Shown: piece by piece, positions 1 through 64,000 of the stretch
Layout of the letters: every line of letters starts with the position of its first letter
Position numbering within the stretch: position 1 is the first letter of the stretch
Assembly (NCBI GenBank): GCA_024653825.1
Contig: JANLHF010000001.1
Coordinates: forward strand, 62-64,061
DNA length: 64,000 nt
Direction of reading: 5' to 3'
Source of the DNA: Patescibacteria group bacterium
GTDB lineage: Bacteria; Patescibacteriota; Minisyncoccia; Phycocordibacterales; Phycocordibacteraceae
Notes under the pieces: generated by a model
Database searches by the model: none
What the model saw: only the letters and a program-made list of their open reading frames with translations
What the model was told of the DNA's origin: nothing
Program-made: the position numbers and the translations under genes

Positions 1-280
1 CAAAACCAGCCTCCCAAAAGTTTCTTTAACCGGAAACATCGAAGGCCGTCAGACGTAAGACATCCTCGCCGTCGACTGAGCCTCTTTCCCCGATCCAGAA
101 ATCGTATTCGTGTTCACATAGCCCCCAATCAACCGAGTCCAGGTCATCCGGAAAACATTTGAAATACGTGAGAGGATAGTGGATCGCGATTCCTGGTTCG
201 ATATGCTGCACTTGTAACGTCACTGTCGTCGTTTCTTCTTCATTTTTCCCCATCTTTCCCTCCCTTTAGGAGAATCCGGA

Positions 281-1081
281 GTGAGTATAACTCCCCGTGC
301 TACTATTTTCCATATGCGTATTGTGTCGTGGAATGTGAACGGTCTGCGCTCGCTCACCAAGGAAAATTATTGGGGGGCGTTTTTACGAGACATGAAGCCC
401 GATATCTTCTGCCTCCAAGAGACCAAGGCAAATCCGGACCAGCTCTCTGAAGAATTCCTGTCCCCCGCCGGATACTCGGCGTTCTTTTCTTCGTGCCAAG
501 TACGTAAGGGTTACAGCGGCGTTGCGCTCTACTCTAAAATCGAGCCGCTCAAGGTGATCTACGGCATGGGAATTAAAGAGTTCGACCAAGAGGGCCGTGT
601 TATCGGCGCAGAGTTTGAAGACTTCTGGCTCATCAATGCCTACTTCCCCAACGGCGGCAAGGGTCCTGAACGCATAGACTACAAACTCCGCTTCTACGAC
701 ACCTTTCTTGCCTTCGTGGAAAAACTGCACAAAGAAAAACCGGTCATTTTCTGCGGCGACGTAAACACTGCCCACGAAGAAATCGATCTCGCCCGACCAA
801 AGGAGAATGAAGGTAACACAGGCTTCCTCCCCGAGGAGCGCGCCTGGATAGATGAGGTCATCAGCGCCGGCTACATCGACTCCTTCCGCTATTTTCATCC
901 AAACACCAAAGATGCGTACAGTTATTGGGACCAATTCACCCACGCCCGCGACCGTAACGTCGGCTGGCGCCTAGACTACTTCTTCGTCGCGGGCGAGTTT
1001 ATGAAGCGCGTAAAGAAAGCCGACATCCACCCCGACGTGTTCGGTTCCGACCACTGCCCTGTTTCCATCGAACTAAAATAA
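281..1081 (+). CDS. xth: Exodeoxyribonuclease III / AP endonuclease (Xth family)
   Basis: The translation has the ExoIII hallmark N-terminus RIVSWNVNGLRS and the C-terminal SDHCPV motif. GTG at 281 has an AGGAGA SD 7 nt upstream; an alternative ATG lies at 314. Confidence 0.88.
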   Translation: MSITPRATIFHMRIVSWNVNGLRSLTKENYWGAFLRDMKPDIFCLQETKANPDQLSEEFLSPAGYSAFFSSCQVRKGYSGVALYSKIEPLKVIYGMGIKEFDQEGRVIGAEFEDFWLINAYFPNGGKGPERIDYKLRFYDTFLAFVEKLHKEKPVIFCGDVNTAHEEIDLARPKENEGNTGFLPEERAWIDEVISAGYIDSFRYFHPNTKDAYSYWDQFTHARDRNVGWRLDYFFVAGEFMKRVKKADIHPDVFGSDHCPVSIELK

Positions 1082-1084
1082 ACA

Positions 1085-1327
1085 CTAAAGATTCTTGTAA
1101 GTATCCTCGTCTCTGAAATCTAAATCGCGCAAATATGCGACGCCATTAACTATGTCAAAAATAATTCTGAATTTGCCCACGCGCACCCGAAAGCGGTCTT
1201 CGTATCCTTTCAATTTCTTTACGTTAAGTTGCTGCCATTGTCCGGATACGATAAGTGCAACAACAGGCAAAACCTGCTCGCGACGCTTAGTGTCGAGACG
1301 CGCGAGAAATTTTTCTATCCTGTTCAT
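1085..1327 (-). CDS. Type II toxin, RelE/ParE family
   Basis: 80 aa. The motif GYEDRFRVRVGKFRIIFDI matches the RelE/ParE core. It overlaps the upstream antitoxin gene by 41 nt. Confidence 0.72.
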   Translation of the reverse strand: MNRIEKFLARLDTKRREQVLPVVALIVSGQWQQLNVKKLKGYEDRFRVRVGKFRIIFDIVNGVAYLRDLDFRDEDTYKNL

Positions 1328-1559
1328 TGAGTCGCTTTAACGCCGTGAGCACCTCTTCTGCGGGAACACCGCTAGGCCGTATCTTCGTAAAATCGACAAC
1401 AGTTTCCCATTTCCCCTCATCTCCCCATTCATCCACGGGTACAAGTCTAAATATCGGACGAGAACGACGCACGACGGTGAAAGACTTCCCTGCTTCCGCA
1501 TGTTTAATATAGGTACCCATATTCTCCCGTAGCTCCTTAAGCCCAATTATTTTTTGCAT
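1287..1559 (-). CDS. Type II antitoxin, Phd/YefM family
   Basis: 90 aa. The N-terminus IIGLKELRENMGTYIKHAEAGKSFTVVRRSRPIFRLVP fits the Phd/YefM fold pattern. It lies directly upstream of the RelE-like toxin. Confidence 0.72.
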   Translation of the reverse strand: MQKIIGLKELRENMGTYIKHAEAGKSFTVVRRSRPIFRLVPVDEWGDEGKWETVVDFTKIRPSGVPAEEVLTALKRLNEQDRKISRASRH

Positions 1560-1581
1560 ATTTTTGTCGCGGTAGTCATAT

Positions 1582-1613
1582 ACACGAAGATTATCTTAAG
1601 ATAATCTTCGTGT
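1582..1613. promoter_or_regulatory. 32-bp perfect palindrome, candidate operator of the Phd/RelE operon
   Basis: acacgaagattatcttaagataatcttcgtgt is perfectly self-complementary. It lies 23 nt upstream of the antitoxin start. Confidence 0.5.
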
Positions 1614-1720
1614 CAACAGAAGGTTATCCACCCCAACATCTTCGGCTCCGCTGTGCCCTGCCGAAGCTGACTAGCGCAGGAGGGCCCACTGCCCCATTTC
1701 TATAACGCTATAAAGGACAG

Positions 1721-1729
1721 TTATCCACA
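1721..1729. promoter_or_regulatory. Consensus DnaA box TTATCCACA inside an 8-bp inverted repeat
   Basis: TTATCCACA is flanked by AAAGGACA ... TGTCCTTT. A second near-box, TTATCCACC, lies at 1624-1632. Confidence 0.35.
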
Positions 1730-2018
1730 GGGTGTCCTTTACAATGTCCTTTAGCGAGATAGTATAAATCTCAGAGCGGCGAGCTGGCGGGTAAAATCCT
1801 CAGGCGCCGTGGCGGAAGCTCTTTCTTGATCTTTCCATCGGCATCAGAGTGCTATCTGCGAGAGTGCCTGCCAACGTTCGCGACGATTCGCGACACAAGC
1901 CCCATGGCACGGTATCCCTGAGTGGAGAAGCGCCAGAAGATGCACATCAAAAAAAACAAAAGCTGCTCTCAACCTAGGTAGGCCTACACCATTTACGCCC
2001 CTACTCCAAACACGTAAG

Positions 2019-2041
2019 CCGCCACGAGAGCGGCTTTTTTG
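2019..2041 (+). terminator. Rho-independent terminator-like hairpin
   Basis: GCCGCcacgagaGCGGC followed by TTTTTTG. It closes a ~450-bp region with no convincing ORF. Confidence 0.5.
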
Positions 2042-2065
2042 TTCCACGTGGAACATATTTCACAA

Positions 2066-3535
2066 CTAACAAACGTGGTGTTTACTCATTATTTTCTGTA
2101 CTTCTTCGTCCTCAGCGGCTTCCCTTCTCTGCTTCCCTGCCTCACCAAGCTTCTGTAGCTCTTCGTCCGATATCTCCAGGAGTTCAGCGGTCCGTTTATC
2201 AAGATATTCCTCGGTGTTCTTGGCTGAATCATCAAGTATTTCCTCAAGGAGGGCATTCAGCGCCCAACCGATCCTCGGTCCTGGGTTCACGTGGAACATT
2301 TCCATAATGTGCTCCCCGCCAGTCTTAAGCATCCCGACTGAAATAGGGTCTCGGAGCGCCTGTTCCACCATTGCCTTGTACTTACGGAAGCGAAAGGGCT
2401 GCTCCTTCGGCCGGCCGGTCCCTATACGGTCGCAGATACGCAGATTGAGTAGGTCCCATATATTCTCTTCGCCGACATTCTTAATCATTCGACGGACGGC
2501 CGAGAGGGTAATCTGCTCAGGATCCGAGAAGAACATATGCCAGCGGACCAGCTTCACCACTTTATCGATGGTCTCCCGAGAGAAATGGAGATCTTCGAGG
2601 GCTTTCTTTGTTACACGTGAACCAACAACCTCGTGGCCGTGGAAGCTCCACTCCTTCTTCTCCTCTGACCAACAGCGAGTCTCCGGCTTAGATACATCGT
2701 GGAAGAGGGCAGCAAGGCGTATGTCAAAGGGCCAGCCCTTATCGGCTGCGTGCTGCATAGAGCGCATAAGGTGCTCAAAGACGTCGTAGCTGTGGGCCTG
2801 ATTCTGTTCCACGCCGATTCCGCGAATGAGATCGGCTGAAATAAATTCGAGAATGCCGAGGCGTTGTGCAAGAACGAGAGCATTCATCGGCTGGGCAGAA
2901 TTGAGCATTCGTGTGAGTTCATCACGAACTCTTTCACGTGAAACATGGCTTAAATGCTCACTATTTTGACTTATTGCTGCCGCAGTATCACCGTCTATAC
3001 CAAAGTTAAGCTCGGCGACGAGACGAACGGCGCGCAACATACGCAAAGCGTCTTCATTAAAGCGTAGCGAGGCGTCACCAACGGCGCGCACCAGTTTGTC
3101 CTTTATGTCCTTTTGGCCACCGTATGGGTCAATTAGGTGTCCTTTAGCATCATCCAGCGCAATGGCGTTGATGGTGAAGTCGCGTCGCGCGAGATCTTCG
3201 AGTAGGGAAGCCCCGAACGCAACGGAGTCCGGACGGCGCTTATCAGAATATTCTGATTCGATACGATAGGGGGTTACTTCAACGATGGCGAGTCTCTGAT
3301 CTTCTACGCCGGTCTTCACCCCAACGGTGCCGTAGTTGTTTTCATAAAAAGAATCGGGAAATACGGTCTGTATCTCCTCGGGCTTCGCATTGGTGGTGAT
3401 GTCCCAATCCTTTGGTTCTAGGCCGATTATGAGGTCACGAACGCACCCGCCGACGAGGTAGGCCTCAAAACCGGCTTCCCGTAGACCGTTACTGACTACT
3501 TCGACCTCCTTCGGAATGAGATACTGCATTTCCAA
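2066..3535 (-). CDS. cca: CCA-adding tRNA nucleotidyltransferase with HD domain
   Basis: 489 aa. N-terminal polymerase-beta-type nucleotidyltransferase motifs GGCVRDLIIG and DWDITT, followed by an HD phosphohydrolase region. Confidence 0.85.
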   Translation of the reverse strand: MEMQYLIPKEVEVVSNGLREAGFEAYLVGGCVRDLIIGLEPKDWDITTNAKPEEIQTVFPDSFYENNYGTVGVKTGVEDQRLAIVEVTPYRIESEYSDKRRPDSVAFGASLLEDLARRDFTINAIALDDAKGHLIDPYGGQKDIKDKLVRAVGDASLRFNEDALRMLRAVRLVAELNFGIDGDTAAAISQNSEHLSHVSRERVRDELTRMLNSAQPMNALVLAQRLGILEFISADLIRGIGVEQNQAHSYDVFEHLMRSMQHAADKGWPFDIRLAALFHDVSKPETRCWSEEKKEWSFHGHEVVGSRVTKKALEDLHFSRETIDKVVKLVRWHMFFSDPEQITLSAVRRMIKNVGEENIWDLLNLRICDRIGTGRPKEQPFRFRKYKAMVEQALRDPISVGMLKTGGEHIMEMFHVNPGPRIGWALNALLEEILDDSAKNTEEYLDKRTAELLEISDEELQKLGEAGKQRREAAEDEEVQKIMSKHHVC

Positions 3536-3648
3536 ATCCTATCACAGTGCCGTACACTAAAGACACGCCCCGATATCTTTCAAAGCAGATATCGAGGCTC
3601 GTTTGGCGAATAAAGAATACTGGGAAGTCTTCTTTATTGCCTCTCTTC

Positions 3649-3720
3649 GCCCCGATGGTGAAATGGATATCATTGCTGCCTTCGAAGCAGTCGTTCCAGG
3701 TTCGAATCCTGGTCGGGGCA
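3649..3720 (+). tRNA. tRNA-Arg (anticodon UCG)
   Basis: Manual cloverleaf: acceptor GCCCCGA/TCGGGGC, anticodon stem GCTGC/GCAGT, loop CTTCGAA, T-arm CCAGGTTCGAATCCTGG. Confidence 0.8.
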
Positions 3721-3762
3721 CACTGGAAATTAAAATAGGTGGCGTGTTATGATGTCGCGAGC

Positions 3763-3833
3763 GCGGGTATGGTTCAATGGTAGAACATCTGGTTGCCAAT
3801 CAGATGATGGGAGTTCGATTCTCCCTACCCGCA
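3763..3833 (+). tRNA. tRNA-Gly (anticodon GCC)
   Basis: Acceptor GCGGGTA/TACCCGC, D-stem GTTC/GAAC, anticodon loop TTGCCAA, T-arm GGGAGTTCGATTCTCCC. Confidence 0.85.
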
Positions 3834-3967
3834 CAAATCAACAATTTTGCCTGTCTTTTGGTTCTGTGTTGAAAGTGGATAAACCTGTGCACACTGGGGA
3901 TAAAGGACAGGGGACTTTTATGGGAGTCTGTGAAATAGTGAGCGAATGAGCCATATTCTTAAAGGCC

Positions 3968-4363
3968 GTGGATATATCCTCTAAGACCAGGAAGGAGGTT
4001 GGTGCGCTGGGAGAAAAGGTGGCCGCCGAGTACCTTCGACGACACGGATTTTCTATCCGCGACCGCAATATCGCACGGAAAACAGGAGAGTTAGACATCA
4101 TCGCAGAGCACGAAGATACTCTGCATTTTGTTGAAGTGAAAACGATTCTTGTCGATGAATTTCCTCAAGAAAAATCAGTTGCTGATGATTATGACCCCTC
4201 GCTCAATCTGCACGAAGCGAAGATACGCAAGGTCGCGCGGACGGGGGAGTGGTATGTCCTTGAGAAAAACTGGGAAGGGGAGTGGCAGGTGGACGGAGTT
4301 CTCGTCTGGCTACGCCGGCGGGACGGCATGGCGAAGGTCAGCTACCTGCCACAAATCGTCTGA
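3968..4363 (+). CDS. YraN/UPF0102 family endonuclease-like protein
   Basis: The pattern GxxGExxAxxYLxxxG ... IRDRNIARKTGELDIIAE ... FVEVKT is typical of the UPF0102 family. Confidence 0.75.
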   Translation: MDISSKTRKEVGALGEKVAAEYLRRHGFSIRDRNIARKTGELDIIAEHEDTLHFVEVKTILVDEFPQEKSVADDYDPSLNLHEAKIRKVARTGEWYVLEKNWEGEWQVDGVLVWLRRRDGMAKVSYLPQIV

Positions 4364-4387
4364 TGATGTTAGAGTGCTCATGTAACC

Positions 4388-4460
4388 CACCTTCGCTCGG
4401 CTGCGGGCTTCGCCCCGCCATAGCCGAGCTTCGGCGAGGCGACGGCGGGGCGTAGTATAC
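4388..4460. repeat. Structured intergenic repeat, copy A
   Basis: Shares CGCTCGG ... AGCCGAGCTyyGGCGAGGCGAmGGCGGG ... AGTATA with copy B at 6546-6625. The inner stem differs compensatorily: gcggg/cccgc here versus cgag/ctcg in B. It sits between convergent gene ends. Confidence 0.5.
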
Positions 4461-4516
4461 CGGTAGTACACTTGCTTTGGGAGCAAGTAGACCGAGTCCG
4501 ATTCTCGGCGCCCCGA

Positions 4517-5677
4517 CTAAGGTAGTTCTAGAATCGCTTCGAGCATTGGTATCTGCAGAGCGAAGTTAGATATCGAGGCTGTGATTGGTTGGGCGAGAAG
4601 AAGGTCGAGGGCATTCCCGATCTCACTCGCGTATTCAGCGCGGATGTAGGAAGCTGTGATGGCATCGAGTGAGCGCATGCTCGTGTCCCCCTCGACGGTA
4701 CTCGTTGTGATAGTGCCTACAAGTTCGCCGGAGGCATCGGCAACTCCGCCACCGGAAGACCCCTCTTGTGCCGCCGCCGAACCACCAAGTGCAAGTACAT
4801 CAATCGTGTTGTTTGCAAAGGTGAATACGTCTTTCACTGAGCCGAAAACGATGGTGGGAAAGAGGCCGAACTGAACTTGGCTCGATGCGAGAAACTGCGC
4901 GCCGTATGAGGCGATAACGATCGGTGTGTCTGTGATCGGCGGGATGATCGCGAGCGGAATAAAAGGGAACGAAGTCGGGAGAGCGTTTCTCGAAATACTC
5001 TTTGTAACAGCGAGAAACGCGAAATCATATTCACCGGTACCGCTCGGGGCCACCTGGGTGAGCACGGTCGAGTTCGCGCTGAGCCACGCCGGCGAAATGT
5101 AAATAAGAGAGGCCTTATAACTGTCAGTGGCGGGACTCCCCGCACGTATGGTGCAGGTAACACTCCGGTCGGCGAGGAGGAAGTACTGTGCAATGTGTGC
5201 GTTCGTGAGGATAATACCCTTCGGATCGATAAATACGCCGCTACCGCTGATAGAGTGCAGACCGCTACCGACAGGAACGTAACAGATGATATTCACGAGT
5301 GCCGCACGGAGTGTTGTCGCGGCCGCATCAAGCAATGTGTTTGTGACTTGTGGAGCCGGCGCGGGAGCCGATACAGGCACCGGTACGGCGACTGGCACTG
5401 GCGTGGACGTTGCGACGGGAGCCTTCGGTATCGTCTTCTTCGGAGCGGACGATGTTTCTATCGCGGGAGCTATTACAGAAGTTGTTGCGATCGACTCGAG
5501 CGCCGCTGGTGCGGATGAAGTGGGAACTACGGTGACTGTCGAAGAGGTAGAGGAGGGGGAGGATACATGCTCGGCCTTCGGCTCGCTCGGAGAACCGGCG
5601 ACGATGATGATCAGCAGGACCAGGACTGTAATGCCGAGATACGGCAGGAATCGTTTCATCTCAATCTTCATCTTCAT
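4517..5677 (-). CDS. Secreted trypsin-like (S1/HtrA-like) serine protease with N-terminal TM and S/T/P-rich linker
   Basis: His TNAHI, Asp, and Ser GSSGGGV catalytic motifs are present. The start is set at MKMKIEMKRFLPYLGITVLVLL, which is followed by a TM helix. The ORF runs in frame up to 6034, but that extension overlaps a tRNA and shows no protein-like features. Confidence 0.78.
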   Translation of the reverse strand: MKMKIEMKRFLPYLGITVLVLLIIIVAGSPSEPKAEHVSSPSSTSSTVTVVPTSSAPAALESIATTSVIAPAIETSSAPKKTIPKAPVATSTPVPVAVPVPVSAPAPAPQVTNTLLDAAATTLRAALVNIICYVPVGSGLHSISGSGVFIDPKGIILTNAHIAQYFLLADRSVTCTIRAGSPATDSYKASLIYISPAWLSANSTVLTQVAPSGTGEYDFAFLAVTKSISRNALPTSFPFIPLAIIPPITDTPIVIASYGAQFLASSQVQFGLFPTIVFGSVKDVFTFANNTIDVLALGGSAAAQEGSSGGGVADASGELVGTITTSTVEGDTSMRSLDAITASYIRAEYASEIGNALDLLLAQPITASISNFALQIPMLEAILELP

Positions 5678-5709
5678 ACGGTATCGTAAAAATGGTATTC
5701 TCGCACTAA

Positions 5710-5780
5710 GCGGACGTGGTCTAACGGTATGACGGTTGCCTTCCAAGCAATCAGCGCGGGTCCGACTCCCGCCGTCCGCA
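5710..5780 (+). tRNA. tRNA-Gly (anticodon UCC) with non-canonical T-loop
   Basis: Acceptor GCGGACG/CGTCCGC, anticodon loop CTTCCAA, T-arm GCGGG-TCCGACT-CCCGC with C instead of the usual U at position 55. Otherwise close to a canonical tRNA-Gly(UCC) layout. Confidence 0.68.
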
Positions 5781-5830
5781 CAAAATAGTTCCAGACTGAT
5801 AGCACCGGTCCGATTCCGGTATCCCGCACA
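5781..5830 (+). other. tRNA 3'-half-like fragment (T-arm plus acceptor 3' strand only)
   Basis: ACCGG-TCCGATT-CCGGT followed by ATCCCGC-A-CAA parallels the 3' end of the adjacent tRNA-Gly, GGTCCGAcTCCcGccgTCCgCAcaa. No matching 5' half is present. Confidence 0.4.
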
Positions 5831-5877
5831 ACGACAAAAAAGAGGATTGAAATAACCGCCACAGCTGATATGCTGGC

Positions 5878-6171
5878 GTGCATATGGAACATTCACCAGA
5901 ACGACGCAAGGTAGAAGGCGCTCCTGTTCCCAGTCCAACTGAACCTCACGTTGAAATGCATCATGTGCATGGAGAAGATTTCGAGACTGCCACGAGAGAA
6001 GAAAAGATCGAGATACAGAAAGAAATACTGGCATATGAAGAAGGAGTGCTGACGGACATGGAGCTGAATCCCACGCTGACGCTTAAAGCGAAGAGGATAC
6101 TCGCGAGAAACCAGAAGAAGATCATCTCCGAGGCAAGAGAAAACCTCGAAAGGACCGTGGCATCCACATAA
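5878..6171 (+). CDS. Hypothetical small protein
   Basis: 97-aa ORF. A sigma70-like promoter TTGAAA-16-TATGCT lies just upstream, and a strong terminator follows. Confidence 0.45.
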   Translation: MHMEHSPERRKVEGAPVPSPTEPHVEMHHVHGEDFETATREEKIEIQKEILAYEEGVLTDMELNPTLTLKAKRILARNQKKIISEARENLERTVAST

Positions 6172-6195
6172 TATCGAAACAGCCAAAAATCAAAA

Positions 6196-6223
6196 ACCCG
6201 CCTAAGGCGGGTTTTTGATACTC
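6196..6223. terminator. Bidirectional rho-independent terminator
   Basis: aaaaACCCGCCttaGGCGGGTttttt, with an A-run before and a T-run after. It serves the + ORF and the hup gene on the - strand. Confidence 0.7.
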
Positions 6224-6241
6224 TTCTAGTCTAGAAAACCC

Positions 6242-6514
6242 TTATTTTACTGCATCCTTCAACGCTTTCGCGGCGCGGAACTTCGCGGTGCGCGAAGCGT
6301 TGATGTGGATCGTCTCGCCCGTGCGAGGATTACGCCCCTGACGTGCCGGACGCGCCTTCGTCGCGAAGATGCCGAGACCGGCGATTGATACTTCGTCGCC
6401 ACCCTTCAGGCCGGAAACGACAGAATCAATAACACACTCGACTGCGCGCTCGGCGTCGGACTTGGTCGTGCCGAGAACACCGTGCACCTTGTCTACGATA
6501 TCTGCTTTGTTCAT
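6242..6514 (-). CDS. hup: DNA-binding protein HU
   Basis: 90 aa. MNKADIVDKV ... GFGIFATKARPARQGRNPRTGE is the canonical HU/IHF arm region. Confidence 0.9.
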   Translation of the reverse strand: MNKADIVDKVHGVLGTTKSDAERAVECVIDSVVSGLKGGDEVSIAGLGIFATKARPARQGRNPRTGETIHINASRTAKFRAAKALKDAVK

Positions 6515-6545
6515 GAGTATTTTAAATACTTATTTACTAATGGCC

Positions 6546-6625
6546 CGCCGACGCTCGGATTCGAGTGGGCCTGCCTCGTCGAAGCCGAGCTCTGGCGAGG
6601 CGAAGGCGGGTATGGGAGAAAGTAT
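6546..6625. repeat. Structured intergenic repeat, copy B
   Basis: See copy A. It lies between the rny stop and the hup start. Confidence 0.5.
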
Positions 6626-6681
6626 AGGAAATGCGCCATTTTACGCAATACCCTTGCCAGAGCGTGGTGGATAATGCGAAA

Positions 6682-8211
6682 TCAACGGGCGAATTCAACG
6701 ACGCGGTTTTCGCGGATGATGTTCACCTTAATCTCGCCCGGATATTTGAGTTCTTCTTGGATGCGCTTAGCGATGTTTCGCGCGAGTGTGTGCATCGCGA
6801 GGTCAGAGACCTTGCCGGGGTTCACGAAGACGCGTATTTCACGTCCTGCGGCAATAGCATAGACCTTCTCTACGCCGGGGAAGGTGTTCGCGAGGCGTTC
6901 CAGGTCGCCGAGGCGCTCCAGATAGCGGTCAACCGTGTCACGGCGTGCGCCGGGGCGGCTGCCCGAGATAGCGTCGGCCACCTGGACGATAACTGCCTCC
7001 GGCGTCTCATACGGGTGTTCGTCATGGTGCGACTGCATCGCGAGAATAATATTTTTATCAATGCTGAACTTCTCGAGAATGCGACGACCAATCTCGACAT
7101 GCGTACCCTGAACCTCATGGTCGACGGCCTTGCCGATATCGTGAAGGAGTGCGGCCGTGCGCGCGACAGCCGGATCGGCGCCGAGTTCGTGAGCGAGCAT
7201 ACCAGCGATATGAGCCATCTCGATAGAATGTACGAGCACGTTCTGCCCATAACTCGTACGGAAATGAAGGCGCCCCAGAAGGGCAGTGAGCTTCGGGTCG
7301 AGGCCGGTGACCCCTGCCTCATAAGCAGCTGCCTCTCCTTTTTGTTTGATAATCTCCGCAACCTCGGCTTTCGTCTTCTCCACCGTCTCCTCTATCTTCG
7401 CGGGCTGAATACGCCCATCAACAATGAGCTTCTCGAGCGCAATCTTCGCGACAGCGCGACGAAGAGGATCAAAGGAGGAGAGCGTAATCTTGTCCGGCAC
7501 ATCGTCGATAAGCACGTCAACGCCGGTCGCACGTTCGAACGCTTTAATATTTCGGCCTTCTTTGCCAATAATTTTACCCTTCACCTCGTCAGAGGGGAGC
7601 GAGACGGAGAGTGACATCACTTCGGCATTCACCGCATTCCCGAGACGATGGATGATATTGGTGAGAATGCCGCGTGCCTTGTCCTCCAAACGTTCGCGGC
7701 CATGTGCTTCCAATTTTTGTAGTCGTAACAGTATCGAATCTTCGTAGGTGTGTTCAATTTCAGAAAAAAGTTCCTCGCGCGCCTTGTCCTCAGAGAGGTG
7801 CGCGATCTTCGCGAGCTCCTTCGAGCGCTCGCGGGCGAGATTCTCCGCATCATTCTTCGCACGGACCGCCTCCTGTTCGCGCCCGCGCACTTCAACTTCC
7901 TTGTCGTCAAGATCGCGCTGGCGGGAATCGAGAAATTCTTCTCGCGCTGCGACACGTTCCTCCTTCAAATTTATTTTTTCTTCGCGCTCTTCGACCGGCG
8001 CGAGACGTTCTGTCTCGATGACCTCTCCGCGAAACTCCGCCTCGGCGATAATCTTCGCCGCCTGCTCTTTAGCTTGCAGGATTTTTTGCTTCGTATCAAG
8101 TTCAACCGAGCCACGCTGGGCGAGACCAATCAGCACGCGCAGCACATAGCCGAGCGCGATGCCGCCCACGCCCGAAAGCGCGAGCATAATTAATATGATT
8201 TTGAGTGACAT
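6682..8211 (-). CDS. rny: Ribonuclease Y
   Basis: 509 aa with N-terminal TM, a coiled-coil region, a KH domain, and an HD domain (LLHDIGK). Confidence 0.9.
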   Translation of the reverse strand: MSLKIILIMLALSGVGGIALGYVLRVLIGLAQRGSVELDTKQKILQAKEQAAKIIAEAEFRGEVIETERLAPVEEREEKINLKEERVAAREEFLDSRQRDLDDKEVEVRGREQEAVRAKNDAENLARERSKELAKIAHLSEDKAREELFSEIEHTYEDSILLRLQKLEAHGRERLEDKARGILTNIIHRLGNAVNAEVMSLSVSLPSDEVKGKIIGKEGRNIKAFERATGVDVLIDDVPDKITLSSFDPLRRAVAKIALEKLIVDGRIQPAKIEETVEKTKAEVAEIIKQKGEAAAYEAGVTGLDPKLTALLGRLHFRTSYGQNVLVHSIEMAHIAGMLAHELGADPAVARTAALLHDIGKAVDHEVQGTHVEIGRRILEKFSIDKNIILAMQSHHDEHPYETPEAVIVQVADAISGSRPGARRDTVDRYLERLGDLERLANTFPGVEKVYAIAAGREIRVFVNPGKVSDLAMHTLARNIAKRIQEELKYPGEIKVNIIRENRVVEFAR

Positions 8212-8420
8212 ACGCCCGTTTTGTTATTCCGCACCCCGACAAACGAGATGGGACAAAAGTCCTAAAAAGGGGGGTCCGTGAGGCTTCCGCAACAGTCAAT
8301 CAGTGGGGCAGAATAGACTTAGTCTAGCACGTATGCAGATATTGCAATATATCTACGCTCGTGGCATAGTTCGACCAGATCGCCCACTTTGGGTCGCTCG
8401 TTAATATAGGGAGAACGTCC

Positions 8421-8834
8421 ATGCATTCATCAATGCGCGCTTTTATGCGCAAAGCGTCACTTATCCTCTGTGTACTCTTCGCGATGTTGTTCGCCTTCGT
8501 CGAACGAAATACGGGATTGCTCTTGTTATTCGCCGTCACTGCGTCCGCGGTCTTCATCGACGCAATGGTCGTCGATTCCTACCTGCAACGGATCGCAGTA
8601 GCTAAGGAGTCGCAGACGTTTCTCGAAACGTTCTTCATAGAGGGGAGTACGTGGAAGTATCTTGGATCAAAAGCCGACCGAGTGGATCAAACGGTTCGAG
8701 AACTCAAACAACGGGCGGCTCCGTACCCTGGACTCCAAGAAAAGGTGCTCAAGACCTTGCGCGCCCATGGCATCACCAGTGCGCTTGATCTCTTGGAGAG
8801 GGCCGAGAACAGAAAAGTTATCTACCGAAGCTGA
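8421..8834 (+). CDS. Hypothetical membrane protein
   Basis: 137 aa with two N-terminal hydrophobic helices. The family is not recognised. Confidence 0.5.
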   Translation: MHSSMRAFMRKASLILCVLFAMLFAFVERNTGLLLLFAVTASAVFIDAMVVDSYLQRIAVAKESQTFLETFFIEGSTWKYLGSKADRVDQTVRELKQRAAPYPGLQEKVLKTLRAHGITSALDLLERAENRKVIYRS

Positions 8835-8835
8835 A

Positions 8836-8875
8836 AAGGCGGGGCGCGATTCACATCGCGACCCGCCTTTCTTAT
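8836..8875. terminator. Bidirectional terminator hairpin
   Basis: aaaaGGCGGGGCGCGATtcacATCGCGACCCGCCtttctt is a 13-bp stem between convergent genes. Confidence 0.6.
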
Positions 8876-8886
8876 TTCCAATTCTG

Positions 8887-9486
8887 CTAATTAAACACTT
8901 TGTCCACGAGACCGTACTTCTTCGCTTCATCGGCAGTCATAAAAAAGTCACGTTCGACGTCCTTCTCGATCTTCTCCAGTTTTTGTCCCGTATTCTTGGC
9001 GAGTATTTTATTCAGCACCGCGCGGAGCTTTAGAATCTGCTTCGCGGTGATTTCAATATCGGTCGCCTGACCCTCAGCGCCACCGTGCGGCTGGTGAATC
9101 ATTACCTCGGCGTTCGGAAGGGCATACCTCTTTCCTTTCTGTCCTGCGGAGAGGAGAATCGCGGCGCCAGAGGCAGCCATGCCAACACATACCGTGGAGA
9201 CATTCGGCTTCACGTGATTCATCGTATCCGCCATCGCAAGGGTCGCAGTGACTGAACCGCCCGGCGAGTTGATGTAGAGAGAAATATCCTTCTTCGGATC
9301 CTCCGCCTCAAGAAAGAGAAGTTGGGCAATGACGAGATTCGCCACGTCGTCGTCAATCGGCCCACCCAAGAAGACGATGCGCTCCTTCAAGAGTCGTGAA
9401 TAAATATCATAAGCTCGCTCGCCGAACTGGCTCTTCTCGATGACCATCGGAACGAGCATAGAGGCACGCGGTGTGTTTTTGTTCAT
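8887..9486 (-). CDS. clpP: ATP-dependent Clp protease proteolytic subunit
   Basis: MLVPMVIE ... [12 protein letters not shown] ... catalytic Ser (INSPGGS) and MIHQP motifs are present. ATG at 9486 is preferred over the TTG at 9513. Confidence 0.9.
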
Positions 9487-9587
9487 AATTAGAAAGTTAA
9501 ACTCTACTACCAAGTGAGACGAGTAGCAAATATATTCTTATGTATTTGCTCGAGACGAACGCAGGGAGAAAGCTTTGTCCTCAAAGC

Positions 9588-9854
9588 TTACTGTCCGAGT
9601 GCTGCGGGAACTTGGTTCTGTGCGATGCGCTGGCCCCAGGCATAGAACGCGCCGATGATAATCATAAGTACAATGATGATAATCGAGATGACGACACCCC
9701 ACTGCTGCTGTGCGGGCGTCGGTATGCCGGGAAGATTCGACGGGGCATACGTTGGGGCCGGAGCTTGAGGAGCTTGCACCACGGGTGGCTTAGTGGGCGA
9801 CACAGCCGGTGGAACAAAACGTTCACCGGGCGCGAGAGTTTTTTCATCTTCCAT
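9588..9854 (-). CDS. Small Pro-rich protein with C-terminal TM helix
   Basis: 88 aa, directly downstream of hppA on the same strand. The family is not recognised. Confidence 0.45.
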   Translation of the reverse strand: MEDEKTLAPGERFVPPAVSPTKPPVVQAPQAPAPTYAPSNLPGIPTPAQQQWGVVISIIIIVLMIIIGAFYAWGQRIAQNQVPAALGQ

Positions 9855-9865
9855 ATACCCCTATC

Positions 9866-12007
9866 TTAGAACAATGCTGCGAGTGTGGCTAGGAGGAGAA
9901 GTGCGACGATGTTCGTAATTTTAATCATCGGATTAATCGCCGGACCGGCCGTATCCTTATATGGATCGCCAACCGTGTCGCCGGTGACGGCCGCCTTATG
10001 TGCATCCGAACCCTTACCGCCGTGATTACCGTCTTCAATATGCTTCTTCGCATTGTCCCAGGCACCGCCACCGGATGTCATCGAGATTGCAACGAAGAGT
10101 CCCGTCACAATAACGCCGAGTAACATGGCACCGAGTGCGTTGAATGCAGCAGTCTTCCCGGCCACGAGGTCCACTATCACGAAGAGCGCGATCGGCGAAA
10201 GCACCGGCAAGAGGGAAGGGATGATCATCTCGTGAATGGCCGCCTTCGTCAGCATGTCCACGGCGCGTCCATAGTCCGGCTTCTGGGTGCCCTTCATGAT
10301 GCCCGGCATCTCCCTAAACTGGCGGCGAACTTCTTCAACAACAGCACCAGCCGCACGTCCAACCGCAGTCATCGCCATACCGCTGAATACATACGGAAGC
10401 AATCCTCCAAGGAAGAGCCCGACTACCACCCAAGGATCAGTCAGACTGAAGGCTGGAACTTCAATACCCTTAAAAAAGGCGTAGGTGCCTGAGTGAATAA
10501 AATACTTCAGGTCTTCGGTATATGCGGCAAAAAGCACGAGCGCGCCGAGGCCTGCTGAGCCGATGGCGTAGCCCTTCGTCACCGCCTTCGTCGTGTTACC
10601 GACGGAGTCGAGTGCATCCGTCACCTTGCGCACGTCGCCCTCGAGTCCGGCCATCTCGGCGATTCCGCCCGCGTTGTCGGTCACCGGACCGAATGCATCT
10701 AGGGCGACCACCATACCAGCGAGCGAGAGCATCGTCGACACAGCAATGGCGATACCGAAGAGTCCCGCGAAAGAATAGGCGGAAATGATACCAATACAGA
10801 TGATAATCGCCGGCATCGCGGTCGCCTCCATAGATACGGCGAGACCCTGGATGACGTTCGTGCCGTGACCAGTAACTGACGCCGCGGCAATCTTCTTAAC
10901 GGGACGAAAATCCTTGCCGGTGTAATACTCGGTGACCCAGATCAAAGCGCCCGTAACGGCGAGGCCGACGACTCCGGAATAGAAGAGATCATTGCCAGTG
11001 AACGTGAGGCCGTTTGTTGTAATGAGAATCGTCTTCATTCCTCCCGGTATGATGCTGTTCATCAGAGGCCAGAGTCCGGCAAGTGAGAGGACACCGGTCG
11101 CGATGACACCCTTATAGAGCGCTCCCATAATATTCTCGCTCGCGCCAAGACGGACGAAGAAGGAACCGAAGATGGAGGTGATGGTGCAAAGTGCGGCGAT
11201 GCCGAGCGGGAGGAGCATCAGCGCGACCTTAGTCCCGCCGGTGAAATAAATCGATGCGAGCACCATCGTGGCGACGGTAGTTACTACATACGTCTCAAAG
11301 AGGTCGGCCGCCATGCCGGCGCAGTCGCCGACGTTATCGCCGACGTTATCCGCGATAGTGGCGGGATTGCGTGGATCATCCTCCGGAATGCCGGCCTCCA
11401 CCTTACCGACCATGTCGCCACCGACATCAGCCCCCTTGGTGAAGATTCCACCGCCGAGACGAGCAAAAATTGAAATCAATGATGCGCCAAAGCCGAGCGC
11501 AATGAGAGAGTCCTGGATGATGCGCCCCTCTGCAACCGAATTAATATCAAGGCCGAGAACCGATACGAGGAAGAAGTAGTAGCCGGCGACGCCAATAAGG
11601 CCGAGGCCGACGACCAAGAGGCCGGTCACCGTGCCTGAACGGAAGGCGAGCGCGAGCCCCGAGGCGAGACCTTCGCGTGAAGCCTCAGTCGTGCGTACGT
11701 TGGCGCGCACCGAGACATTCATACCGATGTAGCCTGTCGCGCCGGAAAGCGCTGCACCGATCAAATAGCCAACTGCGACCTGCCAACCGAGGAAGTACCA
11801 TGCGAAGGCGAAGATAACGGCGCCGACGATGGCAATTGTCCGGTATTGGCGATTGAGATACGCGCTTGCTCCCTCCTGAATTGCGGCGGCGATCTCTTGC
11901 ATGCGAGCATTGCCAGGACTCTTTGAGAGTACCGAGCGCACCGCCCATCCGCTATACAGAAGTGCTCCTACGCCACACGCGAGTATCCATCCAAGTGTCA
12001 GTTCCAT
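9866..12007 (-). CDS. hppA: K+/H+-translocating membrane pyrophosphatase (V-type PPase)
   Basis: 713 aa, polytopic. Signature [18 protein letters not shown] is present. Confidence 0.9.
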
Positions 12008-12124
12008 ACGATTGTATTATTTTATGTTTGTAGTTTTGAATATACTACGCTCAAGCGAGCGAATCAAAAGAGAAATTCCGATTTTTCTTTTGTGAACGAG
12101 CGCGGGGAGAAAGTCCGTATGGGC

Positions 12125-13558
12125 TTATTCATCCTTCGCCTTGTCGCGATTTTCCTCTTTATCGGCGACGGTTTCATCGCTAGCGGGGAGCTCGGTCAAC
12201 TCTTCTTCGGCGGGAAGACCAGAGGCCTCCGGCTCTTCTTCGGTCACCGCAGTAAAGCTCTCAGTCGGCATCACTCCCGCTGCCACAGCAGGCTCTGTCT
12301 CATCTTCTTTACGAGACGGGTCTCCATCTACGGCGGCAACTGATCCACTATCGGACCCTATAATCTCCGTCCCGGCGACAGAGACGATATCGATGTTCCA
12401 GCCGGTCAGCTTCGCTGCGAGACGCACGTTCTGCCCACCGCGGCCGATAGCAAGGGACTGCTCGTCTTCGGCGACCGTGACGGTCGCGCGATGATCGACT
12501 TCGTTGAGCACAACCTCGATGGGGGTAGCGGGAGAAAGCGCCTCTTTCACAAATTCTTTTGCGTCATCATTCCATTCAATGATGTCGATGCGTTCGCCGC
12601 CGAGCTCGCTCATAACGGTCGAGACGCGCACGCCGCGCTGACCGACAAGAGAACCGACTGGATCCACATGAGGATCGAGTGAGGAGAGTGCGATCTTGGT
12701 GCGACTGCCCGGCTCGCGCGCAAGCGCCTTCACCTCGATAGCCCCAGAAGCGAGTTCCGGTGCCTCCATTTCAAAAAGCTTCACGACGAACTTCGGGTGC
12801 GCGCGAGAGAGACGCAAATAGACCCCGCGGAATCCTTCATCCACCGCATAGAGATACGCACGGATACGCTCTCCCATGCGATAACGCTCGCCCGGAATCT
12901 GTTCCTCGTAGGGAATGATGCCTGTGGTGCGGCCGAGGTCGACGAAGATCGCCCCACGTTCCATACGCTGGACGATACCGCCGACAATCTGACCCTTCTT
13001 CTCGCTAAATTCCTCCATCATCGAGAGTTTCTCGGCCTCGCGCACCTTCTGGATAACCACCTGCTTGGCCGTCTGAGCGGCGATACGGCCGAAGTCGTCC
13101 TGCGGCTCGAGCGGGAAGATGATTTCTTCACCGAGAATCGCGCCGCGCTTAATCAGCTTCGCATCAGTGAGCAAAAGGTGCTTCTCTGAATCGAAGCGGG
13201 GGAGTTCGCCTTCGGCGAGCTGCTCTTCATCGGCGTGATAGGCGTGGGCGTGCTGATGCTCCTCGGGAATTTCTTCACCGGGCGCGGGGAAACGCACCGT
13301 CGTATCATCAACGACGGTTTTTATTTGTTCAAAGGAGATGGTGCCGGTGTTGAGGTCTATCGAAGCATGAATGACTTGTCCGCGCTTGCCGTATTCGCGC
13401 TTGTAGGCGGTGGCCATAGCACTCTCGATGGCTTCTATCATCGTCTCACGGCTGATGCCTCGATCCTCGAACTCTCCGAGCACTGCATTGATGGTTTTCA
13501 AATCAATCATATATGGAATGTGTATGTCGCACGTTTTTAAGCAGAAAGTCCGCACCAC
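12125..13558 (-). CDS. nusA: Transcription termination/antitermination factor NusA
   Basis: N-terminal domain, S1 and KH domains, and an acidic C-terminal tail. The start may be GTG at 13558 (GGGGG SD) or ATG at 13510 (MIDLK). Confidence 0.88.
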   Translation of the reverse strand: MVRTFCLKTCDIHIPYMIDLKTINAVLGEFEDRGISRETMIEAIESAMATAYKREYGKRGQVIHASIDLNTGTISFEQIKTVVDDTTVRFPAPGEEIPEEHQHAHAYHADEEQLAEGELPRFDSEKHLLLTDAKLIKRGAILGEEIIFPLEPQDDFGRIAAQTAKQVVIQKVREAEKLSMMEEFSEKKGQIVGGIVQRMERGAIFVDLGRTTGIIPYEEQIPGERYRMGERIRAYLYAVDEGFRGVYLRLSRAHPKFVVKLFEMEAPELASGAIEVKALAREPGSRTKIALSSLDPHVDPVGSLVGQRGVRVSTVMSELGGERIDIIEWNDDAKEFVKEALSPATPIEVVLNEVDHRATVTVAEDEQSLAIGRGGQNVRLAAKLTGWNIDIVSVAGTEIIGSDSGSVAAVDGDPSRKEDETEPAVAAGVMPTESFTAVTEEEPEASGLPAEEELTELPASDETVADKEENRDKAKDE

Positions 13559-13590
13559 AAGAGTACCCCCGAGTTTCTAACTCGCTTCGC

Positions 13591-13622
13591 TCGAAGAAAC
13601 TCTAAGTCGCTTAGCGGACCTT
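13591..13622. repeat. Conserved hairpin motif, copy 1 (agtttct-N16-agaaact)
   Basis: gagtttctaactcgcttcgctcgaagaaactc. A near-identical copy in reverse orientation lies at 59069-59103. Confidence 0.4.
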
Positions 13623-13662
13623 CAGGTATTGTCTAGTATACCAGAGGTGCCTCTTGCGTCAA

Positions 13663-14136
13663 CTATCCTCCTTTATTGAGAGAGTGATAATACGCAGTAT
13701 CAGACATCCCCCCTTTTCGTTCCCCATTTTCTTCCTCGTCATCCAGAGGCGCCTCGCCGATCGAAGCAAGATACTTGCGAATAATATCTGCTGTCACGTC
13801 GCGGTCATGCATTTCTATCAATGTTTTGCGCTGTTGTGGAGACACATTAGGGGCCTGATTGGAAATGCGTGTAATCGTGTCCATGATCTCGTTATGGATT
13901 ACGGCTTGTTTCGGACTTGAGTAGGCAGCTCGGTGGCGAATAAAAGCTTGCGGCGAATACGACTCGTGTATTGCTCTGTCGCGAGCCTTGATGTAATTCC
14001 GACACTTCTGCACGAACACTGCACGGGTCTCGTCCGTACCAAACAAAGACAATACTTGTTCAACCTTCTCCTTCGCACTCAACTGTTCTGCTTCAGATCC
14101 AGAACTGTCGGGCCCCTTGGGGGGTGGATGTTCCAT
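13663..14136 (-). CDS. Hypothetical protein
   Basis: 157-aa ORF with no recognisable motifs. Confidence 0.45.
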   Translation of the reverse strand: MEHPPPKGPDSSGSEAEQLSAKEKVEQVLSLFGTDETRAVFVQKCRNYIKARDRAIHESYSPQAFIRHRAAYSSPKQAVIHNEIMDTITRISNQAPNVSPQQRKTLIEMHDRDVTADIIRKYLASIGEAPLDDEEENGERKGGMSDTAYYHSLNKGG

Positions 14137-14206
14137 GGTGTGTAAATGATATCACATGTGAAAAGAGCGCCGCGCCGAGGGTTCGACGCGCTATACTTTA
14201 ATACAT

Positions 14207-15955
14207 ATGCACGTTTCAGAGGGGGAGCTGAAAGAATTCATTATTGATTCGGGCCTTGTTGCCAAGAAGGAGATCGATGCGGCTGCCGAGGAGGCGAAGC
14301 AGAAGGGACAGTCGCTCGGCGATATCCTCGTTTCGCGCGGAGCGTTGACCGAAGATGCTCTCCGGCGCATCCAAGCGTATGTGCTCGGCATTCCGTTCGT
14401 TAATCTTAAAGACCACCGTATCCCGACTGAAGCCCTCTCTCTTATTCCAGAACCCATCGCCCGCACGCACAACATCATCGCGTACAAGAAAGGCGCTGAT
14501 TCTCTCGAAGTAGCGATGCTTGATGTCGAAGACCTCGCTTCTATTGATTCGGTGAGAAAGAAGACCGGTCTTAAGATTTTGAGCCGGCTCACCGACACTG
14601 AGAGCATCAAGTCTGCTCTACTGCAGTACCAGAAGTCGTTGAAAGACGAATTTGGAGACATTATTTCGACTGAGGCGGGGAAGATAAAGGTCATCGCAGA
14701 TGGGAATAAGGACCTCTCTGGCGACGACTTGAAAAAAATGGCAGAGGATTTACCGGTCGTGAGAATCATTGACACACTTCTACGACACGCCATCGTGCAG
14801 GGAGCATCCGATATTCACATCGAGCCGATGGAACAGGAAGTGATGGTGCGCTACCGCATCGACGGCATCCTTCATGACGCGATGACTCTGCCGAAGGCGG
14901 CGGCAGCGGGCATTGTCGCGCGCATCAAGGTTCTCTCAAATCTGAAGCTCGATGAAAAACGCCTTCCGCAGGACGGTCGCTTTAAGATGGAGACCGATGC
15001 AGATCGCGTATCCTTCCGTGTCTCTATTCTTCCGACATTCTTCGGCGAGAAGACAGTGATGCGCCTTCTCCGCGAGACCGGCGAAGGATTCACGCTCGAG
15101 GTCCTCGGCCTTCATGGCGAAAACATGGAGCGCATTCATCATGCACTGAAGCAGACGACCGGCATCATCCTTATCTCGGGACCGACCGGCTCAGGGAAGA
15201 CCACCACGCTCTATACGATGCTTGATATTTTGAACCGTCCGGACGTAAATATTTCTACCATTGAAGATCCAATCGAATATCAGATGAAACGCGTGAATCA
15301 GACACAGGTAAATCCGCAAATCGGCTTCACGTTCGCCAACGGACTTCGTTCGCTCGTTCGCCAGGACCCAGACATCATTATGGTCGGCGAGATTCGCGAC
15401 AGCGAGACGGCTTCCCTCGCCATCAATGCCGCGCTCACCGGCCATCTCGTACTCTCAACCATTCACACCAATAGCGCCTCAGGCGCTATTCCGCGCCTTA
15501 TTGATATGGGGGTGGAGCCATTCCTTCTTGTTTCCACTATTCGCGTCATTGTGGGTCAGCGACTCGTCCGCAGGCTCTGTGACAGTAAAGAGTCGTATAC
15601 CGTCGATGTGGCGACGCGTGCAAAAATCGCTAACGAAGAGTCTTTCGCCGTCGCATTTAAGGCACTCGAGGACGAGAAACTGGTAAAAAAAGGTTCCACG
15701 CTCAACGATATTTCCTTCTGCCGTCCCCTCCCGTCCGCAGAATGCGCCGATGGCTACAAGAGCCGTATTGGTATCCACGAAGTGCTCTCAGTCTCACCCG
15801 CAGTACGCGAGATTATTCTTCATTCGAGCACGAGCGATGCTATTGAAGCCCAGGCGAAGAAAGAGGGTATGCTCACGATGATCGAGGACGGACTGTATAA
15901 AGCCGCGCGCGGCGTTACCTCGCTCGAAGAAGTCCTTCGCGCGATATCCGAATAG
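14207..15955 (+). CDS. pilB: Type IV pilus assembly ATPase PilB (GspE family)
   Basis: 582 aa with an N-terminal GSPII_E_N-like region, Walker A GPTGSGKTTTLY, Asp and His boxes, and a tetracysteine-like region. Confidence 0.9.
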   Translation: MHVSEGELKEFIIDSGLVAKKEIDAAAEEAKQKGQSLGDILVSRGALTEDALRRIQAYVLGIPFVNLKDHRIPTEALSLIPEPIARTHNIIAYKKGADSLEVAMLDVEDLASIDSVRKKTGLKILSRLTDTESIKSALLQYQKSLKDEFGDIISTEAGKIKVIADGNKDLSGDDLKKMAEDLPVVRIIDTLLRHAIVQGASDIHIEPMEQEVMVRYRIDGILHDAMTLPKAAAAGIVARIKVLSNLKLDEKRLPQDGRFKMETDADRVSFRVSILPTFFGEKTVMRLLRETGEGFTLEVLGLHGENMERIHHALKQTTGIILISGPTGSGKTTTLYTMLDILNRPDVNISTIEDPIEYQMKRVNQTQVNPQIGFTFANGLRSLVRQDPDIIMVGEIRDSETASLAINAALTGHLVLSTIHTNSASGAIPRLIDMGVEPFLLVSTIRVIVGQRLVRRLCDSKESYTVDVATRAKIANEESFAVAFKALEDEKLVKKGSTLNDISFCRPLPSAECADGYKSRIGIHEVLSVSPAVREIILHSSTSDAIEAQAKKEGMLTMIEDGLYKAARGVTSLEEVLRAISE

Positions 15956-15961
15956 AATGAA

Positions 15962-17179
15962 ATGAAATTCCGCACCACCATACGAAAGAAGGGAGCATCA
16001 GATGAAGTTCGAATCATCGAAGCTCCTTCGCGCTTCGCCGTGTATGACCTCATAAAAAACGAGGGGGGAACTGTCGTGGCGATTTCAGAACAACGCGAGT
16101 TCGGATTCGGCGCGATGTCTCGTTTCAACATCACCATCGGGACGGGGATTAAACGTGCTGAGATCATACGTACGGCGAAGAATCTCTCCGCGATGCTCTC
16201 TGCGGGGCTTTCTCTCTCACGTGCACTCTCGGTCATCGAGCGACAATCGAGCAATGTTTATTTAAAGAAGGTGGCAGTCGGTCTTTCTGCATCAGTGAGA
16301 AAAGGGTCCTCATTCCATGAGGCGCTCGCGCTCTACCCGGCGGTATTCCCTAAGATTTTCGTCGCGATGGTACGCGCGGGAGAAGAATCGGGGTCTCTCT
16401 CCGATTCACTCCTCGTGGTTGCTCTTCAAATGGAGCGTTCGGAGGAGCTCGTGAAAAAAATAAAGGGGGCGATGATCTATCCGGCGATTGTTATTACCGC
16501 GGTCATTATCGTCGGCATTCTGATGCTCATTTATGTCGTCCCCACCCTGACCAGCACCTTCACCTCGCTCGACGTTAAGGTCCCGCTCGCCACTCGTATC
16601 ATCGTCGCGCTGTCGGACTTTATGGTGCAACACACAGTCGCCGTGCTTGCCATACTCGCGGCACTCGTCATCGGTGGCATCGCCTTCGTCCGATCGCGTC
16701 TCGGAAGTGCCTTGGTACTCTCGGTATCGCTTCATCTGCCAGTTATAGGAGAACTGATACGGGAAACGTACTCCGCACGGACCGCACGCACTCTCTCTTC
16801 ACTCCTCTCCGCGGGAGTTCCGGTACTTGATGCTCTTTCTATCACAAAAGAAGTGGTGTACGCACAAGCTTTTGCGAATGTTGTGGAAGAAGCTGAGACA
16901 CATGTTCGAAAAGGGGAACTTCTTTCTGAAGCTTTTGCACAACATACGAAGCTCTATCCTATCCTCATGAGCGACATGCTCGCTGTGGGGGAAGAGACTG
17001 GTAAGGTCGCGGAAATGTTGAAACAGATTGCCGAATTTTATGAGGAGGATGTCGCACAGAAGACAAAAGATCTTTCAACCATCATCGAACCGATCCTGAT
17101 GCTCGTCATCGGAACCTTCGTCGGCATCTTCGCGGTCTCAATGATTGCGCCGATCTACCAGCTCTCATCAGCGATTTAA
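15962..17179 (+). CDS. pilC: Type IV pilus platform protein PilC (GspF family)
   Basis: 405 aa polytopic protein with duplicated GspF domains, immediately downstream of pilB. Confidence 0.88.
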   Translation: MKFRTTIRKKGASDEVRIIEAPSRFAVYDLIKNEGGTVVAISEQREFGFGAMSRFNITIGTGIKRAEIIRTAKNLSAMLSAGLSLSRALSVIERQSSNVYLKKVAVGLSASVRKGSSFHEALALYPAVFPKIFVAMVRAGEESGSLSDSLLVVALQMERSEELVKKIKGAMIYPAIVITAVIIVGILMLIYVVPTLTSTFTSLDVKVPLATRIIVALSDFMVQHTVAVLAILAALVIGGIAFVRSRLGSALVLSVSLHLPVIGELIRETYSARTARTLSSLLSAGVPVLDALSITKEVVYAQAFANVVEEAETHVRKGELLSEAFAQHTKLYPILMSDMLAVGEETGKVAEMLKQIAEFYEEDVAQKTKDLSTIIEPILMLVIGTFVGIFAVSMIAPIYQLSSAI

Positions 17180-18900
17180 TGCTCATGAACGGTACTGGTC
17201 GTCGTCGGAAGTATAGGACCGGATTTAGTCTTATCGATGTTGTGGTCGGTGTTGCGCTTATGCTCATCCTGTTCCTTGCACTCTTCGGCGTTCTGCGAGC
17301 ATCGCTTCTCGTCTCATCGCTTGCGCGGGCGAAGGCAGGATCGACAACAATCGCTGAGACGCAGATGGAGTATCTGCGCAGTCTTTCCTATGATTTACTC
17401 GGCACCGTCGGAGGGATTCCCCCCGGCATCGTTACCCAAGACACCCAAGCGGAGGAAAATGGCATTACGTATGCCATACATACGTTCATCGGATACCGAG
17501 ACGACCCAGCTGACGGCACTGGACAGGATGACACGAACGGCATCATAACCGATTATAAGCGCGCCGAAGTAACAGTTTCATACACGGTAGGCGGTCAGAC
17601 GAAATTTGCGTCGTTTACTTCAAATTTCTCGCCCCCGGGTTTAGAAACGACAGTCGGAGGCGGAACACTGGAAGTTGCTGTAGTGAATGCAGCCGGATCG
17701 CCCGTTCCTGATGCTTCGGTCGCAATTACAAATACTGCAATATCTCCTGCGGTAGACATCGCAACCTTTACCGGTCTCGACGGTATTGTCTCACTCCCGG
17801 GCGCTGCGACCTCTTCGGCGTACCAGATTAGCATCTCTAAGTCCGAGTATTCAAGCGCGCAGACGTATGCCAGAGACGCGACCAACCAAAATCCGAACCC
17901 AGGGTATCTTACGGTCGCAACGAACCAAACAACCGTCGGAACATTTGCCATAGACTTACTTTCTACCTTCTCCCTTGCAACCTTTTCTCCGATTGCGACC
18001 AGCACGTTCACTGACACCTTTGCCGACGATACAAAAATCACCGCTATGGACTCTGTGAGTATCACAGACGGAACGCTTGCCCTGGCAAACGGGGCGACGA
18101 CAGGTTCCGCGCGCGCCGTCACTGTACATCCTGCACACCTCGTACACTGGGGAGAGGTTTCGGCGACACTCGCGGTCCCCACAGACGCGTCCGCTGCACT
18201 TCATATATATGATGCCTCCGGAAATTTATTGCCGGATTCGGCCCTCCCGGGAAATACAGAAGGTTTCCCAAGTTTCCCCGTATCGCTCTTCGCCGTCTCA
18301 ACAACAACCTATCCTTCACTCGCTCTCGGTGCTTCTCTTTCTACGTCAGCCGATTCACCGTCGCTATTCGACTGGTCGCTCTCTTACACGGACGGCCCGA
18401 CACCTTTGCCGAACGTCACTTTCACACTGACCGGAGCGAAGACCATCGGCTCAACAGGAGACGGCAGTCCCTTATACAAAACAACTGCAACTGAATCGAC
18501 TGGAACGAATGCGCAGACGTCGCTCACAATTGAAGAGGATAGGTATACGCTTGGTATTTCCGGATACGACATTGTCGACGCTTGTCCCGCACCTCCGTAT
18601 GCACTTGCCCCAGGAACGCTTTCATTTGCTTCGCTCGTTCTCGGGACGGCGACGACAAATTCTTTGCGCGTACTCGTTTCAAATAACGAGGGCGCCGCAG
18701 TAGACGGAGCACTTGTCACACTCTCTCGTGCTGGTTTTTCAGAGGACGCAGTGAGCTCTTCGTGCGGAGCAGCCTATTTCAGCGGTATTACGTCCGCAAG
18801 TAATTACACGCTTACTATCGCAAAGACGGGGTATACTACAATTGTCCTCGCCAACGTCTCAGTCGCTGGTCCTTCGACGTATAGTGCAAATTTCCCGTAG
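17179..18900 (+). CDS. Large pilin-like protein with prepilin-type N-terminal signal and Thr/Ser-rich beta-rich body
   Basis: The N-terminus RTGFSLIDVVVGVALMLILF resembles a class III prepilin cleavage and hydrophobic segment. 573 aa. Confidence 0.65.
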   Translation: MLMNGTGRRRKYRTGFSLIDVVVGVALMLILFLALFGVLRASLLVSSLARAKAGSTTIAETQMEYLRSLSYDLLGTVGGIPPGIVTQDTQAEENGITYAIHTFIGYRDDPADGTGQDDTNGIITDYKRAEVTVSYTVGGQTKFASFTSNFSPPGLETTVGGGTLEVAVVNAAGSPVPDASVAITNTAISPAVDIATFTGLDGIVSLPGAATSSAYQISISKSEYSSAQTYARDATNQNPNPGYLTVATNQTTVGTFAIDLLSTFSLATFSPIATSTFTDTFADDTKITAMDSVSITDGTLALANGATTGSARAVTVHPAHLVHWGEVSATLAVPTDASAALHIYDASGNLLPDSALPGNTEGFPSFPVSLFAVSTTTYPSLALGASLSTSADSPSLFDWSLSYTDGPTPLPNVTFTLTGAKTIGSTGDGSPLYKTTATESTGTNAQTSLTIEEDRYTLGISGYDIVDACPAPPYALAPGTLSFASLVLGTATTNSLRVLVSNNEGAAVDGALVTLSRAGFSEDAVSSSCGAAYFSGITSASNYTLTIAKTGYTTIVLANVSVAGPSTYSANFP

Positions 18901-18904
18901 TCTT

Positions 18905-19510
18905 ATGCACTCCTCTCTTTCACGCGGTCTGACGCTTATTGAAACCATCGTTGTTGTGGCGCTTACCGCTTTCATTCTTATCGTGCTTTCAAGCCTCATT
19001 CAGTATTTTTATAAAACGAACGCCTATACGCTCCAACAATCACAAGCGGTCAACAGCGCGCGCACGAGTATTGAACATGCGATGACTGACCTGCGCGAAG
19101 CTTCTTACGGCGCCGATGGATCCTATCCGGTACTTTCAGCGGCTACTTCAAGCGTGACATTTTTTGCAGATACGGACAACAGTGGAACCGTCGAAAAAGT
19201 CCGTTACTACCTATCTGGAACAACGCTGTACCGCGGAAATACTCCCCCAGGAGGGGATTCTCCCTCGTACGACGGACAAACGGAAGCAACGACCCTCGTC
19301 GTAAACAACATTCGAAACGGTTCCTCGACACCTCTTTTTACGTATATTGACGCCGATGGAAATCAACTCGTTGCTCCTATTAATATCGCCTCAATCGCCT
19401 CGGTGCGCACGACGGTTCTCACTGACGTGGATCCTAACCGAGCTCCGTTGGTATACACGCTCTCGGGAAGTGCGACACTACGGAACATACATAATATGAA
19501 TACACAATGA
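18905..19510 (+). CDS. Prepilin-type minor pilin (PilW/GspJ-like)
   Basis: MHSSLSRG|LTLIETIVVVAL is a canonical prepilin peptidase site with the G-1/E+5 motif. Confidence 0.7.
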   Translation: MHSSLSRGLTLIETIVVVALTAFILIVLSSLIQYFYKTNAYTLQQSQAVNSARTSIEHAMTDLREASYGADGSYPVLSAATSSVTFFADTDNSGTVEKVRYYLSGTTLYRGNTPPGGDSPSYDGQTEATTLVVNNIRNGSSTPLFTYIDADGNQLVAPINIASIASVRTTVLTDVDPNRAPLVYTLSGSATLRNIHNMNTQ

Positions 19511-20943
19511 CTTCATTTTCTCGCCGTCCTCGTGGCTCTATTATGCTCTTGGTTCTGGTGTTTGCCGGCATCTTTTCCACGGTACTTACCGCACTTTCCG
19601 GATATGTCCTCGTCCAAAACCGCTCGGAAGACGCTGCCCGTACCAAGGTACAAGCTTTTTCGGTGGCCGAAGCGGGTCTCGAATACTATCGCTGGTATCT
19701 CGAACATTTTCCGAACGACCTCACGAACGGTACGGGTGATGCCGGACCGTATCCGGTCACTATTTCCGCGCCTGAAGGGGGCATCGCGGGGACGGCATCG
19801 CTCACCATTACGGCGAATACGTCCTGCGCACAAACAACTTCGATTGATATTTCATCTACCGGCACGTCAACTGAAGATCCTTCATTTCCGCAGACGCTTG
19901 TTGCCCGCTATGCTCGTCCTTCAGTCGCTTCGTATTCATATATCGTCCATGACAGTGTGTGGGCTGGTGCCGATCGCGTCATAAACGGTCCTTATCATTC
20001 CAACGGTGGCATCCGTATGGATGGCACATCGAATGCGCCGGTCACAAGTTCACTTTCCACGTGGATCTGCACCTCCAATTTCGGATGTTCGCACAACACG
20101 AGCGAACCGGGCGTCTTTGGTGCAGGAACCGACCAGAACCTCTGGGACTATCCGACGCCGCAAGTGAATTTTGCCGGCATTGCCGCTGACTTTTCCTCAC
20201 TCAAAACAACCGCGCAGTCAGGCGGCATATACCTCCCGCGCTACAGTTCGGGCAACAGCGGGAGCAATGCATATCACAAGGGCTACCATCTCGTCTTCAG
20301 CGAAAACGGTACGGTCACGGTCTGGCATGTCACGTCAACGACCAAATTGAATGTGACACCCGTCAACAGCAGTGACCCCTCAACCGATTACGCACTCATT
20401 AATAACGAGACGCGTGATGCAACCTACACGCTTCCGGCGAGTTGCGGACTCATCTTCATCGAGGACAACACGTGGATAGAAGGAACAATTCCCTCAAAGG
20501 TCACTGTCGTTGTCGCGAATGTAAGCGATACCGGCGTCGTCCCCGATGCCTTTCTCCACGGAACCATTACGTACGCCTCAAACGGCGGCACGAGCGGACT
20601 CACTCTCATTTCAGAACACAATATACTCATTGCTCCCGATTCGCCGCAGGATATGACCTTGGACGGAGTTTTTGTTGCACAATCAGGAGCATTCGGCCGC
20701 AATTATTATTCCTGTTCTTCGTACCCTTCATACAGTCAAAAAGGAACGCTCACCATTCTCGGCTCAACCATTTCGTATAAACGTACCGGAACGCAATGGA
20801 CCGGTTCAGCATGCGGAAAAAATTACTCCTCCGGATACGCAACGCGCATTGATTCATTTGATCGGGCTCTCGCGAATAATCCTCCTCCTTTTACGCCAAC
20901 AACCTCAACTGATTTTCGGTTTGTCGACTGGCGGCAGGAATAG
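19507..20943 (+). CDS. PilX-like pilus assembly protein
   Basis: The N-terminal hydrophobic segment RGSIMLLVLVFAGIF followed by VAEAGLEYY resembles the PilX N-terminal domain. It is coupled to the upstream pilin gene by a 4-nt overlap. Confidence 0.55.
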   Translation: MTSFSRRPRGSIMLLVLVFAGIFSTVLTALSGYVLVQNRSEDAARTKVQAFSVAEAGLEYYRWYLEHFPNDLTNGTGDAGPYPVTISAPEGGIAGTASLTITANTSCAQTTSIDISSTGTSTEDPSFPQTLVARYARPSVASYSYIVHDSVWAGADRVINGPYHSNGGIRMDGTSNAPVTSSLSTWICTSNFGCSHNTSEPGVFGAGTDQNLWDYPTPQVNFAGIAADFSSLKTTAQSGGIYLPRYSSGNSGSNAYHKGYHLVFSENGTVTVWHVTSTTKLNVTPVNSSDPSTDYALINNETRDATYTLPASCGLIFIEDNTWIEGTIPSKVTVVVANVSDTGVVPDAFLHGTITYASNGGTSGLTLISEHNILIAPDSPQDMTLDGVFVAQSGAFGRNYYSCSSYPSYSQKGTLTILGSTISYKRTGTQWTGSACGKNYSSGYATRIDSFDRALANNPPPFTPTTSTDFRFVDWRQE

Positions 20944-20977
20944 GCCGTCGACACATTCTGGCTGGTATACTATCCCT

Positions 20978-21721
20978 ATGCTCATTGTCGCGAATTGGAA
21001 GGCCTATATAGAAGACCTCGCAAAGGCGAAAAAGCTTTTTGCGCTCGGGAAACGCCTTTCAAGCGCGGCCGGTATCTCTATCGTCCTTGCGCCACCAGCA
21101 CCGTTCCTTGGTATTCTTGCCGCAAAAAATAAATCCGCGGTCACTTTTGCCGCACAAGATGTCTCGCGCACCACTGGAGGAGCGAACACCGGCGAAGTCC
21201 CGGCACAGGCGTATGCGGCAGTAGGCGCGACCTATGCGATTGTTGGCCATTCTGAACGTCGGGCAACGGGAGATACCGACGCCATCGTCGCCGAGAAGCT
21301 CGCTCATGCACTCGTAAACGGTCTCACTCCCATCCTTTGTGTCGGCGAAAGAGAGCGCGACGGAGAAGGGCGATATCTTGCTGTCATCCGCGAAGAATTG
21401 ACGGTCGCCATCGAATCGCTCACCCCGAAGGAACGCGCGAAGGTTATTATTGCCTATGAACCGCTCTGGGCGATAGGGAAGACTGCTGATGCCGCGATTG
21501 AGCCGGATGATCTCGGTGAAATGGTGCTCTACATCCGCAAGGTCCTTGCAGAGCTGCTGCCCGGGAAGAGTTCCCGCGGGGCGCTCGTGCTCTATGGTGG
21601 CTCGGCAGAACCGGATAATATCCGCGCGCTAGCAGCGAGTACGAGCGTCGACGGATTCCTCATCGGGCACGCATCGGTTGACCCTCACTCCTTTTCTCTC
21701 CTGGTAAAAAATCTTTCCTAA
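20978..21721 (+). CDS. tpiA: Triosephosphate isomerase
   Basis: MLIVANWKA ... IVGHSERR ... ILCVGE ... AYEPLWAIGTG-like motifs are present. The ORF track shows a 102-codon upstream extension; it carries no TIM-like residues and runs 3' into the preceding PilX-like gene (19507-20943). Confidence 0.9.
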   Translation: MLIVANWKAYIEDLAKAKKLFALGKRLSSAAGISIVLAPPAPFLGILAAKNKSAVTFAAQDVSRTTGGANTGEVPAQAYAAVGATYAIVGHSERRATGDTDAIVAEKLAHALVNGLTPILCVGERERDGEGRYLAVIREELTVAIESLTPKERAKVIIAYEPLWAIGKTADAAIEPDDLGEMVLYIRKVLAELLPGKSSRGALVLYGGSAEPDNIRALAASTSVDGFLIGHASVDPHSFSLLVKNLS

Positions 21722-21723
21722 CA

Positions 21724-22878
21724 ATGCGCACGGTCCGCGACATTCAACTATTCGAACACGTACCGATACTCGTGCGCGCGGCGCTCAATGTGCCGGTCGA
21801 GAACGGCCGCGTTACCAACGATTACCGACTCCGGCGCGCACTTCCGACCATTCAGTATCTGTGTGAACGAGGGGCAAGAGTTGTTCTCATCAGCCATCTC
21901 GGCGAACAGGGGACCGAAACGCTCGCGCCGGTTGCGGAGGCGCTCGGGAAACTCATCTCCGGTGTCTCATTCTGCGGAGAGACCGTTGGCGCGCGGGCGC
22001 GCGACGCGATCCGCACTCTCGCACCCGGAGGAGTCCTTGTGCTGGAAAATCTACGCCGTAATCGGGGAGAGAAAATGAACGATTCTTCATTCGCCCATGA
22101 GCTTTCTTCTCTCGGCGACGTGTTCGTGCAAGATTCTTTTGATACCTGTCATCGCTTTCATTCCTCCATCGTCGGCGTCCCCTCTCTTCTTCCCAACTAT
22201 GCCGGCCTGCTTCTTGAAGAAGAGATTGAGGAGCTCACGCGCGCGCTCGCACCCGCACATCCCGCACTCGCCGTCATCGGAGGAATGAAATTCAGCACCA
22301 AGGAACCTACGATTACCTCTTTACTCGCGGTCTATGATCAGGTCTTTGTCGGCGGAGCTCTCGCCGATGACTTCTTCAGAGCCTCGGGGCAAGAAGTGGG
22401 GAGGTCTCTCATTTCAGGGGCAGATCCGTCGCATGTTAAACGTCTGCTTACCAATAAGAAACTTGTTCTGCCGATTGATTCGGTGGTCGTCCCCGCAACC
22501 GCACTTGGCGAGAAAAATATATATGAGAAAGCGCGCGTTGCGACATTCGGACAGGTTCACCCTGATGAAACCATTCTTGATAACGGACCGGCCACCGTGG
22601 CACTTCTCGCTAATCTCGTAAAAAAAGCAAAAACAATTCTCTGGAACGGCCCCCTGGGGAATTATGAGAACGGATTCGTCGACGCGACCGATGCCCTCGC
22701 GCGTGCCATCACTGCTTCGAGCGCCCGTTCGATCGTCGGAGGGGGGGACACGGTCGCATCAATTGAAGGTCTTCGGCTGTTGCCAAAATTCTCTTTCGTC
22801 TCTACCGGAGGAGGGGCGATGTTGGAATTCCTCGCCAAAGGAACCCTGCCCGGCATCGAGGCATTAGACAATAGGTGA
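21724..22878 (+). CDS. pgk: Phosphoglycerate kinase
   Basis: 384 aa with the N-terminal RxDxNVP-like VRAALNVPV and the ISHLG motif. Confidence 0.9.
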   Translation: MRTVRDIQLFEHVPILVRAALNVPVENGRVTNDYRLRRALPTIQYLCERGARVVLISHLGEQGTETLAPVAEALGKLISGVSFCGETVGARARDAIRTLAPGGVLVLENLRRNRGEKMNDSSFAHELSSLGDVFVQDSFDTCHRFHSSIVGVPSLLPNYAGLLLEEEIEELTRALAPAHPALAVIGGMKFSTKEPTITSLLAVYDQVFVGGALADDFFRASGQEVGRSLISGADPSHVKRLLTNKKLVLPIDSVVVPATALGEKNIYEKARVATFGQVHPDETILDNGPATVALLANLVKKAKTILWNGPLGNYENGFVDATDALARAITASSARSIVGGGDTVASIEGLRLLPKFSFVSTGGGAMLEFLAKGTLPGIEALDNR

Positions 22879-22925
22879 TTTGAGTGGTAGTTTTTTTAGT
22901 GGTGAAAGGTTATTCACTATAAAAA

Positions 22926-23132
22926 GTGGAGGAACGTATGAAAGTCTGGCACTTGGGCTGTTTGATTATCGCCCTCGCAGTACTCTGGGGAGTCGGCCTG
23001 CTCCTCGGTTTCAAGAACGAATACGTCCTATCCGTGTGCGGCGTGATCGCCTTCGGCGTTATCGCCTACATGGAGGGCCACGACGCCCTGAGGGGAGAGG
23101 GAGAAAATCGAGAGGGCGAAAAAAGAGTGTAG
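22926..23132 (+). CDS. Small hydrophobic protein
   Basis: 68 aa with two TM-like segments. A terminator hairpin lies downstream. Confidence 0.4.
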   Translation: MEERMKVWHLGCLIIALAVLWGVGLLLGFKNEYVLSVCGVIAFGVIAYMEGHDALRGEGENREGEKRV

Positions 23133-23144
23133 GTGTAGGCCGCC

Positions 23145-23173
23145 CGTGCGAGCGCCGACCTTCGGGATCGGCG
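23145..23173 (+). terminator. Rho-independent terminator
   Basis: CGCCGAccttcgggaTCGGCG followed by TTTTTTATTT. Confidence 0.55.
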
Positions 23174-23181
23174 TTTTTTAT

Positions 23182-23538
23182 TTAAACGAGCCCTATCGTG
23201 TCATCAAACTTCCGCGGGATGAGGTGTATATGCACGTGTGGCACATCTTTCCCGACGATAGAGAGTTGAATATAGTCGGCCCCCATTTTTTCTTTCAGCT
23301 CACGCGCAAGTTTCCGCGCAACTTTGAATAGGTCATTCGCGATGTCATCTGGCAATTCCCAAAACCACTGATAATGCCTTGAGGGGACCACGAGTGTGTG
23401 GCCGGGGCGTACCGGCTGATAATCGGGGAGCGAGACTATTCTTTCGTCCTCGTGGTGGGCCTTCTCGCTTGGAACCTCGCCGGCAATTATTTTGCAAAAA
23501 ATACAGCCTGCACTGATGGGAGTAGAAGTGTTTTCCAT
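23182..23538 (-). CDS. HIT-family (histidine triad) hydrolase
   Basis: The C-terminus contains HVHIHLIP (the HxHxHxx triad). 118 aa. Confidence 0.85.
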   Translation of the reverse strand: MENTSTPISAGCIFCKIIAGEVPSEKAHHEDERIVSLPDYQPVRPGHTLVVPSRHYQWFWELPDDIANDLFKVARKLARELKEKMGADYIQLSIVGKDVPHVHIHLIPRKFDDTIGLV

Positions 23539-23563
23539 CGCTTAAGTATACAATAGCCATTAC

Positions 23564-25318
23564 ATGTTCCCGCTCCATGACCCACTTACTGTCGCGCTCC
23601 GCGAAGAGTTACGCGAATATGACGATCTCACCGCGGCGCTTCTTGCGCGACGCGGGATCCTGACGAAAGAAGATGCGGAAAAATTCCTAAACCCCTCCTA
23701 CGATCTGCACCTCCATGATCCATTTCTGATGACGGATATGAAAAAAGCCGCACGGCGGTTTGCTGATGCGATTATGTCCGGAGAAAAAATAGCCGTGTGG
23801 AGTGACTACGACTGCGATGGCATTCCGGGCGCCGTTTTGATACACGATTTTCTGAAAAAAGTCGGCGCGAATTTTGAAAATTATATTCCGCACCGGCACG
23901 AAGAAGGATACGGGATGAATGTGGGCGGGGTAGAGAAACTCGCGAAGAACGAGGCGAAACTAATCGTCACCGTTGATTCCGGCATTACTGATACTGAGCC
24001 CGTCGCACGTGCAAATGAATTAGGAATAGAAGTCATCGTGACTGACCATCATTTACCTCGCCTCGCCGAAGCTCAAAGCGAAGGCGGGGCGGGAATAATT
24101 CTACCGAACGCATTTGCAATCTTAAATCCGAATGCACGCACCGACGAGACGTATCCCTTCCGTTCGCTCTGCGGCTCAGGTGTCGCATGGAAGCTTGTGT
24201 GCGCGACGCTCGCGATAGAGCCGAAGCTGCGCGAGAAAGTACCAGAAGGATGGGAGAAATGGCTCCTCGACATGGTCGGCCTCGCAACTATTGCGGACAT
24301 GGTCCCACTCGTCGACGAGAATCGTTTGCTCGCAACGTATGGACTCATAGTGATGCGGAAATCACCACGCATTGGTTTACAGAAACTCTGCCGTGGGATG
24401 CGTGTGAACCAAAGAACTATTTCAGAAGACGATGTCGGCTTTATGATCGCGCCGCGAGTAAACGCGGCAAGTCGTCTCGGCGAAGCGCGCGATGCATTTA
24501 CACTCTTTACGACTACTGACGAAAGTGAGGCGGATCTGCTTGCAAAGAAACTAGAGAAATTAAATCGCGAGCGCAAGGCGCAGGCGGGCGCCATCACGCG
24601 TGCGGTGCACGCGCGACTCAAAGAGCGCGAGGTGCGCAGCATCATCGCGCTTGGCGACCCCGAGTGGCGACCAGCGCTTCTCGGTCTCGTTGCCAACACA
24701 ATTGCCGACGAATACGAGCGGCCGGTGTTTCTCTGGGGGAGGGAAGGAAATATGAGCTTGAAGGGGTCATTCCGAAGTGGCGGCGTCGCACAGATGATGG
24801 AGGTGATGCGCACAGCCGAGAATGTGTTCGCCCAGTTCGGCGGACACGCGGCCGCGGGCGGTTTCACCATCATTGATACTGAAGTATTTTTTCTTGAAGA
24901 CCGCCTAAACGAGGCGTACGCGAAACTCGCGAGCGAAAAAGTAGAAGACGACCTCTCCCAGCACGCCGATGCTGTGGTGACTCCGGAAGAGATTTCTGTT
25001 TCATTCCTGCGGAGTGTGGAGAAGCTCACTCCTTTTGGTATAATCAACCCTAAACCCGTGTTCTTGCTACGTGAAGTCTCTGTGCGAGAGATTTCACGCT
25101 TCGGGAAAGCAGAGGAGCATTTGAAATTAAAAATTGATGTGAATGGGAGGAACGGAACGATTGATGCGGTAACATTTTTTGCAAAAGGTTCGCTTGCGCG
25201 CACCGCGGAGAAACTCTCGGTCGGCGATCATGCTCATTTCCTCGCACATCTTGAACGCGACACCTTCAGCAGGGGAAATCCGGTGCGTCTAAGACTTTTA
25301 GATATTAGGGTTGTTTAA
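23564..25318 (+). CDS. recJ: Single-stranded-DNA-specific exonuclease RecJ
   Basis: DHH motifs DYDCDG and TDHH, followed by a DHHA1 region. 584 aa. Confidence 0.85.
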   Translation: MFPLHDPLTVALREELREYDDLTAALLARRGILTKEDAEKFLNPSYDLHLHDPFLMTDMKKAARRFADAIMSGEKIAVWSDYDCDGIPGAVLIHDFLKKVGANFENYIPHRHEEGYGMNVGGVEKLAKNEAKLIVTVDSGITDTEPVARANELGIEVIVTDHHLPRLAEAQSEGGAGIILPNAFAILNPNARTDETYPFRSLCGSGVAWKLVCATLAIEPKLREKVPEGWEKWLLDMVGLATIADMVPLVDENRLLATYGLIVMRKSPRIGLQKLCRGMRVNQRTISEDDVGFMIAPRVNAASRLGEARDAFTLFTTTDESEADLLAKKLEKLNRERKAQAGAITRAVHARLKEREVRSIIALGDPEWRPALLGLVANTIADEYERPVFLWGREGNMSLKGSFRSGGVAQMMEVMRTAENVFAQFGGHAAAGGFTIIDTEVFFLEDRLNEAYAKLASEKVEDDLSQHADAVVTPEEISVSFLRSVEKLTPFGIINPKPVFLLREVSVREISRFGKAEEHLKLKIDVNGRNGTIDAVTFFAKGSLARTAEKLSVGDHAHFLAHLERDTFSRGNPVRLRLLDIRVV

Positions 25319-25378
25319 TTAGAGGCTAAAGAGTAGTGTTCTCGCAGGACGGGACCAATTCCCGGAAAGGAGAGCTAC

Positions 25379-25621
25379 ATGCTGTCTGGAGCTGAACATC
25401 TCGCGTTTTGTAAGAAGCACGCGTTGCAGGTTCTCGCTGTAAACCTGATAGGTGATGCTTGGGCAACCTTCGTAATCGACCTGGATGCGCATCCCGATAC
25501 CAAAATGACGCCGTCGAAGCTGATGATGTCGATGATGGTGGTGCAGGCTCCGGAGCTGACCAAGGAGCACATGAAAAAGTTCATCGAGGGATACAACCCG
25601 CACGGCATAGGCTTGGGTTAA
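25379..25621 (+). CDS. Hypothetical protein
   Basis: 80 aa. An AAGGAGAG SD lies 8 nt upstream of the ATG. Confidence 0.45.
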   Translation: MLSGAEHLAFCKKHALQVLAVNLIGDAWATFVIDLDAHPDTKMTPSKLMMSMMVVQAPELTKEHMKKFIEGYNPHGIGLG

Positions 25622-25701
25622 GCCGCTCAACGGACACCGCGTCTGTATGAGCGGTTCTGTTTTTATAGATAGGCTCAAACGTACGGTGTATACTTCGCGC
25701 A

Positions 25702-26121
25702 ATGCAATTCACCATTCATGCTGACGGGGGCTCAAGGGGGAACCCGGGGCCGAGCGGCGCCGGCGCGATGATACGCGACCACCTAGGGAACTCGGTCGCG
25801 AGCGTCTCGCAGTTCCTCGGTACGCGCACGAACAACTACGCCGAGTATGAGGCGGTCATTCTAGCTTTTGAAGCACTCGCGAAGCTCGTCCCCTCCAAGA
25901 TGCGGGCGAAGACAGAAGTGATAGTGAAGATGGACAGCGAACTCGTGGTGAAGCAGATGAAAAAAGAGTATAAAGTGAAGCATCCGGTATTGAAAGGGCA
26001 GTATGCCCGCCTCACCCACGCCGCCGGCGCCTTCGGCACCGTCACCTTCACCCACGTCCCGCGCGCACAAAATAGTGACGCCGACGCCCTCGCGAACGAA
26101 GCGATGGATCGGGGAAGTTAA
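25702..26121 (+). CDS. rnhA: Ribonuclease HI
   Basis: HADGGSRGNPGPSG ... NNYAEY ... DSELVV is an RNase H-like catalytic DEDD arrangement. Confidence 0.82.
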   Translation: MQFTIHADGGSRGNPGPSGAGAMIRDHLGNSVASVSQFLGTRTNNYAEYEAVILAFEALAKLVPSKMRAKTEVIVKMDSELVVKQMKKEYKVKHPVLKGQYARLTHAAGAFGTVTFTHVPRAQNSDADALANEAMDRGS

Positions 26122-26122
26122 T

Positions 26123-26452
26123 ATGAAAACGCTTAAATTCGCACCGCATCTGGTGGAGAAAATTCTCTCGGGCGAAAAGACCGCCACGTGGCGATTGTTT
26201 GATGACAAAGACCTGAAGGAAGGCGATGAACTAATTTTCATCAATAAAGAAACAGGCGAGCAATTCGGCACCGCAACGATTACATCTCTCAAGGTGACGA
26301 CACTCGGCACACTCACCGACGAAGATCGAGCCGGGCACGAGAAATACACGTCAGATGATGAAATATACGCAAGCTTCCGAAAATACTACGGCGACAAAGT
26401 TGACGAGAATTCGGAAGTGAAGATTCTGACTTTTGATTTCAAAGATAAGTAG
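26123..26452 (+). CDS. ASCH domain protein
   Basis: 110 aa. MKTLKFAPHLVEKILSGEKTATWR fits the ASCH beta-barrel signature. Confidence 0.65.
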   Translation: MKTLKFAPHLVEKILSGEKTATWRLFDDKDLKEGDELIFINKETGEQFGTATITSLKVTTLGTLTDEDRAGHEKYTSDDEIYASFRKYYGDKVDENSEVKILTFDFKDK

Positions 26453-26602
26453 TTTTGGTTGGGCATGAATTTTCTCATCGCCATCGTTTCAGGATTTGCG
26501 AGTGGGGTAGGGGTACGACCGGTTTAAACATTTGACGAGACGAGTTATAAGTGCTACTCTTCATTTGGGGAATCCGCCCACAACATTATAAAGGAGTTTC
26601 TC

Positions 26603-27286
26603 GTGAGCACTGCACTTTTGAAACAGCTGTTGTACGGGAAGGACTTTTCGCTTCATGGTCCAGCCGATTTCCTCCACCTCTGCGAGGAGTGGAAGGCAGA
26701 CATCAAGCCGGAGTCTTTCGATCCGCTCATCCCTTTGACCGGAGGAATGAGCTTCCAGATCGTGAATGACAATCGATCCGGACAAGCGCTCGTATTCGGA
26801 AATGACTGGGTGAACCAATGCATCCGCGCCGGGGCAAATACGAAGAATGCGGTGATTTGTTTGGCATCGAATTTCGATGACCACATGGGTCTCGTCGCAC
26901 TTTCGCTCGAGCTCGGCATGGTCGCGCTGAAGCCGAGGACTCCCGACGGCCTCCGCATCGACGCAAATACCTTCATGGAAATCCTCAACGAGGTCTTCGT
27001 GAAGGACTACGCACACGTTCAGAGAATGTCGAGCGAATGGGGTGTCGACGGCATCAAAGAAGGCATCGAGATAGGCCCGAAACGGACCCGTTCCATCTGG
27101 CGCGATGAGCTCGGCTATGATGTTCTGATCCACCCGGTCACTCTCGAGCCGTGCAGACACGAAGACGGTTCCGCACTTAAATACAACGGCACGATTCACT
27201 CCTCGAGCGAGGACAAATGCCATTTCGCGTTTGAGCATCACACGACCGGAGAAGAAGTTCTCTCGCAAGTCTTCCTTCCTGCTTGA
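26603..27286 (+). CDS. Hypothetical protein
   Basis: 227 aa. GTG start with an AAGGAG SD. It is preferred over the antisense 235-aa ORF, which is Arg-rich and lacks an SD. Confidence 0.5.
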   Translation: MSTALLKQLLYGKDFSLHGPADFLHLCEEWKADIKPESFDPLIPLTGGMSFQIVNDNRSGQALVFGNDWVNQCIRAGANTKNAVICLASNFDDHMGLVALSLELGMVALKPRTPDGLRIDANTFMEILNEVFVKDYAHVQRMSSEWGVDGIKEGIEIGPKRTRSIWRDELGYDVLIHPVTLEPCRHEDGSALKYNGTIHSSSEDKCHFAFEHHTTGEEVLSQVFLPA

Positions 27287-27304
27287 CCTGCCTTGGTCAC
27301 ACAG

Positions 27305-27343
27305 CGCCGCCCAAACAACTTAGGGCGGCGTCTTATTTTTGAT
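27305..27343 (+). terminator. Rho-independent terminator
   Basis: CGCCGCCCaaacaacttaGGGCGGCG followed by TCTTATTTTT. Confidence 0.6.
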
Positions 27344-27354
27344 ACGATGCATTC

Positions 27355-28851
27355 ATGAGCATCCTTGTCGCAGTGGTTGCAGGGTTCGCGAGCGGGATTT
27401 CTCTCCGCTCGCTTTTTTATTTCGACTGGGAACCGGTGGTGTTTGTTTTGATGATGGCGGCGCTGATTGGCGCGTTTGCTTTTATGAAGCCGCGGCGAGC
27501 ATACACGCTCGGTGCGGTGTTTTTTATTTTTGTCGCGCTCGGGATGGGGAGGTCAGCGATCGCAGACACGCCCGCGCCGGAAGCGTTTACGCGTGACCTG
27601 AAGCATCGTGTCTCCTACGACGCCGTCGTCGTGGGAGACCCCGACATCCGCGAGAAGAGTCAGCGAATTGCTGTTGAAGTTATTTCAGGAGAAGACAAAG
27701 TGGGAATGCTCGCCGTGATGCCGCTCTCGGCGAGAGTGGCAGTGGGCGACCGCGTGCGCGTGTACGGCACACTCTCCCTCCCACAAGCATTTGAGACAGA
27801 CGGCGGACGCACCTTCCGCTACGACAAATACCTTCAGGCGCGAAATGTCCGCTTCCTCCTTCAGTTCGGGACGATATACACGCGAGAACCGGCACCGTGG
27901 TATTCCGTCCCCGCTGCGCTCGCACACATGAAGCACACATTCTTAGACGGACTCAACCGTGCGTTACCAAACCCGCCAGCGGCGCTCGCGGGCGGCATCG
28001 TGATAGGAGGGAAGCAGGGGCTCGGCACCGAGCTCCAAGACGCCTTCACACGCTCGGGACTCGTACAGATAATTGTGCTCTCCGGATACAACGTGATGAT
28101 AGTGGCCGAATGGGTGATGGCATTCCTCGCCCTTCTTCTCTTGCCACGCCGGCTCCAGTACTTCGCCGGCGGGGCGGCGCTTCTCTTGTTCGTCGGCATC
28201 GCCGGTATCTCTGCCACCGCCGTGCGCGCCGCGATCATGGCGGTCATCGCGCTCTACGCGCGCGCGACCGGCCGCTCTTATGCCGCGAGCCGTGCACTGC
28301 TCTTCACCGTCTTCTTGATGATTGTGTGGAATCCTCTCTATTTATGCTTTGACCCCGGCTTCGGACTCTCCGTCGCCGCGACCGCGGGCATCATCTGGCT
28401 CTCGCCAATCATCGAAGCGCGCCTCACTCGCTTGCGGCCCTTTTTAAAAAACGCCGTGGCGACGACGCTCGCTGCACAAATTTCAGTATTACCGCTCCTT
28501 CTCTACAACATCGGGCTCTTCTCGCTCGTCGCCCTACCAGCAAATCTTCTCGTCAATCCGCTCATGCCACTCGCGATGGCTTCGGCCGCTATCGCAGGCG
28601 TCGTCGGCATGACCATCGGACCTTTCGTCCCGATTATCGCGACCATTGTCGGCTATCCCGCCCTCATCCTCATGCGCTATCTTATTTTTATTGCAGAAAA
28701 AAGTTCCGCACTGCCGTATGCGGCGTTCACGATTGCCCGTTTCCCATTTTTACTCGTCCTCGCCGCTTACGTGGCGCTCGTCTGGGTAGTCGCTTCAAAA
28801 CGCTTCTCAACGACAGACCAATTCAAGTTCGCCAAGAAGGCGTCCACATAA
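27355..28851 (+). CDS. comEC: ComEC/Rec2 family competence (DNA internalization) channel protein
   Basis: 498 aa polytopic protein with DUF4131-like N-terminal and competence domains. Confidence 0.8.
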   Translation: MSILVAVVAGFASGISLRSLFYFDWEPVVFVLMMAALIGAFAFMKPRRAYTLGAVFFIFVALGMGRSAIADTPAPEAFTRDLKHRVSYDAVVVGDPDIREKSQRIAVEVISGEDKVGMLAVMPLSARVAVGDRVRVYGTLSLPQAFETDGGRTFRYDKYLQARNVRFLLQFGTIYTREPAPWYSVPAALAHMKHTFLDGLNRALPNPPAALAGGIVIGGKQGLGTELQDAFTRSGLVQIIVLSGYNVMIVAEWVMAFLALLLLPRRLQYFAGGAALLLFVGIAGISATAVRAAIMAVIALYARATGRSYAASRALLFTVFLMIVWNPLYLCFDPGFGLSVAATAGIIWLSPIIEARLTRLRPFLKNAVATTLAAQISVLPLLLYNIGLFSLVALPANLLVNPLMPLAMASAAIAGVVGMTIGPFVPIIATIVGYPALILMRYLIFIAEKSSALPYAAFTIARFPFLLVLAAYVALVWVVASKRFSTTDQFKFAKKAST

Positions 28852-29369
28852 TTCTTCTTCTCCGCTGGCACATAGTCCACCATAAAGGCGTGCTCCCAGA
28901 GGTCGAGCGCAAGGATGATGGGACAGCCAGCGAGCTGTCCGAGTTCGTGATCGTTTACAAAGACGGTGTGCAAAGTATTCGCATCTTTATAGACGACGGC
29001 CCAGCCAATACCTCTGCTCCCAGCAACTTCCTTTATATGCGCGATGAAGTTCTCGCCACTGCCGTACTTCTCTGCCGCCGCTTTCGCGAGCGCGCTTTCT
29101 GTGTTCATTTCGCTACTTCCTTCCTCCAGTTGCTCAAAATAGTATTCGTGCATGCGCATACCATCAAACTCAAAAGCGAAACGTCGGCGGAGTTCGGTGA
29201 TGAGATAGGCGTTTCCTTCGGCATCTGCTTCTTTGAGCGTTTTAATCTTCTCCATAATTAAATTCACGTGCTTCACGTAGCCCTCATACAATCCAAGATG
29301 CACTTTGATCTGTTTCTCCGACAATCCCGTGAGGGAAGGGAGGTTAAATGTTTTTGCTGTGTAGGTCAT
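28767..29369 (-). CDS. sodA: Fe/Mn superoxide dismutase
   Basis: C-terminal DLWEHAFMVDY and the N-terminal helical hairpin are present. The start is set at MTYTAKTFNLP. The 3' end overlaps comEC convergently. Confidence 0.85.
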   Translation of the reverse strand: MTYTAKTFNLPSLTGLSEKQIKVHLGLYEGYVKHVNLIMEKIKTLKEADAEGNAYLITELRRRFAFEFDGMRMHEYYFEQLEEGSSEMNTESALAKAAAEKYGSGENFIAHIKEVAGSRGIGWAVVYKDANTLHTVFVNDHELGQLAGCPIILALDLWEHAFMVDYVPAEKKNYVDAFLANLNWSVVEKRFEATTQTSAT

Positions 29370-29448
29370 AGCAGAATAATAGCAGAGGAGGGGACGGCCG
29401 GAAAATAAAAAACGCCGTTTCCTTTTCAGGGCGTGCGCTTTCTGTCGA

Positions 29449-29772
29449 TCAGAGCTTGCGTGAAGATATCGCAGCTCCGCGCTCACGAAATTCGGTGCCC
29501 GATATCCGGACCACCTGCACACCGGCAAGCGAACCGGCCTCAACGCCGGTATTGATGGAATAACCATCCACATCAACCAGGCGCCGCACGAGCAGGTCGA
29601 ACTTCCCGCCGAAGAGCTCCACCAACCGACGCGGACGGAGCTTTACCTCCACCTGCCACACACTCTTGATGGATTCTCCAAGGGGGTGGGCCTTGAGATC
29701 CCCAAGGAAAAAACCCCCGACTGCCTGATATCCCCTCGAATCCGTAACCGGCCTCGCGGTAACCTTCATCAT
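29449..29772 (-). CDS. Hypothetical protein (possible PRC-barrel-like)
   Basis: 107-aa ORF with weak resemblance only. Confidence 0.4.
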   Translation of the reverse strand: MMKVTARPVTDSRGYQAVGGFFLGDLKAHPLGESIKSVWQVEVKLRPRRLVELFGGKFDLLVRRLVDVDGYSINTGVEAGSLAGVQVVRISGTEFRERGAAISSRKL

Positions 29773-29856
29773 CCGTCTCCTCTCTCCATAAACAAACCTG
29801 CCTAAAAATATACAGGCGTATTAATATTTGTCAATTCTCGCCGACGCTCTTTCTTT

Positions 29857-29901
29857 GTTAGATAGCTCCCGCTTTCTTGAGCGCGGCGAAGGCGCCGTTC
29901 T
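29857..29901. repeat. 45-bp exact duplicate of the rpmB 3' end (stop codon plus last ~13 codons)
   Basis: ttagatagctcccgctttcttgagcgcggcgaaggcgccgttct is identical to 31883-31927. Confidence 0.85.
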
Positions 29902-29917
29902 CCTGTCGAAGACAAAA

Positions 29918-29950
29918 GAAAGCGCCCTTCGGGGCGCTTCAAAAAATACA
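29918..29950 (-). terminator. Rho-independent terminator for the small-peptide operon
   Basis: On the minus strand: AAGCGCCCcgaaGGGCGCTT followed by TCTTTTGTCTT. Confidence 0.5.
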
Positions 29951-30074
29951 CATAGAAGCGTGTAGCCTACGGCTGCCTTCTACTTATGGCCCCACAGTTG
30001 TGACAGCGCCACGTCCATTCACAGTTCCAAACCACAAACTCCCACTTGTGGTCGCAACCATCGACCCGATAGTT

Positions 30075-30161
30075 TTATTTTTTCTTGCTTAAGCCACACT
30101 TGAAACATCTGTCATAACCACCACTCCAAATCCAGTCGTGCTCACAATCAAATTGTGCCAT
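30075..30161 (-). CDS. 28-aa Cys-rich zinc-ribbon-like peptide
   Basis: MAQFDCEHDWIWSGGYDRCFKCGLSKKK. A strong AAAGGAGA SD lies 7 nt upstream. A degenerate second copy, CDHKWEFVVWNCEWTWRCHNCG, follows without a start codon. Confidence 0.5.
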   Translation of the reverse strand: MAQFDCEHDWIWSGGYDRCFKCGLSKKK

Positions 30162-30165
30162 GTCC

Positions 30166-30549
30166 TTATCTCCTTTCTGATTTTCTTCTAGTCCCACTAT
30201 TTGTGTCTTTTGTCCGTGGAACCAAGAGCTTCATCTCCGGCGGAAGTGTAAATACCGCACGAACGATCTCTTTCTTTTCATATGGTCCTGAATAGGAGTG
30301 TCCCGAAATCCAACCCGAAATATCTCGATGATAGATGACCACGGTTGGATTACTCTTTGAGGGAGCATCTTTAATCTCGATGATTCTGAGAGGAATTTCC
30401 ATGGACACCGCCGTGCCATTCTTATTTTTTCTTTTTGGAAATCCTAAGACATGGATGAGGGCGGGCTTGTCGGAAAAGACCCCGCGTTGTCCCGGCTCAA
30501 ACAAGACATCTCGTATATCGAACTCCTCTTTCCACTTATGCTCTTCCAT
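30166..30549 (-). CDS. Hypothetical protein
   Basis: 127 aa, upstream of and co-oriented with the Cys-rich peptide. Confidence 0.5.
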   Translation of the reverse strand: MEEHKWKEEFDIRDVLFEPGQRGVFSDKPALIHVLGFPKRKNKNGTAVSMEIPLRIIEIKDAPSKSNPTVVIYHRDISGWISGHSYSGPYEKKEIVRAVFTLPPEMKLLVPRTKDTNSGTRRKSERR

Positions 30550-30745
30550 AAATTCTCCTTGGAGGGATCCTCTTCCCTTACTGATTAAACAACGGATTCA
30601 GTCGCGCGGTCAAAGATTTTGTAAAATCTGTTATATTTCTTAGTTATGATATGAGCCAAAATATCCTTATTTTACTTAGCATTATTGACAATAATATAGT
30701 TGTCTGATACTGTTGTTATAATTTACAACAAAACAGAGAAAAGAT

Positions 30746-31483
30746 ATGGATAACCGCATCAACAAAGTTCTGGAGCGTTTTGGCCTCACCGAGCAGGAAA
30801 CCTCCCTCTATCTGGCGTCTCTGTCGCTTGGTGAGGCCGATATGACAACCCTGACGAAGAAGGCGGGGGTGAACCGGAGCACCGGCTATCTTTTATTCAA
30901 GAACCTGGAGAAAAAAGGGCTCCTTGGTAGCTTCGTCATGCGCAAAAAGTTGCGCGTTGTACCCGCGCAGCCGGAACTTCTCTATTCTCGTGCACAAAAT
31001 GACCTCGGAGACCTTCAATCTCTTATACCAGAACTTAAGGCGTTGTCCGAGAAGGAGGATGGCCGGCCTAAAATCCGTTATTATTCGGGAAGGGAAGGAT
31101 ATATCACGGCTCTTGAAGAATCTCTACAGAAACCGAATTCTACTCTGCGACATATTGGCTCAATTAGCGAAGCACACGAGGTGTATAAGGAATACGACAT
31201 GAAGCATTTTATGCCGACCCGTATCAAGAGAAATATTCTAATAAAATCCCTCTATTCCCCTTCATTCAGTGAGGAATTAAAAACCCGCAGCCATACAAAG
31301 GAGTTGCGTGAGATAAAATATTTGCCGGAAGAATTTCACGCGAATACTGCAAAACTGATTTGCGACGATAAAGTTATCCTTACCAGTAGTAAAAAGGAGT
31401 TGGTTGCAGTGGTTATCGAAAGCAGCGACATCGCGGAAAGCGAGCGTCAGTACTTCGACCTTATCTGGGGCTTAACTAAATAG
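30746..31483 (+). CDS. TrmB-family-like HTH transcriptional regulator
   Basis: The N-terminal LGLTEQETSLYLASLSLGEADMTTLTKKAGVNRSTGYLLFKNLEKKGLL matches the TrmB wHTH pattern. Confidence 0.62.
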   Translation: MDNRINKVLERFGLTEQETSLYLASLSLGEADMTTLTKKAGVNRSTGYLLFKNLEKKGLLGSFVMRKKLRVVPAQPELLYSRAQNDLGDLQSLIPELKALSEKEDGRPKIRYYSGREGYITALEESLQKPNSTLRHIGSISEAHEVYKEYDMKHFMPTRIKRNILIKSLYSPSFSEELKTRSHTKELREIKYLPEEFHANTAKLICDDKVILTSSKKELVAVVIESSDIAESERQYFDLIWGLTK

Positions 31484-31562
31484 TCCCGCGCCGTCAGTCG
31501 TATATTGAGTGGTCTCCGACCTGCGGAAGAATTCTGGCGTGAACCCGACGGTTATCATACCG

Positions 31563-31781
31563 TCAGCATTTCTTTATCAATTCACGCGGGTTACCGTACA
31601 ACACCTTTCCTTCTCTCGCTTCTTGGAGGGAGCGCTGAAGCGACGAGAAGGCCGTCTCGCCAGCAAGTGCATCAATCCCGAGACGCACCGCGTGTGCCTT
31701 ATTCGCCGCCCGCCCGCTCTTCACGAGAGCCTTGATAAATTTCTCCTGCACTGGCGTGATGGGGACTGAAATAGTAGTCAT
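31563..31781 (-). CDS. Ribbon-helix-helix (ParD/CopG-like) antitoxin-like protein, orphan
   Basis: 72 aa. The N-terminal MTTISVPITPVQEKFIKALVKSGRA has an RHH beta-strand plus helix pattern. No adjacent toxin gene was found. Confidence 0.45.
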   Translation of the reverse strand: MTTISVPITPVQEKFIKALVKSGRAANKAHAVRLGIDALAGETAFSSLQRSLQEAREGKVLYGNPRELIKKC

Positions 31782-31885
31782 ATGATTTTATAATATCGAA
31801 TATGAATATATCATACACCCTGTTTGTGGGTAGGCAAGCAAAAACCGCCCTAGGGCGGTTTTTGCTTGCTCGCAAGTATTTCCGA

Positions 31886-32128
31886 TTAGATAGCTCCCGC
31901 TTTCTTGAGCGCGGCGAAGGCGCCGTTCTTCTTGATAGTTTTGAGACCTTTTACAGAAACGTCCACGATGACGGTCTTCTTGAGTTCAGCGACGTAGATA
32001 CGGCGCTTCTGGAGGTTGGCCTTACGGCGGACCTTCCCGGTCGGGTTAAATTGCGTCGCGCGGGTACGATTGGAGTACCGTCCGCCGATTTGCGTACTTT
32101 TTCCGGTGATTTCGCAGGCTCGTGCCAT
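31886..32128 (-). CDS. rpmB: 50S ribosomal protein L28
   Basis: MARACEITGK ... RRKANLQKRR is a typical bL28 sequence. Confidence 0.9.
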   Translation of the reverse strand: MARACEITGKSTQIGGRYSNRTRATQFNPTGKVRRKANLQKRRIYVAELKKTVIVDVSVKGLKTIKKNGAFAALKKAGAI

Positions 32129-32168
32129 AGTCGTCGCATGGTACCATTAAGCTTCTAAACCAGCAAAT

Positions 32169-32804
32169 ATGGAAGCAATCCTATCTCTCATCGTCCTTAT
32201 CCTCTCGGTCATAGCCCACGAGGTGGCTCACGGCTACGCCGCCAATACGCTTGGGGACCCGACCGCTCGCCTCGCCGGACGCCTCACCCTTAATCCACTC
32301 CCACACATTGACCTGATGGGCTCGATCGTTCTCCCCGCACTCCTCATCTTCACCCATTCTCCTATCTTATTCGGCTGGGCGAAGCCGGTACCCTACAATC
32401 CCTATAATTTGAAGGCGCGTCGCTGGGGTGAGGCTCTTGTTGCTCTCGCGGGAAGTGCGACAAACATTCTGCTCGCCGTTATCTTCGGCCTTATCGTGCG
32501 CTACGCTACAACCATCGGTCTCGACCAGACCGCGATTTCCTTCGCGGCGACTATTGCCTTCATAAACCTGTTCCTTGGTCTCTTTAATCTCATTCCGTTC
32601 CCTCCGCTTGACGGGTTCACCGCGCTGCGCGCTGCACTCCCATGGCATCTTTCCTCGGGACTCAGTCGTTTTGAACATAAGGTAAGAAACGCCGGCGTCC
32701 TTTCGCTTCTCCTCTTCCTTATTGTGTTTTCCTACGTTTTCGCCGGGCCGTTTTTCAATCTCGTCCTCTGGCTTTTTGGGCTTTTGGCCGGTGCGAGCAT
32801 ATAA
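32169..32804 (+). CDS. Site-2 protease family (M50) membrane metalloprotease
   Basis: HEVAHG (HExxH) lies in the first TM region, followed by LNPLPH. 211 aa. Confidence 0.8.
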   Translation: MEAILSLIVLILSVIAHEVAHGYAANTLGDPTARLAGRLTLNPLPHIDLMGSIVLPALLIFTHSPILFGWAKPVPYNPYNLKARRWGEALVALAGSATNILLAVIFGLIVRYATTIGLDQTAISFAATIAFINLFLGLFNLIPFPPLDGFTALRAALPWHLSSGLSRFEHKVRNAGVLSLLLFLIVFSYVFAGPFFNLVLWLFGLLAGASI

Positions 32805-33129
32805 AAAGATGAGGCCGGTGTGGCCTCGTAGTTACTATCCGTCTTCAATCCATATCAATTTCGGGCCACCGACTGCTTTTTGTCCCTGGCGAACACGGAA
32901 AACGGTGACGGTAAAACGTAATTCCGAAAACGTCTCTCCTCTCGCTATACCCACCATGCCCGAGAAGTATGGTTTCTCTGCATTCTTCACATCGTACTTC
33001 AGTACCCTCTAGAGAGGGTCCACCTATCGAACCCATAATCCCCTCCTACAGAGACAAAGACCATTTCGTACATACTCCAGTGTACACCCATATTATTTTA
33101 GATGGTAAACGACTGGTATACTGTCAGAG

Positions 33130-33573
33130 ATGGAATATCAAGTGCCACAGTTCATTGAGGTGGAGGACAAGATCGTCGGACCTCTGACTCTAAAGCAATT
33201 CATTTATATTGCCGGCGCGAGTGGCATCTGTATCATCTTTTTCTTTTATCTACAGATGCTCTTCGCCATACTGCTCTCCCTTCCGGTGGTTGCCTTCGCC
33301 GCCGCTCTCGCCTTTTATAAAGTGAACGGAAAACCTTTTGTTGAGGTTATCGAGGCGGGCTTCAACTATTACACCGGCGCGAAGCTTTTCCTCTGGAAGC
33401 ATAGAGAGTCGACGATTCCTGAACAAAAGAGCGCGGCGGCGGCGGCGAAGGCAGAAGCGGCAGCTCCGGTTCCACGAGGCACTCCCAAACTTACGAGAGG
33501 GAAGCTCTCGGAACTTGCGTGGTCACTTGACGTAAAGGCGATGGGCAATAATTCGAATACCCCCACCCCCTAA
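33130..33573 (+). CDS. PrgI/VirB3-like small membrane protein
   Basis: MEYQVPQFIEVEDKIVGPLTLKQFIYI is followed by two TM helices. It lies immediately upstream of a VirB4-like ATPase, the classic VirB3-VirB4 synteny. Confidence 0.62.
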   Translation: MEYQVPQFIEVEDKIVGPLTLKQFIYIAGASGICIIFFFYLQMLFAILLSLPVVAFAAALAFYKVNGKPFVEVIEAGFNYYTGAKLFLWKHRESTIPEQKSAAAAAKAEAAAPVPRGTPKLTRGKLSELAWSLDVKAMGNNSNTPTP

Positions 33574-33574
33574 T

Positions 33575-34210
33575 ATGGCAACAAAAGTGTCCGGCGCGAC
33601 TCAACAATTCGTCCCCGTAAAAGAAATACGGAACGGCGTTATTGTGCTTAAAGACGGTGGATATCGCGGTATCCTTATCTGTTCCTCAGTCAATTTCGGA
33701 TTGAAGTCAGCCGATGAACAGCACGCCATCACTCTCGGCTTCCAAAATTTCCTTAACACGCTCGATTTTTCAATTCAAATCGTCGTGAATTCGCGCAAGA
33801 TGGACCTGCGCCCCTACCTCGCACTTCTTGAGGAGAAGGCCCCTGCACAAAGAACAGAACTTATGCGGATTCAGTTGCGAGAATATGTAGAATTCGTTCG
33901 CTCGTTCACCGATCAGGCAAATATTATGACGAAGTCGTTCTATATCGTCGTGCCCTATGCCCCCCACTCCTCTGCCGCTGGTGCGATGAGTTTTCTGCGC
34001 CACGAAAGCGCCACGACCAAGAACACCGCCGCAGAGACCTCCTTCGAGGAGAACCGCGCGCAGCTTGAACAGCGTCTAACCCTCGTTGCGAGCAGTCTCT
34101 CCGGCACCGGCGTGCGCGCGATTCCGCTCGGCACCGAAGAGATTATTGAACTCTTGTACCGTTCCTTCAATCCGGGCGAGCTCGAGAACCCTATCCGTCT
34201 CGACCAATAA
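33575..34210 (+). CDS. VirB4/TraC-like N-terminal domain protein (split from ATPase)
   Basis: 211 aa. It ends 2 nt before the ATPase ORF, in a different reading frame. Confidence 0.5.
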   Translation: MATKVSGATQQFVPVKEIRNGVIVLKDGGYRGILICSSVNFGLKSADEQHAITLGFQNFLNTLDFSIQIVVNSRKMDLRPYLALLEEKAPAQRTELMRIQLREYVEFVRSFTDQANIMTKSFYIVVPYAPHSSAAGAMSFLRHESATTKNTAAETSFEENRAQLEQRLTLVASSLSGTGVRAIPLGTEEIIELLYRSFNPGELENPIRLDQ

Positions 34211-34212
34211 GT

Positions 34213-36036
34213 ATGGCTCTCCTCGACTTTTTAAAGCGGAAGAATGAATCGGAACAAAGCACGACTATTATGCCAGTGCTTCCCAAAGATATTTATAAAC
34301 AAGGGTCACTCGACCTTGTGGACACTATCGCACCAACCGCACTTAAGATTGGTTCGCGCGAATTAGAACTCGGAGAAAAGTTCGTCCGCTCGTTCTATAC
34401 GATTTCCTACCCGCGATTCCTTTCAGACAGCTGGTTCTCCCCGGTTATCAACCTTGATAAAGTGCTCGACGCTTCCATCTTCATCCATCCGGTTGAGACC
34501 GAGGCCGCTCTGCGCGGATTCCAGAAGAAGGTTGCTGAAGTTCAGAGCCAAATCAATGAGCGCGAAGCAAAGGGTCTTGTGCGCGACCCTCTCCTTGATA
34601 CCGCCTATCAAGATCTCGAGAGCCTTCGCGACAGCCTTCAACAAGCACAGGAGAAACTATTTGATGTGGGGCTCTACCTGTCTCTGTACGGCGATTCAAA
34701 AGAAGAAATTGATAAGACTGAGGGCGATATCCGCGGAATTCTTGACGCGAAGCTCGTCTATACGAAGCCGGCGCTTTTTCAGCAGGAACAAGGATTCCGT
34801 TCCTGCCTCCCGCTTGGCACCGACGAACTTCTGGTAAATTCAAAATTGAACTCGTCGCCATTATCTTCAATCTTCCCCTTTGTTTCTTTTGACCTGACGA
34901 GCGATCGGGGAATTTTGTATGGAATAAACAGACACAACTCTTCACTCATTCTCTTCGATCGTTTCTCGCTTGAGAACTACAATTCTGTTGTCTTCGCGAA
35001 GTCAGGCTCCGGAAAGAGTTATGCAACGAAGCTTGAAATACTCCGCTCACTTATGTTCGGCACGGACGTCATCGTCATCGACCCCGAACGCGAGTATGAA
35101 CAGCTCGCGGAGGCGACCGGTGGGAGGTCTTTCCATATATCACTCTCTTCTGAGCATCACATCAACCCATTCGATCTGCCACCAGTGAAGGATGATGAAG
35201 ATCCGAAAGACATTCTCCGTTCCAACATCATCGCGCTTGTTGGACTTTTCCGCATCATGCTCTCAGGTCTCTCGCCTGAAGAGGACGCCATTGTTGACCG
35301 CGCCATCAGCGAGACCTACGCGCTCAAAGATATCACCGGCGATGCCGACTTCACCGGCGCCGAACCGCCGCTCCTCTCAGATTTTGAGCAGGTACTCGCC
35401 GGTATGGAGGGGAGTGAGTCGCTCGTCGAGCGTCTCTCGAAGTATACCCGCGGTACGTGGGCCGGATTTCTTAATCAGCCGACCAATATAGATTTCAAAC
35501 AGCAGTTCGCGGTCTTCTCTGTGCGTGATATGGAAGACGAACTTAAGCCGGTCGCGATGTACATCATCACACACTACATATGGAATGCGGTCCGCCACGA
35601 AATGAAAAAGCGCCTTCTTATTATCGATGAGGCCTGGTGGATGATGAAGAGCGATGACACCGCATCATTCCTTTATTCGGTCGCCAAGCGCGGACGCAAA
35701 TATTATCTTGGAGTCTGTACTATCACCCAGGACGTTGAAGACTTCCTCAAGAGTCCATACGGGAGACCCATTCTCACGAACTCCTCTATACAGTTGTTGT
35801 TGAAACAGTCGCCAACGACAATCGACGTGCTTCAAAAAACATTTAATCTCACCGATGAAGAAAAATATCTGCTGCTCGAGGCCGGGGTGGGGGAGGGGCT
35901 CTTCTTCGCCGGACTGAAGCATGTCGCAATTAAAGTTGTCGCGAGCTATACCGAGGATCAGATCATCACCTCCGACCCGTCGCAACTTCTCGCGATAAAG
36001 GAGGGCAAGGCCCGTCATGCCGCCGAACAAAAATAG
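34213..36036 (+). CDS. VirB4/TraC/TrbE-like conjugative-type ATPase
   Basis: Walker A FAKSGSGKSY, Walker B LLIIDEAW, and a C-terminal VirB4-type fold are present. 607 aa. Confidence 0.8.
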   Translation: MALLDFLKRKNESEQSTTIMPVLPKDIYKQGSLDLVDTIAPTALKIGSRELELGEKFVRSFYTISYPRFLSDSWFSPVINLDKVLDASIFIHPVETEAALRGFQKKVAEVQSQINEREAKGLVRDPLLDTAYQDLESLRDSLQQAQEKLFDVGLYLSLYGDSKEEIDKTEGDIRGILDAKLVYTKPALFQQEQGFRSCLPLGTDELLVNSKLNSSPLSSIFPFVSFDLTSDRGILYGINRHNSSLILFDRFSLENYNSVVFAKSGSGKSYATKLEILRSLMFGTDVIVIDPEREYEQLAEATGGRSFHISLSSEHHINPFDLPPVKDDEDPKDILRSNIIALVGLFRIMLSGLSPEEDAIVDRAISETYALKDITGDADFTGAEPPLLSDFEQVLAGMEGSESLVERLSKYTRGTWAGFLNQPTNIDFKQQFAVFSVRDMEDELKPVAMYIITHYIWNAVRHEMKKRLLIIDEAWWMMKSDDTASFLYSVAKRGRKYYLGVCTITQDVEDFLKSPYGRPILTNSSIQLLLKQSPTTIDVLQKTFNLTDEEKYLLLEAGVGEGLFFAGLKHVAIKVVASYTEDQIITSDPSQLLAIKEGKARHAAEQK

Positions 36037-37789
36037 TCCTCAACCGAAGGTGATGACGTGGCCGCGGGCGTGGCCGATGATCATCGGCACCGCCGTTTTT
36101 GATCTTGTCCGCGCCTTTTTCCAATTTTTTTGGTTCTTCGGGCCAGCGTTGGGAGCCATTGTCTGTACTGCTGGGGTAAACACCGCTGTCGGGGCGAGTA
36201 TTTCTGGTGTGGTGGGGAAGGTGGTCGCAACTGGCTGTAGTGGGGCTGCGGTCGTCCTCGGTTCTGTCTTTTCTGAAAGCACCACTGTATTTGGAGTCAT
36301 TGTGGCAGATGCCCTCGGTCTGTTCGGTTTTCTTGCTCTTAAGATGTGGATGTATTCAAATGCCCGTAGACGCAAAGTGCTTAAAGAGATGTGGCTCTTA
36401 CAAATGGGAAGTTTTATGGGAAGTCTTATCCCTTTCATTGGAGCATTTCCTTTTTATTCATTCGTCCTTTTCTTCACCTATAAACACCAAATAAAAATTG
36501 AGAAGGCAGATTACAAAAAATGGGAGAAGGAAACGGAGAATGCTCGGCTTCAACAACAGAATCAACAGGCGGCACGGGTTGCGCAGATACAGGCCGCGCA
36601 GCAGACGCGGGTCGAACAGGAACAAATTGTGCAACAAGAAACGGTGGAAGAAGAATCAAATAGAGAGGAAGAAATTTCTGTAGACGCTGATCCGACACCA
36701 ATCCAATATCAACCAGTCGCACGACCTGAGAAAAAACGGTGGTCTCCTGATAGTGGCGTCCCGCCGCCAATGACACCCGAGTATGGATGGCGAACGACTC
36801 CTCCTCCACTTCCTCAACCATTTTCTATACCTCCTCCATTGCCGACGATGACGCCCCCGCCTCTTCCGACGTCAGCACGTATGACCCCTCCACCATTACC
36901 GCCTACGTTACCTATTCCAAGCGTTTCAGGAATGAAAGAACGCTCAATGATAAGTTCGGATGAGAGATCAGTCGAGCAGGTGGCGTTGCGCAATAACGCG
37001 TTCATTGTCCATACTATTGCAGAAAGTGGGCAGGCTCAGCACCACAATGAAAACTCGAACGTATCTGGGAAAGCCACGTACGGAGACGATATGGACATTA
37101 TGTTGGCATTTGAACCATCGGTTTCTGCCTCGTCGGTTACCCCCAGTAAAAAAGCACAGCTGTGGACTGGGGACGGATTTTTGCTCGGAGGTGGCCAAAT
37201 TAGCGAAGCGGGAGGTAGCGACCAAGGAACTATCGCTCACGGAATCAAAAAACGCGGAAACAGAATGTCTTCACTTGAAGAAATTGACAATGTCATTGGC
37301 CGAAATAGCGAACTACATCAGAGTGACTACGAACGCGTTGGAACGTTCGGAATGAACGAGATCGTTGTGAACAATTCGGAGGTATTTGGATACTTTCAGC
37401 AAGCAGGAAAAGACAAAGACGGACATTATTGGATGCTCTCCACTGAAACGAAGAAAGACTCCGAGATGGCAAAAAAGATGCGCAAGTATGGGGAAACGTC
37501 ATTCGACAAGAATATGGAAAATTATCGCCGACGTTTTGCTACTGCTCAAGAACGCGGTATCCCCTTGTATATAATGACCCCCGACCGCGAGGTGTATGAA
37601 TATCGCGGGGTCAACGACGACGGAACCGTTGAAGTTGGAAAACAATTAACGCCAGAGGAGGTCGCTAGGGGTCGGGCAGGATTATCCACAGAGAAGAGAA
37701 AAGAAATTGGTGAAAAATTACTTGAAAAGAAAATCTTTAGGGGAGAAAAGACGCAGAAGGAGGCTGAAGAAATTATAAAATCACTTTGA
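36017..37789 (+). CDS. Polytopic membrane protein with a Pro-rich repeat linker and C-terminal globular domain (possible VirB6/TrbL-like)
   Basis: Four or five N-terminal TM helices, a Gln-rich coiled segment, and a proline-rich linker containing four TPPPLP repeats. It overlaps the VirB4 stop by 20 nt. Confidence 0.5.
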   Translation: MPPNKNSPQPKVMTWPRAWPMIIGTAVFDLVRAFFQFFWFFGPALGAIVCTAGVNTAVGASISGVVGKVVATGCSGAAVVLGSVFSESTTVFGVIVADALGLFGFLALKMWMYSNARRRKVLKEMWLLQMGSFMGSLIPFIGAFPFYSFVLFFTYKHQIKIEKADYKKWEKETENARLQQQNQQAARVAQIQAAQQTRVEQEQIVQQETVEEESNREEEISVDADPTPIQYQPVARPEKKRWSPDSGVPPPMTPEYGWRTTPPPLPQPFSIPPPLPTMTPPPLPTSARMTPPPLPPTLPIPSVSGMKERSMISSDERSVEQVALRNNAFIVHTIAESGQAQHHNENSNVSGKATYGDDMDIMLAFEPSVSASSVTPSKKAQLWTGDGFLLGGGQISEAGGSDQGTIAHGIKKRGNRMSSLEEIDNVIGRNSELHQSDYERVGTFGMNEIVVNNSEVFGYFQQAGKDKDGHYWMLSTETKKDSEMAKKMRKYGETSFDKNMENYRRRFATAQERGIPLYIMTPDREVYEYRGVNDDGTVEVGKQLTPEEVARGRAGLSTEKRKEIGEKLLEKKIFRGEKTQKEAEEIIKSL

Positions 37790-37865
37790 TAGAGACCCGA
37801 GGAGATACAAAGAGTTTCGCCACAGTATCCACTGGACATGATATAGCCAATTTGCTATACTGCGT

Positions 37866-38213
37866 TTGGAGCGGCTGTTGATATACCGACGCCCAATGGA
37901 ACAGTATCGCGAAGTACACCTCCTAGATTCCGCAAAAGAATATATTGACGGTGTTTCGATACCCGATCAAGCAACTATCGCCGCGCACGTTGCGTGTATG
38001 CGCTCGGGAGACTTCGAGTCGGTTCGTACTAAACAGTTGCGCGGCTCCATCCGAGAATTGATCGTCGGACATCATCGCATAACCTACTTTGAATTTGACT
38101 CGGCCCTATATTTTGTGAGGGGATTCAGGAAGAAAACTCCCAAAGCACCGAAGTCAGAAATCGACTATGCGGAGAAGGTATATAAAATAATAAGGAACTC
38201 AATAAAATTATGA
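37866..38213 (+). CDS. HigB/Gp49-like RelE-fold toxin
   Basis: 115 aa. Toxin-upstream, antitoxin-downstream order with an XRE partner. Basic C-terminus. Confidence 0.65.
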   Translation: MERLLIYRRPMEQYREVHLLDSAKEYIDGVSIPDQATIAAHVACMRSGDFESVRTKQLRGSIRELIVGHHRITYFEFDSALYFVRGFRKKTPKAPKSEIDYAEKVYKIIRNSIKL

Positions 38214-38503
38214 AAAAGAAACAACAAAATCTCCAGTGGCACTCCTTCGATGAGGTGTTCAGTAGGAGTTCAAAAAAGAAGGAGTTCCGCCTCGCATATA
38301 ACGAGGAAATTGTACGCCTACGGCTCGCTCGGCAGATTCGTAATCTTCGCACGACTAGTCAAATGACTCAACTGATAGTGGCGAAAAAATCGGGCATGCC
38401 ACAGTCCGTGATTGCTAGGGTTGAGAGTGGCGATCGCGGTATCTCTGTAGATACGCTTGGTCGAATCGCCCACACACTCGGCAAGGAAGTGCAGTTGGTG
38501 TGA
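38210..38503 (+). CDS. XRE-family HTH antitoxin (HigA-like)
   Basis: The HTH QMTQLIVAKKSGMPQSVIARVESGDRGISVDTLGRIAHTLG is present. 4-nt overlap with the toxin gene. Confidence 0.7.
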   Translation: MKKKQQNLQWHSFDEVFSRSSKKKEFRLAYNEEIVRLRLARQIRNLRTTSQMTQLIVAKKSGMPQSVIARVESGDRGISVDTLGRIAHTLGKEVQLV

Positions 38504-38537
38504 CCTCATTGCCTCGCGCAGGCGCTATACTAGAAGT

Positions 38538-39536
38538 ATGCGTTTGGGACTTTTTACGACCTTTCTTTCTATCCTTCTGCTCCCCGTAGCCGCTTCGGCA
38601 CAATCTCTGGGCGGGATAGGGGACGCGAGCGGCGGTTCATTTACTGTTTCGGTAGCTCCACAATTTCCAGTCCCTTACAGCACAGCGACATTGTCGTTTC
38701 TCTCTTCATCAATCGACCTCGCTAACGCGACGATAACAGTTACGGCTGATGGGAAGAAGATCTATCAGGGCAGTTCCCAGCCGGTATCTCTACCGCTTGG
38801 TGGAGCGGGATCCTCTGTAGACATTTCAGTAGCGGCCGTTACTAATGAATCCACTTATACACAGTATCTTTCTATCCAGCCACAAGATGTTGCCCTTGTC
38901 GCGGAACCTCTTTCCTCAGCGCCACCTCTCTACCTAGGAAAACCGTCAGTGCCCCCCGAGGGAAGCGTCCGCGTCGTCGCGATGGCAAATCTAAGAAGTG
39001 CGGGCGGGGGATCGCTCAACCCAACGGCACTTTCATATATTTGGACGGTCGATGGAGCCCAGATTGCGAACTCTTCAGGAATCGGCAAGGCAGCAATCAT
39101 CGTCGCCTCTCCCCTCCAATATCGCGCCCGCACTGTCGCTGTGTCGGTGACAAGCCAAGATGGATCTCTTGTAGGCGGCGCCAACCTCTCACTCTCTGTG
39201 TCTGAGCCCCTGATACGCGTCTACGAAAATGATCCTCTGCTTGGTATTCGGTTTGAAAAGGCCCTGAGCGGTACGTATACCATCAAGGGGACCGAATCAA
39301 CCCTATACGCCGCTCCTTTCTCTTTTGCGACGTCTGGCGGCCCCCCCCTTCTTCAATGGCTTCTGAATGGGGGGGTGGCGCAAACAGGTTCTTTAATCAC
39401 CTTGCGTCCCTCGGGTGGCGGACAAGGGAGGGCTTCGCTCTCGCTCATCGCATCCGAAGGACAGTTCACAACAATAACGACAAATCTTTCACTCTCTTTT
39501 GGTAACACCCCGAGCCCTAACTTCTTCGGCCTATGA
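38538..39536 (+). CDS. Secreted S/T/A-rich beta-rich protein
   Basis: Signal peptide MRLGLFTTFLSILLLPVAASAQS. 332 aa. Confidence 0.5.
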   Translation: MRLGLFTTFLSILLLPVAASAQSLGGIGDASGGSFTVSVAPQFPVPYSTATLSFLSSSIDLANATITVTADGKKIYQGSSQPVSLPLGGAGSSVDISVAAVTNESTYTQYLSIQPQDVALVAEPLSSAPPLYLGKPSVPPEGSVRVVAMANLRSAGGGSLNPTALSYIWTVDGAQIANSSGIGKAAIIVASPLQYRARTVAVSVTSQDGSLVGGANLSLSVSEPLIRVYENDPLLGIRFEKALSGTYTIKGTESTLYAAPFSFATSGGPPLLQWLLNGGVAQTGSLITLRPSGGGQGRASLSLIASEGQFTTITTNLSLSFGNTPSPNFFGL

Positions 39537-40264
39537 AAAAATTCCTTATTTTAATAGCAGTCTCATTTATCTCCTTTGTCCCGCTCGCTCTTGCTCAAAC
39601 ACAGAGCGGATTCATCCCACTCGCCCCAATCCCCGGTCTTACTGACCAGAGTCTGACCAGCGCAGTGAACTCAGACACGCTCGCAAACTTCTTTAATAAT
39701 CTTTATAAATATCTCATCGGGCTCGCTGCGGCAATCGCCGTTATCCAGATTATCTGGGCAGGGCTCGACATCGCCTTCTTCCATAAGGACGCGGTGAGCG
39801 CTATCACCGATGATAAAGGAAAAATATACAACGCCATCTATGGTCTTATCCTCATCCTGTCCCCGGTGCTCGTCTTCTCCATCATTAATCCTAATATCCT
39901 GAACCTCTCGATCGGTCTTCCGGAACTCGACACTGTATCTGGTCCTCCGATTCAACAAAACACAACAACGGTCACTCCTTATATACAACAATCGGTCAGA
40001 CCTGGGAGCACGCGAGCGATCTATAATGGCCAGCTTATCGGTTTCCAAGAAGGTCCCGCGACCACTCCCCAAGCAAGTACTTGGTGCTATCCTCTTGCTT
40101 CTCCTCAGACAAATACCGATCCGGCGCTGAACGGCGGACAACCATACCAAGCGACGGTTTTTTGCGCGCGAGACTCAGGGGGATGCAGATCTTTTATGAA
40201 TGGAAGTTCCGGAACACCATGGGTACCAGCAACAGGTGCCCAGTGTATTCTCACTCCTCCATAA
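39533..40264 (+). CDS. Signal-peptide protein with TM hairpin, VirB2/TrbC pilin-like candidate
   Basis: Signal peptide, then LANFFNNLYKYLIGLAAAIAVIQIIWAGLDIAF and a second helix. The topology resembles T4SS pilins. Confidence 0.4.
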   Translation: MKKFLILIAVSFISFVPLALAQTQSGFIPLAPIPGLTDQSLTSAVNSDTLANFFNNLYKYLIGLAAAIAVIQIIWAGLDIAFFHKDAVSAITDDKGKIYNAIYGLILILSPVLVFSIINPNILNLSIGLPELDTVSGPPIQQNTTTVTPYIQQSVRPGSTRAIYNGQLIGFQEGPATTPQASTWCYPLASPQTNTDPALNGGQPYQATVFCARDSGGCRSFMNGSSGTPWVPATGAQCILTPP

Positions 40265-40265
40265 T

Positions 40266-41465
40266 ATGCGTCAAAAACTAATCATTGCTGCAGCTGCGAT
40301 AGTCATCCTCGGGATTGGCGCCGCTGTCTACTTTCTCTTCTTCACCGGCTCCGCAACAGTGACCACTGTTCCGGGAACAACCTCTGGCCTACCTATGTCC
40401 GGCCCGGAAACATCTCTACCTGGAGAAACAACGTCGACGACCACATCTCTCGTGCTGGGATCGCCGATATCTGTTGGGGCTCGGTTGGTGAAGATTGCCG
40501 CAGGGCCGATAGTTCCGGGAGAAATAATCGTGAACAAGGAAGGCACGGCGAGTACCTCTCCCGAATCTACGGTCAGTTATATCGAACGCCAGAGCGGTAA
40601 TGTGTATGCCTACAGCACCCTCACAAAGGCGATAACGCGTATCTCGAACAAGACTGTCCCAGGTATCCAGTCTGCCGTATGGCTCCCCGATGCGTCGACC
40701 GCATTCGTCCGGTATCTCTCGGGAACAGATTTTTCAACCCTTAACACCTATGCGCTCCCCGTAAGTGGTTCCGGTGGATTTTTCCTCTCCCAAAATCTGT
40801 CCGACATCAGCGTTTCTTCCGCGAACATTCTCACCCTCGCCTCGGGCGTCAACGGCTCCAGTGTCTCCCTTGCGCGTACTGATGGATCACACTCATCATC
40901 GGTATTTACAACCCCTCTCTCCTCCCTCCGTATCTCGTTCGTGGGAAAGTCACAATATCTTGTCTTTACCAAGCCCTCCGCGACGCTCATGGGCAACGCC
41001 TTCCTTGTAGATGGTGCGGGGCGTTTCTCGCGCATCGCGGGCCCTCTCACCGGCCTTGTTGCTCTCGCGAGCCCTCTCGGGAAGTGGGTGCTGATAAGTT
41101 ACACCTTGGGGAATGCAATGCAGTTGAAACTAGTGAATGTCGCAACGAAAGAATCCGTCGCCCTCCCGATCGCGACCATCGCCGACAAGTGTGTGTGGGC
41201 ACAAAACGACTCTTCAGTGTATTGCGGCATACCAATGAATCCTTCTGGTTCAAACTACCCTGATGACTGGTATCAAGGGGCAATACATTTCTCGGACCGT
41301 ATTTGGAAAATAGAAGTGGCGAGCCGTTACGCACAACTCATTCTTGATTTTACAGCAGAAACGAAAGACGCTCTTGATGCCGAAGCCCTCTCTATTGATG
41401 CATCTCTAACTACCCTTGTGTTTGTGAATAAAAATGATGGCTCACTCTGGAGCTACTCTTTGTAA
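40266..41465 (+). CDS. Membrane-anchored periplasmic beta-propeller-like protein
   Basis: N-terminal TM helix, then repeated beta-rich segments. 399 aa. Confidence 0.45.
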   Translation: MRQKLIIAAAAIVILGIGAAVYFLFFTGSATVTTVPGTTSGLPMSGPETSLPGETTSTTTSLVLGSPISVGARLVKIAAGPIVPGEIIVNKEGTASTSPESTVSYIERQSGNVYAYSTLTKAITRISNKTVPGIQSAVWLPDASTAFVRYLSGTDFSTLNTYALPVSGSGGFFLSQNLSDISVSSANILTLASGVNGSSVSLARTDGSHSSSVFTTPLSSLRISFVGKSQYLVFTKPSATLMGNAFLVDGAGRFSRIAGPLTGLVALASPLGKWVLISYTLGNAMQLKLVNVATKESVALPIATIADKCVWAQNDSSVYCGIPMNPSGSNYPDDWYQGAIHFSDRIWKIEVASRYAQLILDFTAETKDALDAEALSIDASLTTLVFVNKNDGSLWSYSL

Positions 41466-42200
41466 TTCCTCCTTTAGATCCTCTGTGGTGAGTGTTTTAC
41501 GTACATAGAGCTCTTGGAGTGCTCCGGCGAGGTTTGTTGTAATAAAATAGAGAGCAACAGCCCCTGAGGTCGTGTAAGAGATTGTTCCAATAAGGAAGGG
41601 GAAGACGTATTTCAACTGTAACCCCATCACGCGCTGGAAATCATTTTGCATACCCCTGCCCTCGGACGGCTTCATCGTCCCTGAAAGGGCCATATGCGCT
41701 TGGAGGAACTGAGTGATGCCCGCGAGCACTGCGAGGGTGATACTTTTCCCTGCGACAGAAATAAATCCTAAGAACTCTAGGGAGATGAGGTGTGGAATCG
41801 GGGTAAGTGCATAGAGCCGGGCGGTGTTGATAGTTGAAAAAGGCTCGTAATAGAAGACCCAGTAGAGGGCGAGAAGAACGGGGATCTGGATGAAAACAGT
41901 GAGGATACTCGCGAAAGGATTCACTTGTGCCTCTTTATAGAGAGCGAGTGTCTCGAGTGCTTCTTTCTCTTTATCTCCCTTATGTTTTTCTTTCAGGTCT
42001 TTTATCTTCGGCTCGAGTATCTTCATCGCGCGCTGGGTGCGTGCCGCAGAAAGGGAGAAGGGGAGAAGTACGAGACGGATAACAATAGTGAGAAGAATGA
42101 CCGCAATCCCTACATCCCCACCAGGGACGAGCGCAACAAGAGCGACAAGAGCGTTGTAGATCGGATTATAGAAAACAGTGTGGAAAAAAGTTGAGATCAC
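41442..42200 (-). CDS. yidC: Membrane protein insertase YidC (short form)
   Basis: 252 aa with the YidC/Oxa1 core helices. It lies in rpmH-rnpA-yidC synteny. Confidence 0.85.
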   Translation of the reverse strand: MISTFFHTVFYNPIYNALVALVALVPGGDVGIAVILLTIVIRLVLLPFSLSAARTQRAMKILEPKIKDLKEKHKGDKEKEALETLALYKEAQVNPFASILTVFIQIPVLLALYWVFYYEPFSTINTARLYALTPIPHLISLEFLGFISVAGKSITLAVLAGITQFLQAHMALSGTMKPSEGRGMQNDFQRVMGLQLKYVFPFLIGTISYTTSGAVALYFITTNLAGALQELYVRKTLTTEDLKEELQRVAPE

Positions 42201-42496
42201 GAAAGAAGTTTCTTTAACTCTGATTGAATATCTTTGTAGCTTACACTACTTACAGATGTTTTGGGAAAAAGAATGAGGGAAGAAGGAAGCTGGAGGGTGC
42301 GGAGTGCTGAAAGTACGCGACGTTTTATCTTATGTCGTGTGACCGAGAGCCTCGCTACCTTTTTGGGTATAACCACAGCGTGTCCTCTTCCTTCTGAGGA
42401 GATAATCACCATAAAATGTAGTGAGGAGAGCCTTCGTCCGGTTTTAAGGACGGTAGGGAATGACGCTCGAGGAAGCCGTTCTCGCCGTCTAAACAC
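42197..42496 (-). CDS. rnpA: Ribonuclease P protein component
   Basis: 99 aa, basic, with the RNR-like motif KKVARLSVTRHKIKRR. It is adjacent to rpmH. Confidence 0.82.
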   Translation of the reverse strand: MFRRRERLPRASFPTVLKTGRRLSSLHFMVIISSEGRGHAVVIPKKVARLSVTRHKIKRRVLSALRTLQLPSSLILFPKTSVSSVSYKDIQSELKKLLS

Positions 42497-42498
42497 AG

Positions 42499-42636
42499 CT
42501 AAACCGCGAGACGGGTCCTCCCGGCACGACGACGACGGAGCACAATCTTGCGCCCAGAACTTGTCTTTGTGCGGGCGAGGAACCCGTGGGTGGTAGCGCG
42601 CTTCTTTTTCTTCGGTTGATAGGTCCGTTTGGTCAT
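42499..42636 (-). CDS. rpmH: 50S ribosomal protein L34
   Basis: Translated by hand: [45 protein letters not shown]. It is below the ORF-track length cutoff. Confidence 0.85.
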
Positions 42637-42731
42637 GTAGAAAAGATTAGTTTATACACATGATATTAACAGGTTTTCCACGAAACGCCAACGTGCCTTG
42701 TTTATGGTATCAGCGTATACTCCAGAGTATT
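42637..42731. promoter_or_regulatory. Putative oriC segment / dnaA promoter region with DnaA-box-like sites
   Basis: TTATACACA (8/9) and TTTTCCACG (7/9) lie between rpmH and dnaA. A further CTATCCACA lies at 44099-44107, between dnaA and dnaN. Confidence 0.45.
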
Positions 42732-44084
42732 ATGGATAAGGGAAATCCTCGAGAGTTGTGGGAATACATTCTTACTCAAATCGAGCTTTCTATTTCTTCC
42801 GCAAATTTCAATACTTGGTTTCGAAATAGCTTCATAGTAAAAATAGGAGAGGACGGGGTTATCTACATCGGGGTGCCGAGCCAATTTTTTAAAGATTGGT
42901 ACCTAAAGAAATTTCATTCTCTTCTTTTGAAGATTGCCCGTGATGTTTCGTATGAGTTCCGTAATATTGAATATCTTATTGTAAAGGATGAACACCGTAA
43001 GATTCAGAAAGAAACGAAGAATGTGCGTGGTGTAATGGAACTCCCTCTTGATGAATTCTATATCAACAAAAGTGATAGTCTAAATCCGCGCTACACCTTC
43101 GATACGTTCGTTATTGGTTCTTTTAATACTCTTGCGCACACTGCCGCTCAAGCAGCGCTTGCACGACCTGGTATCACCTATAATCCTCTCTTTGTGTATG
43201 GCGACACAGGAAGAGGGAAGACCCATCTTATTCAAGCGATTGGAAATCAGTTTAAGAAACAGTACCCTGGACGCAAAGTGTTTTATCTCACTTCAGAAAA
43301 ATTTGCTGTTGATTACACTGATTCGGTACAAGCGGGAACTGCAAATCGTTTCAAAGACAAATACCGTCAGTATGATCTTCTTATTATGGATGACGTTCAG
43401 TTCCTCTCTAAAAAAGATAAAACGCAAGAAGAACTCTTTCATCTCTTTAATACCCTCCACGATACAAATAAACAAATTATATTTTCCTCCGATCGTGCAC
43501 CTTCTGCTATTCCTGATATTGCTGAACGATTAAAAGGTCGTCTTGCAAGTGGTATGGCGGTCGATATTAGTGAACCTGATACTGAATCGCGTATGGCTAT
43601 CGTACAGAAAAAGGCTGCATCACATGGGATTATGCTTTCCCCAGAAGTTATCGAGTATGTCGCGACAGCAATGTCAGGCTCTATCCGAGAATTAGAAGGG
43701 ATGGTGAATAGTATTATTTGTCATGCTCAAGTAAAGGGGAGTGCACCTGATATTGCTGAGGTACGCCAATCACTTCGCTCTTTTACTCGACCTCAGAAAA
43801 ACATCTCTGTGAAGAATGTAGTTGATAAGGTCGCAGAATATTATGGTATTGATGAAGAAAGTATTTATGAGAAAACAAGAAGAAGAGAGGTAGTGCGTCC
43901 TCGACAAGTAATTATGTACCTCCTTAGAGAAGACTTTAGTATTTCATATCCTACAATAGGAACAAAACTTGGTGGTCGTGATCACACAACTGTTATTCAC
44001 TCGTGTGAGAAAATAAAGCGTGAAGTACTTGTGGACAATGATCTTTTAAAAGAGATCCAAAATATTAGATCTCTTCTTGTATGA
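42732..44084 (+). CDS. dnaA: Chromosomal replication initiator DnaA
   Basis: AAA+ Walker A GDTGRGKTHL, a sensor region, and a C-terminal DNA-binding helix-turn-helix. Confidence 0.93.
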   Translation: MDKGNPRELWEYILTQIELSISSANFNTWFRNSFIVKIGEDGVIYIGVPSQFFKDWYLKKFHSLLLKIARDVSYEFRNIEYLIVKDEHRKIQKETKNVRGVMELPLDEFYINKSDSLNPRYTFDTFVIGSFNTLAHTAAQAALARPGITYNPLFVYGDTGRGKTHLIQAIGNQFKKQYPGRKVFYLTSEKFAVDYTDSVQAGTANRFKDKYRQYDLLIMDDVQFLSKKDKTQEELFHLFNTLHDTNKQIIFSSDRAPSAIPDIAERLKGRLASGMAVDISEPDTESRMAIVQKKAASHGIMLSPEVIEYVATAMSGSIRELEGMVNSIICHAQVKGSAPDIAEVRQSLRSFTRPQKNISVKNVVDKVAEYYGIDEESIYEKTRRREVVRPRQVIMYLLREDFSISYPTIGTKLGGRDHTTVIHSCEKIKREVLVDNDLLKEIQNIRSLLV

Positions 44085-44196
44085 ACTTTATACTTACTCT
44101 ATCCACATATTCTGTTTTCTTGAATGAGGAAAATACACAATCACTATATAGTTCTTTCAGCCTATCCCCAGTGTTAACAGCCCTAATAGATGTTGT

Positions 44197-45297
44197 ATGA
44201 ATATTTCAATAGAAAAAAAAGAATTCGTTGAAGCAGTGCATAAGTCAGCACGTTTTGCTGAAAAGAAGACTGGAACACTCCCAGCACTCTCTTCAATCCT
44301 TATTATTGCAAGTGGTGATGGTATAAAAATGCGCGCAACGAATCTTGAAACAGGTATTGATTTAAAACTGAATGGAAAAGTTATATCCGATGGTGTTGTT
44401 GCAATACCTGCAACTATACTCCAACAGATAGCAAGTTCACTTACTCATGAAGGGACGATAGTATTAGAACATACAGGAGACACTCTCTCATTAAAGAGTG
44501 GTATGGGAAAAAGTACTATTAAGACGGTTGCTTACGACGATTTTCCTTCAATTCCTTTTCCAGAGAATCCGAAAAATAGAATGGTGATTCCTGGAGTTCT
44601 TCTTCGTTCTCTTTTTACCTCAATAGCATCTTGTGCTTCTTCTTCGACTATTCGACCTGAATTATCGAGTTTATATCTATCTGTAGAGGGAAATATATTA
44701 ACTGCAGTAGCAACAGATTCTTTCCGTCTCGCAGAGAAAAAAATTCCTCTTTCAAATAAAGGAACACAAGGAAAATTCCTTATTCCTGCTAAAAATGCGC
44801 TTGAGATAGCACAAGCACTACCAGATGAAGATATTATTATGTCTTTCGATGAACATCAATGTGCTTTTGTGGGAGATATGGGAATGATTGTTTCTCGACT
44901 CACAAACGCAACATATCCTGATTATCGGCAGATAATACCAAAAGAATCAATTGTTGAAGCGATTGTTCTTCGAAAAGATTTTGAACAAGCTTTAAAAAGA
45001 ACTACTATTTTTTCCGATTCATTCCAGAAAATACGAATAAGCTTTGATTCAAAGAAAAATACTCTTTCATTTTTTGCACGCAATCCAGATATTGGAGAAT
45101 CATCAGAAATCATACCAGCTCATATATCCGGTAGTGCACTCGATCTCTCGTTTAACTATCGGTATCTTTCAGCGGTACTCTCTCTTACAACTACAGAAAG
45201 TATTTCATTAACTGCTGCAGGAATAGGGCGCCCAATTATTATAAAGGGGATAACTGATACATCTCTTCTGTATCTCGTCTCTCCAATGAATCAGTAG
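44197..45297 (+). CDS. dnaN: DNA polymerase III beta sliding clamp
   Basis: 366 aa with a three-domain clamp pattern, directly downstream of dnaA. Confidence 0.9.
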   Translation: MNISIEKKEFVEAVHKSARFAEKKTGTLPALSSILIIASGDGIKMRATNLETGIDLKLNGKVISDGVVAIPATILQQIASSLTHEGTIVLEHTGDTLSLKSGMGKSTIKTVAYDDFPSIPFPENPKNRMVIPGVLLRSLFTSIASCASSSTIRPELSSLYLSVEGNILTAVATDSFRLAEKKIPLSNKGTQGKFLIPAKNALEIAQALPDEDIIMSFDEHQCAFVGDMGMIVSRLTNATYPDYRQIIPKESIVEAIVLRKDFEQALKRTTIFSDSFQKIRISFDSKKNTLSFFARNPDIGESSEIIPAHISGSALDLSFNYRYLSAVLSLTTTESISLTAAGIGRPIIIKGITDTSLLYLVSPMNQ

Positions 45298-45314
45298 AAG
45301 ATATATAATCCTAT

Positions 45315-47585
45315 TTAATATATTTTGGTAGAAGTAGAGACAAAAGTCTGAGCTGGTAAAGAAAGAGGGACAGGGAGCATTACTCCTTGGGTAAAAAGTT
45401 CCGGGTGATTTTTGTACCACGACGAAACACCATATTCCCAATACGCAAACTGCGGATCTTGTGCAGGGTTCAGAGGAGGAGGTCCTTGAGGATTGTTTTT
45501 GTCAGTCCAATATAATAAATCATGCGGTATGATTTCTCCATTTTCATCAGGTACATACCAATTTCCTCTAAGAAGTGGTGGAACGGTTGTGAGAATAGGA
45601 GTAGGTTCTCCAAAATAGGATTTCGGATATTTTGAAAGAGCGTATGCCATTACTTCATGCCACATAGGGGCGGCAATAAAACCAGCAACTGACTTCACCA
45701 TCGGGGTATTATCATTATTTCCCACCCAAACACCAACAGCAACGGAAGGAGTATATCCGATAACCCAAGCATCTCTCGTGTCATTTGTTGTACCTGTTTT
45801 TACCGCAACATCGTATCCCTGAAACGAGAGGGGAGAATTTAGAGGATATTCCGGGATGCGTGCGTACGCATTAGAAAGCATTGCTGAAATATCTCGCGCA
45901 ATATTTTCTGGAAGGACTTGTTTTCGTTGAGGAGTTTCCTTGATTAGTAGATTCCCTTGAGAATCATTTATAGAAAGGATACCGGTCGGCTGGTTTAATA
46001 CCCCATCATTTCCAAAAGCAGAATAAGCGCCCGTAAGATCTAGAAGGCGAACTTCACCACCACCGAGCACGAGCGTCAGGCCGTATTGATTTGGACTTCC
46101 GAGTGTTGTGAGACCGAATGATTTTGCAAGATTTATAGCATTCTGTATGCCGACCAGATACAGTGTTTTGATGGCAGGGATGTTAATTGACTGAGCAAGT
46201 GCAGTCTCAAAGGTCATAGGGCCACGAAACTTTTCATCATAATCTGATGGCGCATAACAAGGCGGGGTGTTATTAAAATTTTCCGAAGGTTGGCACGCAG
46301 TTGAAAATTGTGTCGGAGTATCGAATACAACCGTGTCACGGGTATATCCACGTTCAAGAGCGAGAGAATAAATAAAAGGTTTCATTGCGGAGCCAGGCTG
46401 TCGAAGAGCAAGGGTTGCATTATATTGACCCTCTATTTCCTCATCAAAAAAGCTTCTTGAGCCGACCATTGCGAGAATTTGTCCCGTCGACGGCTCTATA
46501 GCAACAAGAGACGCATTTGAGGCACGGAAATCCTTTACATTTTGCAATGCATAGGTATTCACAATTGATTCAGCCTTCACTTCAAGATCCGCATCAAGTG
46601 TTGTGGTCACTTTGAGTCCTGACATAAGTGCGTTTTGTCCATATAAATCTTCTAGTTGGCTTAGGATATAAAAAACGAAATGTGGAGCGACTATTGAGTT
46701 CTGTCCTGTGGTGGCGAAAGATACTTTTTCTTCTTTTGACTGCAGGTACGTTGCGTCGTCAATGAAACCAAGAGTGTTCATTCGTTTGAGCACCAGATCT
46801 TTGCGCGCATCCAGTTCAGCTCGATGACTGCCATAAGGAGAGAAATAACTCGGTGCCTGGATCATCGAGGCAAGATAGGCGGCCTCTGCGAGAGTGAGAT
46901 CTTTCGCGGGGATACCAAAATATGATTCTGAGGCGGCCTCAATGCCATAGAGTGTGCCACCATACGGGATACTATTGAGATAGGTTTCAAGAATCTTTTC
47001 TTTTGAATATACTTGCTCCATTTTTATTGCGAGTACCCATTCATGCACTTTTCGCACAACACTTTTCTTACTTGTGAGGAGGGTATTTTTTACCACTTGC
47101 TGAGTGATGGTCGAACCGCCCTGAGAAAATGTTCCACCAACAATGTCGGCGAGTATTGCTCGAAGAATAGAGGTAAATCGGATACCCCCATGTTCATAAA
47201 AACTCGAGTCTTCAATCGCTATTGTTGCATTGATAGTGTTTGGAGAAATATCAGACAGAGGAATAATGTTTCGTTTCGCATCGCGGTTATAATCATAGAG
47301 AAGAACCTGGCCAGTGCGGTCATATATCTTTGTCGACTGATCAACTTGGCGGGAGGCGAAAGAACTAATGTCGGGGGCAGGTGTTATGGAAACAATGAAA
47401 AAAATACTCCCAAAAAGAAAGAAAAGAATTCCAAAAAAAGAAAGAGTGATAGCGAGGAGTGTATGTCGCCGCAAAGCGAACCGACTAATCATGACGCGAA
47501 TAATAACACACAACCCCGCTTTTGCGGGGCCAGGTGGCAAATCATATATTGATTCAATATGATTCTTCCTTCTCTTCAAGATCAT
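45315..47585 (-). CDS. mrcA: Class A penicillin-binding protein (transglycosylase + transpeptidase)
   Basis: The GT51 motif QGGSTITQQ and the transpeptidase SxxK/KTG motifs are present. N-terminal TM anchor. Confidence 0.88.
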   Translation of the reverse strand: MILKRRKNHIESIYDLPPGPAKAGLCVIIRVMISRFALRRHTLLAITLSFFGILFFLFGSIFFIVSITPAPDISSFASRQVDQSTKIYDRTGQVLLYDYNRDAKRNIIPLSDISPNTINATIAIEDSSFYEHGGIRFTSILRAILADIVGGTFSQGGSTITQQVVKNTLLTSKKSVVRKVHEWVLAIKMEQVYSKEKILETYLNSIPYGGTLYGIEAASESYFGIPAKDLTLAEAAYLASMIQAPSYFSPYGSHRAELDARKDLVLKRMNTLGFIDDATYLQSKEEKVSFATTGQNSIVAPHFVFYILSQLEDLYGQNALMSGLKVTTTLDADLEVKAESIVNTYALQNVKDFRASNASLVAIEPSTGQILAMVGSRSFFDEEIEGQYNATLALRQPGSAMKPFIYSLALERGYTRDTVVFDTPTQFSTACQPSENFNNTPPCYAPSDYDEKFRGPMTFETALAQSINIPAIKTLYLVGIQNAINLAKSFGLTTLGSPNQYGLTLVLGGGEVRLLDLTGAYSAFGNDGVLNQPTGILSINDSQGNLLIKETPQRKQVLPENIARDISAMLSNAYARIPEYPLNSPLSFQGYDVAVKTGTTNDTRDAWVIGYTPSVAVGVWVGNNDNTPMVKSVAGFIAAPMWHEVMAYALSKYPKSYFGEPTPILTTVPPLLRGNWYVPDENGEIIPHDLLYWTDKNNPQGPPPLNPAQDPQFAYWEYGVSSWYKNHPELFTQGVMLPVPLSLPAQTFVSTSTKIY

Positions 47586-47719
47586 CTGGATCTTCTATCA
47601 AGACGGGCTCATCATCGAAATCCTCGTGGGGACTCATATTGTGATAAGAGAGATGTTAATGGGTGTCCCAATGGGGACGGATACATTTGAGCAAATATTT
47701 CGCCGCGCGCAAGCGCTTT

Positions 47720-48211
47720 CTATACCTCATGGGGATTAGTCTTAAAAGGGCCCTGCGCCAAGGCGGTTATACCGATTGCAATAGCGTCGAATTCATCATC
47801 GAGCCTTTTCTTTTTTGGCAGATCAAGAAGTCGTGGAACCATTCGTGCAACCGCAGATTTTTCAGCGCCCCCATAGCCGGTCACTGCGAGCTTTACCTGC
47901 TGTGGAGAACATTCTATGACCGGAAGAAGGGAAATCCCAGCCGCAGCGAGAATTGCTCCACGCGCCTCAGCAACCCCAAGAGCTGTCTTTTTGTTGATGC
48001 TAAAAAAAAGAGTTTCTATTGCGATGGCGTCGGGGGAGTATTCCTTTATTGCGGAAGTAATAGCACGGGACACATGCGAAAGACGTTGAGAAGGTGTTCC
48101 CTTGTCGGGCAGGATACACTCACTCCAGAGGAGTGTTGGTCGTGATGGATTTCCCTCAAGAACAGCAACGCCAAGCCGGTCGTAGCCCGGGTCAATCGCC
48201 AGTATCTTCAT
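47720..48211 (-). CDS. ruvC: Holliday junction resolvase RuvC
   Basis: MKILAIDPGYDRLGVAVLE ... a catalytic acidic tetrad pattern. The long upstream in-frame extension is rejected. Confidence 0.85.
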   Translation of the reverse strand: MKILAIDPGYDRLGVAVLEGNPSRPTLLWSECILPDKGTPSQRLSHVSRAITSAIKEYSPDAIAIETLFFSINKKTALGVAEARGAILAAAGISLLPVIECSPQQVKLAVTGYGGAEKSAVARMVPRLLDLPKKKRLDDEFDAIAIGITALAQGPFKTNPHEV

Positions 48212-48746
48212 AGCCACGCGCATTGGTAAATACTTGTTGAACGTCTTCATATTCATCAAGTGCCTCGAGGATGGCACAGAGTTTTTCTTCATCTTCACCG
48301 GAGACGTCAGTAAGTGGTTCGTTTGGAAGGTAATCCTCTCCTTTTTTATTAAATGCCCAACTCGCTGCGCCAGGGGAGGAGAGCTCGACACCATGAAGGA
48401 CGAGCAGGTGCTTTATTTCCTGCGTTGTTCTGTTTTTATTATCAGTGAGAGCATCAATCATTATTGCAACACCACCCGGACCGTACGCTTCGTACACTAC
48501 TCGAAGGAGTTCACCAGAATCTTTTGAGGTGCCTTTTGCAATAGCACGCTCGATATTTTCCTTAGGCATGTTCGCGGCTTTTGCCCGGGAAATAACGACA
48601 GAGAGCCCCGGAGCAGAGAGGATTCCGTTCGCCTTTTTTGATTCAAGAGAGATAAGACGCGCATAGCGCGAGAAGACACGGCTTCTCGCTGCGTCAGTGA
48701 CGGATTTCTGGCGCTTTATTTGAGACCATTTACTGTGTCCGGACAT
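48192..48746 (-). CDS. yebC: YebC/PmpR family DNA-binding regulator
   Basis: MSGHSKWSQIKRQK is the family N-terminus. 184 aa, which is shorter than typical. Confidence 0.8.
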   Translation of the reverse strand: MSGHSKWSQIKRQKSVTDAARSRVFSRYARLISLESKKANGILSAPGLSVVISRAKAANMPKENIERAIAKGTSKDSGELLRVVYEAYGPGGVAIMIDALTDNKNRTTQEIKHLLVLHGVELSSPGAASWAFNKKGEDYLPNEPLTDVSGEDEEKLCAILEALDEYEDVQQVFTNARGYEDTGD

Positions 48747-48748
48747 AG

Positions 48749-49750
48749 TTAGAAAATATCACCAGACTTTTCACCGCTCAAATAGGAGCGACCTTGAGGA
48801 GTGAGGATGCGACCACGAGAAGAGCGTTCGATAAATCCGAGGCGAAGGAGGTATGGTTCGTAGACATGCTCGACCGTGTCGGGGTCTTCGTGAAGAGCCG
48901 CCGCAACTGCACGGACGCCGGCAGGACCGCCACGGAAACTCTTGAGCAGTGTTTCAAGGTACCGTCGGTCATCTTTAGTAAGGCCTTGAGCATCGATGCC
49001 AAAAAGGTCACATGCTTCATCGCAAAGGGCTGCAGAGAGTTTTCGGTTGTGGACTTCAGAGAAGTCACGCACCCGCTTCAAGAGGGCGTTCGCGACACGT
49101 GGCGTCGCGCGACTTCTCGCAGCGATACGGTCGATGACTTCTTCTGGCGCACTAAGATCAAGGAGGAGCGCCGAACGGCGAATGATGTCACGCAAGTCTT
49201 CATCATTATAAAAATCGAGCTGAAAGACGCCGCCGCCGAAGCGTGAGCGGAGCGGCCCCGAGAGTTCTGCAACGCGTGTTGTCGCCCCGACGAGGGTGAA
49301 AGGGGGGAGGGAGAGTTCAACGGTTCGCGCTGACGGACCCTTCCCCAAAATAATATCGAGATGTCCGGACTCAAGGGCAGGGTAAAGAAGCTCCTCTATT
49401 TTTCTCGAAAGCCGATGAATTTCATCGATAAATAAAACAGTGTTTGGTTCAAGGTTCGTGAGAATGGCGGCGAGGTCGCCTGCCCGCTCGATAGCGACAC
49501 CAGAGGTATTCTTCAAGGGCGATTTAAGCGTCGCGGCGACGAGGTGGGCGAGGGTCGTCTTCCCGACGCCCGGCGGCCCATAGAAGAGGATGTGCTCCGG
49601 CATCCCGCCGCGCTTTTTCGCAGCATCAATGGCGATGCGAACGTTCGCCTTCACCTGCTTCTGGCCGACGTATTCGTCCCAATTGACAGGCCGGAGCGCC
49701 ATGTCGAGCGATTTGGTCAGAGGCAGGAGCGTCGCGAGAGGACTTGACAT
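48749..49750 (-). CDS. ruvB: Holliday junction branch-migration helicase RuvB
   Basis: AAA+ motifs GPPGVGKTTLA and DEIHRL, plus a winged-helix C-terminus. Confidence 0.9.
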   Translation of the reverse strand: MSSPLATLLPLTKSLDMALRPVNWDEYVGQKQVKANVRIAIDAAKKRGGMPEHILFYGPPGVGKTTLAHLVAATLKSPLKNTSGVAIERAGDLAAILTNLEPNTVLFIDEIHRLSRKIEELLYPALESGHLDIILGKGPSARTVELSLPPFTLVGATTRVAELSGPLRSRFGGGVFQLDFYNDEDLRDIIRRSALLLDLSAPEEVIDRIAARSRATPRVANALLKRVRDFSEVHNRKLSAALCDEACDLFGIDAQGLTKDDRRYLETLLKSFRGGPAGVRAVAAALHEDPDTVEHVYEPYLLRLGFIERSSRGRILTPQGRSYLSGEKSGDIF

Positions 49751-49898
49751 AAAAATGGTGTGATGCTAGCATTCTATCATAGTTTTTTGTTCCTGTTCAT
49801 ACTCCTCTAGGCAAGGCTTGACGGCTTCGGGCGTTTCCCCAAGGACTCTTTGGTCTCACGACTTCGGTCGTGTTGCTGTGGAAATCCTCAGGTGTCTC

Positions 49899-49925
49899 GT
49901 CCACCCCGCGATTTATTGCGGGTTT
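49899..49925 (+). terminator. Terminator-like hairpin ending a ~150-nt non-coding segment
   Basis: CCCGCgatttattGCGGG followed by TTTTG. Upstream there is a second hairpin, CACGACttcgGTCGTG. Confidence 0.35.
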
Positions 49926-50064
49926 TGCCTTGAGGACTATGAACGGGAAGAGAGGTTAAAACGATGTGAGTCATCTCATATCGTTTTGCACCGAACGACT
50001 GTTCATATGCTTACATATGGATGGGATTTCGTTCCTTCCAGAATTAACCAAGGAGGTTCATCAG

Positions 50065-50283
50065 ATGATAAAAATCAGGTCGCTTTCGCCCAAAATACGG
50101 GCGCAGCTTTCGGCAATGGTTATTGGATGGGCGACGTGTCCCCACTGCAATCGGGACGACGTGAATGTCGTCAATGACGATGGGCCAAAAGGGAACCCCA
50201 ATTTCCACTATTTCGAGAACCACTCCCCTCAAGGCAGTGACATTCTCTGTGATGGAAGTGAAGAGCTCCTTTCAAAACTCTAG
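50065..50283 (+). CDS. Small Cys/His-containing hypothetical protein
   Basis: 72 aa. A strong AAGGAGG SD lies 7 nt upstream. A CPHC ... C motif is present. Confidence 0.45.
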   Translation: MIKIRSLSPKIRAQLSAMVIGWATCPHCNRDDVNVVNDDGPKGNPNFHYFENHSPQGSDILCDGSEELLSKL

Positions 50284-50341
50284 ATCGACCCACGCCCGAC
50301 AGAAATCACCCAATGATTCTGTTGGGCGATTTCTTTTTATG

Positions 50342-52174
50342 TTATGCGCGCGGGAGGTCGACGCTGGCGGCGACTTCGGAGAGGGACGTGATGCCGTTCA
50401 ACGCTTTGATGATGCCGTCCTGCGCCATGGTGAGATACCCCTGCTTAGCGGCGAGTTTGGCGATTTCATTTTCTGACGGATTGTCGCGCAAGAATGTTGC
50501 GAGCTCGTCATCCATAAATATTGCTTCATAGAGACCAACACGGCCTTTGTAGCCTGTTTCATCTTCGTTTGCAGGAGCCGGTTCCCAGACGGTGTCTATT
50601 TTTTCGGGTATCAAACTCTTGTCGGCGAGCGGAGCGAACACTTTATCTATCATTTTTTTCTCTTCAGCGGTGAGTGGGCGTTCCTTCCTTTTTTCCGGGT
50701 CGAGTTTGCGCACCAGACGCTGGGCCATCGAGACAGTGACGGAGGAGCCGAAGGACTTCGGGTCCGCGCCGAGGTCGACGAGGCGCGGGAAGGTGCCGGC
50801 CGCGTCGTTGGTGTGGAGGGTTGAGAAGACGAAGTGGCCCGTGAGCGCCGCTTGAATAGCAATATTTGCCGTCTCACCATCGCGAATTTCGCCGACCATG
50901 ATGATGTCGGGATCCTGGCGCACGATGGAGCGAAGACCTTCAGCGAAGGTATACTTCGTCCCCTCGACCTGTGTTTGTACGACACCCTCGAGATGATATT
51001 CAACCGGGTCTTCGATTGTGATGATCTTCGTCTCGGGTGAGTGGATTTCGCGCAGGAATGAATAGAGTGTTGTCGTTTTGCCGCTCCCCGTCGGTCCGGT
51101 GGTCAGCAGCATCCCGTTCGGGCGCCGGATCTCGGTCTCGAGCCGCGCGAGGAGTTTCGGGTGGATACCGAGCTCTTTGTACGAAACCTTTGTTGCCTCA
51201 GGATCGAGAATACGCATCACGATGGATTCGCCGTAGTTGCCCGGAATAAAGGAGACGCGCATCTCGATCTGGGTTGTTCCTTTCGTAATACTGAAACGGC
51301 CGTCTTGTGCACGGTTCGTGACATTCAACTTCACTCCAGAGAGCAGTTTGATGCGCGAGTTGATCTGGTGATAGGTGGCGGGGTCAAAAAAATAAACGTC
51401 GGAGAGAAGTCCGTCGATACGCAGACGAAGAAGCGTTTTGTCTTCTCTCGGCTCGAAGTGGACATCAGACGCGCGGAGGGTGAAGGCGCCCGCGAGGATA
51501 AGTTCGAAAATATGAGTGACACGGTCGAGCGCCTTGAGCTCGGTTGTGGCATCAAGTTCTTTCTCTAATGCCTTGCGTGTACCGATTTCCTGTGAGAGTT
51601 TCTCCAAAGTCTCAGGAGCGACATTAAAAGAGCCCGCCTTAGATTCGGTCGTGAATGAGAGGTCATTGTAACGTTCAAGAACTCTATCAAGGCTTTTTTT
51701 AGAGACGAGGAATTCCTGCACAGAAAATCCCCGTTCGACAAGGCCCTCACGGAGTTTCGTAAGTGCAGGGTTGTTCGGGTTGTGCACGGCGAGGGAGAGA
51801 TCTTTTGCGTTTTTTGCAAAGGCAGCCGCCTCGGCGAGGCGAGCTGTCTCTTGGGGAATAAGGCGAAGGGCGTCGGAATCTATCTCCCCCAGCGAAAGGT
51901 CGGCGTAGGCCAGACCGTATTTATCCGAGAGGATGTGCGCGACATCTTCTTCCTCGCGCTCTCGTATCCCTGCAAGTTTTACCTCGGCGTCTTCGGCTCC
52001 AAGCGGTGAATCCATGGCCCTATAGTACCACCTCTCCTTGGGGGCGGGCATGTTACCGGTTTCAGCGGTACAATATCTATACGATGGAGAAAGTAGTACA
52101 AACACTGGCCGAATTTGAAGCGGAGGCTGCGCGATTTGCGGGGTCTTTTGTACGGCACAAGGAAGTAGCAACAC
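50342..52174 (-). CDS. Second GspE/PilB-family secretion ATPase
   Basis: 610 aa. N-terminal GSPII_E_N-like domain, Walker A GPTGSGKTTTLY, and His/Asp boxes. It is unlinked to pilC. Confidence 0.85.
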   Translation of the reverse strand: MLLLPCAVQKTPQIAQPPLQIRPVFVLLSPSYRYCTAETGNMPAPKERWYYRAMDSPLGAEDAEVKLAGIREREEEDVAHILSDKYGLAYADLSLGEIDSDALRLIPQETARLAEAAAFAKNAKDLSLAVHNPNNPALTKLREGLVERGFSVQEFLVSKKSLDRVLERYNDLSFTTESKAGSFNVAPETLEKLSQEIGTRKALEKELDATTELKALDRVTHIFELILAGAFTLRASDVHFEPREDKTLLRLRIDGLLSDVYFFDPATYHQINSRIKLLSGVKLNVTNRAQDGRFSITKGTTQIEMRVSFIPGNYGESIVMRILDPEATKVSYKELGIHPKLLARLETEIRRPNGMLLTTGPTGSGKTTTLYSFLREIHSPETKIITIEDPVEYHLEGVVQTQVEGTKYTFAEGLRSIVRQDPDIIMVGEIRDGETANIAIQAALTGHFVFSTLHTNDAAGTFPRLVDLGADPKSFGSSVTVSMAQRLVRKLDPEKRKERPLTAEEKKMIDKVFAPLADKSLIPEKIDTVWEPAPANEDETGYKGRVGLYEAIFMDDELATFLRDNPSENEIAKLAAKQGYLTMAQDGIIKALNGITSLSEVAASVDLPRA

Positions 52175-52521
52175 TCATTACTCTCTCGGGAGAACTCGGC
52201 GCGGGGAAGACCTCTTTTACAAGATCAGTTGCAAAGGCACTCGGAGTTGAAGAAACGGTTACGAGCCCGACCTTCGTTCTAGAAAAAATATACCTTCTTC
52301 CTCCCGGGAAAAATTTCAAACGCCTCATCCATATCGACGCGTATCGTCTCGAAAAGGGAAGTACTCTCGCCCCGCTTGGTTTTGACGAGTTAATGCAAGA
52401 CGCAGGTAACCTTATATTGCTTGAATGGCCCGAGAGAGTTGACGAAGTGCTCCCTGCGCCGGCCAAGAAAATCTCTTTTCTCGTTTCTCCCAATGGAGCC
52501 CGCACGATTTCGTATGACTAA
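52084..52521 (+). CDS. tsaE: tRNA threonylcarbamoyladenosine biosynthesis protein TsaE
   Basis: The P-loop LSGELGAGKTSFTR and the downstream SPTF motif are present. Confidence 0.8.
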   Translation: MEKVVQTLAEFEAEAARFAGSFVRHKEVATLITLSGELGAGKTSFTRSVAKALGVEETVTSPTFVLEKIYLLPPGKNFKRLIHIDAYRLEKGSTLAPLGFDELMQDAGNLILLEWPERVDEVLPAPAKKISFLVSPNGARTISYD

Positions 52522-54913
52522 AAAAACGACCACAAAGAAACGCATCGTACTTCTCGACACACACGCGATCATCCATCGTGCCTACCACGCCCTTGCTGCG
52601 GCAGAACTCACAAGCCCGAGCGGCGCGCCGGTCGGTGCGCTCTACGGTCTCGTCTCGATGCTTCTCAAAATCATTTCCGACTTGAAGCCGGACTACATCG
52701 CTGCATGCTACGACCTACCGAAGCCGACCATCCGTCATGAAGCCTATGCGGACTACAAGGCGGCGCGCGTGAAGATGGAGGACTCGCTCTCTCAACAGAT
52801 ACAAGAATCGCACAAGGTGTTTGAAGCTTTTTCCATACCGAAATATGATCGCGCGGGATTCGAGGCCGACGATCTTCTTGGGACAATCGCGCACGAATTG
52901 CGGACGGAAAAAAATGTGGACGTCATCATTGCATCGGGCGATATGGATACCCTCCAGCTCGTCGATGATACCCGTGTCCGCGTCTACACGCTGAAAAAAG
53001 GAATGAACGATACGATCCTCTATGACGAAAAAGCCGTGGTAGCACGGTTCGGTTTTCCGCCCACTCTTATTCCAGACTGGAAGGGTCTTCGTGGCGACCC
53101 CTCGGACAATATTAAGGGTGTGCCCGGTATCGGCGAGAAGACGGCAACCGACCTTATAACCGGATTTGGTTCAATCGAGAAAATATACACGGCTCTTAAA
53201 AAGAAAAACAGCGAAGAAGTCTTTCTTAAGAAGGGAATAAAGGCGCGTATGATTGGTCTCTTGAAAGAACACGAGGAGGATGCGCGCTTCTCCAAGTCTC
53301 TCGCGACTATTCGGCTTGATGCGCCGATCGCTTTCGCTCTCCCAGAACATGCGTGGCATAAGAATATCGAACTCGGGAAGGTCCTCACCCTTCTCGATGA
53401 ACTTGGATTCAGATCGCTACGCGACCGCACACGTACCGTACTCTTACACTCGATCGGAGAAGAACATCCGTCTCAAGAAGCGCCCGAGCCCACTCCGGAA
53501 GAAGTGGATACGGCCAGTTTTGCAAAGGCACAAGTAAAACTGTGGCTCCTCGCGTCGGACTTTACCAATCCAACGCTCGACGATCTCCTTGCCTTCACCA
53601 AAAAAACGGTGTTCGCCGATGCCGATGCCGAACTTTCTAAACTAATCGGCGGAACGGGCCGGCTACGCGAGGTATACGAGAAGATTGAAGAACCTCTCAT
53701 TCCGGTGGTGGCGCATATGACTGAAAAAGGGGTGCTCATCGACACCAACGTGCTTGGTGGTCTCGGTAAAAAATATCGCGCCGAGCTCGAGGTTCTCGAA
53801 CAGAAAATATACAAGTCTGCGGGGCGCGAGTTTAATGTGAGTTCTCCAAAACAACTCGGCGAAGTGCTCTTCGACGAATTGAAAATTATCCCCGAACGGC
53901 AGAAGAAGACCGCGGGAGGGGCCCGCTCCACGCGCGAGAGCGAACTCGAAAAGATTCGCGAGATGCACCCCATCGTGAACGATATTCTTGAATATCGAGA
54001 GTTGAAAAAACTTCTCTCGACCTACATCGAGAATCTCCCGCCGCTTCTTGATGGACAGAAACGTCTGCATGCTGAATTTCTTCAGACCGGTACCACGACT
54101 GGTCGTATGTCGAGCCAGAATCCGAATCTGCAGAATATCCCGTTGCATTCCGAACGCGGGAGAGCAATTCGTGATGCATTCGTTGCGCCGAGCGGCTTCT
54201 CGCTCGTCGCACTCGACTATTCACAGATCGAATTGCGGCTTGCGGCCATTCTCTCGGGCGATGAAAAGCTCTGTGCCATCTTTAAAAGTGGACGCGACGT
54301 ACACCGAGAGGTCGCCGCATATATGTTTGGCGTCGAGCCTGAGAACGTAGATACTGAGATGAGGCGCCGTGCGAAGGTCACCAACTTCGGCATTCTCTAT
54401 GGGATGGGAGTGAATGCACTCCGGGCACAGCTTGGTAGCACGACCGCGGAGGCGCATCAATATCTCGAAGAATATTTCAGTACATTCAAGACTCTCTCGG
54501 ACTATCTTGAAAGCACTCGGGGATTTGCACGCAAGCATGGGTATACCGAGACGCTCTTTGGTCGTCGCCGACAGTTTCCCGAAATGAAATCATCTCTGCC
54601 ATATGTGCGTGCGCAGGCTGAACGTATGGCAATTAATGCCCCGATTCAAGGAACACAGGCAGATATTATCAAGCTCGCGATGGTGCAGGTGGACGAGATG
54701 CTGACGAAAGAGAATGCACAGGAAGACGCGCACCTCCTTCTTCAGGTGCACGACGAGCTCGTGTACGAGATTCGCACAGAACGCGCGAATGGCCTCGGCG
54801 GGCAGATACAAAAGATTATGGAAGAGGTCCTCATGGAGGAAAAAACGCGCGGTGTTCCCATTCTTGCGGTGATGAAGTCTGGTCCCAATTGGGGCGAGAT
54901 GAAGGTTGTATGA
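52514..54913 (+). CDS. polA: DNA polymerase I
   Basis: A 5'-3' exonuclease N-terminal domain, and polymerase motif A (DYSQIELR) and motif B (RRxAKxxNFGxxYG) are present. About 799 aa. Confidence 0.9.
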   Translation: MTKKTTTKKRIVLLDTHAIIHRAYHALAAAELTSPSGAPVGALYGLVSMLLKIISDLKPDYIAACYDLPKPTIRHEAYADYKAARVKMEDSLSQQIQESHKVFEAFSIPKYDRAGFEADDLLGTIAHELRTEKNVDVIIASGDMDTLQLVDDTRVRVYTLKKGMNDTILYDEKAVVARFGFPPTLIPDWKGLRGDPSDNIKGVPGIGEKTATDLITGFGSIEKIYTALKKKNSEEVFLKKGIKARMIGLLKEHEEDARFSKSLATIRLDAPIAFALPEHAWHKNIELGKVLTLLDELGFRSLRDRTRTVLLHSIGEEHPSQEAPEPTPEEVDTASFAKAQVKLWLLASDFTNPTLDDLLAFTKKTVFADADAELSKLIGGTGRLREVYEKIEEPLIPVVAHMTEKGVLIDTNVLGGLGKKYRAELEVLEQKIYKSAGREFNVSSPKQLGEVLFDELKIIPERQKKTAGGARSTRESELEKIREMHPIVNDILEYRELKKLLSTYIENLPPLLDGQKRLHAEFLQTGTTTGRMSSQNPNLQNIPLHSERGRAIRDAFVAPSGFSLVALDYSQIELRLAAILSGDEKLCAIFKSGRDVHREVAAYMFGVEPENVDTEMRRRAKVTNFGILYGMGVNALRAQLGSTTAEAHQYLEEYFSTFKTLSDYLESTRGFARKHGYTETLFGRRRQFPEMKSSLPYVRAQAERMAINAPIQGTQADIIKLAMVQVDEMLTKENAQEDAHLLLQVHDELVYEIRTERANGLGGQIQKIMEEVLMEEKTRGVPILAVMKSGPNWGEMKVV

Positions 54914-55593
54914 TCTACTTTTTCCATGGGTCTGATGTTGAGAAAACGCGCACGAAAGCGTTCGAATGGATTGCAAAGGCGAGAGAGAAGGAGCCGAATC
55001 TCGCCTACGTACGGCTCGCGCGCGAGGAACTTACTGACGCCACACTTGAAGACGCGTCGCTTTCGGGCGGACTGTTCGTATCGCGGCTCTTGGTGCTTAT
55101 TGATGATCCTTTTCCTGCCACGCGAGCAGTGAATGAAGATGGAGAAAAAGAAAACACCGAAACTGTTTTTGAAAATCACCTCGACAGACTCGCTGTCTCC
55201 GATAACGCAGTCATTGTTCTCGCACCAAAACTTGTCGCGGCGAAGGTGAAGAAGGTCGTAGCAAAAGCAAAAATGACCTATACCTACGACAAACATGTCG
55301 CACGCGAAGACGTGCACGGATTTAATACGAACCTTGTAAATGCACTCACCGCGCGTAGTCGAGAAAAACTTTGGCTTGAAATTAACCGCGCATTGTACGC
55401 GGGCGACGCGCCCGAAATGATCCTCGGTCTCCTGCACTGGAAAGCGCGCGACTTGATGGAGAAGGGGAGTCACTTGTGGAAGCCGCAAGAAACACGCTCG
55501 CTTTCGCTCGCGCTCATCTTGATCCTCCAGTCCTCTCGCCGAGGAGGCCTTGATCTCGATTTGGCACTAGAACACTTTGCATTGGACGTCTAA
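54910..55593 (+). CDS. holA: DNA polymerase III delta subunit-like protein
   Basis: MIYFFHGSD ... resembles the HolA N-terminus. It overlaps the polA stop by 4 nt. Confidence 0.5.
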   Translation: MIYFFHGSDVEKTRTKAFEWIAKAREKEPNLAYVRLAREELTDATLEDASLSGGLFVSRLLVLIDDPFPATRAVNEDGEKENTETVFENHLDRLAVSDNAVIVLAPKLVAAKVKKVVAKAKMTYTYDKHVAREDVHGFNTNLVNALTARSREKLWLEINRALYAGDAPEMILGLLHWKARDLMEKGSHLWKPQETRSLSLALILILQSSRRGGLDLDLALEHFALDV

Positions 55594-55650
55594 AATAGAG
55601 TAGAGTATCAAAATGCGTTCGTATGGAGTACCATACCGTGCGCTCGTTCG

Positions 55651-55722
55651 CGCCCGTAGCTCAGCTGGTAGAGCAGCTCCCTTTTAAGGAGAAGGTCGCA
55701 GGATCGTTCCCTGCCGGGCGCA
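55651..55722 (+). tRNA. tRNA-Lys (anticodon UUU), atypical T-loop
   Basis: Acceptor GCGCCCG/CGGGCGC, D-arm GCTCAGCTGGTAGAGC, anticodon loop CTTTTAA. T-arm GCAGG-ATCGTTC-CCTGC, which is not the TTCGAAT type. There is a 27:43 mismatch. Confidence 0.6.
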
Positions 55723-55737
55723 CCGGATCGTTCTAGA

Positions 55738-56697
55738 TTAGTAGCTAAACGCATCCACAGTCTTACCGTTCACGTCGAGGAGCTTCACCAGCTCGTGCTG
55801 GGTGCGCCACATAGCATTGGTGCGACCGAGATAAATACGCCATGTATCGCCCAGGAAGTCGGCATCGTTTTGGTGAGCAGAGACGCACCCATTGTAGTTA
55901 AGGTATTTCACCAAGAAACTCTGGCAGGACCCTGACACAGTTGTGGGGGGAGTGAGCACTACCTGACAGCGCGAAAGACGATTCACATAATCGATACATC
56001 CGGTATCTCGAATAGAGCCCGAGTAAAAAGAAGAGAGTTCTGTCGAGGGAGCGGGACAATTTTGCGGTAGTTGGGGAGAAAATTGCTGGAAGGAACTGAA
56101 GTAGCCGATGCACTTATTTTCACGGAACGAAGCACCAATGGGCGATCTACCGGAAATAATAAGAGCGCGTACTCCCGGTTGGAGCACAATATCCTGCGCA
56201 GCATTGATGGTGCCAGAAGAAGGGACTTCAGTCCCTCTCGGGATATTCTTCGCATTGCCGCTTACATCGCTTACAAGGGTCCATTCAGAAAGATCGATTG
56301 GGATTCCCGAGCCTTGTGCTATGGAAAGTTCCAGATATTCATTTTTTGGGTCGGACCCGGCACTCGAAACGTAGTGATTCATCCTGACGGCGTTTCGATA
56401 AGGGGAAGGAGTGCCAAAAACACCATTCGAGAATGTTGAGGACCCATCAGAACTTCCTGACCCTCCGACACTCCCGCCTCCGCTCGAAGAGCCTGGTAGA
56501 GAGACATTGTTTCCAGTACCTCCTATGCCGAAAGGCGCCCGGGGGAGTTGTAGATAAGTACCTCCACCGAGTTCTTGGGGCGCTGCGAGTCTTGGGCCGG
56601 TGAAGGCGATAGGGTGAAGGGGGCCACCTGTGGCGGCCCAGATAAGAAAAATGAAAACAAACACTCCTATGAAAAACCACGCATCATGCATTTCCAT
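55738..56697 (-). CDS. Membrane-anchored Gly/Ser-rich protein with lamin-tail-domain-like and Cys-rich C-terminal regions
   Basis: N-terminal TM. NEYLELSIAQGSGIPIDLSEWTLVSDVSGN resembles the LTD motif. 319 aa. Confidence 0.45.
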   Translation of the reverse strand: MEMHDAWFFIGVFVFIFLIWAATGGPLHPIAFTGPRLAAPQELGGGTYLQLPRAPFGIGGTGNNVSLPGSSSGGGSVGGSGSSDGSSTFSNGVFGTPSPYRNAVRMNHYVSSAGSDPKNEYLELSIAQGSGIPIDLSEWTLVSDVSGNAKNIPRGTEVPSSGTINAAQDIVLQPGVRALIISGRSPIGASFRENKCIGYFSSFQQFSPQLPQNCPAPSTELSSFYSGSIRDTGCIDYVNRLSRCQVVLTPPTTVSGSCQSFLVKYLNYNGCVSAHQNDADFLGDTWRIYLGRTNAMWRTQHELVKLLDVNGKTVDAFSY

Positions 56698-56709
56698 ACG
56701 GGAATTGTA

Positions 56710-57987
56710 TCAAAGTTTTTGAAGGAGTCTTTCGATCTCCTCTCGCGTGACGTTCGCGTCGCTCCACGGAATTTTAGAGCCCCTGGGACCCATAATAAAA
56801 GGGTCGGTTCCTTTGCCGGAGATAAGAACAGCATCGCCGGGGTGCGCCGCGCAGAGCGCGGCGCGTATCGCCTCACGTCGGTCAAAAATGATTTCAGGCG
56901 TACGCTTCATTCCGGCTGCCATTGCATCGATGATGGAATGAGGGTTTTCATCATAAGGGTCTTCGTTCGTGAGAATGACTTTCTCGCATGTTTCATCAGC
57001 GATTCGACCCATCTCCGACCTTTTCCAAGTGTCGCGTCCGCCACCGGTATTTCCGAGAACGCAAATTTTCCGGCGATTCGGAAATGCGGCGTACAGCGCA
57101 CGGAGCGAGTCCGGCGTGTGAGCATAATCGACAATTGCGACAAAATCCTGCCCAGCATCAATTCTCTCGACACGGCCGCGCACGACCGGAAGGTTTGCGA
57201 GCGCTGACGATATCGTCGAAGCAGGAATGCCGATGCTTTCGCAATATTTTATCGCCGCAAGTGCGTTCAGTGCGTTAAAGGTTCCCGGCAAGGGGAGGAA
57301 GAATGGCACGCCCGTATACTCAAAACTGATATGCTGGTCATCTCCAGAGAGGTGTTGCAACTCATTCGTACTAAATCCGATGACCCGCGGGACTTTCGCG
57401 GTGAGGAAGGAACGGCTCTCTGGAATATCCTCATTTGCGACGAGTATTTGGGAATGCTTCGGTGATCTAACGAGCGTGTCGACGAGGGTGCGTTTGGCAG
57501 CGACATACTTCTCAAATGAGCCGTGACTCTCTATATGTTCGCGCTGGATATTGGTAACGATAAGCCCGTCGAGATTGAGAAACCAGTGGCGATACTGCAG
57601 GACACTTTCTGAGGTCACCTCAATGACGAGGTGTGTACATCCTGCCTCGAGTGCCCGACGCATAAAAGCTTGTGCGAAGCCACGACCCTGGAGCGTCATT
57701 TTGTAGCGATTTGGCTCGGACTTGTCTTCGATAGCGAATCGGATAGTGGAGATGAGTGCAGTTTTATGTCCGGCTGCCCGGAGGATCGCGAATACCATTT
57801 CGGCAGTCGTCGATTTCCCTTTGGTGCCAGTGATACCGATGACGATAAGCTTCTGGGCAGGGAAGCCGTACGAAAGCGCCATACCAAAAGAGAGAAGCCG
57901 ATGATACAGGGGACGGAAAAATCGCACGATCGGCTCGGGCACGATTTTTTTCAAAATACGCACGATCTCATTTACGGATGCATACAT
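56710..57987 (-). CDS. murE: Mur ligase family protein (MurE-like)
   Basis: The ATP-binding motif IGITGTKGKSTTAEM and the Mur ligase middle and C-terminal domains are present. Confidence 0.78.
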   Translation of the reverse strand: MYASVNEIVRILKKIVPEPIVRFFRPLYHRLLSFGMALSYGFPAQKLIVIGITGTKGKSTTAEMVFAILRAAGHKTALISTIRFAIEDKSEPNRYKMTLQGRGFAQAFMRRALEAGCTHLVIEVTSESVLQYRHWFLNLDGLIVTNIQREHIESHGSFEKYVAAKRTLVDTLVRSPKHSQILVANEDIPESRSFLTAKVPRVIGFSTNELQHLSGDDQHISFEYTGVPFFLPLPGTFNALNALAAIKYCESIGIPASTISSALANLPVVRGRVERIDAGQDFVAIVDYAHTPDSLRALYAAFPNRRKICVLGNTGGGRDTWKRSEMGRIADETCEKVILTNEDPYDENPHSIIDAMAAGMKRTPEIIFDRREAIRAALCAAHPGDAVLISGKGTDPFIMGPRGSKIPWSDANVTREEIERLLQKL

Positions 57988-57989
57988 AC

Positions 57990-58535
57990 TTACTGTCCCG
58001 AAGAGAGCGCCGCCTTCAGCCGCACATCCTTCCCCACAACACTGTCGGGAATTGATTGGAGTGCCCTGCGTGCTTCGCGCTCGGTATACCCGAGCGCGAC
58101 GAGAGTGTCGAACACCTCATTGTCTGCATTGTCATGTGCGGCATCGCCGACCTTCTCTGACAGTTCAACGAGCATTTTCTCCGCACTCTTTTTCCCAAGG
58201 CCAACAACTTTCGTGAGGTAGGCAAGATCGCGCTTACCGATAGCTCCGATGAGTGCGGCGCGCGGCGCGCGGCGTAAGACATTAAGTGCCGTCTTCGGGC
58301 CTACACCGGATACGGTAAGGATGAGTTCGAAGAAATCTCGGTCGGCGACGTCGGCGAAGCCATAGAGTTCCATCCCATCCTGTTTGACCGCGAGATGGGT
58401 CGCAAGGGAAGTCTCTCTCCCGGCGACGAGCAGTGTCGGCGTGCTTGTACGGACCTCGATACCGAAGCCCGCAACCTCAATAACGGCGCTCGTGGGACCT
58501 ACCGAAAGCACCTTCCCGCGTATCTCTCGAATCAT
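57990..58535 (-). CDS. ruvA: Holliday junction DNA helicase RuvA
   Basis: MIREIRGKV ... the OB domain, HhH motifs (GVGPKTA, GLGKKSAEK), and a C-terminal RuvB-binding domain. Confidence 0.9.
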   Translation of the reverse strand: MIREIRGKVLSVGPTSAVIEVAGFGIEVRTSTPTLLVAGRETSLATHLAVKQDGMELYGFADVADRDFFELILTVSGVGPKTALNVLRRAPRAALIGAIGKRDLAYLTKVVGLGKKSAEKMLVELSEKVGDAAHDNADNEVFDTLVALGYTEREARRALQSIPDSVVGKDVRLKAALSSGQ

Positions 58536-58593
58536 TCATCCATCGTACTACCATTTGCCAGTTCGCGGGAGATAGCGTATATATGAAAGATAT

Positions 58594-58857
58594 ATGGCAA
58601 TCACCAGCTCGGCAAAAAAAGCGATACGTTCCTCTGCGAGGAAGCACGTCTTTAACCTGCGCCGTAAGAACGTCCTTACCGACACGACAAAGTCGCTGCT
58701 TAAGGCGCTCGCCACCAAGGACGTCGCTAGTGCCGAGAAACTCCTCCCCGCGGCCTACAAGGCAATCGACAAGGCCTGCAAGACAGGAGTTATTAAGAAC
58801 AACACCGCAGACCGAAAGAAAGCCCGTCTCGCCGCCGCAATCAAACGCGCTAAGTAG
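58594..58857 (+). CDS. rpsT: 30S ribosomal protein S20
   Basis: MAITSSAKKAIRSSARKH ... is a typical bS20 sequence. Confidence 0.9.
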   Translation: MAITSSAKKAIRSSARKHVFNLRRKNVLTDTTKSLLKALATKDVASAEKLLPAAYKAIDKACKTGVIKNNTADRKKARLAAAIKRAK

Positions 58858-58929
58858 TGTCCTCGGCCGGAATCGAACCGGCGCCACTTCCTTCGGAGGG
58901 AAGTATTGTATCCATTCAACTACGAGGAC
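58858..58929 (-). tRNA. tRNA-Arg (anticodon CCG)
   Basis: Minus strand: acceptor GTCCTCG/CGAGGAC, anticodon stem CTTCC/GGAAG, loop CTCCGAA, T-arm GCCGGTTCGATTCCGGC. Confidence 0.8.
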
Positions 58930-58987
58930 GAACTTTTCAATCCTAACTCTTAAATGAAAAAACGGCATCATGCCGTTTTTTCATTTG

Positions 58988-59059
58988 TGCCCCTGCGAGG
59001 AATCGAACCTCGATTACGAACTCCGCAAGCTCGCGTCCTATCCGTTGAACGACAGGGGC
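58988..59059 (-). tRNA. tRNA-Arg (anticodon GCG; functionally ACG-type)
   Basis: Minus strand: acceptor GCCCCTG/CAGGGGC, anticodon stem CGAGC/GTTCG, loop TTGCGGA, T-arm CGAGGTTCGATTCCTCG. Confidence 0.7.
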
Positions 59060-59068
59060 GACATTAGT

Positions 59069-59103
59069 TTCTTAGGAACGAAGTGAGTTAGAAACTAAGG
59101 AGT
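59069..59103. repeat. Conserved hairpin motif, copy 2 (inverted relative to 13591-13622)
   Basis: Its reverse complement, tagtttctaactcacttcgttcctaagaaacta, differs from copy 1 by about 4 substitutions. Confidence 0.4.
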
Positions 59104-59150
59104 GCCGCACGCTGGTTTATGTATTGGCGTGCGGCCGTAGTGAATTTATA

Positions 59151-59681
59151 TCAGAATCCAAGCCAGGCCGCCACCAAATCGACGAACGTATGATGATGTT
59201 CCCCCTCATCTACGTGCTGAAGAAGATATGAATAAATAGTGTTCGCATCGACGCCCTCAAGCGGGATGATGAGGTGTGGGGAGAGCCAGCTCTCAGTCTT
59301 GATTGAGATCATTGGGGGAAGAGTTCCCTCGACGTCTTCGAGCACCGAGAAAGACACCATTCGTTCAAAGAGATGCAGCTCATCACCGATGAAGATGCCG
59401 CGCTCGACGAGACGGAAGCGATGGAGAGGAGGTTCTTTAGCCGCGTGAAGGGCGAATGCGAATGCAGCGATGACGATGAGTGCCGCGAGCAAATAATTAC
59501 CGAAGAGCGCCGAGGCGAGCGCGCCGGCGACGGCGACAATACCGAGCGCCCAATACCAATCGGCACTCTTCGGGTTATGGTCGTATTCTCTCCCTTCCCA
59601 TTCCAGAATGGCAGTGTGGGACATGAGAAAATGATAGCACGCGCCGGGGCTTGCGATTACGCAACCCCATTTATTTTTCAT
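59151..59681 (-). CDS. Hypothetical membrane protein
   Basis: 176 aa with two or three TM helices. The family is not recognised. Confidence 0.45.
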   Translation of the reverse strand: MKNKWGCVIASPGACYHFLMSHTAILEWEGREYDHNPKSADWYWALGIVAVAGALASALFGNYLLAALIVIAAFAFALHAAKEPPLHRFRLVERGIFIGDELHLFERMVSFSVLEDVEGTLPPMISIKTESWLSPHLIIPLEGVDANTIYSYLLQHVDEGEHHHTFVDLVAAWLGF

Positions 59682-59703
59682 AGGTGCTCTACTCCTTAAA
59701 ACT

Positions 59704-59750
59704 TGGCGGAAGGGGTGGGACTCGAACCCACAAGGGCTTTTGGCCCGCTA
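59704..59750 (-). pseudogene. Orphan 3' portion of a class-II (Ser-type) tRNA: variable arm, T-arm, acceptor 3' strand, encoded CCA
   Basis: Minus strand: TAGCGGGCCAAAAGCCCTTG-TGGGTTCGAGTCCCA-CCCCTTCC-G-CCA. It aligns with the 3' part of the intact tRNA-Ser. There is no D arm or anticodon arm upstream; instead the 39-bp repeat precedes it. Confidence 0.5.
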
Positions 59751-59789
59751 GTTTTTCCGCCGGAGGCGGACCCGCCTTCGGCGGGCAAG
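59751..59789. repeat. 39-bp direct repeat E, copy 1
   Basis: gtttttccgccggaggcggacccgccttcggcgggcaag is identical to 60154-60192. It contains two tandem hairpins (ccgccggaggcgg and cccgccttcggcggg) plus CTTG, which matches tRNA anticodon-loop positions 32-35. Confidence 0.85.
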
Positions 59790-59801
59790 TTCGGTTCAGT
59801 G

Positions 59802-59889
59802 CGGAGAGGGTGGGATTCGAACCCACGGTCCCGTTTCCGGGACTCTGGTTTTCAAGACCAGCGCGTTAGACCATCTCTGCCACCTCTCC
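59802..59889 (-). tRNA. tRNA-Ser (anticodon UGA)
   Basis: Minus strand: acceptor GGAGAGG/CCTCTCC, discriminator G, anticodon arm CTGGT-CTTGAAA-ACCAG, a long variable arm CCCGGAAACGGG, and T-arm GTGGGTTCGAATCCCAC. The D-stem is weak. Confidence 0.8.
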
Positions 59890-59892
59890 GCA

Positions 59893-60153
59893 CTAAACCG
59901 AACTTTTCAAAGACCCAAAATTTTCGCCAATCCATTTTCTGCCGGCGCCAGACTTCAAGAAGTTTTCTCGTTGTCGGGCATCAGTATATGTCGCACACTG
60001 CTCTTCTAGCACAAGCATCCATGGTATTCCTGATTTTGTCGAACGCGTATGGCCGGCATTATGCGCCACAAGTCGACTAGTGGTGCCAGTTCGACTTGAG
60101 CCAGTATAGAACTTATTTGTCTTCTGACTATAGAGGATATAGGTTACTTCCAT
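59893..60153 (-). CDS. GIY-YIG nuclease family protein (small homing-endonuclease-like)
   Basis: 86 aa. MEVTYILYSQKTNKFYTGSSRTGTTSRLVAHNAG ... ENFLK fits the GIY-YIG core (the Y-I-L-Y / YTG motif, Arg, Glu, and a conserved Asn region). Confidence 0.8.
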   Translation of the reverse strand: MEVTYILYSQKTNKFYTGSSRTGTTSRLVAHNAGHTRSTKSGIPWMLVLEEQCATYTDARQRENFLKSGAGRKWIGENFGSLKSSV

Positions 60154-60192
60154 GTTTTTCCGCCGGAGGCGGACCCGCCTTCGGCGGGCAAG
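60154..60192. repeat. 39-bp direct repeat E, copy 2
   Basis: Identical to copy 1. It abuts the GIY-YIG start codon. Confidence 0.85.
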
Positions 60193-60224
60193 ACCGGTGC
60201 ATTCGACCGCTCTGCCACCTCTCC
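60193..60224 (-). pseudogene. Orphan 5' half of a Ser-type tRNA (acceptor 5' strand, D-arm, anticodon 5' stem), running into repeat E at anticodon-loop position 35
   Basis: Minus strand: GGAGAGG-TG-GCA-GAGCGGTCGAA-TGC-A-CCGGT-[CTTG within the repeat]. The D-arm is more canonical than that of the intact tRNA-Ser. No 3' half follows. Confidence 0.55.
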
Positions 60225-60241
60225 AGTGGTATTACCAACGC

Positions 60242-60502
60242 CTATGATGACTTCTTAGGCGTTGCGTGTGAATAGGTGTCGCATGCACCAGGACGGAACC
60301 AAAGCAGATACACAATTTCAAGAATACCAAGTGTGTTGATGAAGAGGAGGGCGATGAACCACCATTTTTGACTTCCGCGAGCTGCATACCAAAGAGCGAA
60401 GCCCTTAATAATCACTGTCCAGATGGCGACGATCGCTAGTAGAGGAATAAGGGCCACCAATAACTCAGGCGCGAACGGAGAATAAAAAGGATAATAGTGC
60501 AT
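60242..60502 (-). CDS. Small hydrophobic membrane protein
   Basis: 86 aa with two TM helices. Confidence 0.4.
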   Translation of the reverse strand: MHYYPFYSPFAPELLVALIPLLAIVAIWTVIIKGFALWYAARGSQKWWFIALLFINTLGILEIVYLLWFRPGACDTYSHATPKKSS

Positions 60503-60531
60503 ATTTATAGGTTATACCATACAATCTTTAT

Positions 60532-60945
60532 ATGAAATATCTCGGAGTGGATTATGGTCAGAAGAGAATAGGTCTTTCTCTTTCGGACGAAATGGGGAGC
60601 ATGGGATTCCCTCACTCTATCGTTCTCAACACGCCGCGGCTAGTGGGGGAAATTTGTACGCTTATCGCAAAGGAAAATGTTGGAGCGGTCGTGATCGGTG
60701 AGTCACGCTCGCTCGCGGGTGAGGATAATCCGATTATGAAAGACGCTCGAGCGCTCGGCGCGCAGGTCACTGAGCGCTCCGGCGTGCCGGTGGTGTATGA
60801 ATCAGAAGTGTTCACGAGCGCCGAAGCACGCCGTCCTCCAACCAAAGAAGAAAAGTCTCGTGCGCCGAAGAAACACCCGGCAGTTGATGCGTCGGCGGCC
60901 GCACTTATCCTCACCAGTTATCTTTCACACACCCACCATGGATAA
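60532..60945 (+). CDS. ruvX: Holliday junction resolvase-like nuclease RuvX/YqgF
   Basis: MKYLGVDYGQKRIGLSLSD ... is an RNase H-like fold motif. Confidence 0.85.
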   Translation: MKYLGVDYGQKRIGLSLSDEMGSMGFPHSIVLNTPRLVGEICTLIAKENVGAVVIGESRSLAGEDNPIMKDARALGAQVTERSGVPVVYESEVFTSAEARRPPTKEEKSRAPKKHPAVDASAAALILTSYLSHTHHG

Positions 60946-61279
60946 GCCACGCATTTCCATCGACGAATTCAGCAAGATAGAAGTGAAAGTTGGCACCGTG
61001 CGCTCAGCGGAACGTGTGCCCGAGACCAACAAGCTTTTTCGGCTCATGGTTGATTTCGGCGAGGAAGCAGGTCCGCGCCAGATTATCTCTGGTATCGCCG
61101 CATACGTGCCGGAACCAGAATCGCTCATAAATCGGCAACTTGCATTCGTAACGAATCTTGAACCGCGTACGATTCGTGGGCTTGAAAGCAACGGAATGCT
61201 TTTTGCTGTCGGTTCGGACGAGACCTTTGCCTTTCTCTCTCCCGATAGGGGCGTTCCTCCCGGGACCAGTGCACACTAA
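60938..61279 (+). CDS. tRNA-binding protein (CsaA/EMAP-like OB-fold domain)
   Basis: 113 aa. The motif VKVGTV ... LFRLMVDFGEE ... RQIISGIA matches the tRNA-binding OB-fold domain. Confidence 0.68.
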   Translation: MDKPRISIDEFSKIEVKVGTVRSAERVPETNKLFRLMVDFGEEAGPRQIISGIAAYVPEPESLINRQLAFVTNLEPRTIRGLESNGMLFAVGSDETFAFLSPDRGVPPGTSAH

Positions 61280-61316
61280 GAAACAATCGCACGCCACCGC
61301 GTGATATTCTGTAAAG

Positions 61317-62417
61317 ATGCCTTCCGTTTTCAGCGAACGTTTTCGCGCCGCTTTCGCTCCGCCCAGGTATCTGGCACCGCCACTTTCAGGTATTGATATC
61401 TCGACAAGCGGTGTGAAAGTGGTGCGTTTAACCATGGGCCCATACGGCCTCATGCTTCGACATTATGCACAAGTGCGTCTTCCGCTCGGCGTCTTTACCG
61501 ATGGGGAGATTATTGATCGCGCCGCGATTATCGAAGCTTTGATTACCTCCACACACGCGACAGGAATCTCCAACGCGAATGTGTCCCTCTCAGAATCGAA
61601 GGCGTATCTCTTTGAGACATCAGCGTCCGGCAATATAAAATCTGAGTGGCGCGTCGGGATCGAACAACATCTCGATGAGCTCGTACCGCTACCTCCACTC
61701 GAGACCGCGTTCGATATTGTTGGCGTCGGACGTCAAGAGAACGGCGACGAGTCCGTCGTCGGCGTCGGGTTTGCAGCGCGCATGGTCGATGAAACACTCT
61801 CTGTATTCGATCAGGCACATATTCCGGTGAGGGCTCTTGAAGAAGAAACTTTTGCGATGGCACGCGCGCTGCTCCCGATAGGGGACAGGTCAACAACACT
61901 GATTATTGACGTGGGGAAGACCACGACAAAAATGACAATAGTGACGAATCGTATACCGCGCTTCGCGACTACTATCGGCATTGGCGGACACGCGCTCACG
62001 CTTGCAGTACAGAAACACTTTGGCGTGACTGAAGAGGAAGCGCGTAAGGTGAAGGCGGAGCGAGGCATCGTATCCACTGCGGGTAACGAAGATTATCTTG
62101 CCGCGATGTTTTCAACCGTTTCTGCGATTCGTGACGAGATTTCTCGACGACTTAGTTATTGGCAGGAAAAAGAAGCAACGAATGGTTCTCACCCGCCCGT
62201 GTCGCGCGCGATACTTGCGGGCGGCAATGCTTCATTGCGCGGACTTCCAGAATATCTCGAGGGCGCTCTCGGCATCCCCGTCACTGCTGGTGACGTGTTC
62301 GTGAATCTCGCTTCTCGCGATACATGGATTCCGGCGCTCGATTATACCGAGTCGCTTGCCTATGCGACGGCCGTCGGTCTCGCTCTGCGCGAACATATTC
62401 CTTTTTATGGAGAATGA
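61317..62417 (+). CDS. pilM: Type IV pilus assembly protein PilM (actin-like ATPase)
   Basis: 366 aa with actin/HSP70-fold nucleotide-binding segments. It is followed by PilN/PilO-like genes. Confidence 0.78.
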   Translation: MPSVFSERFRAAFAPPRYLAPPLSGIDISTSGVKVVRLTMGPYGLMLRHYAQVRLPLGVFTDGEIIDRAAIIEALITSTHATGISNANVSLSESKAYLFETSASGNIKSEWRVGIEQHLDELVPLPPLETAFDIVGVGRQENGDESVVGVGFAARMVDETLSVFDQAHIPVRALEEETFAMARALLPIGDRSTTLIIDVGKTTTKMTIVTNRIPRFATTIGIGGHALTLAVQKHFGVTEEEARKVKAERGIVSTAGNEDYLAAMFSTVSAIRDEISRRLSYWQEKEATNGSHPPVSRAILAGGNASLRGLPEYLEGALGIPVTAGDVFVNLASRDTWIPALDYTESLAYATAVGLALREHIPFYGE

Positions 62418-62961
62418 ACTTACTAACCTGCTTCCTCCGGAACGTCAGCGCGCACACGCGCGCGAATATATTCTTCGTTTGGGAGTCGTAGCGACAGTGC
62501 TAGTCACCGTATTAATTATGATAGCGGGGCTTCTCCTAGTACCGACCTTTCTTTTCCTAACACAAAGTACAGGGACAAAGCAGTCCCACCTTACAGATAT
62601 AGAATCGCTTCTTTCTTCAGCGGATGAAAAAATACTCGCAACACATCTCGCTGCTCTTTCGAATAGTGCAGCGGTTCTAACTAGGCTGGGGGAGTTACCC
62701 TCTGCAAGTACTGTCGTACGTTCTGCACTCTCTGTCTCTCATCCGGGAGTCGCGCTCGCCGGCTTCACTTACACGCCGACGGAAGGAAAGACGCCGGGGA
62801 CACTTTCCATATCGGGTACGGCAGCGACCCGCGAGTCTCTTCGCAATTATCAGCTCGCACTACAGGGATCTTCGTTCGCTGCCGCTGTCGACTTGCCGGT
62901 TTCTGCGTATGCGAGAGATGCTGAAATTTCGTTCACCATTACCGTGACACTCACCCCATGA
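62407..62961 (+). CDS. pilN: PilN-like pilus assembly protein
   Basis: A single N-terminal TM helix following a short cytoplasmic segment. It overlaps the pilM stop. Confidence 0.55.
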   Translation: MENELTNLLPPERQRAHAREYILRLGVVATVLVTVLIMIAGLLLVPTFLFLTQSTGTKQSHLTDIESLLSSADEKILATHLAALSNSAAVLTRLGELPSASTVVRSALSVSHPGVALAGFTYTPTEGKTPGTLSISGTAATRESLRNYQLALQGSSFAAAVDLPVSAYARDAEISFTITVTLTP

Positions 62962-63527
62962 AATCCTCCTTTTCTCATCTGATTGGTGCCCTGATGGTAT
63001 GTATCATCGTTAGTATTGGATACGGGATGTGGTACGTTGCCATCTCGGAAAAAAGTATGGCCGTAGAAAAACTTCAGAACGTTATTGACACAAAGACGGA
63101 AACAGTGAGCCGTATAGCCACTACGCGTGCGACGCTCGCGGGCGTGGCAAACGACGAAACGGTGGTGCAGGGATATTTTGTGCCGGAGACGAAAGTGGTG
63201 ACGTTTATCGACTCACTCGAGACACACGGGAAGACGCAGGGAGCGATCGTGAAGGTACTCTCCGTATCTACGACCGGCACGACAGCACAGCCGACATTGT
63301 CGTTATCGCTCGTAATTTCAGGAACATTCGACGCAGTCATGCGAACAGTCGGCACGATTGAATACGCACCGTATGCACTCTCTATCTCGACGCTTTCAGT
63401 TTTGAGGGATGCAAAGGACAGCTGGCATGCGGATCTCAAGGTACTTGTCGGATCCCTTTCCGCGATACGTGCTGAAAGTGCGACAACAGCACTCATTCCT
63501 TTCTCTTCTACCCATGTCATTTTTTAA
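62958..63527 (+). CDS. pilO: PilO-like pilus assembly protein
   Basis: N-terminal TM helix, a coiled segment, and a periplasmic domain. 4-nt overlap with pilN. Confidence 0.5.
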   Translation: MKSSFSHLIGALMVCIIVSIGYGMWYVAISEKSMAVEKLQNVIDTKTETVSRIATTRATLAGVANDETVVQGYFVPETKVVTFIDSLETHGKTQGAIVKVLSVSTTGTTAQPTLSLSLVISGTFDAVMRTVGTIEYAPYALSISTLSVLRDAKDSWHADLKVLVGSLSAIRAESATTALIPFSSTHVIF

Positions 63528-63822
63528 TTCAACAACCAGATTTTTCAAACAACGACATCTCGGTGCGGGGGTCGATCCTGTGCGCGACTGGCTCCTCCTC
63601 CTCACCGTGTTGGCGATAGCTCTTGCGGGAATCATTGTATGGAATATTTGGGCCTTTGACACTGTCGCGAACGGAAGAAGTATCGGCGCGCCGGTGCCCA
63701 GGACGCCGCCAGCCTTCAATGCTTCGTCTCTTGATACGATTCGTGTGATCTTTACGAATCGTGCCGCAGAAGAAGCGAAGTATGAAACCGGCGTATATCG
63801 CTTTGCTGACCCGTCGCTTTGA
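63514..63822 (+). CDS. Hypothetical membrane protein (possible PilP-like)
   Basis: One TM helix. It overlaps the pilO stop. Confidence 0.35.
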   Translation: MSFFNSTTRFFKQRHLGAGVDPVRDWLLLLTVLAIALAGIIVWNIWAFDTVANGRSIGAPVPRTPPAFNASSLDTIRVIFTNRAAEEAKYETGVYRFADPSL

Positions 63823-63931
63823 TGGACGAAATAGGTTAGATTTTCTATACGCCCCCGTATCTTCGCGGACTCGATACGGGGGCTCGTTCGGAGAGAAAGA
63901 ATGAGCGAAGGCGCTCCTTCTTTCTCACTTC

Positions 63932-64000
63932 GCCCCCGTAGTTCAATGGATAGAACACCGGACTTCTAAGCCGGTTATGTAGGTCCGATTCCTGCCGGGG
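63932..64000 (+). tRNA. tRNA-Arg (anticodon UCU), truncated by the window end
   Basis: Acceptor GCCCCCG, D-arm GTTCAATGGATAGAAC, anticodon loop CTTCTAA, T-arm GGTCCGATTCC. The 3' acceptor strand runs past position 64000. Confidence 0.6.

Follow-up and report, generated by a model that had tools for sequence, protein, structure and literature searches.

A probable, previously undescribed family of structured RNAs with a conserved promoter between xth and the CCA-adding enzyme gene in Kaiserbacteria

The window analysed here is a stretch of 64,000 nucleotides from a Patescibacteria group bacterium, and the interval of interest (1560-2065) lies next to the stop of the convergent gene for the CCA-adding enzyme. 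A sequence-only reading had treated this interval as one non-coding unit, either a candidate RNA or a "regulatory hub". All the features that it listed were found where it had placed them, the segment from 1680 onward is kept in 73 of 78 usable related loci, and the features exceed chance. The interval is, however, made of four unrelated pieces: an operator, an xth relic, a promoter, and an RNA gene. The left third consists of the operator of a toxin-antitoxin (TA) cassette and a dead copy of the xth 3' end; the term hub suits the promoter, with its several conserved motifs resembling protein sites, but not the remainder of the region. The main features are as follows.

1085..1559, minus strand: toxin-antitoxin cassette (Pfam PF02604 and NCBIfam TIGR01552 on the antitoxin)
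1582..1613, no strand assigned: perfect 32-bp palindrome, ACACGAAGATTATCTT/AAGATAATCTTCGTGT (inverted repeat, 100% complementary)
1620..1712, plus strand: relic duplicate of the 3' end of xth, the exonuclease III gene (alignment with the window xth end and with related loci L006, L043, and L001)
1709..1765, plus strand: conserved promoter and control region (promoter scan; nhmmer; statistics over 67 promoters)
1773..2043, plus strand: structured small RNA of about 271 nt (positional conservation and covariance models; start inferred)
2040..2055, no strand assigned: parS-type palindrome TGTTCCACGTGGAACA, between the RNA end and the stop of the CCA-adding enzyme gene (2066)

The antitoxin gene (1287-1559, minus strand) belongs to the Phd/YefM family (PF02604, TIGR01552), and a toxin-like ORF of 80 aa lies at 1085-1327 on the same strand; no family match was found for the latter. 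The operator and promoter of this cassette occupy 1560-1619. The palindrome pointed out earlier as a TA operator is present as a perfect 16+16 bp repeat; it is located 23 bp upstream of the Phd-family antitoxin start and overlaps a minus-strand promoter-like site (-35 TTGACA at 1619-1614, then 17 nt, then TAATCT). Because type II toxin-antitoxin operons are autoregulated, the palindrome is presumed to be the operator of this putative TA promoter. A blastn search disclosed no copy of the cassette in 80 related loci, and it is a strain-specific insertion between xth and the RNA promoter, outside the RNA locus.

The relic of the xth 3' end is broken by an insertion of ~34 nt (about 1656-1689), and the intact xth retains its own copy of the duplicated segment at 1019-1081. 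The sequence TTATCCACC at 1624-1632, previously read as a second DnaA box matching at 8 of 9 positions, does exist but corresponds to the D-I-H-P codons of the dead xth end and not to a protein-binding repeat, and was rejected as a DnaA box. In the relatives, the promoter adjoins the xth stop codon directly, with the stop TAA inside TAAAGGACA. In the window, the opposite-strand TA cassette splits xth from the RNA, and the promoter block is intact from TAAAGGACA on. That promoter and RNA remain whole despite the cassette separating them from xth speaks for an RNA locus that is likely independent of xth. What had appeared as an odd non-coding gap is the scar of an insertion and a gene relic, followed by a promoter and its RNA gene.

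The relatives comprised 80 loci from species-representative genomes, mostly labelled Kaiserbacteria, Paceibacterota, Parcubacteria or Patescibacteria, and were chosen by a CCA-adding enzyme 66-85% identical to that of the window; 498 further loci with CCA homologues lie outside this set. The RNA occupies the same place in these relatives, between xth and the CCA-adding enzyme gene. Searches by blastn and nhmmer with window 1680-1790 recovered the promoter module in 73 of 78 loci (nhmmer), 285-540 nt from the CCA stop, and the -35 and -10 elements are the best-conserved part of the locus. The control region contains the following elements.

1711-1719, plus-strand region: TAAAGGACA, inverted upstream copy
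1721-1729, plus-strand region: DnaA-type box TTATCCACA, a perfect 9-mer
1733-1741, plus strand: TGTCCTTTA carrying the -35 TTTACA (1738-1743)
1745-1753, plus strand: TGTCCTTTA in the promoter spacer
1760-1765, plus strand: -10 TAGTAT (promoter scan TTTACA-16-TAGTAT)

Over the 67 promoters compared, the invariance of GTGTCCTTTACA reaches 90% or more, the -10 conforms to TAnnnT, and in 61 the DnaA-type box begins 17-18 nt before the -35. The box is an exact TTATCCACA in 30 of the 67 and carries 1-2 mismatches in the others; most genomes have a single box, and one subclade has a tandem pair. Perfect copies of TTATCCACA number two in the window (0.29 expected), those with at most one mismatch 26 (9.3 expected), and the 9-mer TGTCCTTTA occurs six times (0.21 expected). 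The sequence-only reading was correct in describing a perfect DnaA box within an inverted repeat (TTATCCACA between TAAAGGACA at 1711 and TGTCCTTTA at 1733), but both lie upstream of the predicted start, as promoter control elements, and not within the transcript. When viral contigs were searched with the promoter pattern, 120 matches were obtained, at chance level, and none was accompanied by the RNA.

The window box matches TTATNCACA perfectly, and variants with G or A at position 5 are tolerated. The window codes for a DnaA with the Bac_DnaA_C DNA-binding domain, box-like 9-mers are concentrated around dnaA at 42-44 kb, and it is plausible that this genome uses canonical DnaA boxes. Thirteen of the 67 promoters carry TTATCCCCA or CTATCCCCA, with C at position 7 (A7-to-C); according to the E. 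coli rule TTATNCACA, such position-7 variants should bind DnaA poorly. Since these 13 promoters depart from the rule, the 9-mer may be read by another protein, or control by DnaA may be dispensable. Two DnaA-like boxes (3874-3903) also adjoin TAAAGGACA upstream of yraN in a conserved module (window 3870-3912), about 2 kb from the RNA promoter, and conserved DnaA-type boxes are found at two places that flank the CCA gene and the neighbouring tRNA genes. A LexA/SOS operator was considered as a reading of TAAAGGACA-N13-TGTCCTTTA and set aside; the SOS motif in a study of Patescibacteria is reportedly of the GAAC/GTTC type.

From the position of the -10 and the onset of pairing, we infer that the RNA starts near 1773, and it would be transcribed as a discrete product of about 271 nt in place of the 300-400 nt proposed earlier. 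Its length among relatives is 215-380 nt; it can be aligned in about 48 loci (215-305 nt), and a longer, recognisable form occurs in the most divergent subclade. Two covariance models were built, R1 for window 1956-2045 and R2 for 1838-1943, and each found one plus-strand match in the window (55.2 bits, E 3.9e-12, and 99.4 bits, respectively). R1 matched about 60 loci, each in the expected position, and had no match in 638 kb of unrelated viral DNA. On the minus strand, R1 scored 18.5 bits versus 55.2 on the plus strand, and the G·U pairs fit the plus strand only. Conservation beyond the genome of origin, which the sequence-only reading had proposed to examine, extends to about 70 related genomes with the RNA locus. 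The RNA comprises the following parts, all on the plus strand.

1773-1777/1818-1822: P1, a 5' hairpin with a 40-nt inserted hairpin (by inspection)
1823-1840: pyrimidine-rich linker UUCUUGAUCUUUCCAUCG (sequence)
1841..1943: central domain (R2; covariation)
1841-1845/1939-1943: outer helix D (by eye: GCAUC:GAUGC, GCGUC:GACGC, GCAC:GUGC)
1849-1853/1929-1933: inner helix D (central-domain covariation)
1867-1872/1906-1912: helix C (covariation)
1879-1883/1888-1892: hairpin H2, TTCGCGAC-GA-TTCGCGAC (covariation)
1893-1901: unpaired conserved ACACAAGCC, in the central domain
1944-1959: A-rich linker (sequence)
1960-2036: 3' domain, 1960..2043 with the U-tract (R1; covariation)
1960-1968/2028-2036: long-range helix A (covariation)
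1981-1987/2014-2020: helix B (covariation)
1988-2007: conserved loop ACCAUUUACGCCCCUACUCC, in the 3' domain
2035-2043: conserved U-tract, after helix A

Covariance-model alignments were used because the MAFFT alignment of helix B and outer helix D was unreliable. Helices A and B are paired in 89.9% of cells, with double changes in 16 of 19 pairs; their 109 double-change cells compare with 33.7±6.7 in shuffles (0/500) and 17-30 in slid controls. For helix C and H2, 89.2% of cells are paired, 8 of 11 pairs show double changes, and 41 such cells compare with 9.5±2.5 in shuffles and 4-12 in slid controls. In the model-fitted alignment of the central domain, these values are 92.7%, 12 of 16 pairs, and 36 cells versus 7.8±2.4. 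Relatedness among sequences can by itself exceed such controls, an effect that the slid-partner controls mitigate; the compensatory changes are well above both shuffled and slid controls, in answer to the covariation check suggested earlier. Changes of this kind support at least five RNA helices, and P1 and outer helix D rest on inspection.

In the window itself, helix B is weakened, with three non-standard pairs in the model register or one C·A mismatch in the other register, and the unconstrained minimum-energy fold also contains helices A and B. Single-sequence folding, with z-scores of -1.3 and -1.8, was uninformative. The direct repeats TTCGCGAC at 1877 and 1887 are present as described before, but TCGCGA is self-complementary and the two copies form the arms of the covarying hairpin H2; they were therefore rejected as iterons or other protein-binding sites. 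The H2 loop varies by 1-2 nt (CGAU, CGUAU, CGAAU). A candidate pseudoknot between the 5' end and the 3' loop (AAAGGA·CGGG with CCUG·UCCUUU) is suggestive in some members and inconsistent across groups.

A coding origin of the conservation, as a small protein gene, would be compatible with the AAGGAG-like 5' end of many relatives, a possible ribosome-binding site, with the purine-rich AAGGAcGrG that follows the -10 in many of them, and with two ORFs of 31 and 42 codons in the window interval. The relatives' ORFs, however, vary in frame, start, and length, several relatives have none of at least 15 codons, and, with the frames anchored on the conserved ACAAGCC, about half or more of the sequences have stops in all three of them. 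Changes of 1-2 nt in the H2 loop would shift any frame, and in P1 the purine run is base-paired to the first UCUUU box. No reading frame is conserved among the relatives, in agreement with the earlier view of the region as non-coding, and a small protein-coding gene, raised there as a competing explanation, is rejected as very improbable.

The plus-strand intrinsic terminator described previously exists as a stem at 2016-2036 followed by a T-run, but its local hairpin (2016-2022/2030-2036) is a window-specific alternative to the conserved long-range helix: it re-pairs the same 3' strand as helix A, many relatives have mismatches in its 5' arm or lack that arm, and helix A covaries. The hairpin was therefore rejected as the conserved element. 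The central claim, a predicted non-coding RNA ending at this plus-strand terminator, is upheld by ~70 related genomes, the compensatory base-pair changes, and the lack of a conserved ORF.

In the window, 23 nt separate the RNA end from the stop of the convergent CCA gene, and the stem at 2016-2036 could form on either strand. Both observations could fit an element acting in cis, as a structured xth 3' UTR, an insulator between xth and CCA, or an antisense brake on CCA read-through, as could the position of the promoter block at the xth stop in the relatives, since xth transcripts could then run into it. We consider this explanation unlikely. The -35 and -10 are conserved above all else in the locus, and the window xth has been uncoupled by the opposite-strand cassette with the RNA gene and its promoter still intact. 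In addition, five covarying helices and invariant loops spread over ~250 nt are more than an insulator needs, and in several relatives the gap between the RNA and CCA holds separate bidirectional terminators.

The 3' arm of the terminal stem has two alternative partners, and AGAGCGGC, present at the 5' end (1773), recurs in this arm (2027), as might be expected of a riboswitch, T-box, or attenuator leader orphaned by loss of its downstream gene. A weak match to the Rfam Trp_leader model (21.6 bits, compared with a gathering score of 41) points the same way. Against such a leader, the alternative local hairpin is not conserved, T-box and riboswitch models found no match, and the element is followed by the convergent CCA gene in the window and in all of about 70 genomes, so that no same-strand ORF has existed downstream across the family. 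We give this possibility almost no weight.

Six scans of the Rfam 15 families yielded no match for the RNA, although window 1760-2050 and a divergent member (L052, 7450-7960) were searched to E<=10, and at gathering thresholds no RNase P RNA was detected in the window or in 11 loci. ARAGORN, run on window 1-6000, reported tRNAs and no tmRNA. These scans agree with the earlier failure to recognise RNase P RNA, tmRNA, or SRP RNA motifs. We found no literature on sRNAs or 6S RNA of CPR, Kaiserbacteria, or Parcubacteria, and the RNA family is previously undescribed.

A rival reading is a strongly diverged housekeeping RNA (RNase P RNA, 6S RNA, SRP RNA, or tmRNA) missed by standard models. The diverged CPR RNase P RNA offers a precedent: thresholds of RF00010 had to be lowered to detect it in 10 of 35 complete CPR genomes (Lui et al. 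2021, PMC8172020), and like the present RNA it is a structured CPR RNA below Rfam gathering thresholds. In the window, rnpA adjoins rpmH, yet no recognisable RNase P RNA is present. The short stretch GGCACGGUA...GGAG.AAG.GCC resembles the E. coli M1 RNA region GGCACGGUAAAC...GGAGCAAGGCC.

The architecture, in contrast, fits none of these RNAs. Searches to E=10 on the window RNA and the divergent member found no RNase P (RF00010/RF00011), tmRNA, SRP (RF00169/RF01854), or 6S RNA (RF00013 or related models). The 5' and 3' ends belong to separate local domains (P1 and helix A, respectively), hence there is neither an RNase P P1 nor a 6S closing stem, and the covariation-backed fold has three separate domains, unlike the 6S rod. 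The P4 motifs GGAAAGUCC and ACAGAA-CGGCUUA are absent on the plus strand, their minus-strand look-alikes are wrongly ordered, and P4 architecture and the conserved CR-I and CR-V motifs are missing. Many members are too short, the shortest (about 215 nt) falling under the known sizes of bacterial RNase P RNAs. A GNRA-capped SRP helix 8 (the H2 loop is CGAU/CGUAU), a tRNA-like end, and a tag ORF are likewise lacking. The genuine housekeeping RNA genes are probably elsewhere, because the window covers 64 kb of a ~1 Mb genome, and we judge a disguised housekeeping RNA very unlikely.

A parS (chromosome-partition) cluster begins directly after the RNA. The parS consensus TGTTNCACGTGNAACA, with at most 2 mismatches, has four matches in the window versus 0.10 expected, all in 2040-2945; the site at 2040-2055 is perfect, and the three others, with 1-2 mismatches, lie at 2283-2945. 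A parS-like cluster is present in 80 of 80 related loci, from -400 to +1000 around the CCA stop, and GTTCCACGTGAAA occurs inside the RNA in 45 of 73 relatives. Together with the DnaA-type boxes on both sides of the CCA and tRNA genes, this distribution could mean that conservation acts on the DNA, in a partition and replication-control region of parS and DnaA-box clusters with the RNA as a by-product. Compensatory changes that keep Watson-Crick or G·U pairs in the correct register only are, however, not expected of DNA-binding sites, and the G·U pairs suit one strand, as the R1 scores on the two strands reflect. The window lacks the internal parS-like motif but keeps a hairpin there, and the polarity of the element is clear from its U-tract and promoter. 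We therefore regard conservation at the DNA level as very improbable. The interval was also rejected as oriC, being 40 kb from the dnaA region and having only one genuine DnaA box; dnaA (42660-44084) and dnaN (44197-45297), with rpmH-rnpA-yidC upstream, coincide with the cumulative GC-skew minimum and the lowest GC at about 40-46 kb.

Taken together, the conservation, the position between the same genes, the covariation, the lack of coding potential, and the conserved promoter make it probable that the locus is the gene for an undescribed structured Kaiserbacteria sRNA with its own sigma-70-type promoter. Transcription would proceed from this promoter (-35 TTTACA at 1738, -10 TAGTAT at 1760) and end at helix A and the U-tract, and the fold of the RNA would consist of a hairpin at the 5' end, a central domain with several helices, and a closed domain at the 3' end. 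Acting in trans, the RNA may use the stretches that are conserved and unpaired, namely two UCUUUC boxes, ACACAAGCC, and ACGCCCCUGCUCCUUUU (window form ACGCCCCUACUCC), to contact mRNAs or a protein partner. Two of the conserved unpaired stretches look like an anti-Shine-Dalgarno sequence, a resemblance only. Synthesis would be gated by DnaA at the box and also by a second putative DNA-binding factor on the TGTCCTTTA repeats overlapping the -35 and spacer. A trans-acting regulatory RNA whose promoter is gated by these two proteins is our best guess.

This sRNA shares features with the orphan structured non-coding RNAs (raiA motif RNA, OLE, ROOL, GOLLD, and the motifs of Weinberg et al. 2017), in that all are intergenic, a few hundred nt long, and lineage-restricted, with several covarying helices, invariant unpaired stretches, and a function not deducible from the neighbours. 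The RNA described here differs by its lack of an Rfam 15 match, its origin in CPR Kaiserbacteria, and a promoter that has a DnaA-type box and surpasses the RNA in conservation. With trans-encoded sRNAs it has in common a promoter of its own, a terminal stem with U-tract, an A-rich linker, and exposed CU- or C-rich stretches complementary to the Shine-Dalgarno sequence, here UCUUUC and CUCCUUU, by resemblance only; it is larger and more structured than most of them. Pyrimidine-rich seeds are known from such sRNAs, for example, the C-rich motifs of RsaE/RoxS and the UCCC loops of RNAIII.

DnaA regulates promoters or occupies non-origin box clusters in several systems, including dnaA autoregulation, B. 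subtilis sda and DnaA-box clusters, and E. coli datA/DARS. The predicted arrangement here agrees with them in having a TTATNCACA box at a fixed place by a promoter, tens of kb from oriC, with a second cluster of two boxes (3874-3903) about 2 kb away. In contrast to those promoters, there is mostly a single box, the target is a non-coding RNA, and about a fifth of the genomes carry the A7-to-C change. Response-regulator boxes over the -35, such as the PhoB pho box CTGTCAT-N4-CTGTCAT and the TTAACA repeats of B. subtilis PhoP, also resemble this promoter, with direct repeats of a TGTC core spaced about one helical turn (12 bp here) over the -35 and spacer; the repeat is TGTCCTTTA here, the period is 12 bp and not 11 bp, and an extra inverted copy lies upstream.

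A more specific proposal, to which we assign a small chance, is that the RNA is a replication- and segregation-coupled riboregulator or RNP scaffold specific to ultra-small CPR bacteria. Its gene, situated within the parS (centromere) cluster, would be controlled by DnaA together with another factor, one that marks the yraN promoter as well, and the RNA would relay DnaA and origin status to translation or nucleic-acid metabolism in cells where classical regulators are mostly absent.

CPR bacteria have genomes of about 1 Mb and few recognisable regulators, and to our knowledge almost nothing is known of their non-coding RNAs or gene regulation. The present locus adds a new, well-defined RNA family (215-380 nt, five covarying helices, about 70 species-level genomes), whose promoter, with its fixed DnaA-type box and repeated 9-mer, is among the most conserved in these genomes. 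The recurrence of the 9-mer upstream of yraN provides a first handle on a small regulon, and a parS cluster and the origin region are mapped for Kaiserbacteria. If DnaA does control an RNA regulator here, replication status would be tied to post-transcriptional control in minimal cells.

Once aligned with its relatives, the interval 1560–2065, which the sequence-only reading had treated as a single region, reads as four unrelated pieces: 1560–1619, 1620–1712, 1709–1765, and 1773–2043. Relatives were collected by searching the CCA-adding enzyme against species-representative genomes, yielding 80 loci at 66–85% identity, nearly all from assemblies of Candidatus Kaiserbacteria or other Paceibacterota/Parcubacteria (Candidate Phyla Radiation, CPR). 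A counterpart of window positions ~1680–1790 appeared in 73 of the 78 usable loci, in the same orientation and 285–540 nt past the stop of the CCA gene. The features named in that reading were all found in place; apart from a candidate ncRNA, they are a promoter control region, the operator of an insertion, and a gene relic. Two tRNAs and a YraN-family gene are among the flanking genes, together with the following.

Genes bordering the interval
281–1081, plus strand: xth, exonuclease III, flanking gene
1085–1327, minus strand: 80-aa ORF of a two-gene toxin-antitoxin cassette
1287–1559, minus strand: Phd/YefM-family antitoxin of the same cassette
2066–3535, minus strand: CCA-adding enzyme gene, flanking gene

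The perfect 16+16 palindrome (1582–1613) precedes the antitoxin start by 23 bp and overlaps, on the minus strand, TTGACA-17 nt-TAATCT. Palindrome and promoter are arranged as is usual for the operator of an autoregulated type II toxin-antitoxin system, from which we infer binding. The operator assignment made earlier holds for the layout, but the palindrome belongs to the inserted cassette and not to the RNA. No copy of the cassette was found in any of the 80 related loci. In these relatives, the conserved block that precedes the promoter (CGACCACTGCCCYGTYTC...) corresponds to the xth 3' terminus (...GSDHCPVSI.L*), with the xth TAA stop falling within TAAAGGACA. The window contains this end twice, in the intact gene and in a frame-broken copy, which places the insertion of the cassette close to the 3' end of xth, with a duplicate of that end beside it. 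Two copies of the last ~60–90 nt of xth bracket the cassette (1085–1619), the copy at 1019–1081 being functional and that at 1620–1712 decayed, with a 34-nt insertion. This arrangement looks like an insertion scar at a gene 3' end; no integrase was found near the cassette. The presumed second, 8/9 DnaA box, TTATCCACC, derives from the relic xth codons GAT ATC CAC CCC, which are found in every xth. On the minus strand at 1614–1632, relic box GGTGGATAA lies 7 nt upstream of the toxin-antitoxin −35 TTGACA, a position that probably arose by chance where the insertion joins the relic. One related locus (L006) carries two 255-aa minus-strand ORFs (4151–4918 and 5745–6512), the distal one being xth as judged by its 3' end; this locus may hold xth in duplicate, or else extra DNA inserted between that gene and the RNA.

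The promoter region downstream of the relic contains several repeated motifs.

Promoter elements
1709–1765, plus strand: promoter region, TTTACA-16-TAGTAT by promoter scan
1711 and 1733: TAAAGGACA facing TGTCCTTTA, with a further copy at 1745
1623 (within the xth relic) and 1720: GTTATCCAC
1721–1729: full DnaA box TTATCCACA

These features are not explained by chance, as the window has 6 copies of the 9-mer TAAAGGACA (0.21 expected), two of the perfect DnaA box (0.29 expected), and 26 DnaA-like boxes with ≤1 mismatch (9.3 expected). Comparison of 67 loci revealed that GTGTCCTTTACA is ≥90% invariant, that the second TGTCCTTTA is ~80% conserved, and that the −10 retains TAnnnT. The DnaA-type 9-mer is TTATCCACA in 30 of these loci and TTATCCCCA, CTATCCACA, TTGTCCACA, CTATCCCCA, TTATGCACA, or TTATACACA in most others, and it starts 17–18 nt upstream of the −35 in 61. 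A variable insert of 0–40 nt separates TAAAGGACA from the box in relatives, and one subclade has two tandem boxes there. The box had been described as nested in an inverted repeat; box and repeats are present, but the repeats are better read as a single 9-mer present three times, with two copies in direct orientation, 12 bp apart, over the −35 and spacer. The TGTCCTTTA repeats over the −35/spacer may represent a response-regulator-type arrangement. Inside the CCA gene, TAAAGGACA is found twice more, at 3097–3105 and 3138–3146, where it specifies the conserved peptides KDIKDK and AKGH; nearly all relatives share these copies (126 occurrences in that bin). They are probably due to coding constraint, and they would also serve as sites for any putative TGTCCTTTA-binding factor.

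No other part of the locus is as conserved as the promoter, pointing to bound protein. The box would most obviously be a site for DnaA; the DnaA encoded in the window has the usual DNA-binding domain, and box-like 9-mers cluster near dnaA. A7-to-C box variants in 13 of the 67 genomes leave room for doubt about DnaA as the reader of the box, and its control of the RNA gene is a tentative proposal that we consider somewhat doubtful.

Origin-region features
42660–44084: dnaA
44197–45297: dnaN
42637–42500, minus strand: rpmH
42179, 42652, 42731, 44030, 44099: DnaA-like boxes near dnaA

The stretch 42200–45300 shows the classical origin-region gene order, with rpmH, rnpA, and yidC facing dnaA and dnaN and a gap of only 22 bp between rpmH and dnaA. 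The lowest G+C (0.38–0.43, at 42–46 kb) and the minimum of cumulative GC skew also fall in this region. Since dnaA/dnaN and both minima are 40 kb away, we rejected a replication origin as the identity of the interval.

The alignments show a conserved gene-like unit with a promoter, a covarying folded body, and a U-tract end, and the ncRNA proposed earlier is judged real and apparently new. From a point ~7 nt past the −10, relatives can be aligned over 215–305 nt; in a divergent subclade the element is longer, about 330–380 nt, and includes an extra terminator. The proposal is borne out by the segment kept across relatives and by five helices supported by formal pair counts.

Helices of the RNA, all plus strand
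1960–1968/2028–2036: helix A, 3' domain, pair counts in 39 sequences
1981–1987/2014–2020: helix B, 3' domain, pair counts in 39 sequences
1867–1872/1906–1912: helix C, central domain, pair counts in 38 sequences
1879–1883/1888–1892: hairpin H2, central domain, pair counts in 38 sequences
1849–1853/1929–1933: helix D, inner part, covariance-model alignment
1841–1845/1939–1943: outer helix D, by eye only (GCAUC:GAUGC, GCGUC:GACGC, GCAC:GUGC)
1773–1777/1818–1822: putative 5' hairpin P1, by eye only

Helices A and B were paired in 89.9% of cells, with double-sided changes in 16 of 19 pairs (39 sequences) and 109 double-change cells, compared with 33.7±6.7 after shuffling (0/500) and 17–30 with slid partners. 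For helix C and H2, 8 of 11 pairs and 41 cells changed on both sides (shuffled, 9.5±2.5; slid controls, 4–12). The central domain including inner helix D gave 12 of 16 pairs and 36 cells versus 7.8±2.4 in 28 distinct sequences, whose alignment was built on the covariance model and is biased toward it. The direct repeats TTCGCGAC at 1877 and 1887 are present as described, but they constitute the stem of H2 (TTCGCGAC-GA-TTCGCGAC), since TCGCGA is self-complementary. Similarly, the plus-strand terminator exists as a G+C-rich stem with a T-run (2016–2043), but the conserved end is helix A plus the U-tract: the terminator hairpin (2016–2022/2030–2036) has its 3' arm in common with helix A, in many relatives its proximal 5' arm contains mismatches or is absent while the distal arm covaries, and helices A and B also appear in the window's own minimum-energy fold.

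The covariance model of the 3' domain (R1) found a single plus-strand copy in the window (1956–2045, 55.2 bits), with a far weaker antisense match on the same stretch (18.5 bits), and had no match in 638 kb of unrelated viral DNA. That of the central domain (R2) likewise found one plus-strand copy (1838–1943, 99.4 bits). The motif AGAGCGGC occurs at 1773–1780, the RNA 5' end, and again at 2027–2034, within the terminal stem's 3' arm; a possible interaction between the 5' end and the 3' domain, or a possible alternative pairing, was considered. We are highly confident that the unit is a genuine gene for a structured RNA, apparently a new family of a known general kind.

In agreement with the earlier failure to find RNase P RNA, tmRNA, or SRP RNA, no Rfam 15 family matched the window RNA or its relatives at gathering thresholds or at E ≤1 or ≤0.05, nor the window RNA alone and one divergent member at E ≤10, and ARAGORN detected no tmRNA. 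RNase P RNA was weighed seriously because diverged forms are documented in CPR genomes (PMC8172020) and rnpA is encoded within the window; it was rejected, as the ends are unpaired, the CR-I/CR-V motifs are absent in order, and some members are only about 215 nt. A leader RNA was discarded because the next gene is always convergent. Nor does a small protein-coding gene explain the region: ORFs differ in frame and start, every frame anchored on the conserved motif has stops, and no reading frame is conserved. Our literature search on CPR, Kaiserbacteria, and Parcubacteria sRNAs and 6S RNA found nothing on such an RNA.

Sites of two further kinds accompany the RNA gene.

parS-type sites and yraN module
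2040–2055: parS TGTTCCACGTGGAACA, perfect palindrome directly after the RNA
2283: parS-like GGGTTCACGTGGAACA, inside the CCA gene
2609: parS-like TGTTACACGTGAACCA, inside the CCA gene
2930: parS-like TCTTTCACGTGAAACA, inside the CCA gene
3870–3912: conserved non-coding module AGTGGATAAaccTGTGCACActGGGGATAAAGGACAggGGAC, also in about 41–45 of the 80 loci
3874–3882 and 3895–3903, both minus strand: DnaA-like boxes TTATCCACT and TTATCCCCA of the module

The four parS-type sites (0.10 expected in the window) cluster at 2040–2945, and all 80 loci have such a cluster between −400 and +1000 from the CCA stop, with a mean of 3.3 sites per locus. A parS-like GTTCCACGTGAAA(G), matching 14 of 16 parS positions, lies within the RNA gene of 45 of 73 relatives at the position of window 1913–1928, where an unrelated hairpin, UAUCCCUGAGUGGAGA, takes its place in the window and in a few close relatives; the parS-like motif may work in the RNA, in the DNA, or in both. 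The 3870–3912 module lies some 60 nt ahead of the yraN (UPF0102) start and combines two inverted DnaA-like boxes 21–22 bp apart with a TGTGCACA palindrome; among the 25 loci where an ORF begins within 220 nt of it, yraN follows in 23. Because ATAAAGGACA and DnaA-like boxes are common to both, the same regulators may act on the RNA promoter and on the region upstream of yraN. In a further locus (L008), a full-length 23S rRNA gene (9935–13372) is located about 2 kb past the RNA/xth side, and no 16S rRNA gene was detected in the locus sequence examined; rRNA genes in CPR are reported to be unlinked (PMC8172020), consistent with this arrangement.

The RNA unit is independent of xth, as judged from its arrangement here, where the opposed cassette lies between gene and unit, the latter being preserved from TAAAGGACA onward. 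The RNA would be made as a discrete ~270-nt species from a promoter gated by DnaA and a putative TGTCCTTTA-binding factor, and would act through conserved unpaired stretches.

Conserved unpaired stretches
1830–1836: second UCUUUC box
1893–1901: ACACAAGCC
1995–2007: helix B loop ACGCCCCU(G/A)CUCC(UUUU)

No target was found. Pyrimidine-rich stretches of the RNA resemble the anti-Shine-Dalgarno sequence, and the first such stretch pairs with the purine-rich 5' end of the RNA, which suggests a base-pairing regulator; a protein-binding role is equally open, and an anti-Shine-Dalgarno mode of action is unlikely. Confirmation of the link to DnaA, or of a role in the cell, would raise the interest of this RNA.

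Follow-up and report, generated by a model that had tools for sequence, protein, structure and literature searches.

Gene cassettes stacked behind the ribosomal protein gene rpmB in Kaiserbacteria

Bacteria of the CPR (Patescibacteria) have tiny genomes in which mobile elements are seldom recognised, and little is known of how they acquire genes. The locus described here poses this question in a concrete form. In a groundwater bacterium with such a genome (Kaiserbacteria), foreign genes lie just behind rpmB, the gene for ribosomal protein L28, and are bracketed by two copies of the end of that gene. Where does the second copy come from, and how did the genes get there? The whole 64-kb stretch of DNA analysed, here called the window, was compared with related rpmB loci. 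The comparison reveals a recurring, sequence-defined route of gene gain, in which the conserved end of an essential gene is the landing pad and every insertion event leaves a datable scar.

Two cassettes and three rpmB ends

The window's rpmB is intact (Table 1). Its L28 product is 74-99% identical to L28 of more than 150 related loci, and the upstream neighbour of rpmB is an M50 peptidase gene in all loci. The 44-nt sequence TTAGATAGCTCCCGCTTTCTTGAGCGCGGCGAAGGCGCCGTTCT has exactly two occurrences in the 64-kb window (29858-29901 and 31886-31929), and the repeat grows to 47 nt when one mismatch is admitted (29858-29904 versus 31886-31932). Identity between the copies ends exactly at the stop codon, with g at 29857 and a at 31885. 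No chance match was found in 100 dinucleotide-preserving shuffles, even with 3 mismatches allowed, and none is expected. The left copy is an orphan rpmB-end fragment that reads through to NGAFAALKKAGAI and a stop codon. Between the copies, G+C content drops to 0.445 (29905-31475), compared with 0.515-0.544 in the flanks. On the antisense strand there is a terminator-like hairpin, and its T-run contains the boundary of the repeat. When 29000-32400 was scanned against Rfam, all matches were chance ones below threshold.

Closer comparison reveals that this 2-kb islet is a two-cassette array and not a single insert, as its two cassettes are divided by a third rpmB end that is vestigial and internally deleted. 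Cassette 1, also called TA-A, lies beside rpmB. Its perfect hairpin has a homologue 3' of rpmB in locus L090, which shares the cassette. The antitoxin gene RHH72 has 113 homologues at 51-96% identity, and in most contexts inspected an 86-aa gene follows the homologue after 4 nt. A conserved putative palindromic promoter/operator of RHH72 lies at about 31782-31818. The 86-aa toxin gene is intact in L081, L083, L090 and L134. In the window, its first 13 codons (MITVGFTPEFFRR) are joined out of frame to its last 8 codons and stop (VGDHSIYD, stop), and about 190 nt are missing inside the gene. The antitoxin looks "orphan" because this internal deletion killed its partner. RHH72 reaches 25 bits against TIGR02606, whose family cut-off is 46, and has no Pfam match; the intact 86-aa partner matches TIGR02385 and TIGR00053 (RelE/StbE, YafQ) weakly, at E 0.02-0.03, and the toxin had no meaningful match among PDB sequences. 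With family matches below curated cut-offs, cassette 1 can be weakly assigned as a predicted pair of a ParD-like antitoxin and a RelE/ParE-like toxin. The middle vestige adjoins the stop codon of the toxin gene, the position that the full remnant takes in L134 and L090.

Cassette 2 lies distal to the vestige, and the stop codon of its TrmB-like gene overlaps the vestigial rpmB end. A TrmB homologue in L081 is 91% identical and directly adjoins rpmB; the 3' part of the vestige together with the end of the TrmB-like gene is homologous to the true rpmB end beside TrmB in that locus. The cassette also encodes hyp127, which has only about 5 small homologues among 1.84 billion representatives, and a 28-aa Cys-rich peptide followed by a second Cys-rich reading frame that is probably a pseudogene. 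PADLOC placed none of the islet proteins in a defence system, and the TrmB HTH is only weakly CasR/Csa3-like. Scans of viral contigs with hyp127 and RHH72 as queries, and blastn of the whole islet against plasmid and phage collections, produced no match. Exact-protein look-ups of L28 and TrmB matched no record.

An earlier note on this DNA had described a 45-bp exact repeat of the last ~13 codons and stop of rpmB, 2 kb apart, around a single ~2-kb islet with Cys-rich peptides, a hypothetical protein, a TrmB-like regulator and an orphan antitoxin. The duplication is real and its coordinates were right to 1-2 nt, though the exact length is 44 bp. The islet is indeed bracketed by the repeat and its gene list was right overall; the second Cys-rich frame, however, lacks a start codon, the antitoxin is followed by an internally deleted toxin gene, and the single islet gives way to two cassettes with a third rpmB end inside.

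Table 1. Features of the rpmB locus, in order from rpmB to the SOD gene (positions in the window)
Feature	Positions	Strand	Evidence or remark
rpmB, ribosomal protein L28, 80 aa, intact	31886..32128	-	Pfam PF00830 Ribosomal_L28, E 6e-12
Proximal copy (R) of the rpmB-end repeat, working last 13 codons + stop	31886..31932	-	44 nt exact (31886-31929)
Perfect 18+18 nt hairpin with T-run; rpmB terminator, left end of cassette 1	31834..31869	-	homologous hairpin in L090
RHH72, predicted ParD-family ribbon-helix-helix antitoxin, cassette 1 (TA-A)	31563..31781	-	NCBIfam TIGR02606, E 1.4e-5
Toxin gene remains (RelE/YafQ-like, 86 aa if intact)	31494..31558	-	truncated by internal deletion
Vestigial middle copy of rpmB end, CGGCGC/GGGACTATTTAG	31476..31493	-	~24 nt lost internally
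TrmB-like HTH regulator, 245 aa, cassette 2	30746..31483	+	Pfam PF01978, E 1.7e-9
AT-rich divergent promoter region	30550..30745		homology to L081 starts at 30607
hyp127, rare 127-aa protein, cassette 2	30166..30549	-	no Pfam, NCBIfam or PADLOC match
28-aa Cys-rich peptide MAQFDCEHDWIWSGGYDRCFKCGLSKKK	30075..30161	-	40-aa listed ORF begins at upstream GTG
Paralogous Cys-rich reading frame (contains GCDHKWEFVVWNCEWTWRCHNCG)	29967..30062	-	no canonical start codon
Intrinsic-terminator-like hairpin, cassette 2 distal end	29919..29940	-	
Distal orphan copy (L) of rpmB end, stop codon included	29858..29904	-	44 nt exact (29858-29901)
ORF107, ORFan between distal copy and SOD	29449..29834	-	near-consensus promoter TTGACA-16-TATATT, 29807-29834
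Fe/Mn superoxide dismutase (SOD), conserved downstream neighbour	28767..29369	-	

Recurrence in relatives and recombination within rpmB

The rpmB end has received cassettes repeatedly in Kaiserbacteria, and twice in the window genome. Remnants of rpmB ends occur in 9 of about 138 related loci (about 6%), the window included; the other carriers are L027, L028, L083, L090, L099, L101, L131/L134 and L135, with two cassettes each in L099 and L134. The cassette units measure 0.4-1.6 kb and hold one to four genes, and most are predicted toxin-antitoxin pairs. Remnant length is 44-46 nt for TA-A. For a second family, TA-B, it is 57-66 nt in L028, L101 and L134, whereas L027 has 42 nt and L135 has at least 33 nt. 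The remnants of other cassettes span 41-48 nt. In six of the eight junction types, the boundary lies next to a GC-rich palindrome, 41-48 nt ahead of the last base of the stop codon, and the TA-A junction is the same in L090, L134 and the window. The same toxin-antitoxin pair sits at other loci (L168, L169, L171) with no duplication of an upstream gene end around it, so the duplication is specific to rpmB.

Comparison with empty sites identifies the copies as junctions of DNA inserted at the rpmB 3' end, as the earlier note had proposed. In the closest genomes, SOD follows rpmB after just 27-110 nt, and the distal remnant with the DNA downstream of it reproduces the native order of empty-site relatives (L101_L against L092 and L012; L134_L2 against L112). 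The approximately 490 nt from the left copy to SOD, which hold ORF107, are lineage-specific too. None of 80 syntenic loci contains a homologue of the islet or of ORF107, and ORF107 matched only itself, so it is of no use for locating a same-species empty site. Across 124 loci, between 11 and 3384 nt separate rpmB from SOD, and what lies in this gap is unrelated from locus to locus.

The origin of the copies can be read from their differences. In related arrays, remnant and working copy differ at 54 synonymous and 22 non-synonymous positions (26% expected; binomial p 1.7e-16); in L027, 8 of 8 differences are synonymous, and every full-length remnant compared keeps its in-frame stop. Because the differences are mainly synonymous, the remnants descend from functional alleles; they do not represent a duplicated target site, an option the earlier note had left beside an integration scar. 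The sister strains L101 and L103 differ by 1 mismatch in 1192 nt and then by 38 mismatches, most of them in third codon positions, over the final 169 nt of rpmB, and they carry different downstream content. This alignment shows a breakpoint of homologous recombination within rpmB, a finding that concerns these relatives and not the window genome itself.

Together, these comparisons show that homologous recombination through a crossover in rpmB swaps all downstream DNA between near-identical strains. The incoming DNA brings its own rpmB end, which turns into the working end of the gene, while the resident end is displaced downstream and persists as an orphan remnant beside the native flank. In the window, cassette 2 is distal and cassette 1 proximal to rpmB, and later deletions took most of the toxin gene of cassette 1 and most of its remnant.

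Possible routes of insertion

The account we favour, at about even odds, needs no dedicated integrase: DNA is taken up, recombines homologously in rpmB and is joined illegitimately at its distal end. Foreign DNA would be taken up through putative competence machinery, for which the window has ComEC, PilM and T2SSE/F (type IV pilus genes). RecA, whose gene is absent from the 64-kb window, would recombine the incoming DNA with the conserved rpmB as left homology arm, and homology-facilitated illegitimate recombination would link the far end to the resident gene some dozens of bases ahead of its stop codon. This process is known in naturally transformable Acinetobacter and S. pneumoniae. There, homology anchors the DNA on one side, and the other side is joined illegitimately where a short GC-rich microhomology exists, with no element-encoded enzymes. 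Such a process should leave a gene end of donor type and a remnant of recipient type, with join points that vary. Joins inside the rpmB end, we propose, spare the SOD promoter because the native rpmB-SOD spacer is so short. Once formed, a remnant would act as a portable right-hand homology arm, and the block of rpmB end, cassette and remnant could enter any genome with a similar rpmB; recombination between the rpmB-end copies could remove it again. Toxin-antitoxin cargo may be over-represented because such pairs resist loss.

This integrase-free account carries several costs. The first duplication is impossible by homologous recombination alone, and the account therefore has to invoke several illegitimate joins that arose independently; unlike ordinary homology-facilitated illegitimate recombination, the rpmB case demands repeated joins in one stretch of about 8 nt. 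A fixed site-specific crossover would explain the 41-48 nt clustering more simply; it could also be accounted for if illegitimate joins had a hot spot there, or by survivorship together with a detection limit. The window's outer copies are 100% identical over 44 nt, so a conspecific donor or gene conversion is needed. A right arm of 41-66 nt is close to the lower limit of RecA-mediated exchange.

The strongest competitor, still an unlikely one in our judgement, is a site-specific recombinase encoded elsewhere that acts in trans on the last ~42 nt of rpmB as attachment site. Integrase-less cassettes with an rpmB-end mimic would be inserted with the newest adjoining rpmB, as in an integron or as Xer acts on dif-flanked modules. 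The bunching of boundaries across six junction types, the tandem arrays of L099, L134 and the window, and the single TA-A junction shared by three genomes all fit such an enzyme, and direct repeats of a gene 3' end that stop at the stop codon are its classical signature according to a review of IMEs (PMC5704250). Against it, remnant length varies by cassette family (44 versus 57-66 nt), and the L101/L103 breakpoint lies 169 nt from the stop codon, away from the site. No recombinase was found in the cassettes of or beside the nine arrays, among the gap ORFs of at least 110 aa in 80 genome-set loci (read by eye, IS30 only) or in a scan of approximately 40 ORFs of the window with a length of at least 150 aa, and the islet ORFs have no recombinase or relaxase domain, which bears out the earlier note's remark that no integrase is left. 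For the source genome, this search covered the window, the 64-kb contig being the only sequence available for it. Two specific site types were rejected: an attC-like site, as the rpmB end folds as single-stranded DNA no better than shuffles (z -0.3 to -1.5, about -1.4 for the attC comparison), and a dif/Xer target, as rpmB lies about 11 kb from dnaA. The broader proposal that Kaiserbacteria, and perhaps other CPR bacteria, own an integron-like capture platform, with the ~42-nt rpmB end as attachment site and a recombinase in trans stacking integrase-less, rpmB-end-tagged mini-cassettes, appears a shade less probable again.

Serial insertion of integrase-bearing elements at rpmB, followed by decay that spared only the att sites, the toxin-antitoxin genes and a handful of cargo genes, would make the islet a CIME, and we consider this improbable. 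Deletions are evident, as both the window toxin gene and the middle remnant are truncated, and a three-step route of this kind, with toxin-antitoxin genes as common cargo, is described for streptococci, where CIMEs and IME/ICE accretion arrays occupy the 3' ends of rplL, rpmE, rpmG and rpsI (PMC5704250). The rpmB locus resembles those arrays in its insertion at the 3' end of a ribosomal protein gene that stays intact, in a repeat that contains the gene end (44 nt exact), in tandem units with the newest beside the gene, in frequent toxin-antitoxin cargo and in an islet free of integration and transfer genes. What separates the two is that neither the gap ORFs of the 80 genome-set loci nor the nine arrays, with about 12 cassettes, hold an intact or half-decayed integrase-bearing parent; that minimal 0.6-kb toxin-antitoxin cassettes recur with identical junctions, unlike the random decay of larger elements; that phage, plasmid and viral collections gave no match; and that the rpmB units are far smaller, reside in a CPR bacterium and have site-specific recombination only as a rival reading. 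Far less probable is a long target-site duplication, left when DNA was inserted in a transposition-like or Cas1-like manner between staggered cuts spaced about 44 nt from each other. The window copies are identical with the insert exactly between them, as it would require, but copies elsewhere differ mostly synonymously, far beyond the neutral decay of a duplicated remnant, the duplicated length ranges from 41 to 66 nt, the same toxin-antitoxin pair lacks a flanking duplication at other loci, and no transposase or Cas1 was found in the scanned window ORFs or the cassettes. Least credible of all is an assembly artefact or chance repeat. The source is indeed a contig of a metagenome-assembled genome, but the same architecture appears in independent assemblies (NCBI, ENA, JGI, Logan), homology of the modules to L081, L083 and L090 is collinear across the junctions, and no chance match is expected. 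A 44-nt repeat is also shorter than usual assembly k-mers, which counts against an artefact. A retro-element origin, to which the position of the repeat boundary in a hairpin's T-run had pointed, was dropped, as no reverse transcriptase is present and the cassettes have promoters on both strands.

If the integrase-free account is true, competence and a duplicated gene end make any small gene set a self-propagating cassette; if a recombinase acts in trans, the locus represents a new cassette-capture system. On either reading, the remnants are easy markers of recently acquired genes in uncultured lineages.

Relation to known systems

Full-text literature searches brought up no account of integration at rpmB, nor of arrays of this type in CPR bacteria, and rpmB is absent among the integration targets named in the available part of PMC5704250. 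The minimal mobile elements of Neisseria (Saunders & Snyder 2002) are comparable in that variable genes lie between fixed conserved flanks without mobility genes, as far as their definition is quoted in PMC3787668, and gene content likewise differs between the same flanks in the rpmB-SOD gap of the 124 loci. According to the same quoted definition, these elements are exchanged by transformation and homologous recombination in the flanks, which the rpmB case matches through the L101/L103 breakpoint. That definition includes no duplication of a flanking gene end, whereas the rpmB units each end in an rpmB-end copy and stack into arrays.

The rpmB cassettes can also be set beside transposon insertions, from which they differ in that their copies do not come from one target (the 54:22 ratio above), and beside integrons. 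Integron arrays consist of small, mostly single-function cassettes that stack proximal to the promoter, end in site-like repeats and are enriched in toxin-antitoxin genes. The rpmB cassettes are similarly small, stacked, repeat-ended and rich in such genes. Unlike integrons, they have no IntI beside the array, where the neighbour is the M50 peptidase gene, their repeat is a gene end and not a folded attC, and they possess their own promoters and terminators.

Cassette 1 itself resembles type II ParD-ParE/RelE modules in the order of its genes, a 72-aa RHH protein followed after 4 nt by an 86-aa gene, and in a putative palindromic operator that overlaps the promoter. Unlike canonical type II pairs, its family matches lie below cut-off and the toxin is deleted in the window. 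Remnants of rpmB ends account for "orphan" antitoxins of this kind beside housekeeping genes.

The rpmB-end repeat and the islet it brackets

A 44-nt sequence occurs exactly twice in the window, at the 3' end of rpmB and about 2 kb away, and extends to 47 nt if one mismatch is allowed; shuffled windows contain no match to it, even with three mismatches tolerated. These two copies confirm the repeat of the gene end described in an earlier note, although its exact length is 44 bp rather than 45. The left copy is an orphan fragment that reads NGAFAALKKAGAI-stop, and the stop codon is the exact limit of its identity with the right copy. G+C is 0.445 in the islet (29905-31475) against 0.515-0.544 in the flanks. 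A terminator-like hairpin, GCGGCGAAGGCGCCG plus a T-run containing the repeat boundary, lies on the antisense strand of the rpmB end (31911-31926, plus strand, and also 29883-29898); it would stop transcription converging on rpmB, from TrmB here and from an MBL gene in relatives. The rpmB-end site folds no better than shuffles.

By sequence comparison the islet consists of two cassettes joined as a mosaic: cassette 1, next to rpmB, is TA-A (RHH72 antitoxin and 86-aa toxin, tox86), and the distal cassette 2 carries TrmB, the 127-aa protein hyp127 and Cys peptides. Contig L081 carries the closest TrmB homologue (91%), which runs convergently into the real rpmB end there and overlaps it by 8 nt; RHH72 and then an intact 86-aa gene are on this contig too. 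L081 positions 2295-3175 and 383-682 align with window 30607-31487 and 31519-31818 (each ~84% identity), and 3162-3256 with 31884-31978 (~82%). In L081 the true rpmB end beside TrmB aligns with the 3' part of a vestigial remnant plus the end of TrmB, and at the rpmB loci L134 and L090 a full remnant directly follows the same toxin stop codon (GATTAA, then AGAACGGCGCC...). The supposedly orphan RHH antitoxin does stand without an intact toxin, but its partner gene is present as remains, and a deletion in that gene explains the orphan look.

Features of the islet and its borders, in their order on the minus strand from rpmB
Feature	Window position	Strand	Details
rpmB (Ribosomal_L28)	31886-32128	-	true 3' end is the right repeat copy
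Right repeat copy	31886-31929		working gene end
18+18 hairpin terminator	31834-31869		next after the right copy
RHH72 gene	31563-31781	-	preceded by promoter/operator
Toxin gene remains	31494-31558		reduced to the first 13 codons and the final 8, in different frames
Vestigial rpmB-end remnant	31476-31493		CGGCGC/GGGACTATTTAG, without ~24 internal bases
TrmB-like gene		antisense to cassette 1 genes	followed by divergent promoter
hyp127			followed by 28-aa Cys peptide, then its start-less paralogue
Terminator	29919-29940		just before the left copy
Left repeat copy	29858-29901		orphan fragment
ORF107	29449-29834		near-consensus promoter TTGACA-16-TATATT ahead of ORF

Native layout and recurrence in relatives

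A one-genome-per-species scan with the neighbouring M50 peptidase as query yielded 80 loci. Almost all of them carry the label of Kaiserbacteria, Paceibacterota or other CPR MAGs, and in these 80 loci the order ComEC > SOD < rpmB < / > M50 > PrgI > orf211 > VirB4 is conserved. This comparison, proposed in the earlier note, reveals rpmB directly before the flank in the closest relatives, with the superoxide dismutase gene (SOD) starting only 27-110 nt past the rpmB stop. Searches of the 80 loci with the islet and the ORF107 segment found no match at the DNA or the translated level, so the entire stretch 29372-31885 is lineage-specific. ORF107, located where the closest relatives have just the spacer, is an ORFan whose sole match among 5.8 billion proteins is itself (locus tag NUV60_00175, NCBI Patescibacteria MAG).

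In the 124 loci that have SOD downstream, the gap between it and rpmB varies from 11 to 3384 nt. Its contents are unrelated from locus to locus, the commonest being an MBL-fold gene. In most Kaiserbacteria (gaps of L003-L080) this is a separate, ComEC C-terminal-like protein convergent with rpmB; the gap has no separate MBL gene in the window and its closest relatives, and the window ComEC (27355-28851 region) has Competence and DUF4131 domains only. A second hypervariable gap separates M50 from PrgI (window 32805-33129); its length in relatives runs from ~30 nt to 5.8 kb (L001-L049; examples L018, L026, L029, L037, L040). The T4SS-like cluster at 33130-41465 (PrgI, VirB4, TrbC-type pilin), between rpmB and dnaA/dnaN, is conserved and syntenic in relatives and not part of an island. 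With dnaA and dnaN (replication-origin region) at 42660-45297, dnaA lies ~11 kb from rpmB, which rules out a dif site there. A predicted tRNA-Gly (tcc; 5710-5781) falls inside a trypsin-like peptidase ORF (4517-6034, minus strand) whose start is probably over-called.

To look for remnants, 154 rpmB loci (80 genome loci, 80 metagenome loci found with L28, and the contexts of RHH72 homologues) were screened with a 45-nt nhmmer profile and by searching for the C-terminal peptide. Nine distinct arrays, the window's included, occur among ~138 loci with enough downstream sequence. One remnant each accompanies the second toxin-antitoxin pair, TA-B, in L027, L028, L101 and L135, TA-A after the window's terminator in L090, and a single 110-aa gene in L083; two remnants occur in L099 (two cassettes, with 237-aa and 189-aa genes) and in the equivalent L131 and L134 (TA-A then TA-B). 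Measured to the end of the stop codon, remnants are 41, 42, 44, 44, 45-46 and 48 nt long. TA-B remnants reach 57-66 nt in L028, L101 and L134, the maximum among the arrays measured, and the one in L135 has at least 33 nt. The most distal remnant and its downstream DNA have the native arrangement of empty-site relatives (L101_L against L092 and L012; L134_L2 against L112).

Origin of the copies and route of insertion

Across eight arrays, remnants and working copies differ at 76 positions, 54 synonymous and 22 non-synonymous, where random substitutions would be 26% synonymous (binomial p 1.7e-16); in L027 all 8 of 8 are synonymous, and every full-length remnant compared keeps its in-frame stop. 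Mostly synonymous differences and intact stops mark the copies as two functional rpmB alleles, the recipient's and that of incoming DNA, rather than one target copied at insertion and then decaying. Target-site duplication, one of two readings in the earlier note, is thus effectively excluded; an artefactual repeat, the least probable reading of all, is effectively excluded too. The note's interpretation of the islet, whose other reading was an attL/attR-style integration scar, is partly supported overall. Its statement that no integrase remains holds, with no tyrosine or serine recombinase in the cassettes, related arrays, genome-locus gap ORFs of at least 110 aa (read by eye) or ~40 window ORFs of at least 150 aa across 64 kb. 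The only mobility genes seen at the rpmB locus are IS30-type transposases in the rpmB-SOD gap of two relatives (L040:4756-5607, L135:4839-5882). Phage, plasmid and viral collections contain nothing related to the islet. Window genes include ComEC, type IV pilus genes, RecJ, RuvABC and PolA. The sister strains L101 and L103, from Hainich groundwater, share all but 1 of the first 1192 nt; then 38 bases of the final 169 nt of rpmB are different, for the most part at third codon positions, and the DNA downstream is unlike. This is a breakpoint of homologous recombination within rpmB, where the 3' part of the gene and the gap content were swapped as one block.

The favoured mechanism, with about an even chance of being correct, is DNA uptake with RecA exchange anchored in rpmB and an illegitimate distal join. 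The cell would take up foreign DNA, RecA would mediate exchange at the conserved rpmB, and the distal end would be joined illegitimately a few dozen bases ahead of the resident stop codon; the native spacer is short (27-110 nt) and contains the SOD promoter, so survivors with the join inside the gene end would be favoured. A remnant, once made, could act as a portable right arm, which would explain the same TA-A junction in L090, L134 and the window. This course agrees with homology-facilitated illegitimate recombination and accounts for the absent integrase, the donor-type gene end and native-type remnant, remnant lengths that depend on the cassette, the L101/L103 breakpoint, and the fact that many variable gaps have no remnant. 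It does not easily accommodate the clustering of boundaries at 41-48 nt beside the palindrome CGGCG-CCTT-CGCCG, or the perfect identity of the window's two outer copies. That clustering would be explained by a recombinase inserting cassettes in trans, or by decay of integrase-bearing elements to CIMEs, and both fit the streptococcal IMEs that PMC5704250 places at the 3' ends of rplL, rpmE, rpmG and rpsI, with accretion and TA cargo. The lack of a recombinase in anything inspected weakens both; action in trans is unlikely and decay to CIMEs distinctly improbable.

The known systems that come nearest are accretion arrays of CIMEs/IMEs at the ends of ribosomal-protein genes, the minimal mobile elements of Neisseria, and integron arrays. 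The rpmB locus has the structural features of a CIME, but no integrase-bearing element from which it could derive was found at the loci inspected; it has neither feature of an integron. It has both features of a minimal mobile element, as defined in PMC3787668, but its gene-end duplication and stacking at rpmB lie outside that definition. Literature searches turned up neither arrays of this kind in CPR nor any use of rpmB as a target.

Cargo of the cassettes

RHH72 has a sub-threshold ParD-family match and the intact partner toxin weak RelE/YafQ matches; in L087 the toxin partner is degraded too. The TA-A pair has 113 close homologues and occurs, with no repeats on either side, at many unrelated sites between housekeeping genes. 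It lies between groES and secG (L086:5001-5484), an aminoacyl-tRNA synthetase gene and tatD (L169:6001-6484), and rpsG-orf and fusA (L171:6001-6484), with no mobility genes beside it at these three loci and no flanking direct repeats at L169 or L171, only a weak 15-nt pair at L086. TrmB-like regulators of this type usually partner a short-chain dehydrogenase; in the window that place is taken by hyp127, for which 1.84 billion representatives contain ~five homologues, and cassette 2 probably combines a regulator with the small operon that it controls. The islet cargo has no defence-system match. A different cassette array (L084:4200-5660, L085:1837-2667) has direct repeats of a ~150-nt promoter-like sequence, TGCTACAAT..., mostly 85-100% identical and spaced 695-759 nt apart, with three copies in L084 and two seen in L085; those in L084 separate an 83-aa gene, an RHH72 (+tox86) pair and an RNHCP/radical-SAM operon.

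Follow-up and report, generated by a model that had tools for sequence, protein, structure and literature searches.

A probable core chromosomal type IV secretion system in a Paceibacteria-class patescibacterium, with an enzyme-like domain on one membrane subunit and an inserted toxin-antitoxin pair

[quoted passage not shown] It belongs to the published Patescibacteria clade of such systems. This type of T4SS is already known from descriptions of 2023-2025 (Wang 2023; Quinonero-Coronel 2025), including the absence of a relaxase and the position near dnaA. Only two features are unusual locally: an uncharacterised enzyme-like domain fused to a membrane subunit, and a toxin-antitoxin pair that has been inserted. 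The points specific to this window are the HigBA insertion, the extended Pro-rich protein D and a last gene encoding a membrane-anchored beta-propeller. Nine open reading frames, A to I, were confirmed (Table 1), tightly spaced at A/B (1 nt), B/C (2 nt), C/D (-20 nt), G/H (-4 nt) and H/I (1 nt). Housekeeping genes flanked the locus, with L28 and an M50 protease upstream and yidC, rnpA, dnaA and dnaN downstream.

Table 1. Features of the T4SS locus, in window positions
Feature	Coordinates	Strand	Description	Basis or detail
A	33130..33573	+	PrgI/VirB3-like small membrane protein, 147 aa	PrgI PF12666; two-TM hairpin at about residues 19-56
B	33575..34210	+	TrsD-like, stand-alone homologue of the VirB4 N-terminal domain, 211 aa	VirB4/TrsD models
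C	34213..36036	+	VirB4-family ATPase without N-domain, 607 aa	NF045971; Walker A AKSGSGKS, Walker B LLIIDE
D, whole ORF	36017-37789	+	Polytopic, Pro-rich protein	Start overlaps virB4 end by 20 nt
D, N-terminal polytopic domain	36017..36496	+	Residues 1-160	About 4 TM helices and a Pro-containing hairpin (hydropathy)
D, linker	36497..36949	+	Residues 161-311	Lys/Glu/Gln-rich, probably coiled-coil; then four [TI]PPPLP repeats (261-295)
D, C-terminal globular domain	36950..37789	+	Residues 312-590, unannotated family	AF2 model; family search
Promoter-like site	37833..37861	+	TGGACA-17-TATACT, extended -10 TG	Directly upstream of higB
Toxin	37866..38213 (likely start ATG 37896)	+	E, HigB/Gp49-type toxin	Gp49 PF05973
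Antitoxin	38210..38503	+	F, XRE/HTH_3 antitoxin	HTH_3; 4-nt ATGA overlap with toxin gene
G	38538..39536 (alternative start 38457)	+	Secreted protein, 332 aa	Signal peptide (ASA/Q), beta-sandwich (Ig-like) repeats, conserved C-terminal FGL
H	39533..40264	+	VirB2/TrbC-type T4SS pilin	Signal peptide and two-TM hairpin (residues 1-130); variable Cys-containing C-terminal extension
I	40266..41465 (alternative start 40200)	+	N-terminal TM anchor, disordered Ser/Thr-rich stalk of about 70 aa, extracytoplasmic beta-propeller (residues about 100-399)	Hydropathy, AF2

A first-pass annotation had proposed a type-IV-secretion module here and had staked that reading on profile matches to the VirB3 and VirB4 families. 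Profile searches upheld it: these matches were significant, the models for PrgI, VirB4 and T4SS_pilin were all matched above their curated cut-offs, and none was found for VirB6 or TrbL. A, suggested earlier to be PrgI/VirB3-like, scored 42.4 bits against Pfam PrgI PF12666 (E 1.1e-10, cut-off 27) and possessed a two-TM hairpin by hydropathy; 76 of the 80 related loci had an orthologue, with TrsD always next downstream. C matched the CD1110-family VirB4 model NF045971 with 370.6 bits (cut-off 325) over model positions 183-733, followed by TraC-F-type (E 1e-54), VirB4_CagE (E 5e-35) and Pfam P-loop_TraG (E 1.9e-25). Both Walker motifs were read from its translation, and it shared 74-95% identity with 80 Paceibacteria genomes. 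C is not an unrelated ATPase of the FtsK/HerA type, as had been considered, since the VirB4 family match exceeded its cut-off and side matches to HerA/DUF87 and CedB were minor.

Hydropathy likewise backed the features predicted for the remaining proteins, namely signal peptides in G and H, two-helix hairpins in H as well as A, and an N-terminal anchor in I. H, previously a VirB2-like pilin candidate, scored 28.6 bits with T4SS_pilin PF18895, where the cut-off is 26.6, while its TrbC score of 24.9 bits stayed under that family's cut-off (27.9). Among its orthologues, 35 of 40 matched T4SS_pilin (best E 3e-11) and 20 of 40 TrbC; they were 148-473 aa long and could be aligned in the N-terminal part only. 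By homology, H is a Sec-exported VirB2-type pilin. G had an orthologue in 75 of 80 loci, with weak Ig-like matches among these orthologues (BiPBP_C in 11/34, Cadherin-like in 6/34). I, known from the first pass as a membrane-anchored beta-rich protein, was modelled by AF2 as a beta-propeller (pLDDT 67 overall, 65-90 in the propeller), and all 1016 Foldseek matches to the PDB at E<=1e-3 were beta-propellers (Drp35, TolB, WD40, tricorn). A protein search returned 822 homologues of I, and among the 120 matches listed none had a Pfam domain or a name beyond 'hypothetical protein'; orthologues occurred in 65 of 80 loci. We rejected I as a VirB8 candidate, its fold being a beta-propeller and not the NTF2-like fold of VirB8.

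The Patescibacteria-clade T4SS (Quinonero-Coronel et al. 2025, Microb Genom, PMC12102498) shares with this locus PrgI/VirB3, TrsD, VirB4 and a VirB2-like pilin near virB4, the absence of a relaxase and of an outer-membrane core, the location beside dnaA, dnaN and rnpA in Paceibacteria, and poorly detectable VirB6 and VirB8, with scarce VirB6 matches. It has a pilin array, whereas only one pilin gene, whose product ends in a long and variable tail, is present in this window, and the published account does not include an extended post-VirB4 membrane protein, its C-terminal family, the beta-propeller and Ig-like neighbours or a toxin-antitoxin insertion. The T4SS of Southlakia epibionticum (SEML1_0006-0019; Wang et al. 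2023, Cell, PMC10633639) is also monoderm-type with pilin genes within the cluster, has no recognisable coupling or relaxase proteins (PMC10633639; PMC12857230), and was proposed to act at the epibiont-host interface, as we propose here. S. epibionticum belongs to another class (Saccharimonadia), carries six divergent pilins, and has peptidase and lysozyme genes downstream of virB4; its T4SS was shown to be essential.

As in the first pass, no coupling protein (T4CP), relaxase or VirB9/10/11 was found, here among the 30 other ORFs scanned in the window, and no VirB8-like or VirB1-like component was recognised. Since neither a relaxase nor a coupling protein accompanies these genes, the machine most likely does not conjugate DNA. 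It might instead import it, in the manner of archaeal Ced or Helicobacter ComB, as a source of nucleic acids for a cell that cannot make its own nucleotides, though we consider this unlikely. A system without relaxase or T4CP would fit such a role, ComEC, RecJ and type IV pilus genes are situated 5-20 kb away in the same window, and a 2026 preprint on a cultivated relative linked acquisition of host RNA with possible T4SS pili. C also weakly matched the DNA-import ATPases CedB (E 7e-8) and CedD (E 1e-5), but these matches spanned only 45-75 residues of the P-loop region, far below cut-offs, and no homologues of other Ced or ComB components were seen. Furthermore, deletion of comEC in S. epibionticum ends competence but not viability, whereas the T4SS is essential (PMC12857230), indicating that its essential role there is not ComEC-dependent transformation.

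D lies where other T4SS have VirB6/PrgH, and its reported 20-nt overlap with the ATPase gene was present, but homology searches against VirB6, TrbL and PrgH detected nothing. Relatives encode a protein of 120-280 aa with 2-4 (rarely 6) TM segments at this position, of which D is a rare extended form; D29, P139 and P145 were nearly invariant across 52 orthologues. The linker does carry four repeats, as described in the first pass, though not all of them are TPPPLP: three are (residues 261, 279 and 290) and the one at 271 is IPPPLP. Some of the soluble proteins homologous to the C-terminal domain contain PPPLP motifs as well. Extended VirB6 proteins, such as Rickettsiales VirB6 paralogues and F TraG, are similarly polytopic T4SS subunits with a large additional hydrophilic C-terminal domain (PMC12857230). 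However, D shows no detectable VirB6/TrbL homology, has about 4 TM helices and a hairpin against 5 or more helices, and carries an extra domain that is predicted to lie in the cytoplasm and also occurs in soluble proteins.

That C-terminal domain (278 aa), predicted to be cytoplasmic, had been left unrecognised. Its function remains so, but it can now be placed in a defined family and has a confident fold model (pLDDT 86.1, pTM 0.84). The family comprised 462 representative clusters at E<=1e-3, whose members are otherwise soluble and unannotated, and there was no Pfam, NCBIfam or PDB sequence match. In close homologues R325, H332, E366, S370, S372, S373, D402, R413, D424, N447 and E448 were invariant; across 72 divergent members the invariant residues were a His in the first strand, a Ser in an SxSxSS strand and a Glu in an NE motif. 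The only structural neighbour found was CteC, an R-S-E mono-ADP-ribosyltransferase of Chromobacterium violaceum (PDB 8ux2), three chains of which gave the top three Foldseek matches in the PDB (best E 0.014, probability 0.82). The domain might accordingly be an enzyme distantly akin to ADP-ribosyltransferases, serving as a tethered effector or else modifying the cargo or the machine, with its soluble relatives being T4SS-linked effectors. The invariant His/Ser/Glu, the fusion with a T4SS subunit, which argues for a functional link, and the order and spacing of R325, S372 and E448, resembling R65-S97-E220 of CteC without its 38-residue insertion, would all agree with this. We nevertheless think it improbable: the CteC match is weak (TM-score 0.29-0.36, rmsd about 12 A, identity 11-12%), no structural match reached E<=1e-3, no ADP-ribosyltransferase family was matched in Pfam, NCBIfam or PDB sequence-profile searches, and a search of BFVD found nothing. 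The model puts the Arg off the first strand, and this Arg, 7 residues ahead of the His, is invariant among close homologues only. The conserved His/Ser/Glu set would suit a hydrolase equally, and no T4SS genes lie close to those for the soluble homologues.

Whether the module is core or mobile had been left to a synteny comparison, for which we used 80 species-level related genomes. The order PrgI-TrsD-VirB4-small TM protein-secreted protein-pilin-anchored protein-yidC-rnpA-dnaA-dnaN was identical in 79 of the 80, and component identities followed dnaA identity (Spearman 0.83-0.91). This fixed order and co-divergence mark the module as a core part of the chromosome, passed on vertically and not mobile. 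If it were instead what is left of an integrative conjugative element after decay, this would account for a VirB4 best matched by an ICE/conjugative family model (CD1110 family), for a toxin-antitoxin pair, typical of mobile DNA, inside the cluster, and, through loss after integration, for the missing relaxase and T4CP. Such a remnant is very improbable given the constant position between L28/M50 protease and yidC/rnpA/dnaA, the intact ORFs and Walker motifs, the lack of an integrase, and a cluster GC (0.48-0.52) like that of neighbouring sequence.

The toxin-antitoxin pair itself was absent from this position in all 80 related loci, which makes it a later insertion rather than a piece of an ancestral element. 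The HigB/Gp49-XRE identity given in the first pass held, with the toxin matching Pfam Gp49 PF05973 at 33.2 bits (cut-off 23.9) and the antitoxin Pfam HTH_3 at 39.2 bits (cut-off 23), the latter also weakly matching HigA and HipB antitoxin models in NCBIfam. Like HigBA/Gp49-XRE type II modules, the toxin gene comes first, overlaps its partner by 4 nt and encodes a predicted Gp49-family toxin paired with an HTH_3 antitoxin; HigA-specific models were matched only weakly (E 0.015). The promoter-like site was the top score of a 10-kb scan (10/12 matches), though it is only suggestive since the total number of sites in the scan was no more than chance. HigBA is a strain-specific insertion.

B was confirmed to lie 2 nt from C in a different frame, and to correspond to the missing VirB4 N-domain. 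It covered positions 1-168 of NF045971 (E 6.4e-7), so that B and C jointly tile the full VirB4 on one 752-position model, and matched NF045975 (E 5e-8) and TrsD NF041427 (E 2.6e-3), the last at 17.6 bits for the window protein, far below the cut-off of 200. All 44 of its orthologues compared matched VirB4 N-terminal models (best E 3.9e-12), and 39 matched TrsD (best E 1.3e-10). One orthologue of B had a precomputed Pfam match to TraC-like PF26593. A single virB4 broken by frameshift, pseudogenisation or assembly error could give the same tiling in different frames, but this is already refuted and has virtually no likelihood, as B was a separate ORF in 78/78 relatives with both parts, each having a stop codon, a fresh ATG and a gap (1-486 nt, with all three frame offsets represented), 3 of the 78 carry an extra gene between the parts, the B family matches TrsD, a separate protein of plasmid pGO1, and 2,272 TrsD homologues are reported in Patescibacteria (PMC12102498). 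The 'split VirB4' is a conserved ancestral TrsD and VirB4 gene pair like that of pGO1.

The Trs region of Staphylococcus plasmid pGO1 (TrsC-TrsD-TrsE, MPF-FATA subclass) has the same order of VirB3-like protein, stand-alone VirB4 N-domain-like protein and VirB4, but pGO1 is a conjugative plasmid with relaxase and T4CP and without a VirB2 pilin or VirB6 homologue. The Patescibacteria-clade T4SS derives from monoderm MPF-FATA conjugation machinery. By homology, PrgI/VirB3 and the TrsD-like protein would be partners of the VirB4 ATPase on the cytoplasmic membrane, while D, translationally coupled to virB4, would by position and topology supply a membrane channel element in place of VirB6/PrgH. 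VirB4 would assemble pilin H into a pilus or conduit. G (Ig-like, secreted) and I (stalked beta-propeller) may be extracellular parts particular to this lineage, spanning or decorating the envelope and making contact with the host cell, roles suggested by conserved synteny and predicted location. This genome carries two additions: the predicted enzyme-like domain, tethered to D via the coiled-coil and PPPLP linker, and, between D and G, an inserted HigB-XRE cassette that probably has a promoter of its own. Rather than conjugating DNA, the T4SS more likely passes proteins or other macromolecules between episymbiont and host in a contact-dependent manner, the role put forward for Saccharibacteria, in which it is essential.

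All nine ORFs of the type-IV-secretion-like module proposed in the first-pass annotation were found in the window. A gap of 1 nt separated A from B and H from I, the 2-nt gap between B and C (in differing frames) and the 20-nt overlap of C with D were as described, and ATGA overlaps occurred at both the E/F and G/H junctions. The start of G was placed at an internal ATG as it yields a classic signal peptide. Of the four TPPPLP repeats reported in D, three were found (at 261, 279 and 290), while the fourth, at 271, reads IPPPLP.

Coordinates of the secretion module ORFs and of the ORFs in a nearby low-GC stretch (window positions)
Feature	Coordinates	Strand	Remark
A, PrgI/VirB3-like	33130-33573		ORF present
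B, TrsD-like VirB4 N-domain	33575-34210		ORF present
C, VirB4 ATPase	34213-36036		ORF present
D, Pro-rich membrane protein	36017-37789		ORF present
E, HigB/Gp49 toxin (predicted)	37866-38213		ORF present
F, XRE antitoxin (predicted)	38210-38503		ORF present
G, secreted Ig-like	ORF from 38457, probable start ATG 38538, end 39536		ORF present
H, pilin (predicted)	39533-40264		ORF present
I, anchored beta-propeller	ORF from 40200, probable start ATG 40266, end 41465		ORF present
TrmB-like regulator	30746-31483		in low-GC stretch
127-aa ORF	30166-30549	-	in low-GC stretch
72-aa ORF	31563-31781	-	in low-GC stretch

C is a member of the VirB4 ATPase family, the signature protein of type IV secretion systems (T4SS): it scored 370.6 bits against NF045971 (NCBIfam CD1110-family VirB4; cut-off 325), with strong sub-threshold matches to TraC-F-type (E 1e-54) and VirB4_CagE (TIGR00929; E 5e-35), and an intact P-loop (Walker A AKSGSGKS, Walker B LLIIDE). 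An FtsK/HerA-type ATPase was dismissed, as DUF87/HerA appeared only as a minor side match to the P-loop (E 5e-8). A is a PrgI/VirB3 protein, as first called, on the basis of its Pfam PrgI score (42.4 bits, above the gathering threshold of 27), a transmembrane (TM) hairpin at residues 19-56 by hydropathy, and synteny with virB4; the VirB3 and VirB4 profile matches on which the proposed assignment depended were thus both found. B and C matched complementary parts of the same 752-position VirB4 model (1-168 and 183-733, respectively) and therefore tile one VirB4, in keeping with the split VirB4 of the first-pass annotation, but they are not one broken gene. TrsD and VirB4 were separate ORFs in 78/78 relatives with both parts complete, a stop codon ending B and C starting at its own ATG in every case, which excludes a frameshift or pseudogene origin of the split. 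The gap between them ranged from 1 to 486 nt across these relatives, in all three frame relationships, and three related genomes had a further small gene (~130 codons) between trsD and virB4 (L050:4314-4757, L066:2974-3420 and L067:9514-10001), indicating that the halves are independent cistrons. All 44 sampled B orthologues matched VirB4 N-terminal regions (best E 3.9e-12) and 39 of the 44 matched the TrsD/TraD family (best E 1.3e-10); with scores far under the NCBIfam whole-protein cut-offs, B is a TrsD/TraD homologue rather than an equivalog member. The order A-B-C is that of TrsC-TrsD-TrsE (VirB3-like, TrsD, VirB4) on plasmid pGO1, and among the T4SS-associated proteins of Patescibacteria none is more abundant than TrsD, of which 2,272 homologues were counted (Quinonero-Coronel et al., PMC12102498).

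The suspected VirB2-like pilin was borne out by H, which exceeded the PF18895 (T4SS_pilin) threshold (28.6 bits; cut-off 26.6) and fell just under that of PF04956 (TrbC; 24.9 bits, cut-off 27.9); 35/40 of its orthologues matched PF18895. Its first ~130 residues comprise a signal peptide and two helices of VirB2 type, followed by a Cys-containing C-terminal part of hypervariable length (148-473 aa overall), and H is accordingly a predicted VirB2/TrbC T4SS pilin. G is secreted and beta-rich, conserved in 75/80 related loci with its C-terminal FGL kept, and gave weak Ig-like matches only (BiPBP_C, Cadherin-like, PKD). I, identical to NCBI protein NUV60_00240, had 822 homologues in a protein search, none of them annotated among the 120 matches listed. 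In its AlphaFold2 (AF2) model a TM helix is followed by a disordered stalk (~70 residues) and then by a beta-propeller (propeller pLDDT 65-90), agreeing with its earlier description as a membrane-anchored beta-rich protein, and all 1016 significant Foldseek matches were propellers. Both results reject I as the missing VirB8-like subunit (VirB8/PrgL/TcpC, NTF2-like). From their conserved synteny and predicted location, G and I may be envelope-spanning or host-contacting parts.

We scanned the VirB4 protein against one genome per GTDB species, which returned at least 569 relatives, and compared the loci of the best 80 of these (VirB4 identity to the window 74-95%; genome titles mostly Kaiserbacteria, Paceibacterota, Parcubacteria, Patescibacteria and similar). 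The gene order PrgI, TrsD, VirB4, (small TM protein), G, H, I, yidC(-), rnpA(-), dnaA, dnaN was identical in 79/80 loci, the exception being L039, in which H and I were swapped, and genes for L28 and an M50 protease lay upstream of the cluster in the window and its closest relatives alike. For every component, identity to the window followed dnaA identity (Spearman 0.83-0.91), and module GC (0.48-0.52) was like that of the rest of the contig. Given this shared synteny, co-divergence with dnaA and contig-like GC, the cluster is core, chromosomal and vertically inherited, beside the probable replication origin. The first-pass annotation had left open whether the module was core or mobile; synteny and co-divergence rule out a mobile element or conjugation remnant. 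Around dnaA/dnaN, near the opposite-strand rnpA and yidC, GC falls to 0.38-0.43 (window 42000-46000), which is consistent with an oriC neighbourhood.

The HigB/Gp49-XRE pair noted inside the module was recovered, with E matching PF05973 (Gp49; 33.2 bits, cut-off 23.9) and F matching HTH_3 (39.2 bits, cut-off 23); with the toxin gene first and an ATGA overlap, E/F is a predicted HigBA-type type II toxin-antitoxin. None of the 80 relatives had a Gp49-XRE pair at the window position, and only L076 carried a distant pair, upstream of PrgI. HigBA is a strain-specific insertion that splits A-D from G-I, and not a component of the secretion system. The strongest promoter-like site of the 10-kb region (37833-37861; 10/12 matches plus an extended -10) lies just before higB, in a promoter and terminator scan of that region whose total of sites was no more than chance. 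Upstream, between the genes for SOD and L28, lies a low-GC stretch (window 30000-32000; 0.457 vs about 0.52). As a homologue of its TrmB-like regulator was found in just 1/80 related loci, and elsewhere in that locus, this stretch is probably a second strain-specific insertion.

The VirB4 of Patescibacteria, found in 2,417 of 3,035 genomes surveyed, forms a monophyletic clade nested in MPF-FATA and is accompanied by TrsD, PrgI/VirB3, VirB2-like pilins and few detectable VirB6/VirB8 homologues, with relaxases almost absent; the Paceibacteria clusters are located close to dnaA, dnaN and rnpA (Quinonero-Coronel et al. 2025, PMC12102498). A 2025 review of T4SS treats the patescibacterial systems as an established new superfamily branch (PMC12857230). 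The window matched both the expected repertoire near virB4 (VirB3/PrgI and TrsD together with a VirB2-like pilin, relaxase and VirB7/9/10 being absent) and the Paceibacteria trait of chromosomal, vertically inherited genes near dnaA/dnaN/rnpA. The 30 other window ORFs that were scanned (among them PilB x2, PilC, PilM, ComEC, RecJ, PBP1, PolA, RuvB/C, NusA and H+-PPase) yielded no T4CP/VirD4, relaxase or VirB1/8/9/10/11, in agreement with the first-pass annotation, which had seen no relaxase, coupling protein or VirB9/10/11. Judged by its genes and their order, the cluster belongs with the published Patescibacteria-clade T4SS (MPF-FATA derived) as a typical example from Paceibacteria, and the earlier reading of the module is a correct rediscovery of an already described system. 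In the saccharibacterium Southlakia epibionticum, a T4SS cluster with pilin genes inside it and without recognisable coupling or relaxase proteins is essential for epibiotic growth, as found by Tn-seq (Wang et al. 2023, PMC10633639). Most likely, the cluster in the window would build a VirB4-powered conduit containing the VirB2 pilin and serving host interaction, not conjugation; those steps of the mechanism that go past homology we infer.

Type IV pilus genes elsewhere in the window (14207-18900, 50342-52174(-) and 61317-62417) comprised two PilB-like ATPases (T2SSE+MshEN), PilC (T2SSF), followed directly by a 573-aa protein with a CarboxypepD_reg domain, and PilM; this is the usual patescibacterial set and is separate from the T4SS. 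RecJ, an RNase H-like protein and ComEC (Competence + DUF4131) were encoded 5-10 kb upstream of the T4SS (23564-28851), and the order RecJ-RNaseH-ComEC-SOD-L28-M50-PrgI was common to the window and the related locus L084. ARAGORN called a tRNA-Gly(tcc) at 5710-5781 (+) inside the ORF of a 505-aa trypsin-like protease (4517-6034, -), which means that the ORF was extended too far at its start or that the tRNA prediction is false.

D, identical to NCBI protein NUV60_00220, is a rare extended form. Most relatives carry, directly behind virB4, a gene for a product of just 120-280 aa with 2-4 (rarely 6) hydrophobic segments; it overlaps the end of virB4 in close relatives, and is missing from that position in a few more distant genomes. 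The 590-aa form was seen only in the window, L001, L005 (divergent) and a handful of metagenome proteins, one of them an 842-aa homologue in the same position (GCA_038911915.1). Three search routes failed to link residues 1-160 to VirB6/TrbL/PrgH by homology: none of 52 D orthologues matched a TrbL/VirB6 Pfam, a PDB sequence-profile search with the membrane domain returned noise only, with no VirB6/TrbL/PrgH, and a profile search that covered 5.8 billion proteins found a precomputed Pfam domain in 0/19 database homologues. Hydropathy indicated ~4 TM helices, where 5 or more are expected of this family, and a Pro-containing hairpin (P139 and P145 nearly invariant) in a protein whose gene is translationally coupled to virB4, and a VirB6-like role may be suggested from position, coupling and topology only. 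By hydropathy and the positive-inside rule, D would have a cytoplasmic N-terminus, four TM helices, a cytoplasmic RRRK loop, the hairpin and a Lys-rich cytoplasmic continuation, which would put both linker and C-terminal domain on the cytoplasmic side. In L037 the post-VirB4 protein (11846-13126) has a different C-terminal extension with a Lys/Glu-rich repeat region, and in L005 (11799-13460) it carries a counterpart of the His/Ser/Glu domain of D with 29% identity; with such different or divergent extensions in other lineages, this subunit appears especially prone to domain accretion at its C-terminus.

The C-terminal domain of D (residues 312-590), unrecognised in the first-pass annotation, gave a confident AF2 model (pLDDT 86.1, pTM 0.84) built from 22 sequences. 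Searched exhaustively with HMMER, 1.84 billion representatives yielded a family of 462 clusters at E<=1e-3, 280 of them at E<=1e-10; a cluster look-up on ten divergent members gave no informative taxon names. Of the 150 best matches 147 were newly returned, and almost all of these were without TM segments or signal peptides and had acidic or coiled-coil N-terminal regions, with PPPLP motifs in several; the sole recurring Pfam partner was DUF4116 (11/72). Over 72 divergent members, a single His (FxVH), Ser (EPxxSxS) and Glu (NE) were invariant, corresponding to H332, S372 and E448 in D, as were two Gly; among close homologues R325, E366, S370, S373, D402, R413, D424 and N447 were invariant too. 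In order and spacing, R, S and E resemble R65/S97/E220 of CteC, a mono-ADP-ribosyltransferase of Chromobacterium violaceum and a weak fold neighbour of the domain. As the model puts the Arg in a helix and its conservation is not universal, an ADP-ribosyltransferase (ART)-like enzyme is an improbable reading, and a lead rather than a finding; a hydrolase fits the domain equally well. The genomic context of three soluble homologues revealed no T4SS linkage and was unrelated and housekeeping (two between PFOR genes and rubrerythrin/Zip, one near gyrA), leaving the fusion in D as the only link of this family to the T4SS. We regard it as a long shot that the domain represents a family of uncharacterised enzymes, apparently restricted to Patescibacteria-like genomes of uncultured origin and maybe ART-like, that is functionally tied to the T4SS, with its soluble members serving as cargo, effectors or regulators.

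The episymbiotic lifestyle across a very large bacterial radiation is believed to rest on the patescibacterial T4SS. The window adds no new kind of system, and provides a clean inventory of the conserved components in Paceibacteria: PrgI, TrsD, VirB4, a small TM protein, a secreted Ig-like protein, a variable-tail pilin and a stalked beta-propeller. Only the extended D, with its unannotated family of His/Ser/Glu domains, might open new ground. If the family is indeed tied to the T4SS, the rare fusion in D would be a 'Rosetta-stone' clue to the first candidate substrates or cofactors of an essential, cargo-less patescibacterial T4SS. An enzyme-like domain that is elsewhere soluble, fused to the T4SS in one lineage, offers a testable lead to its function or cargo.
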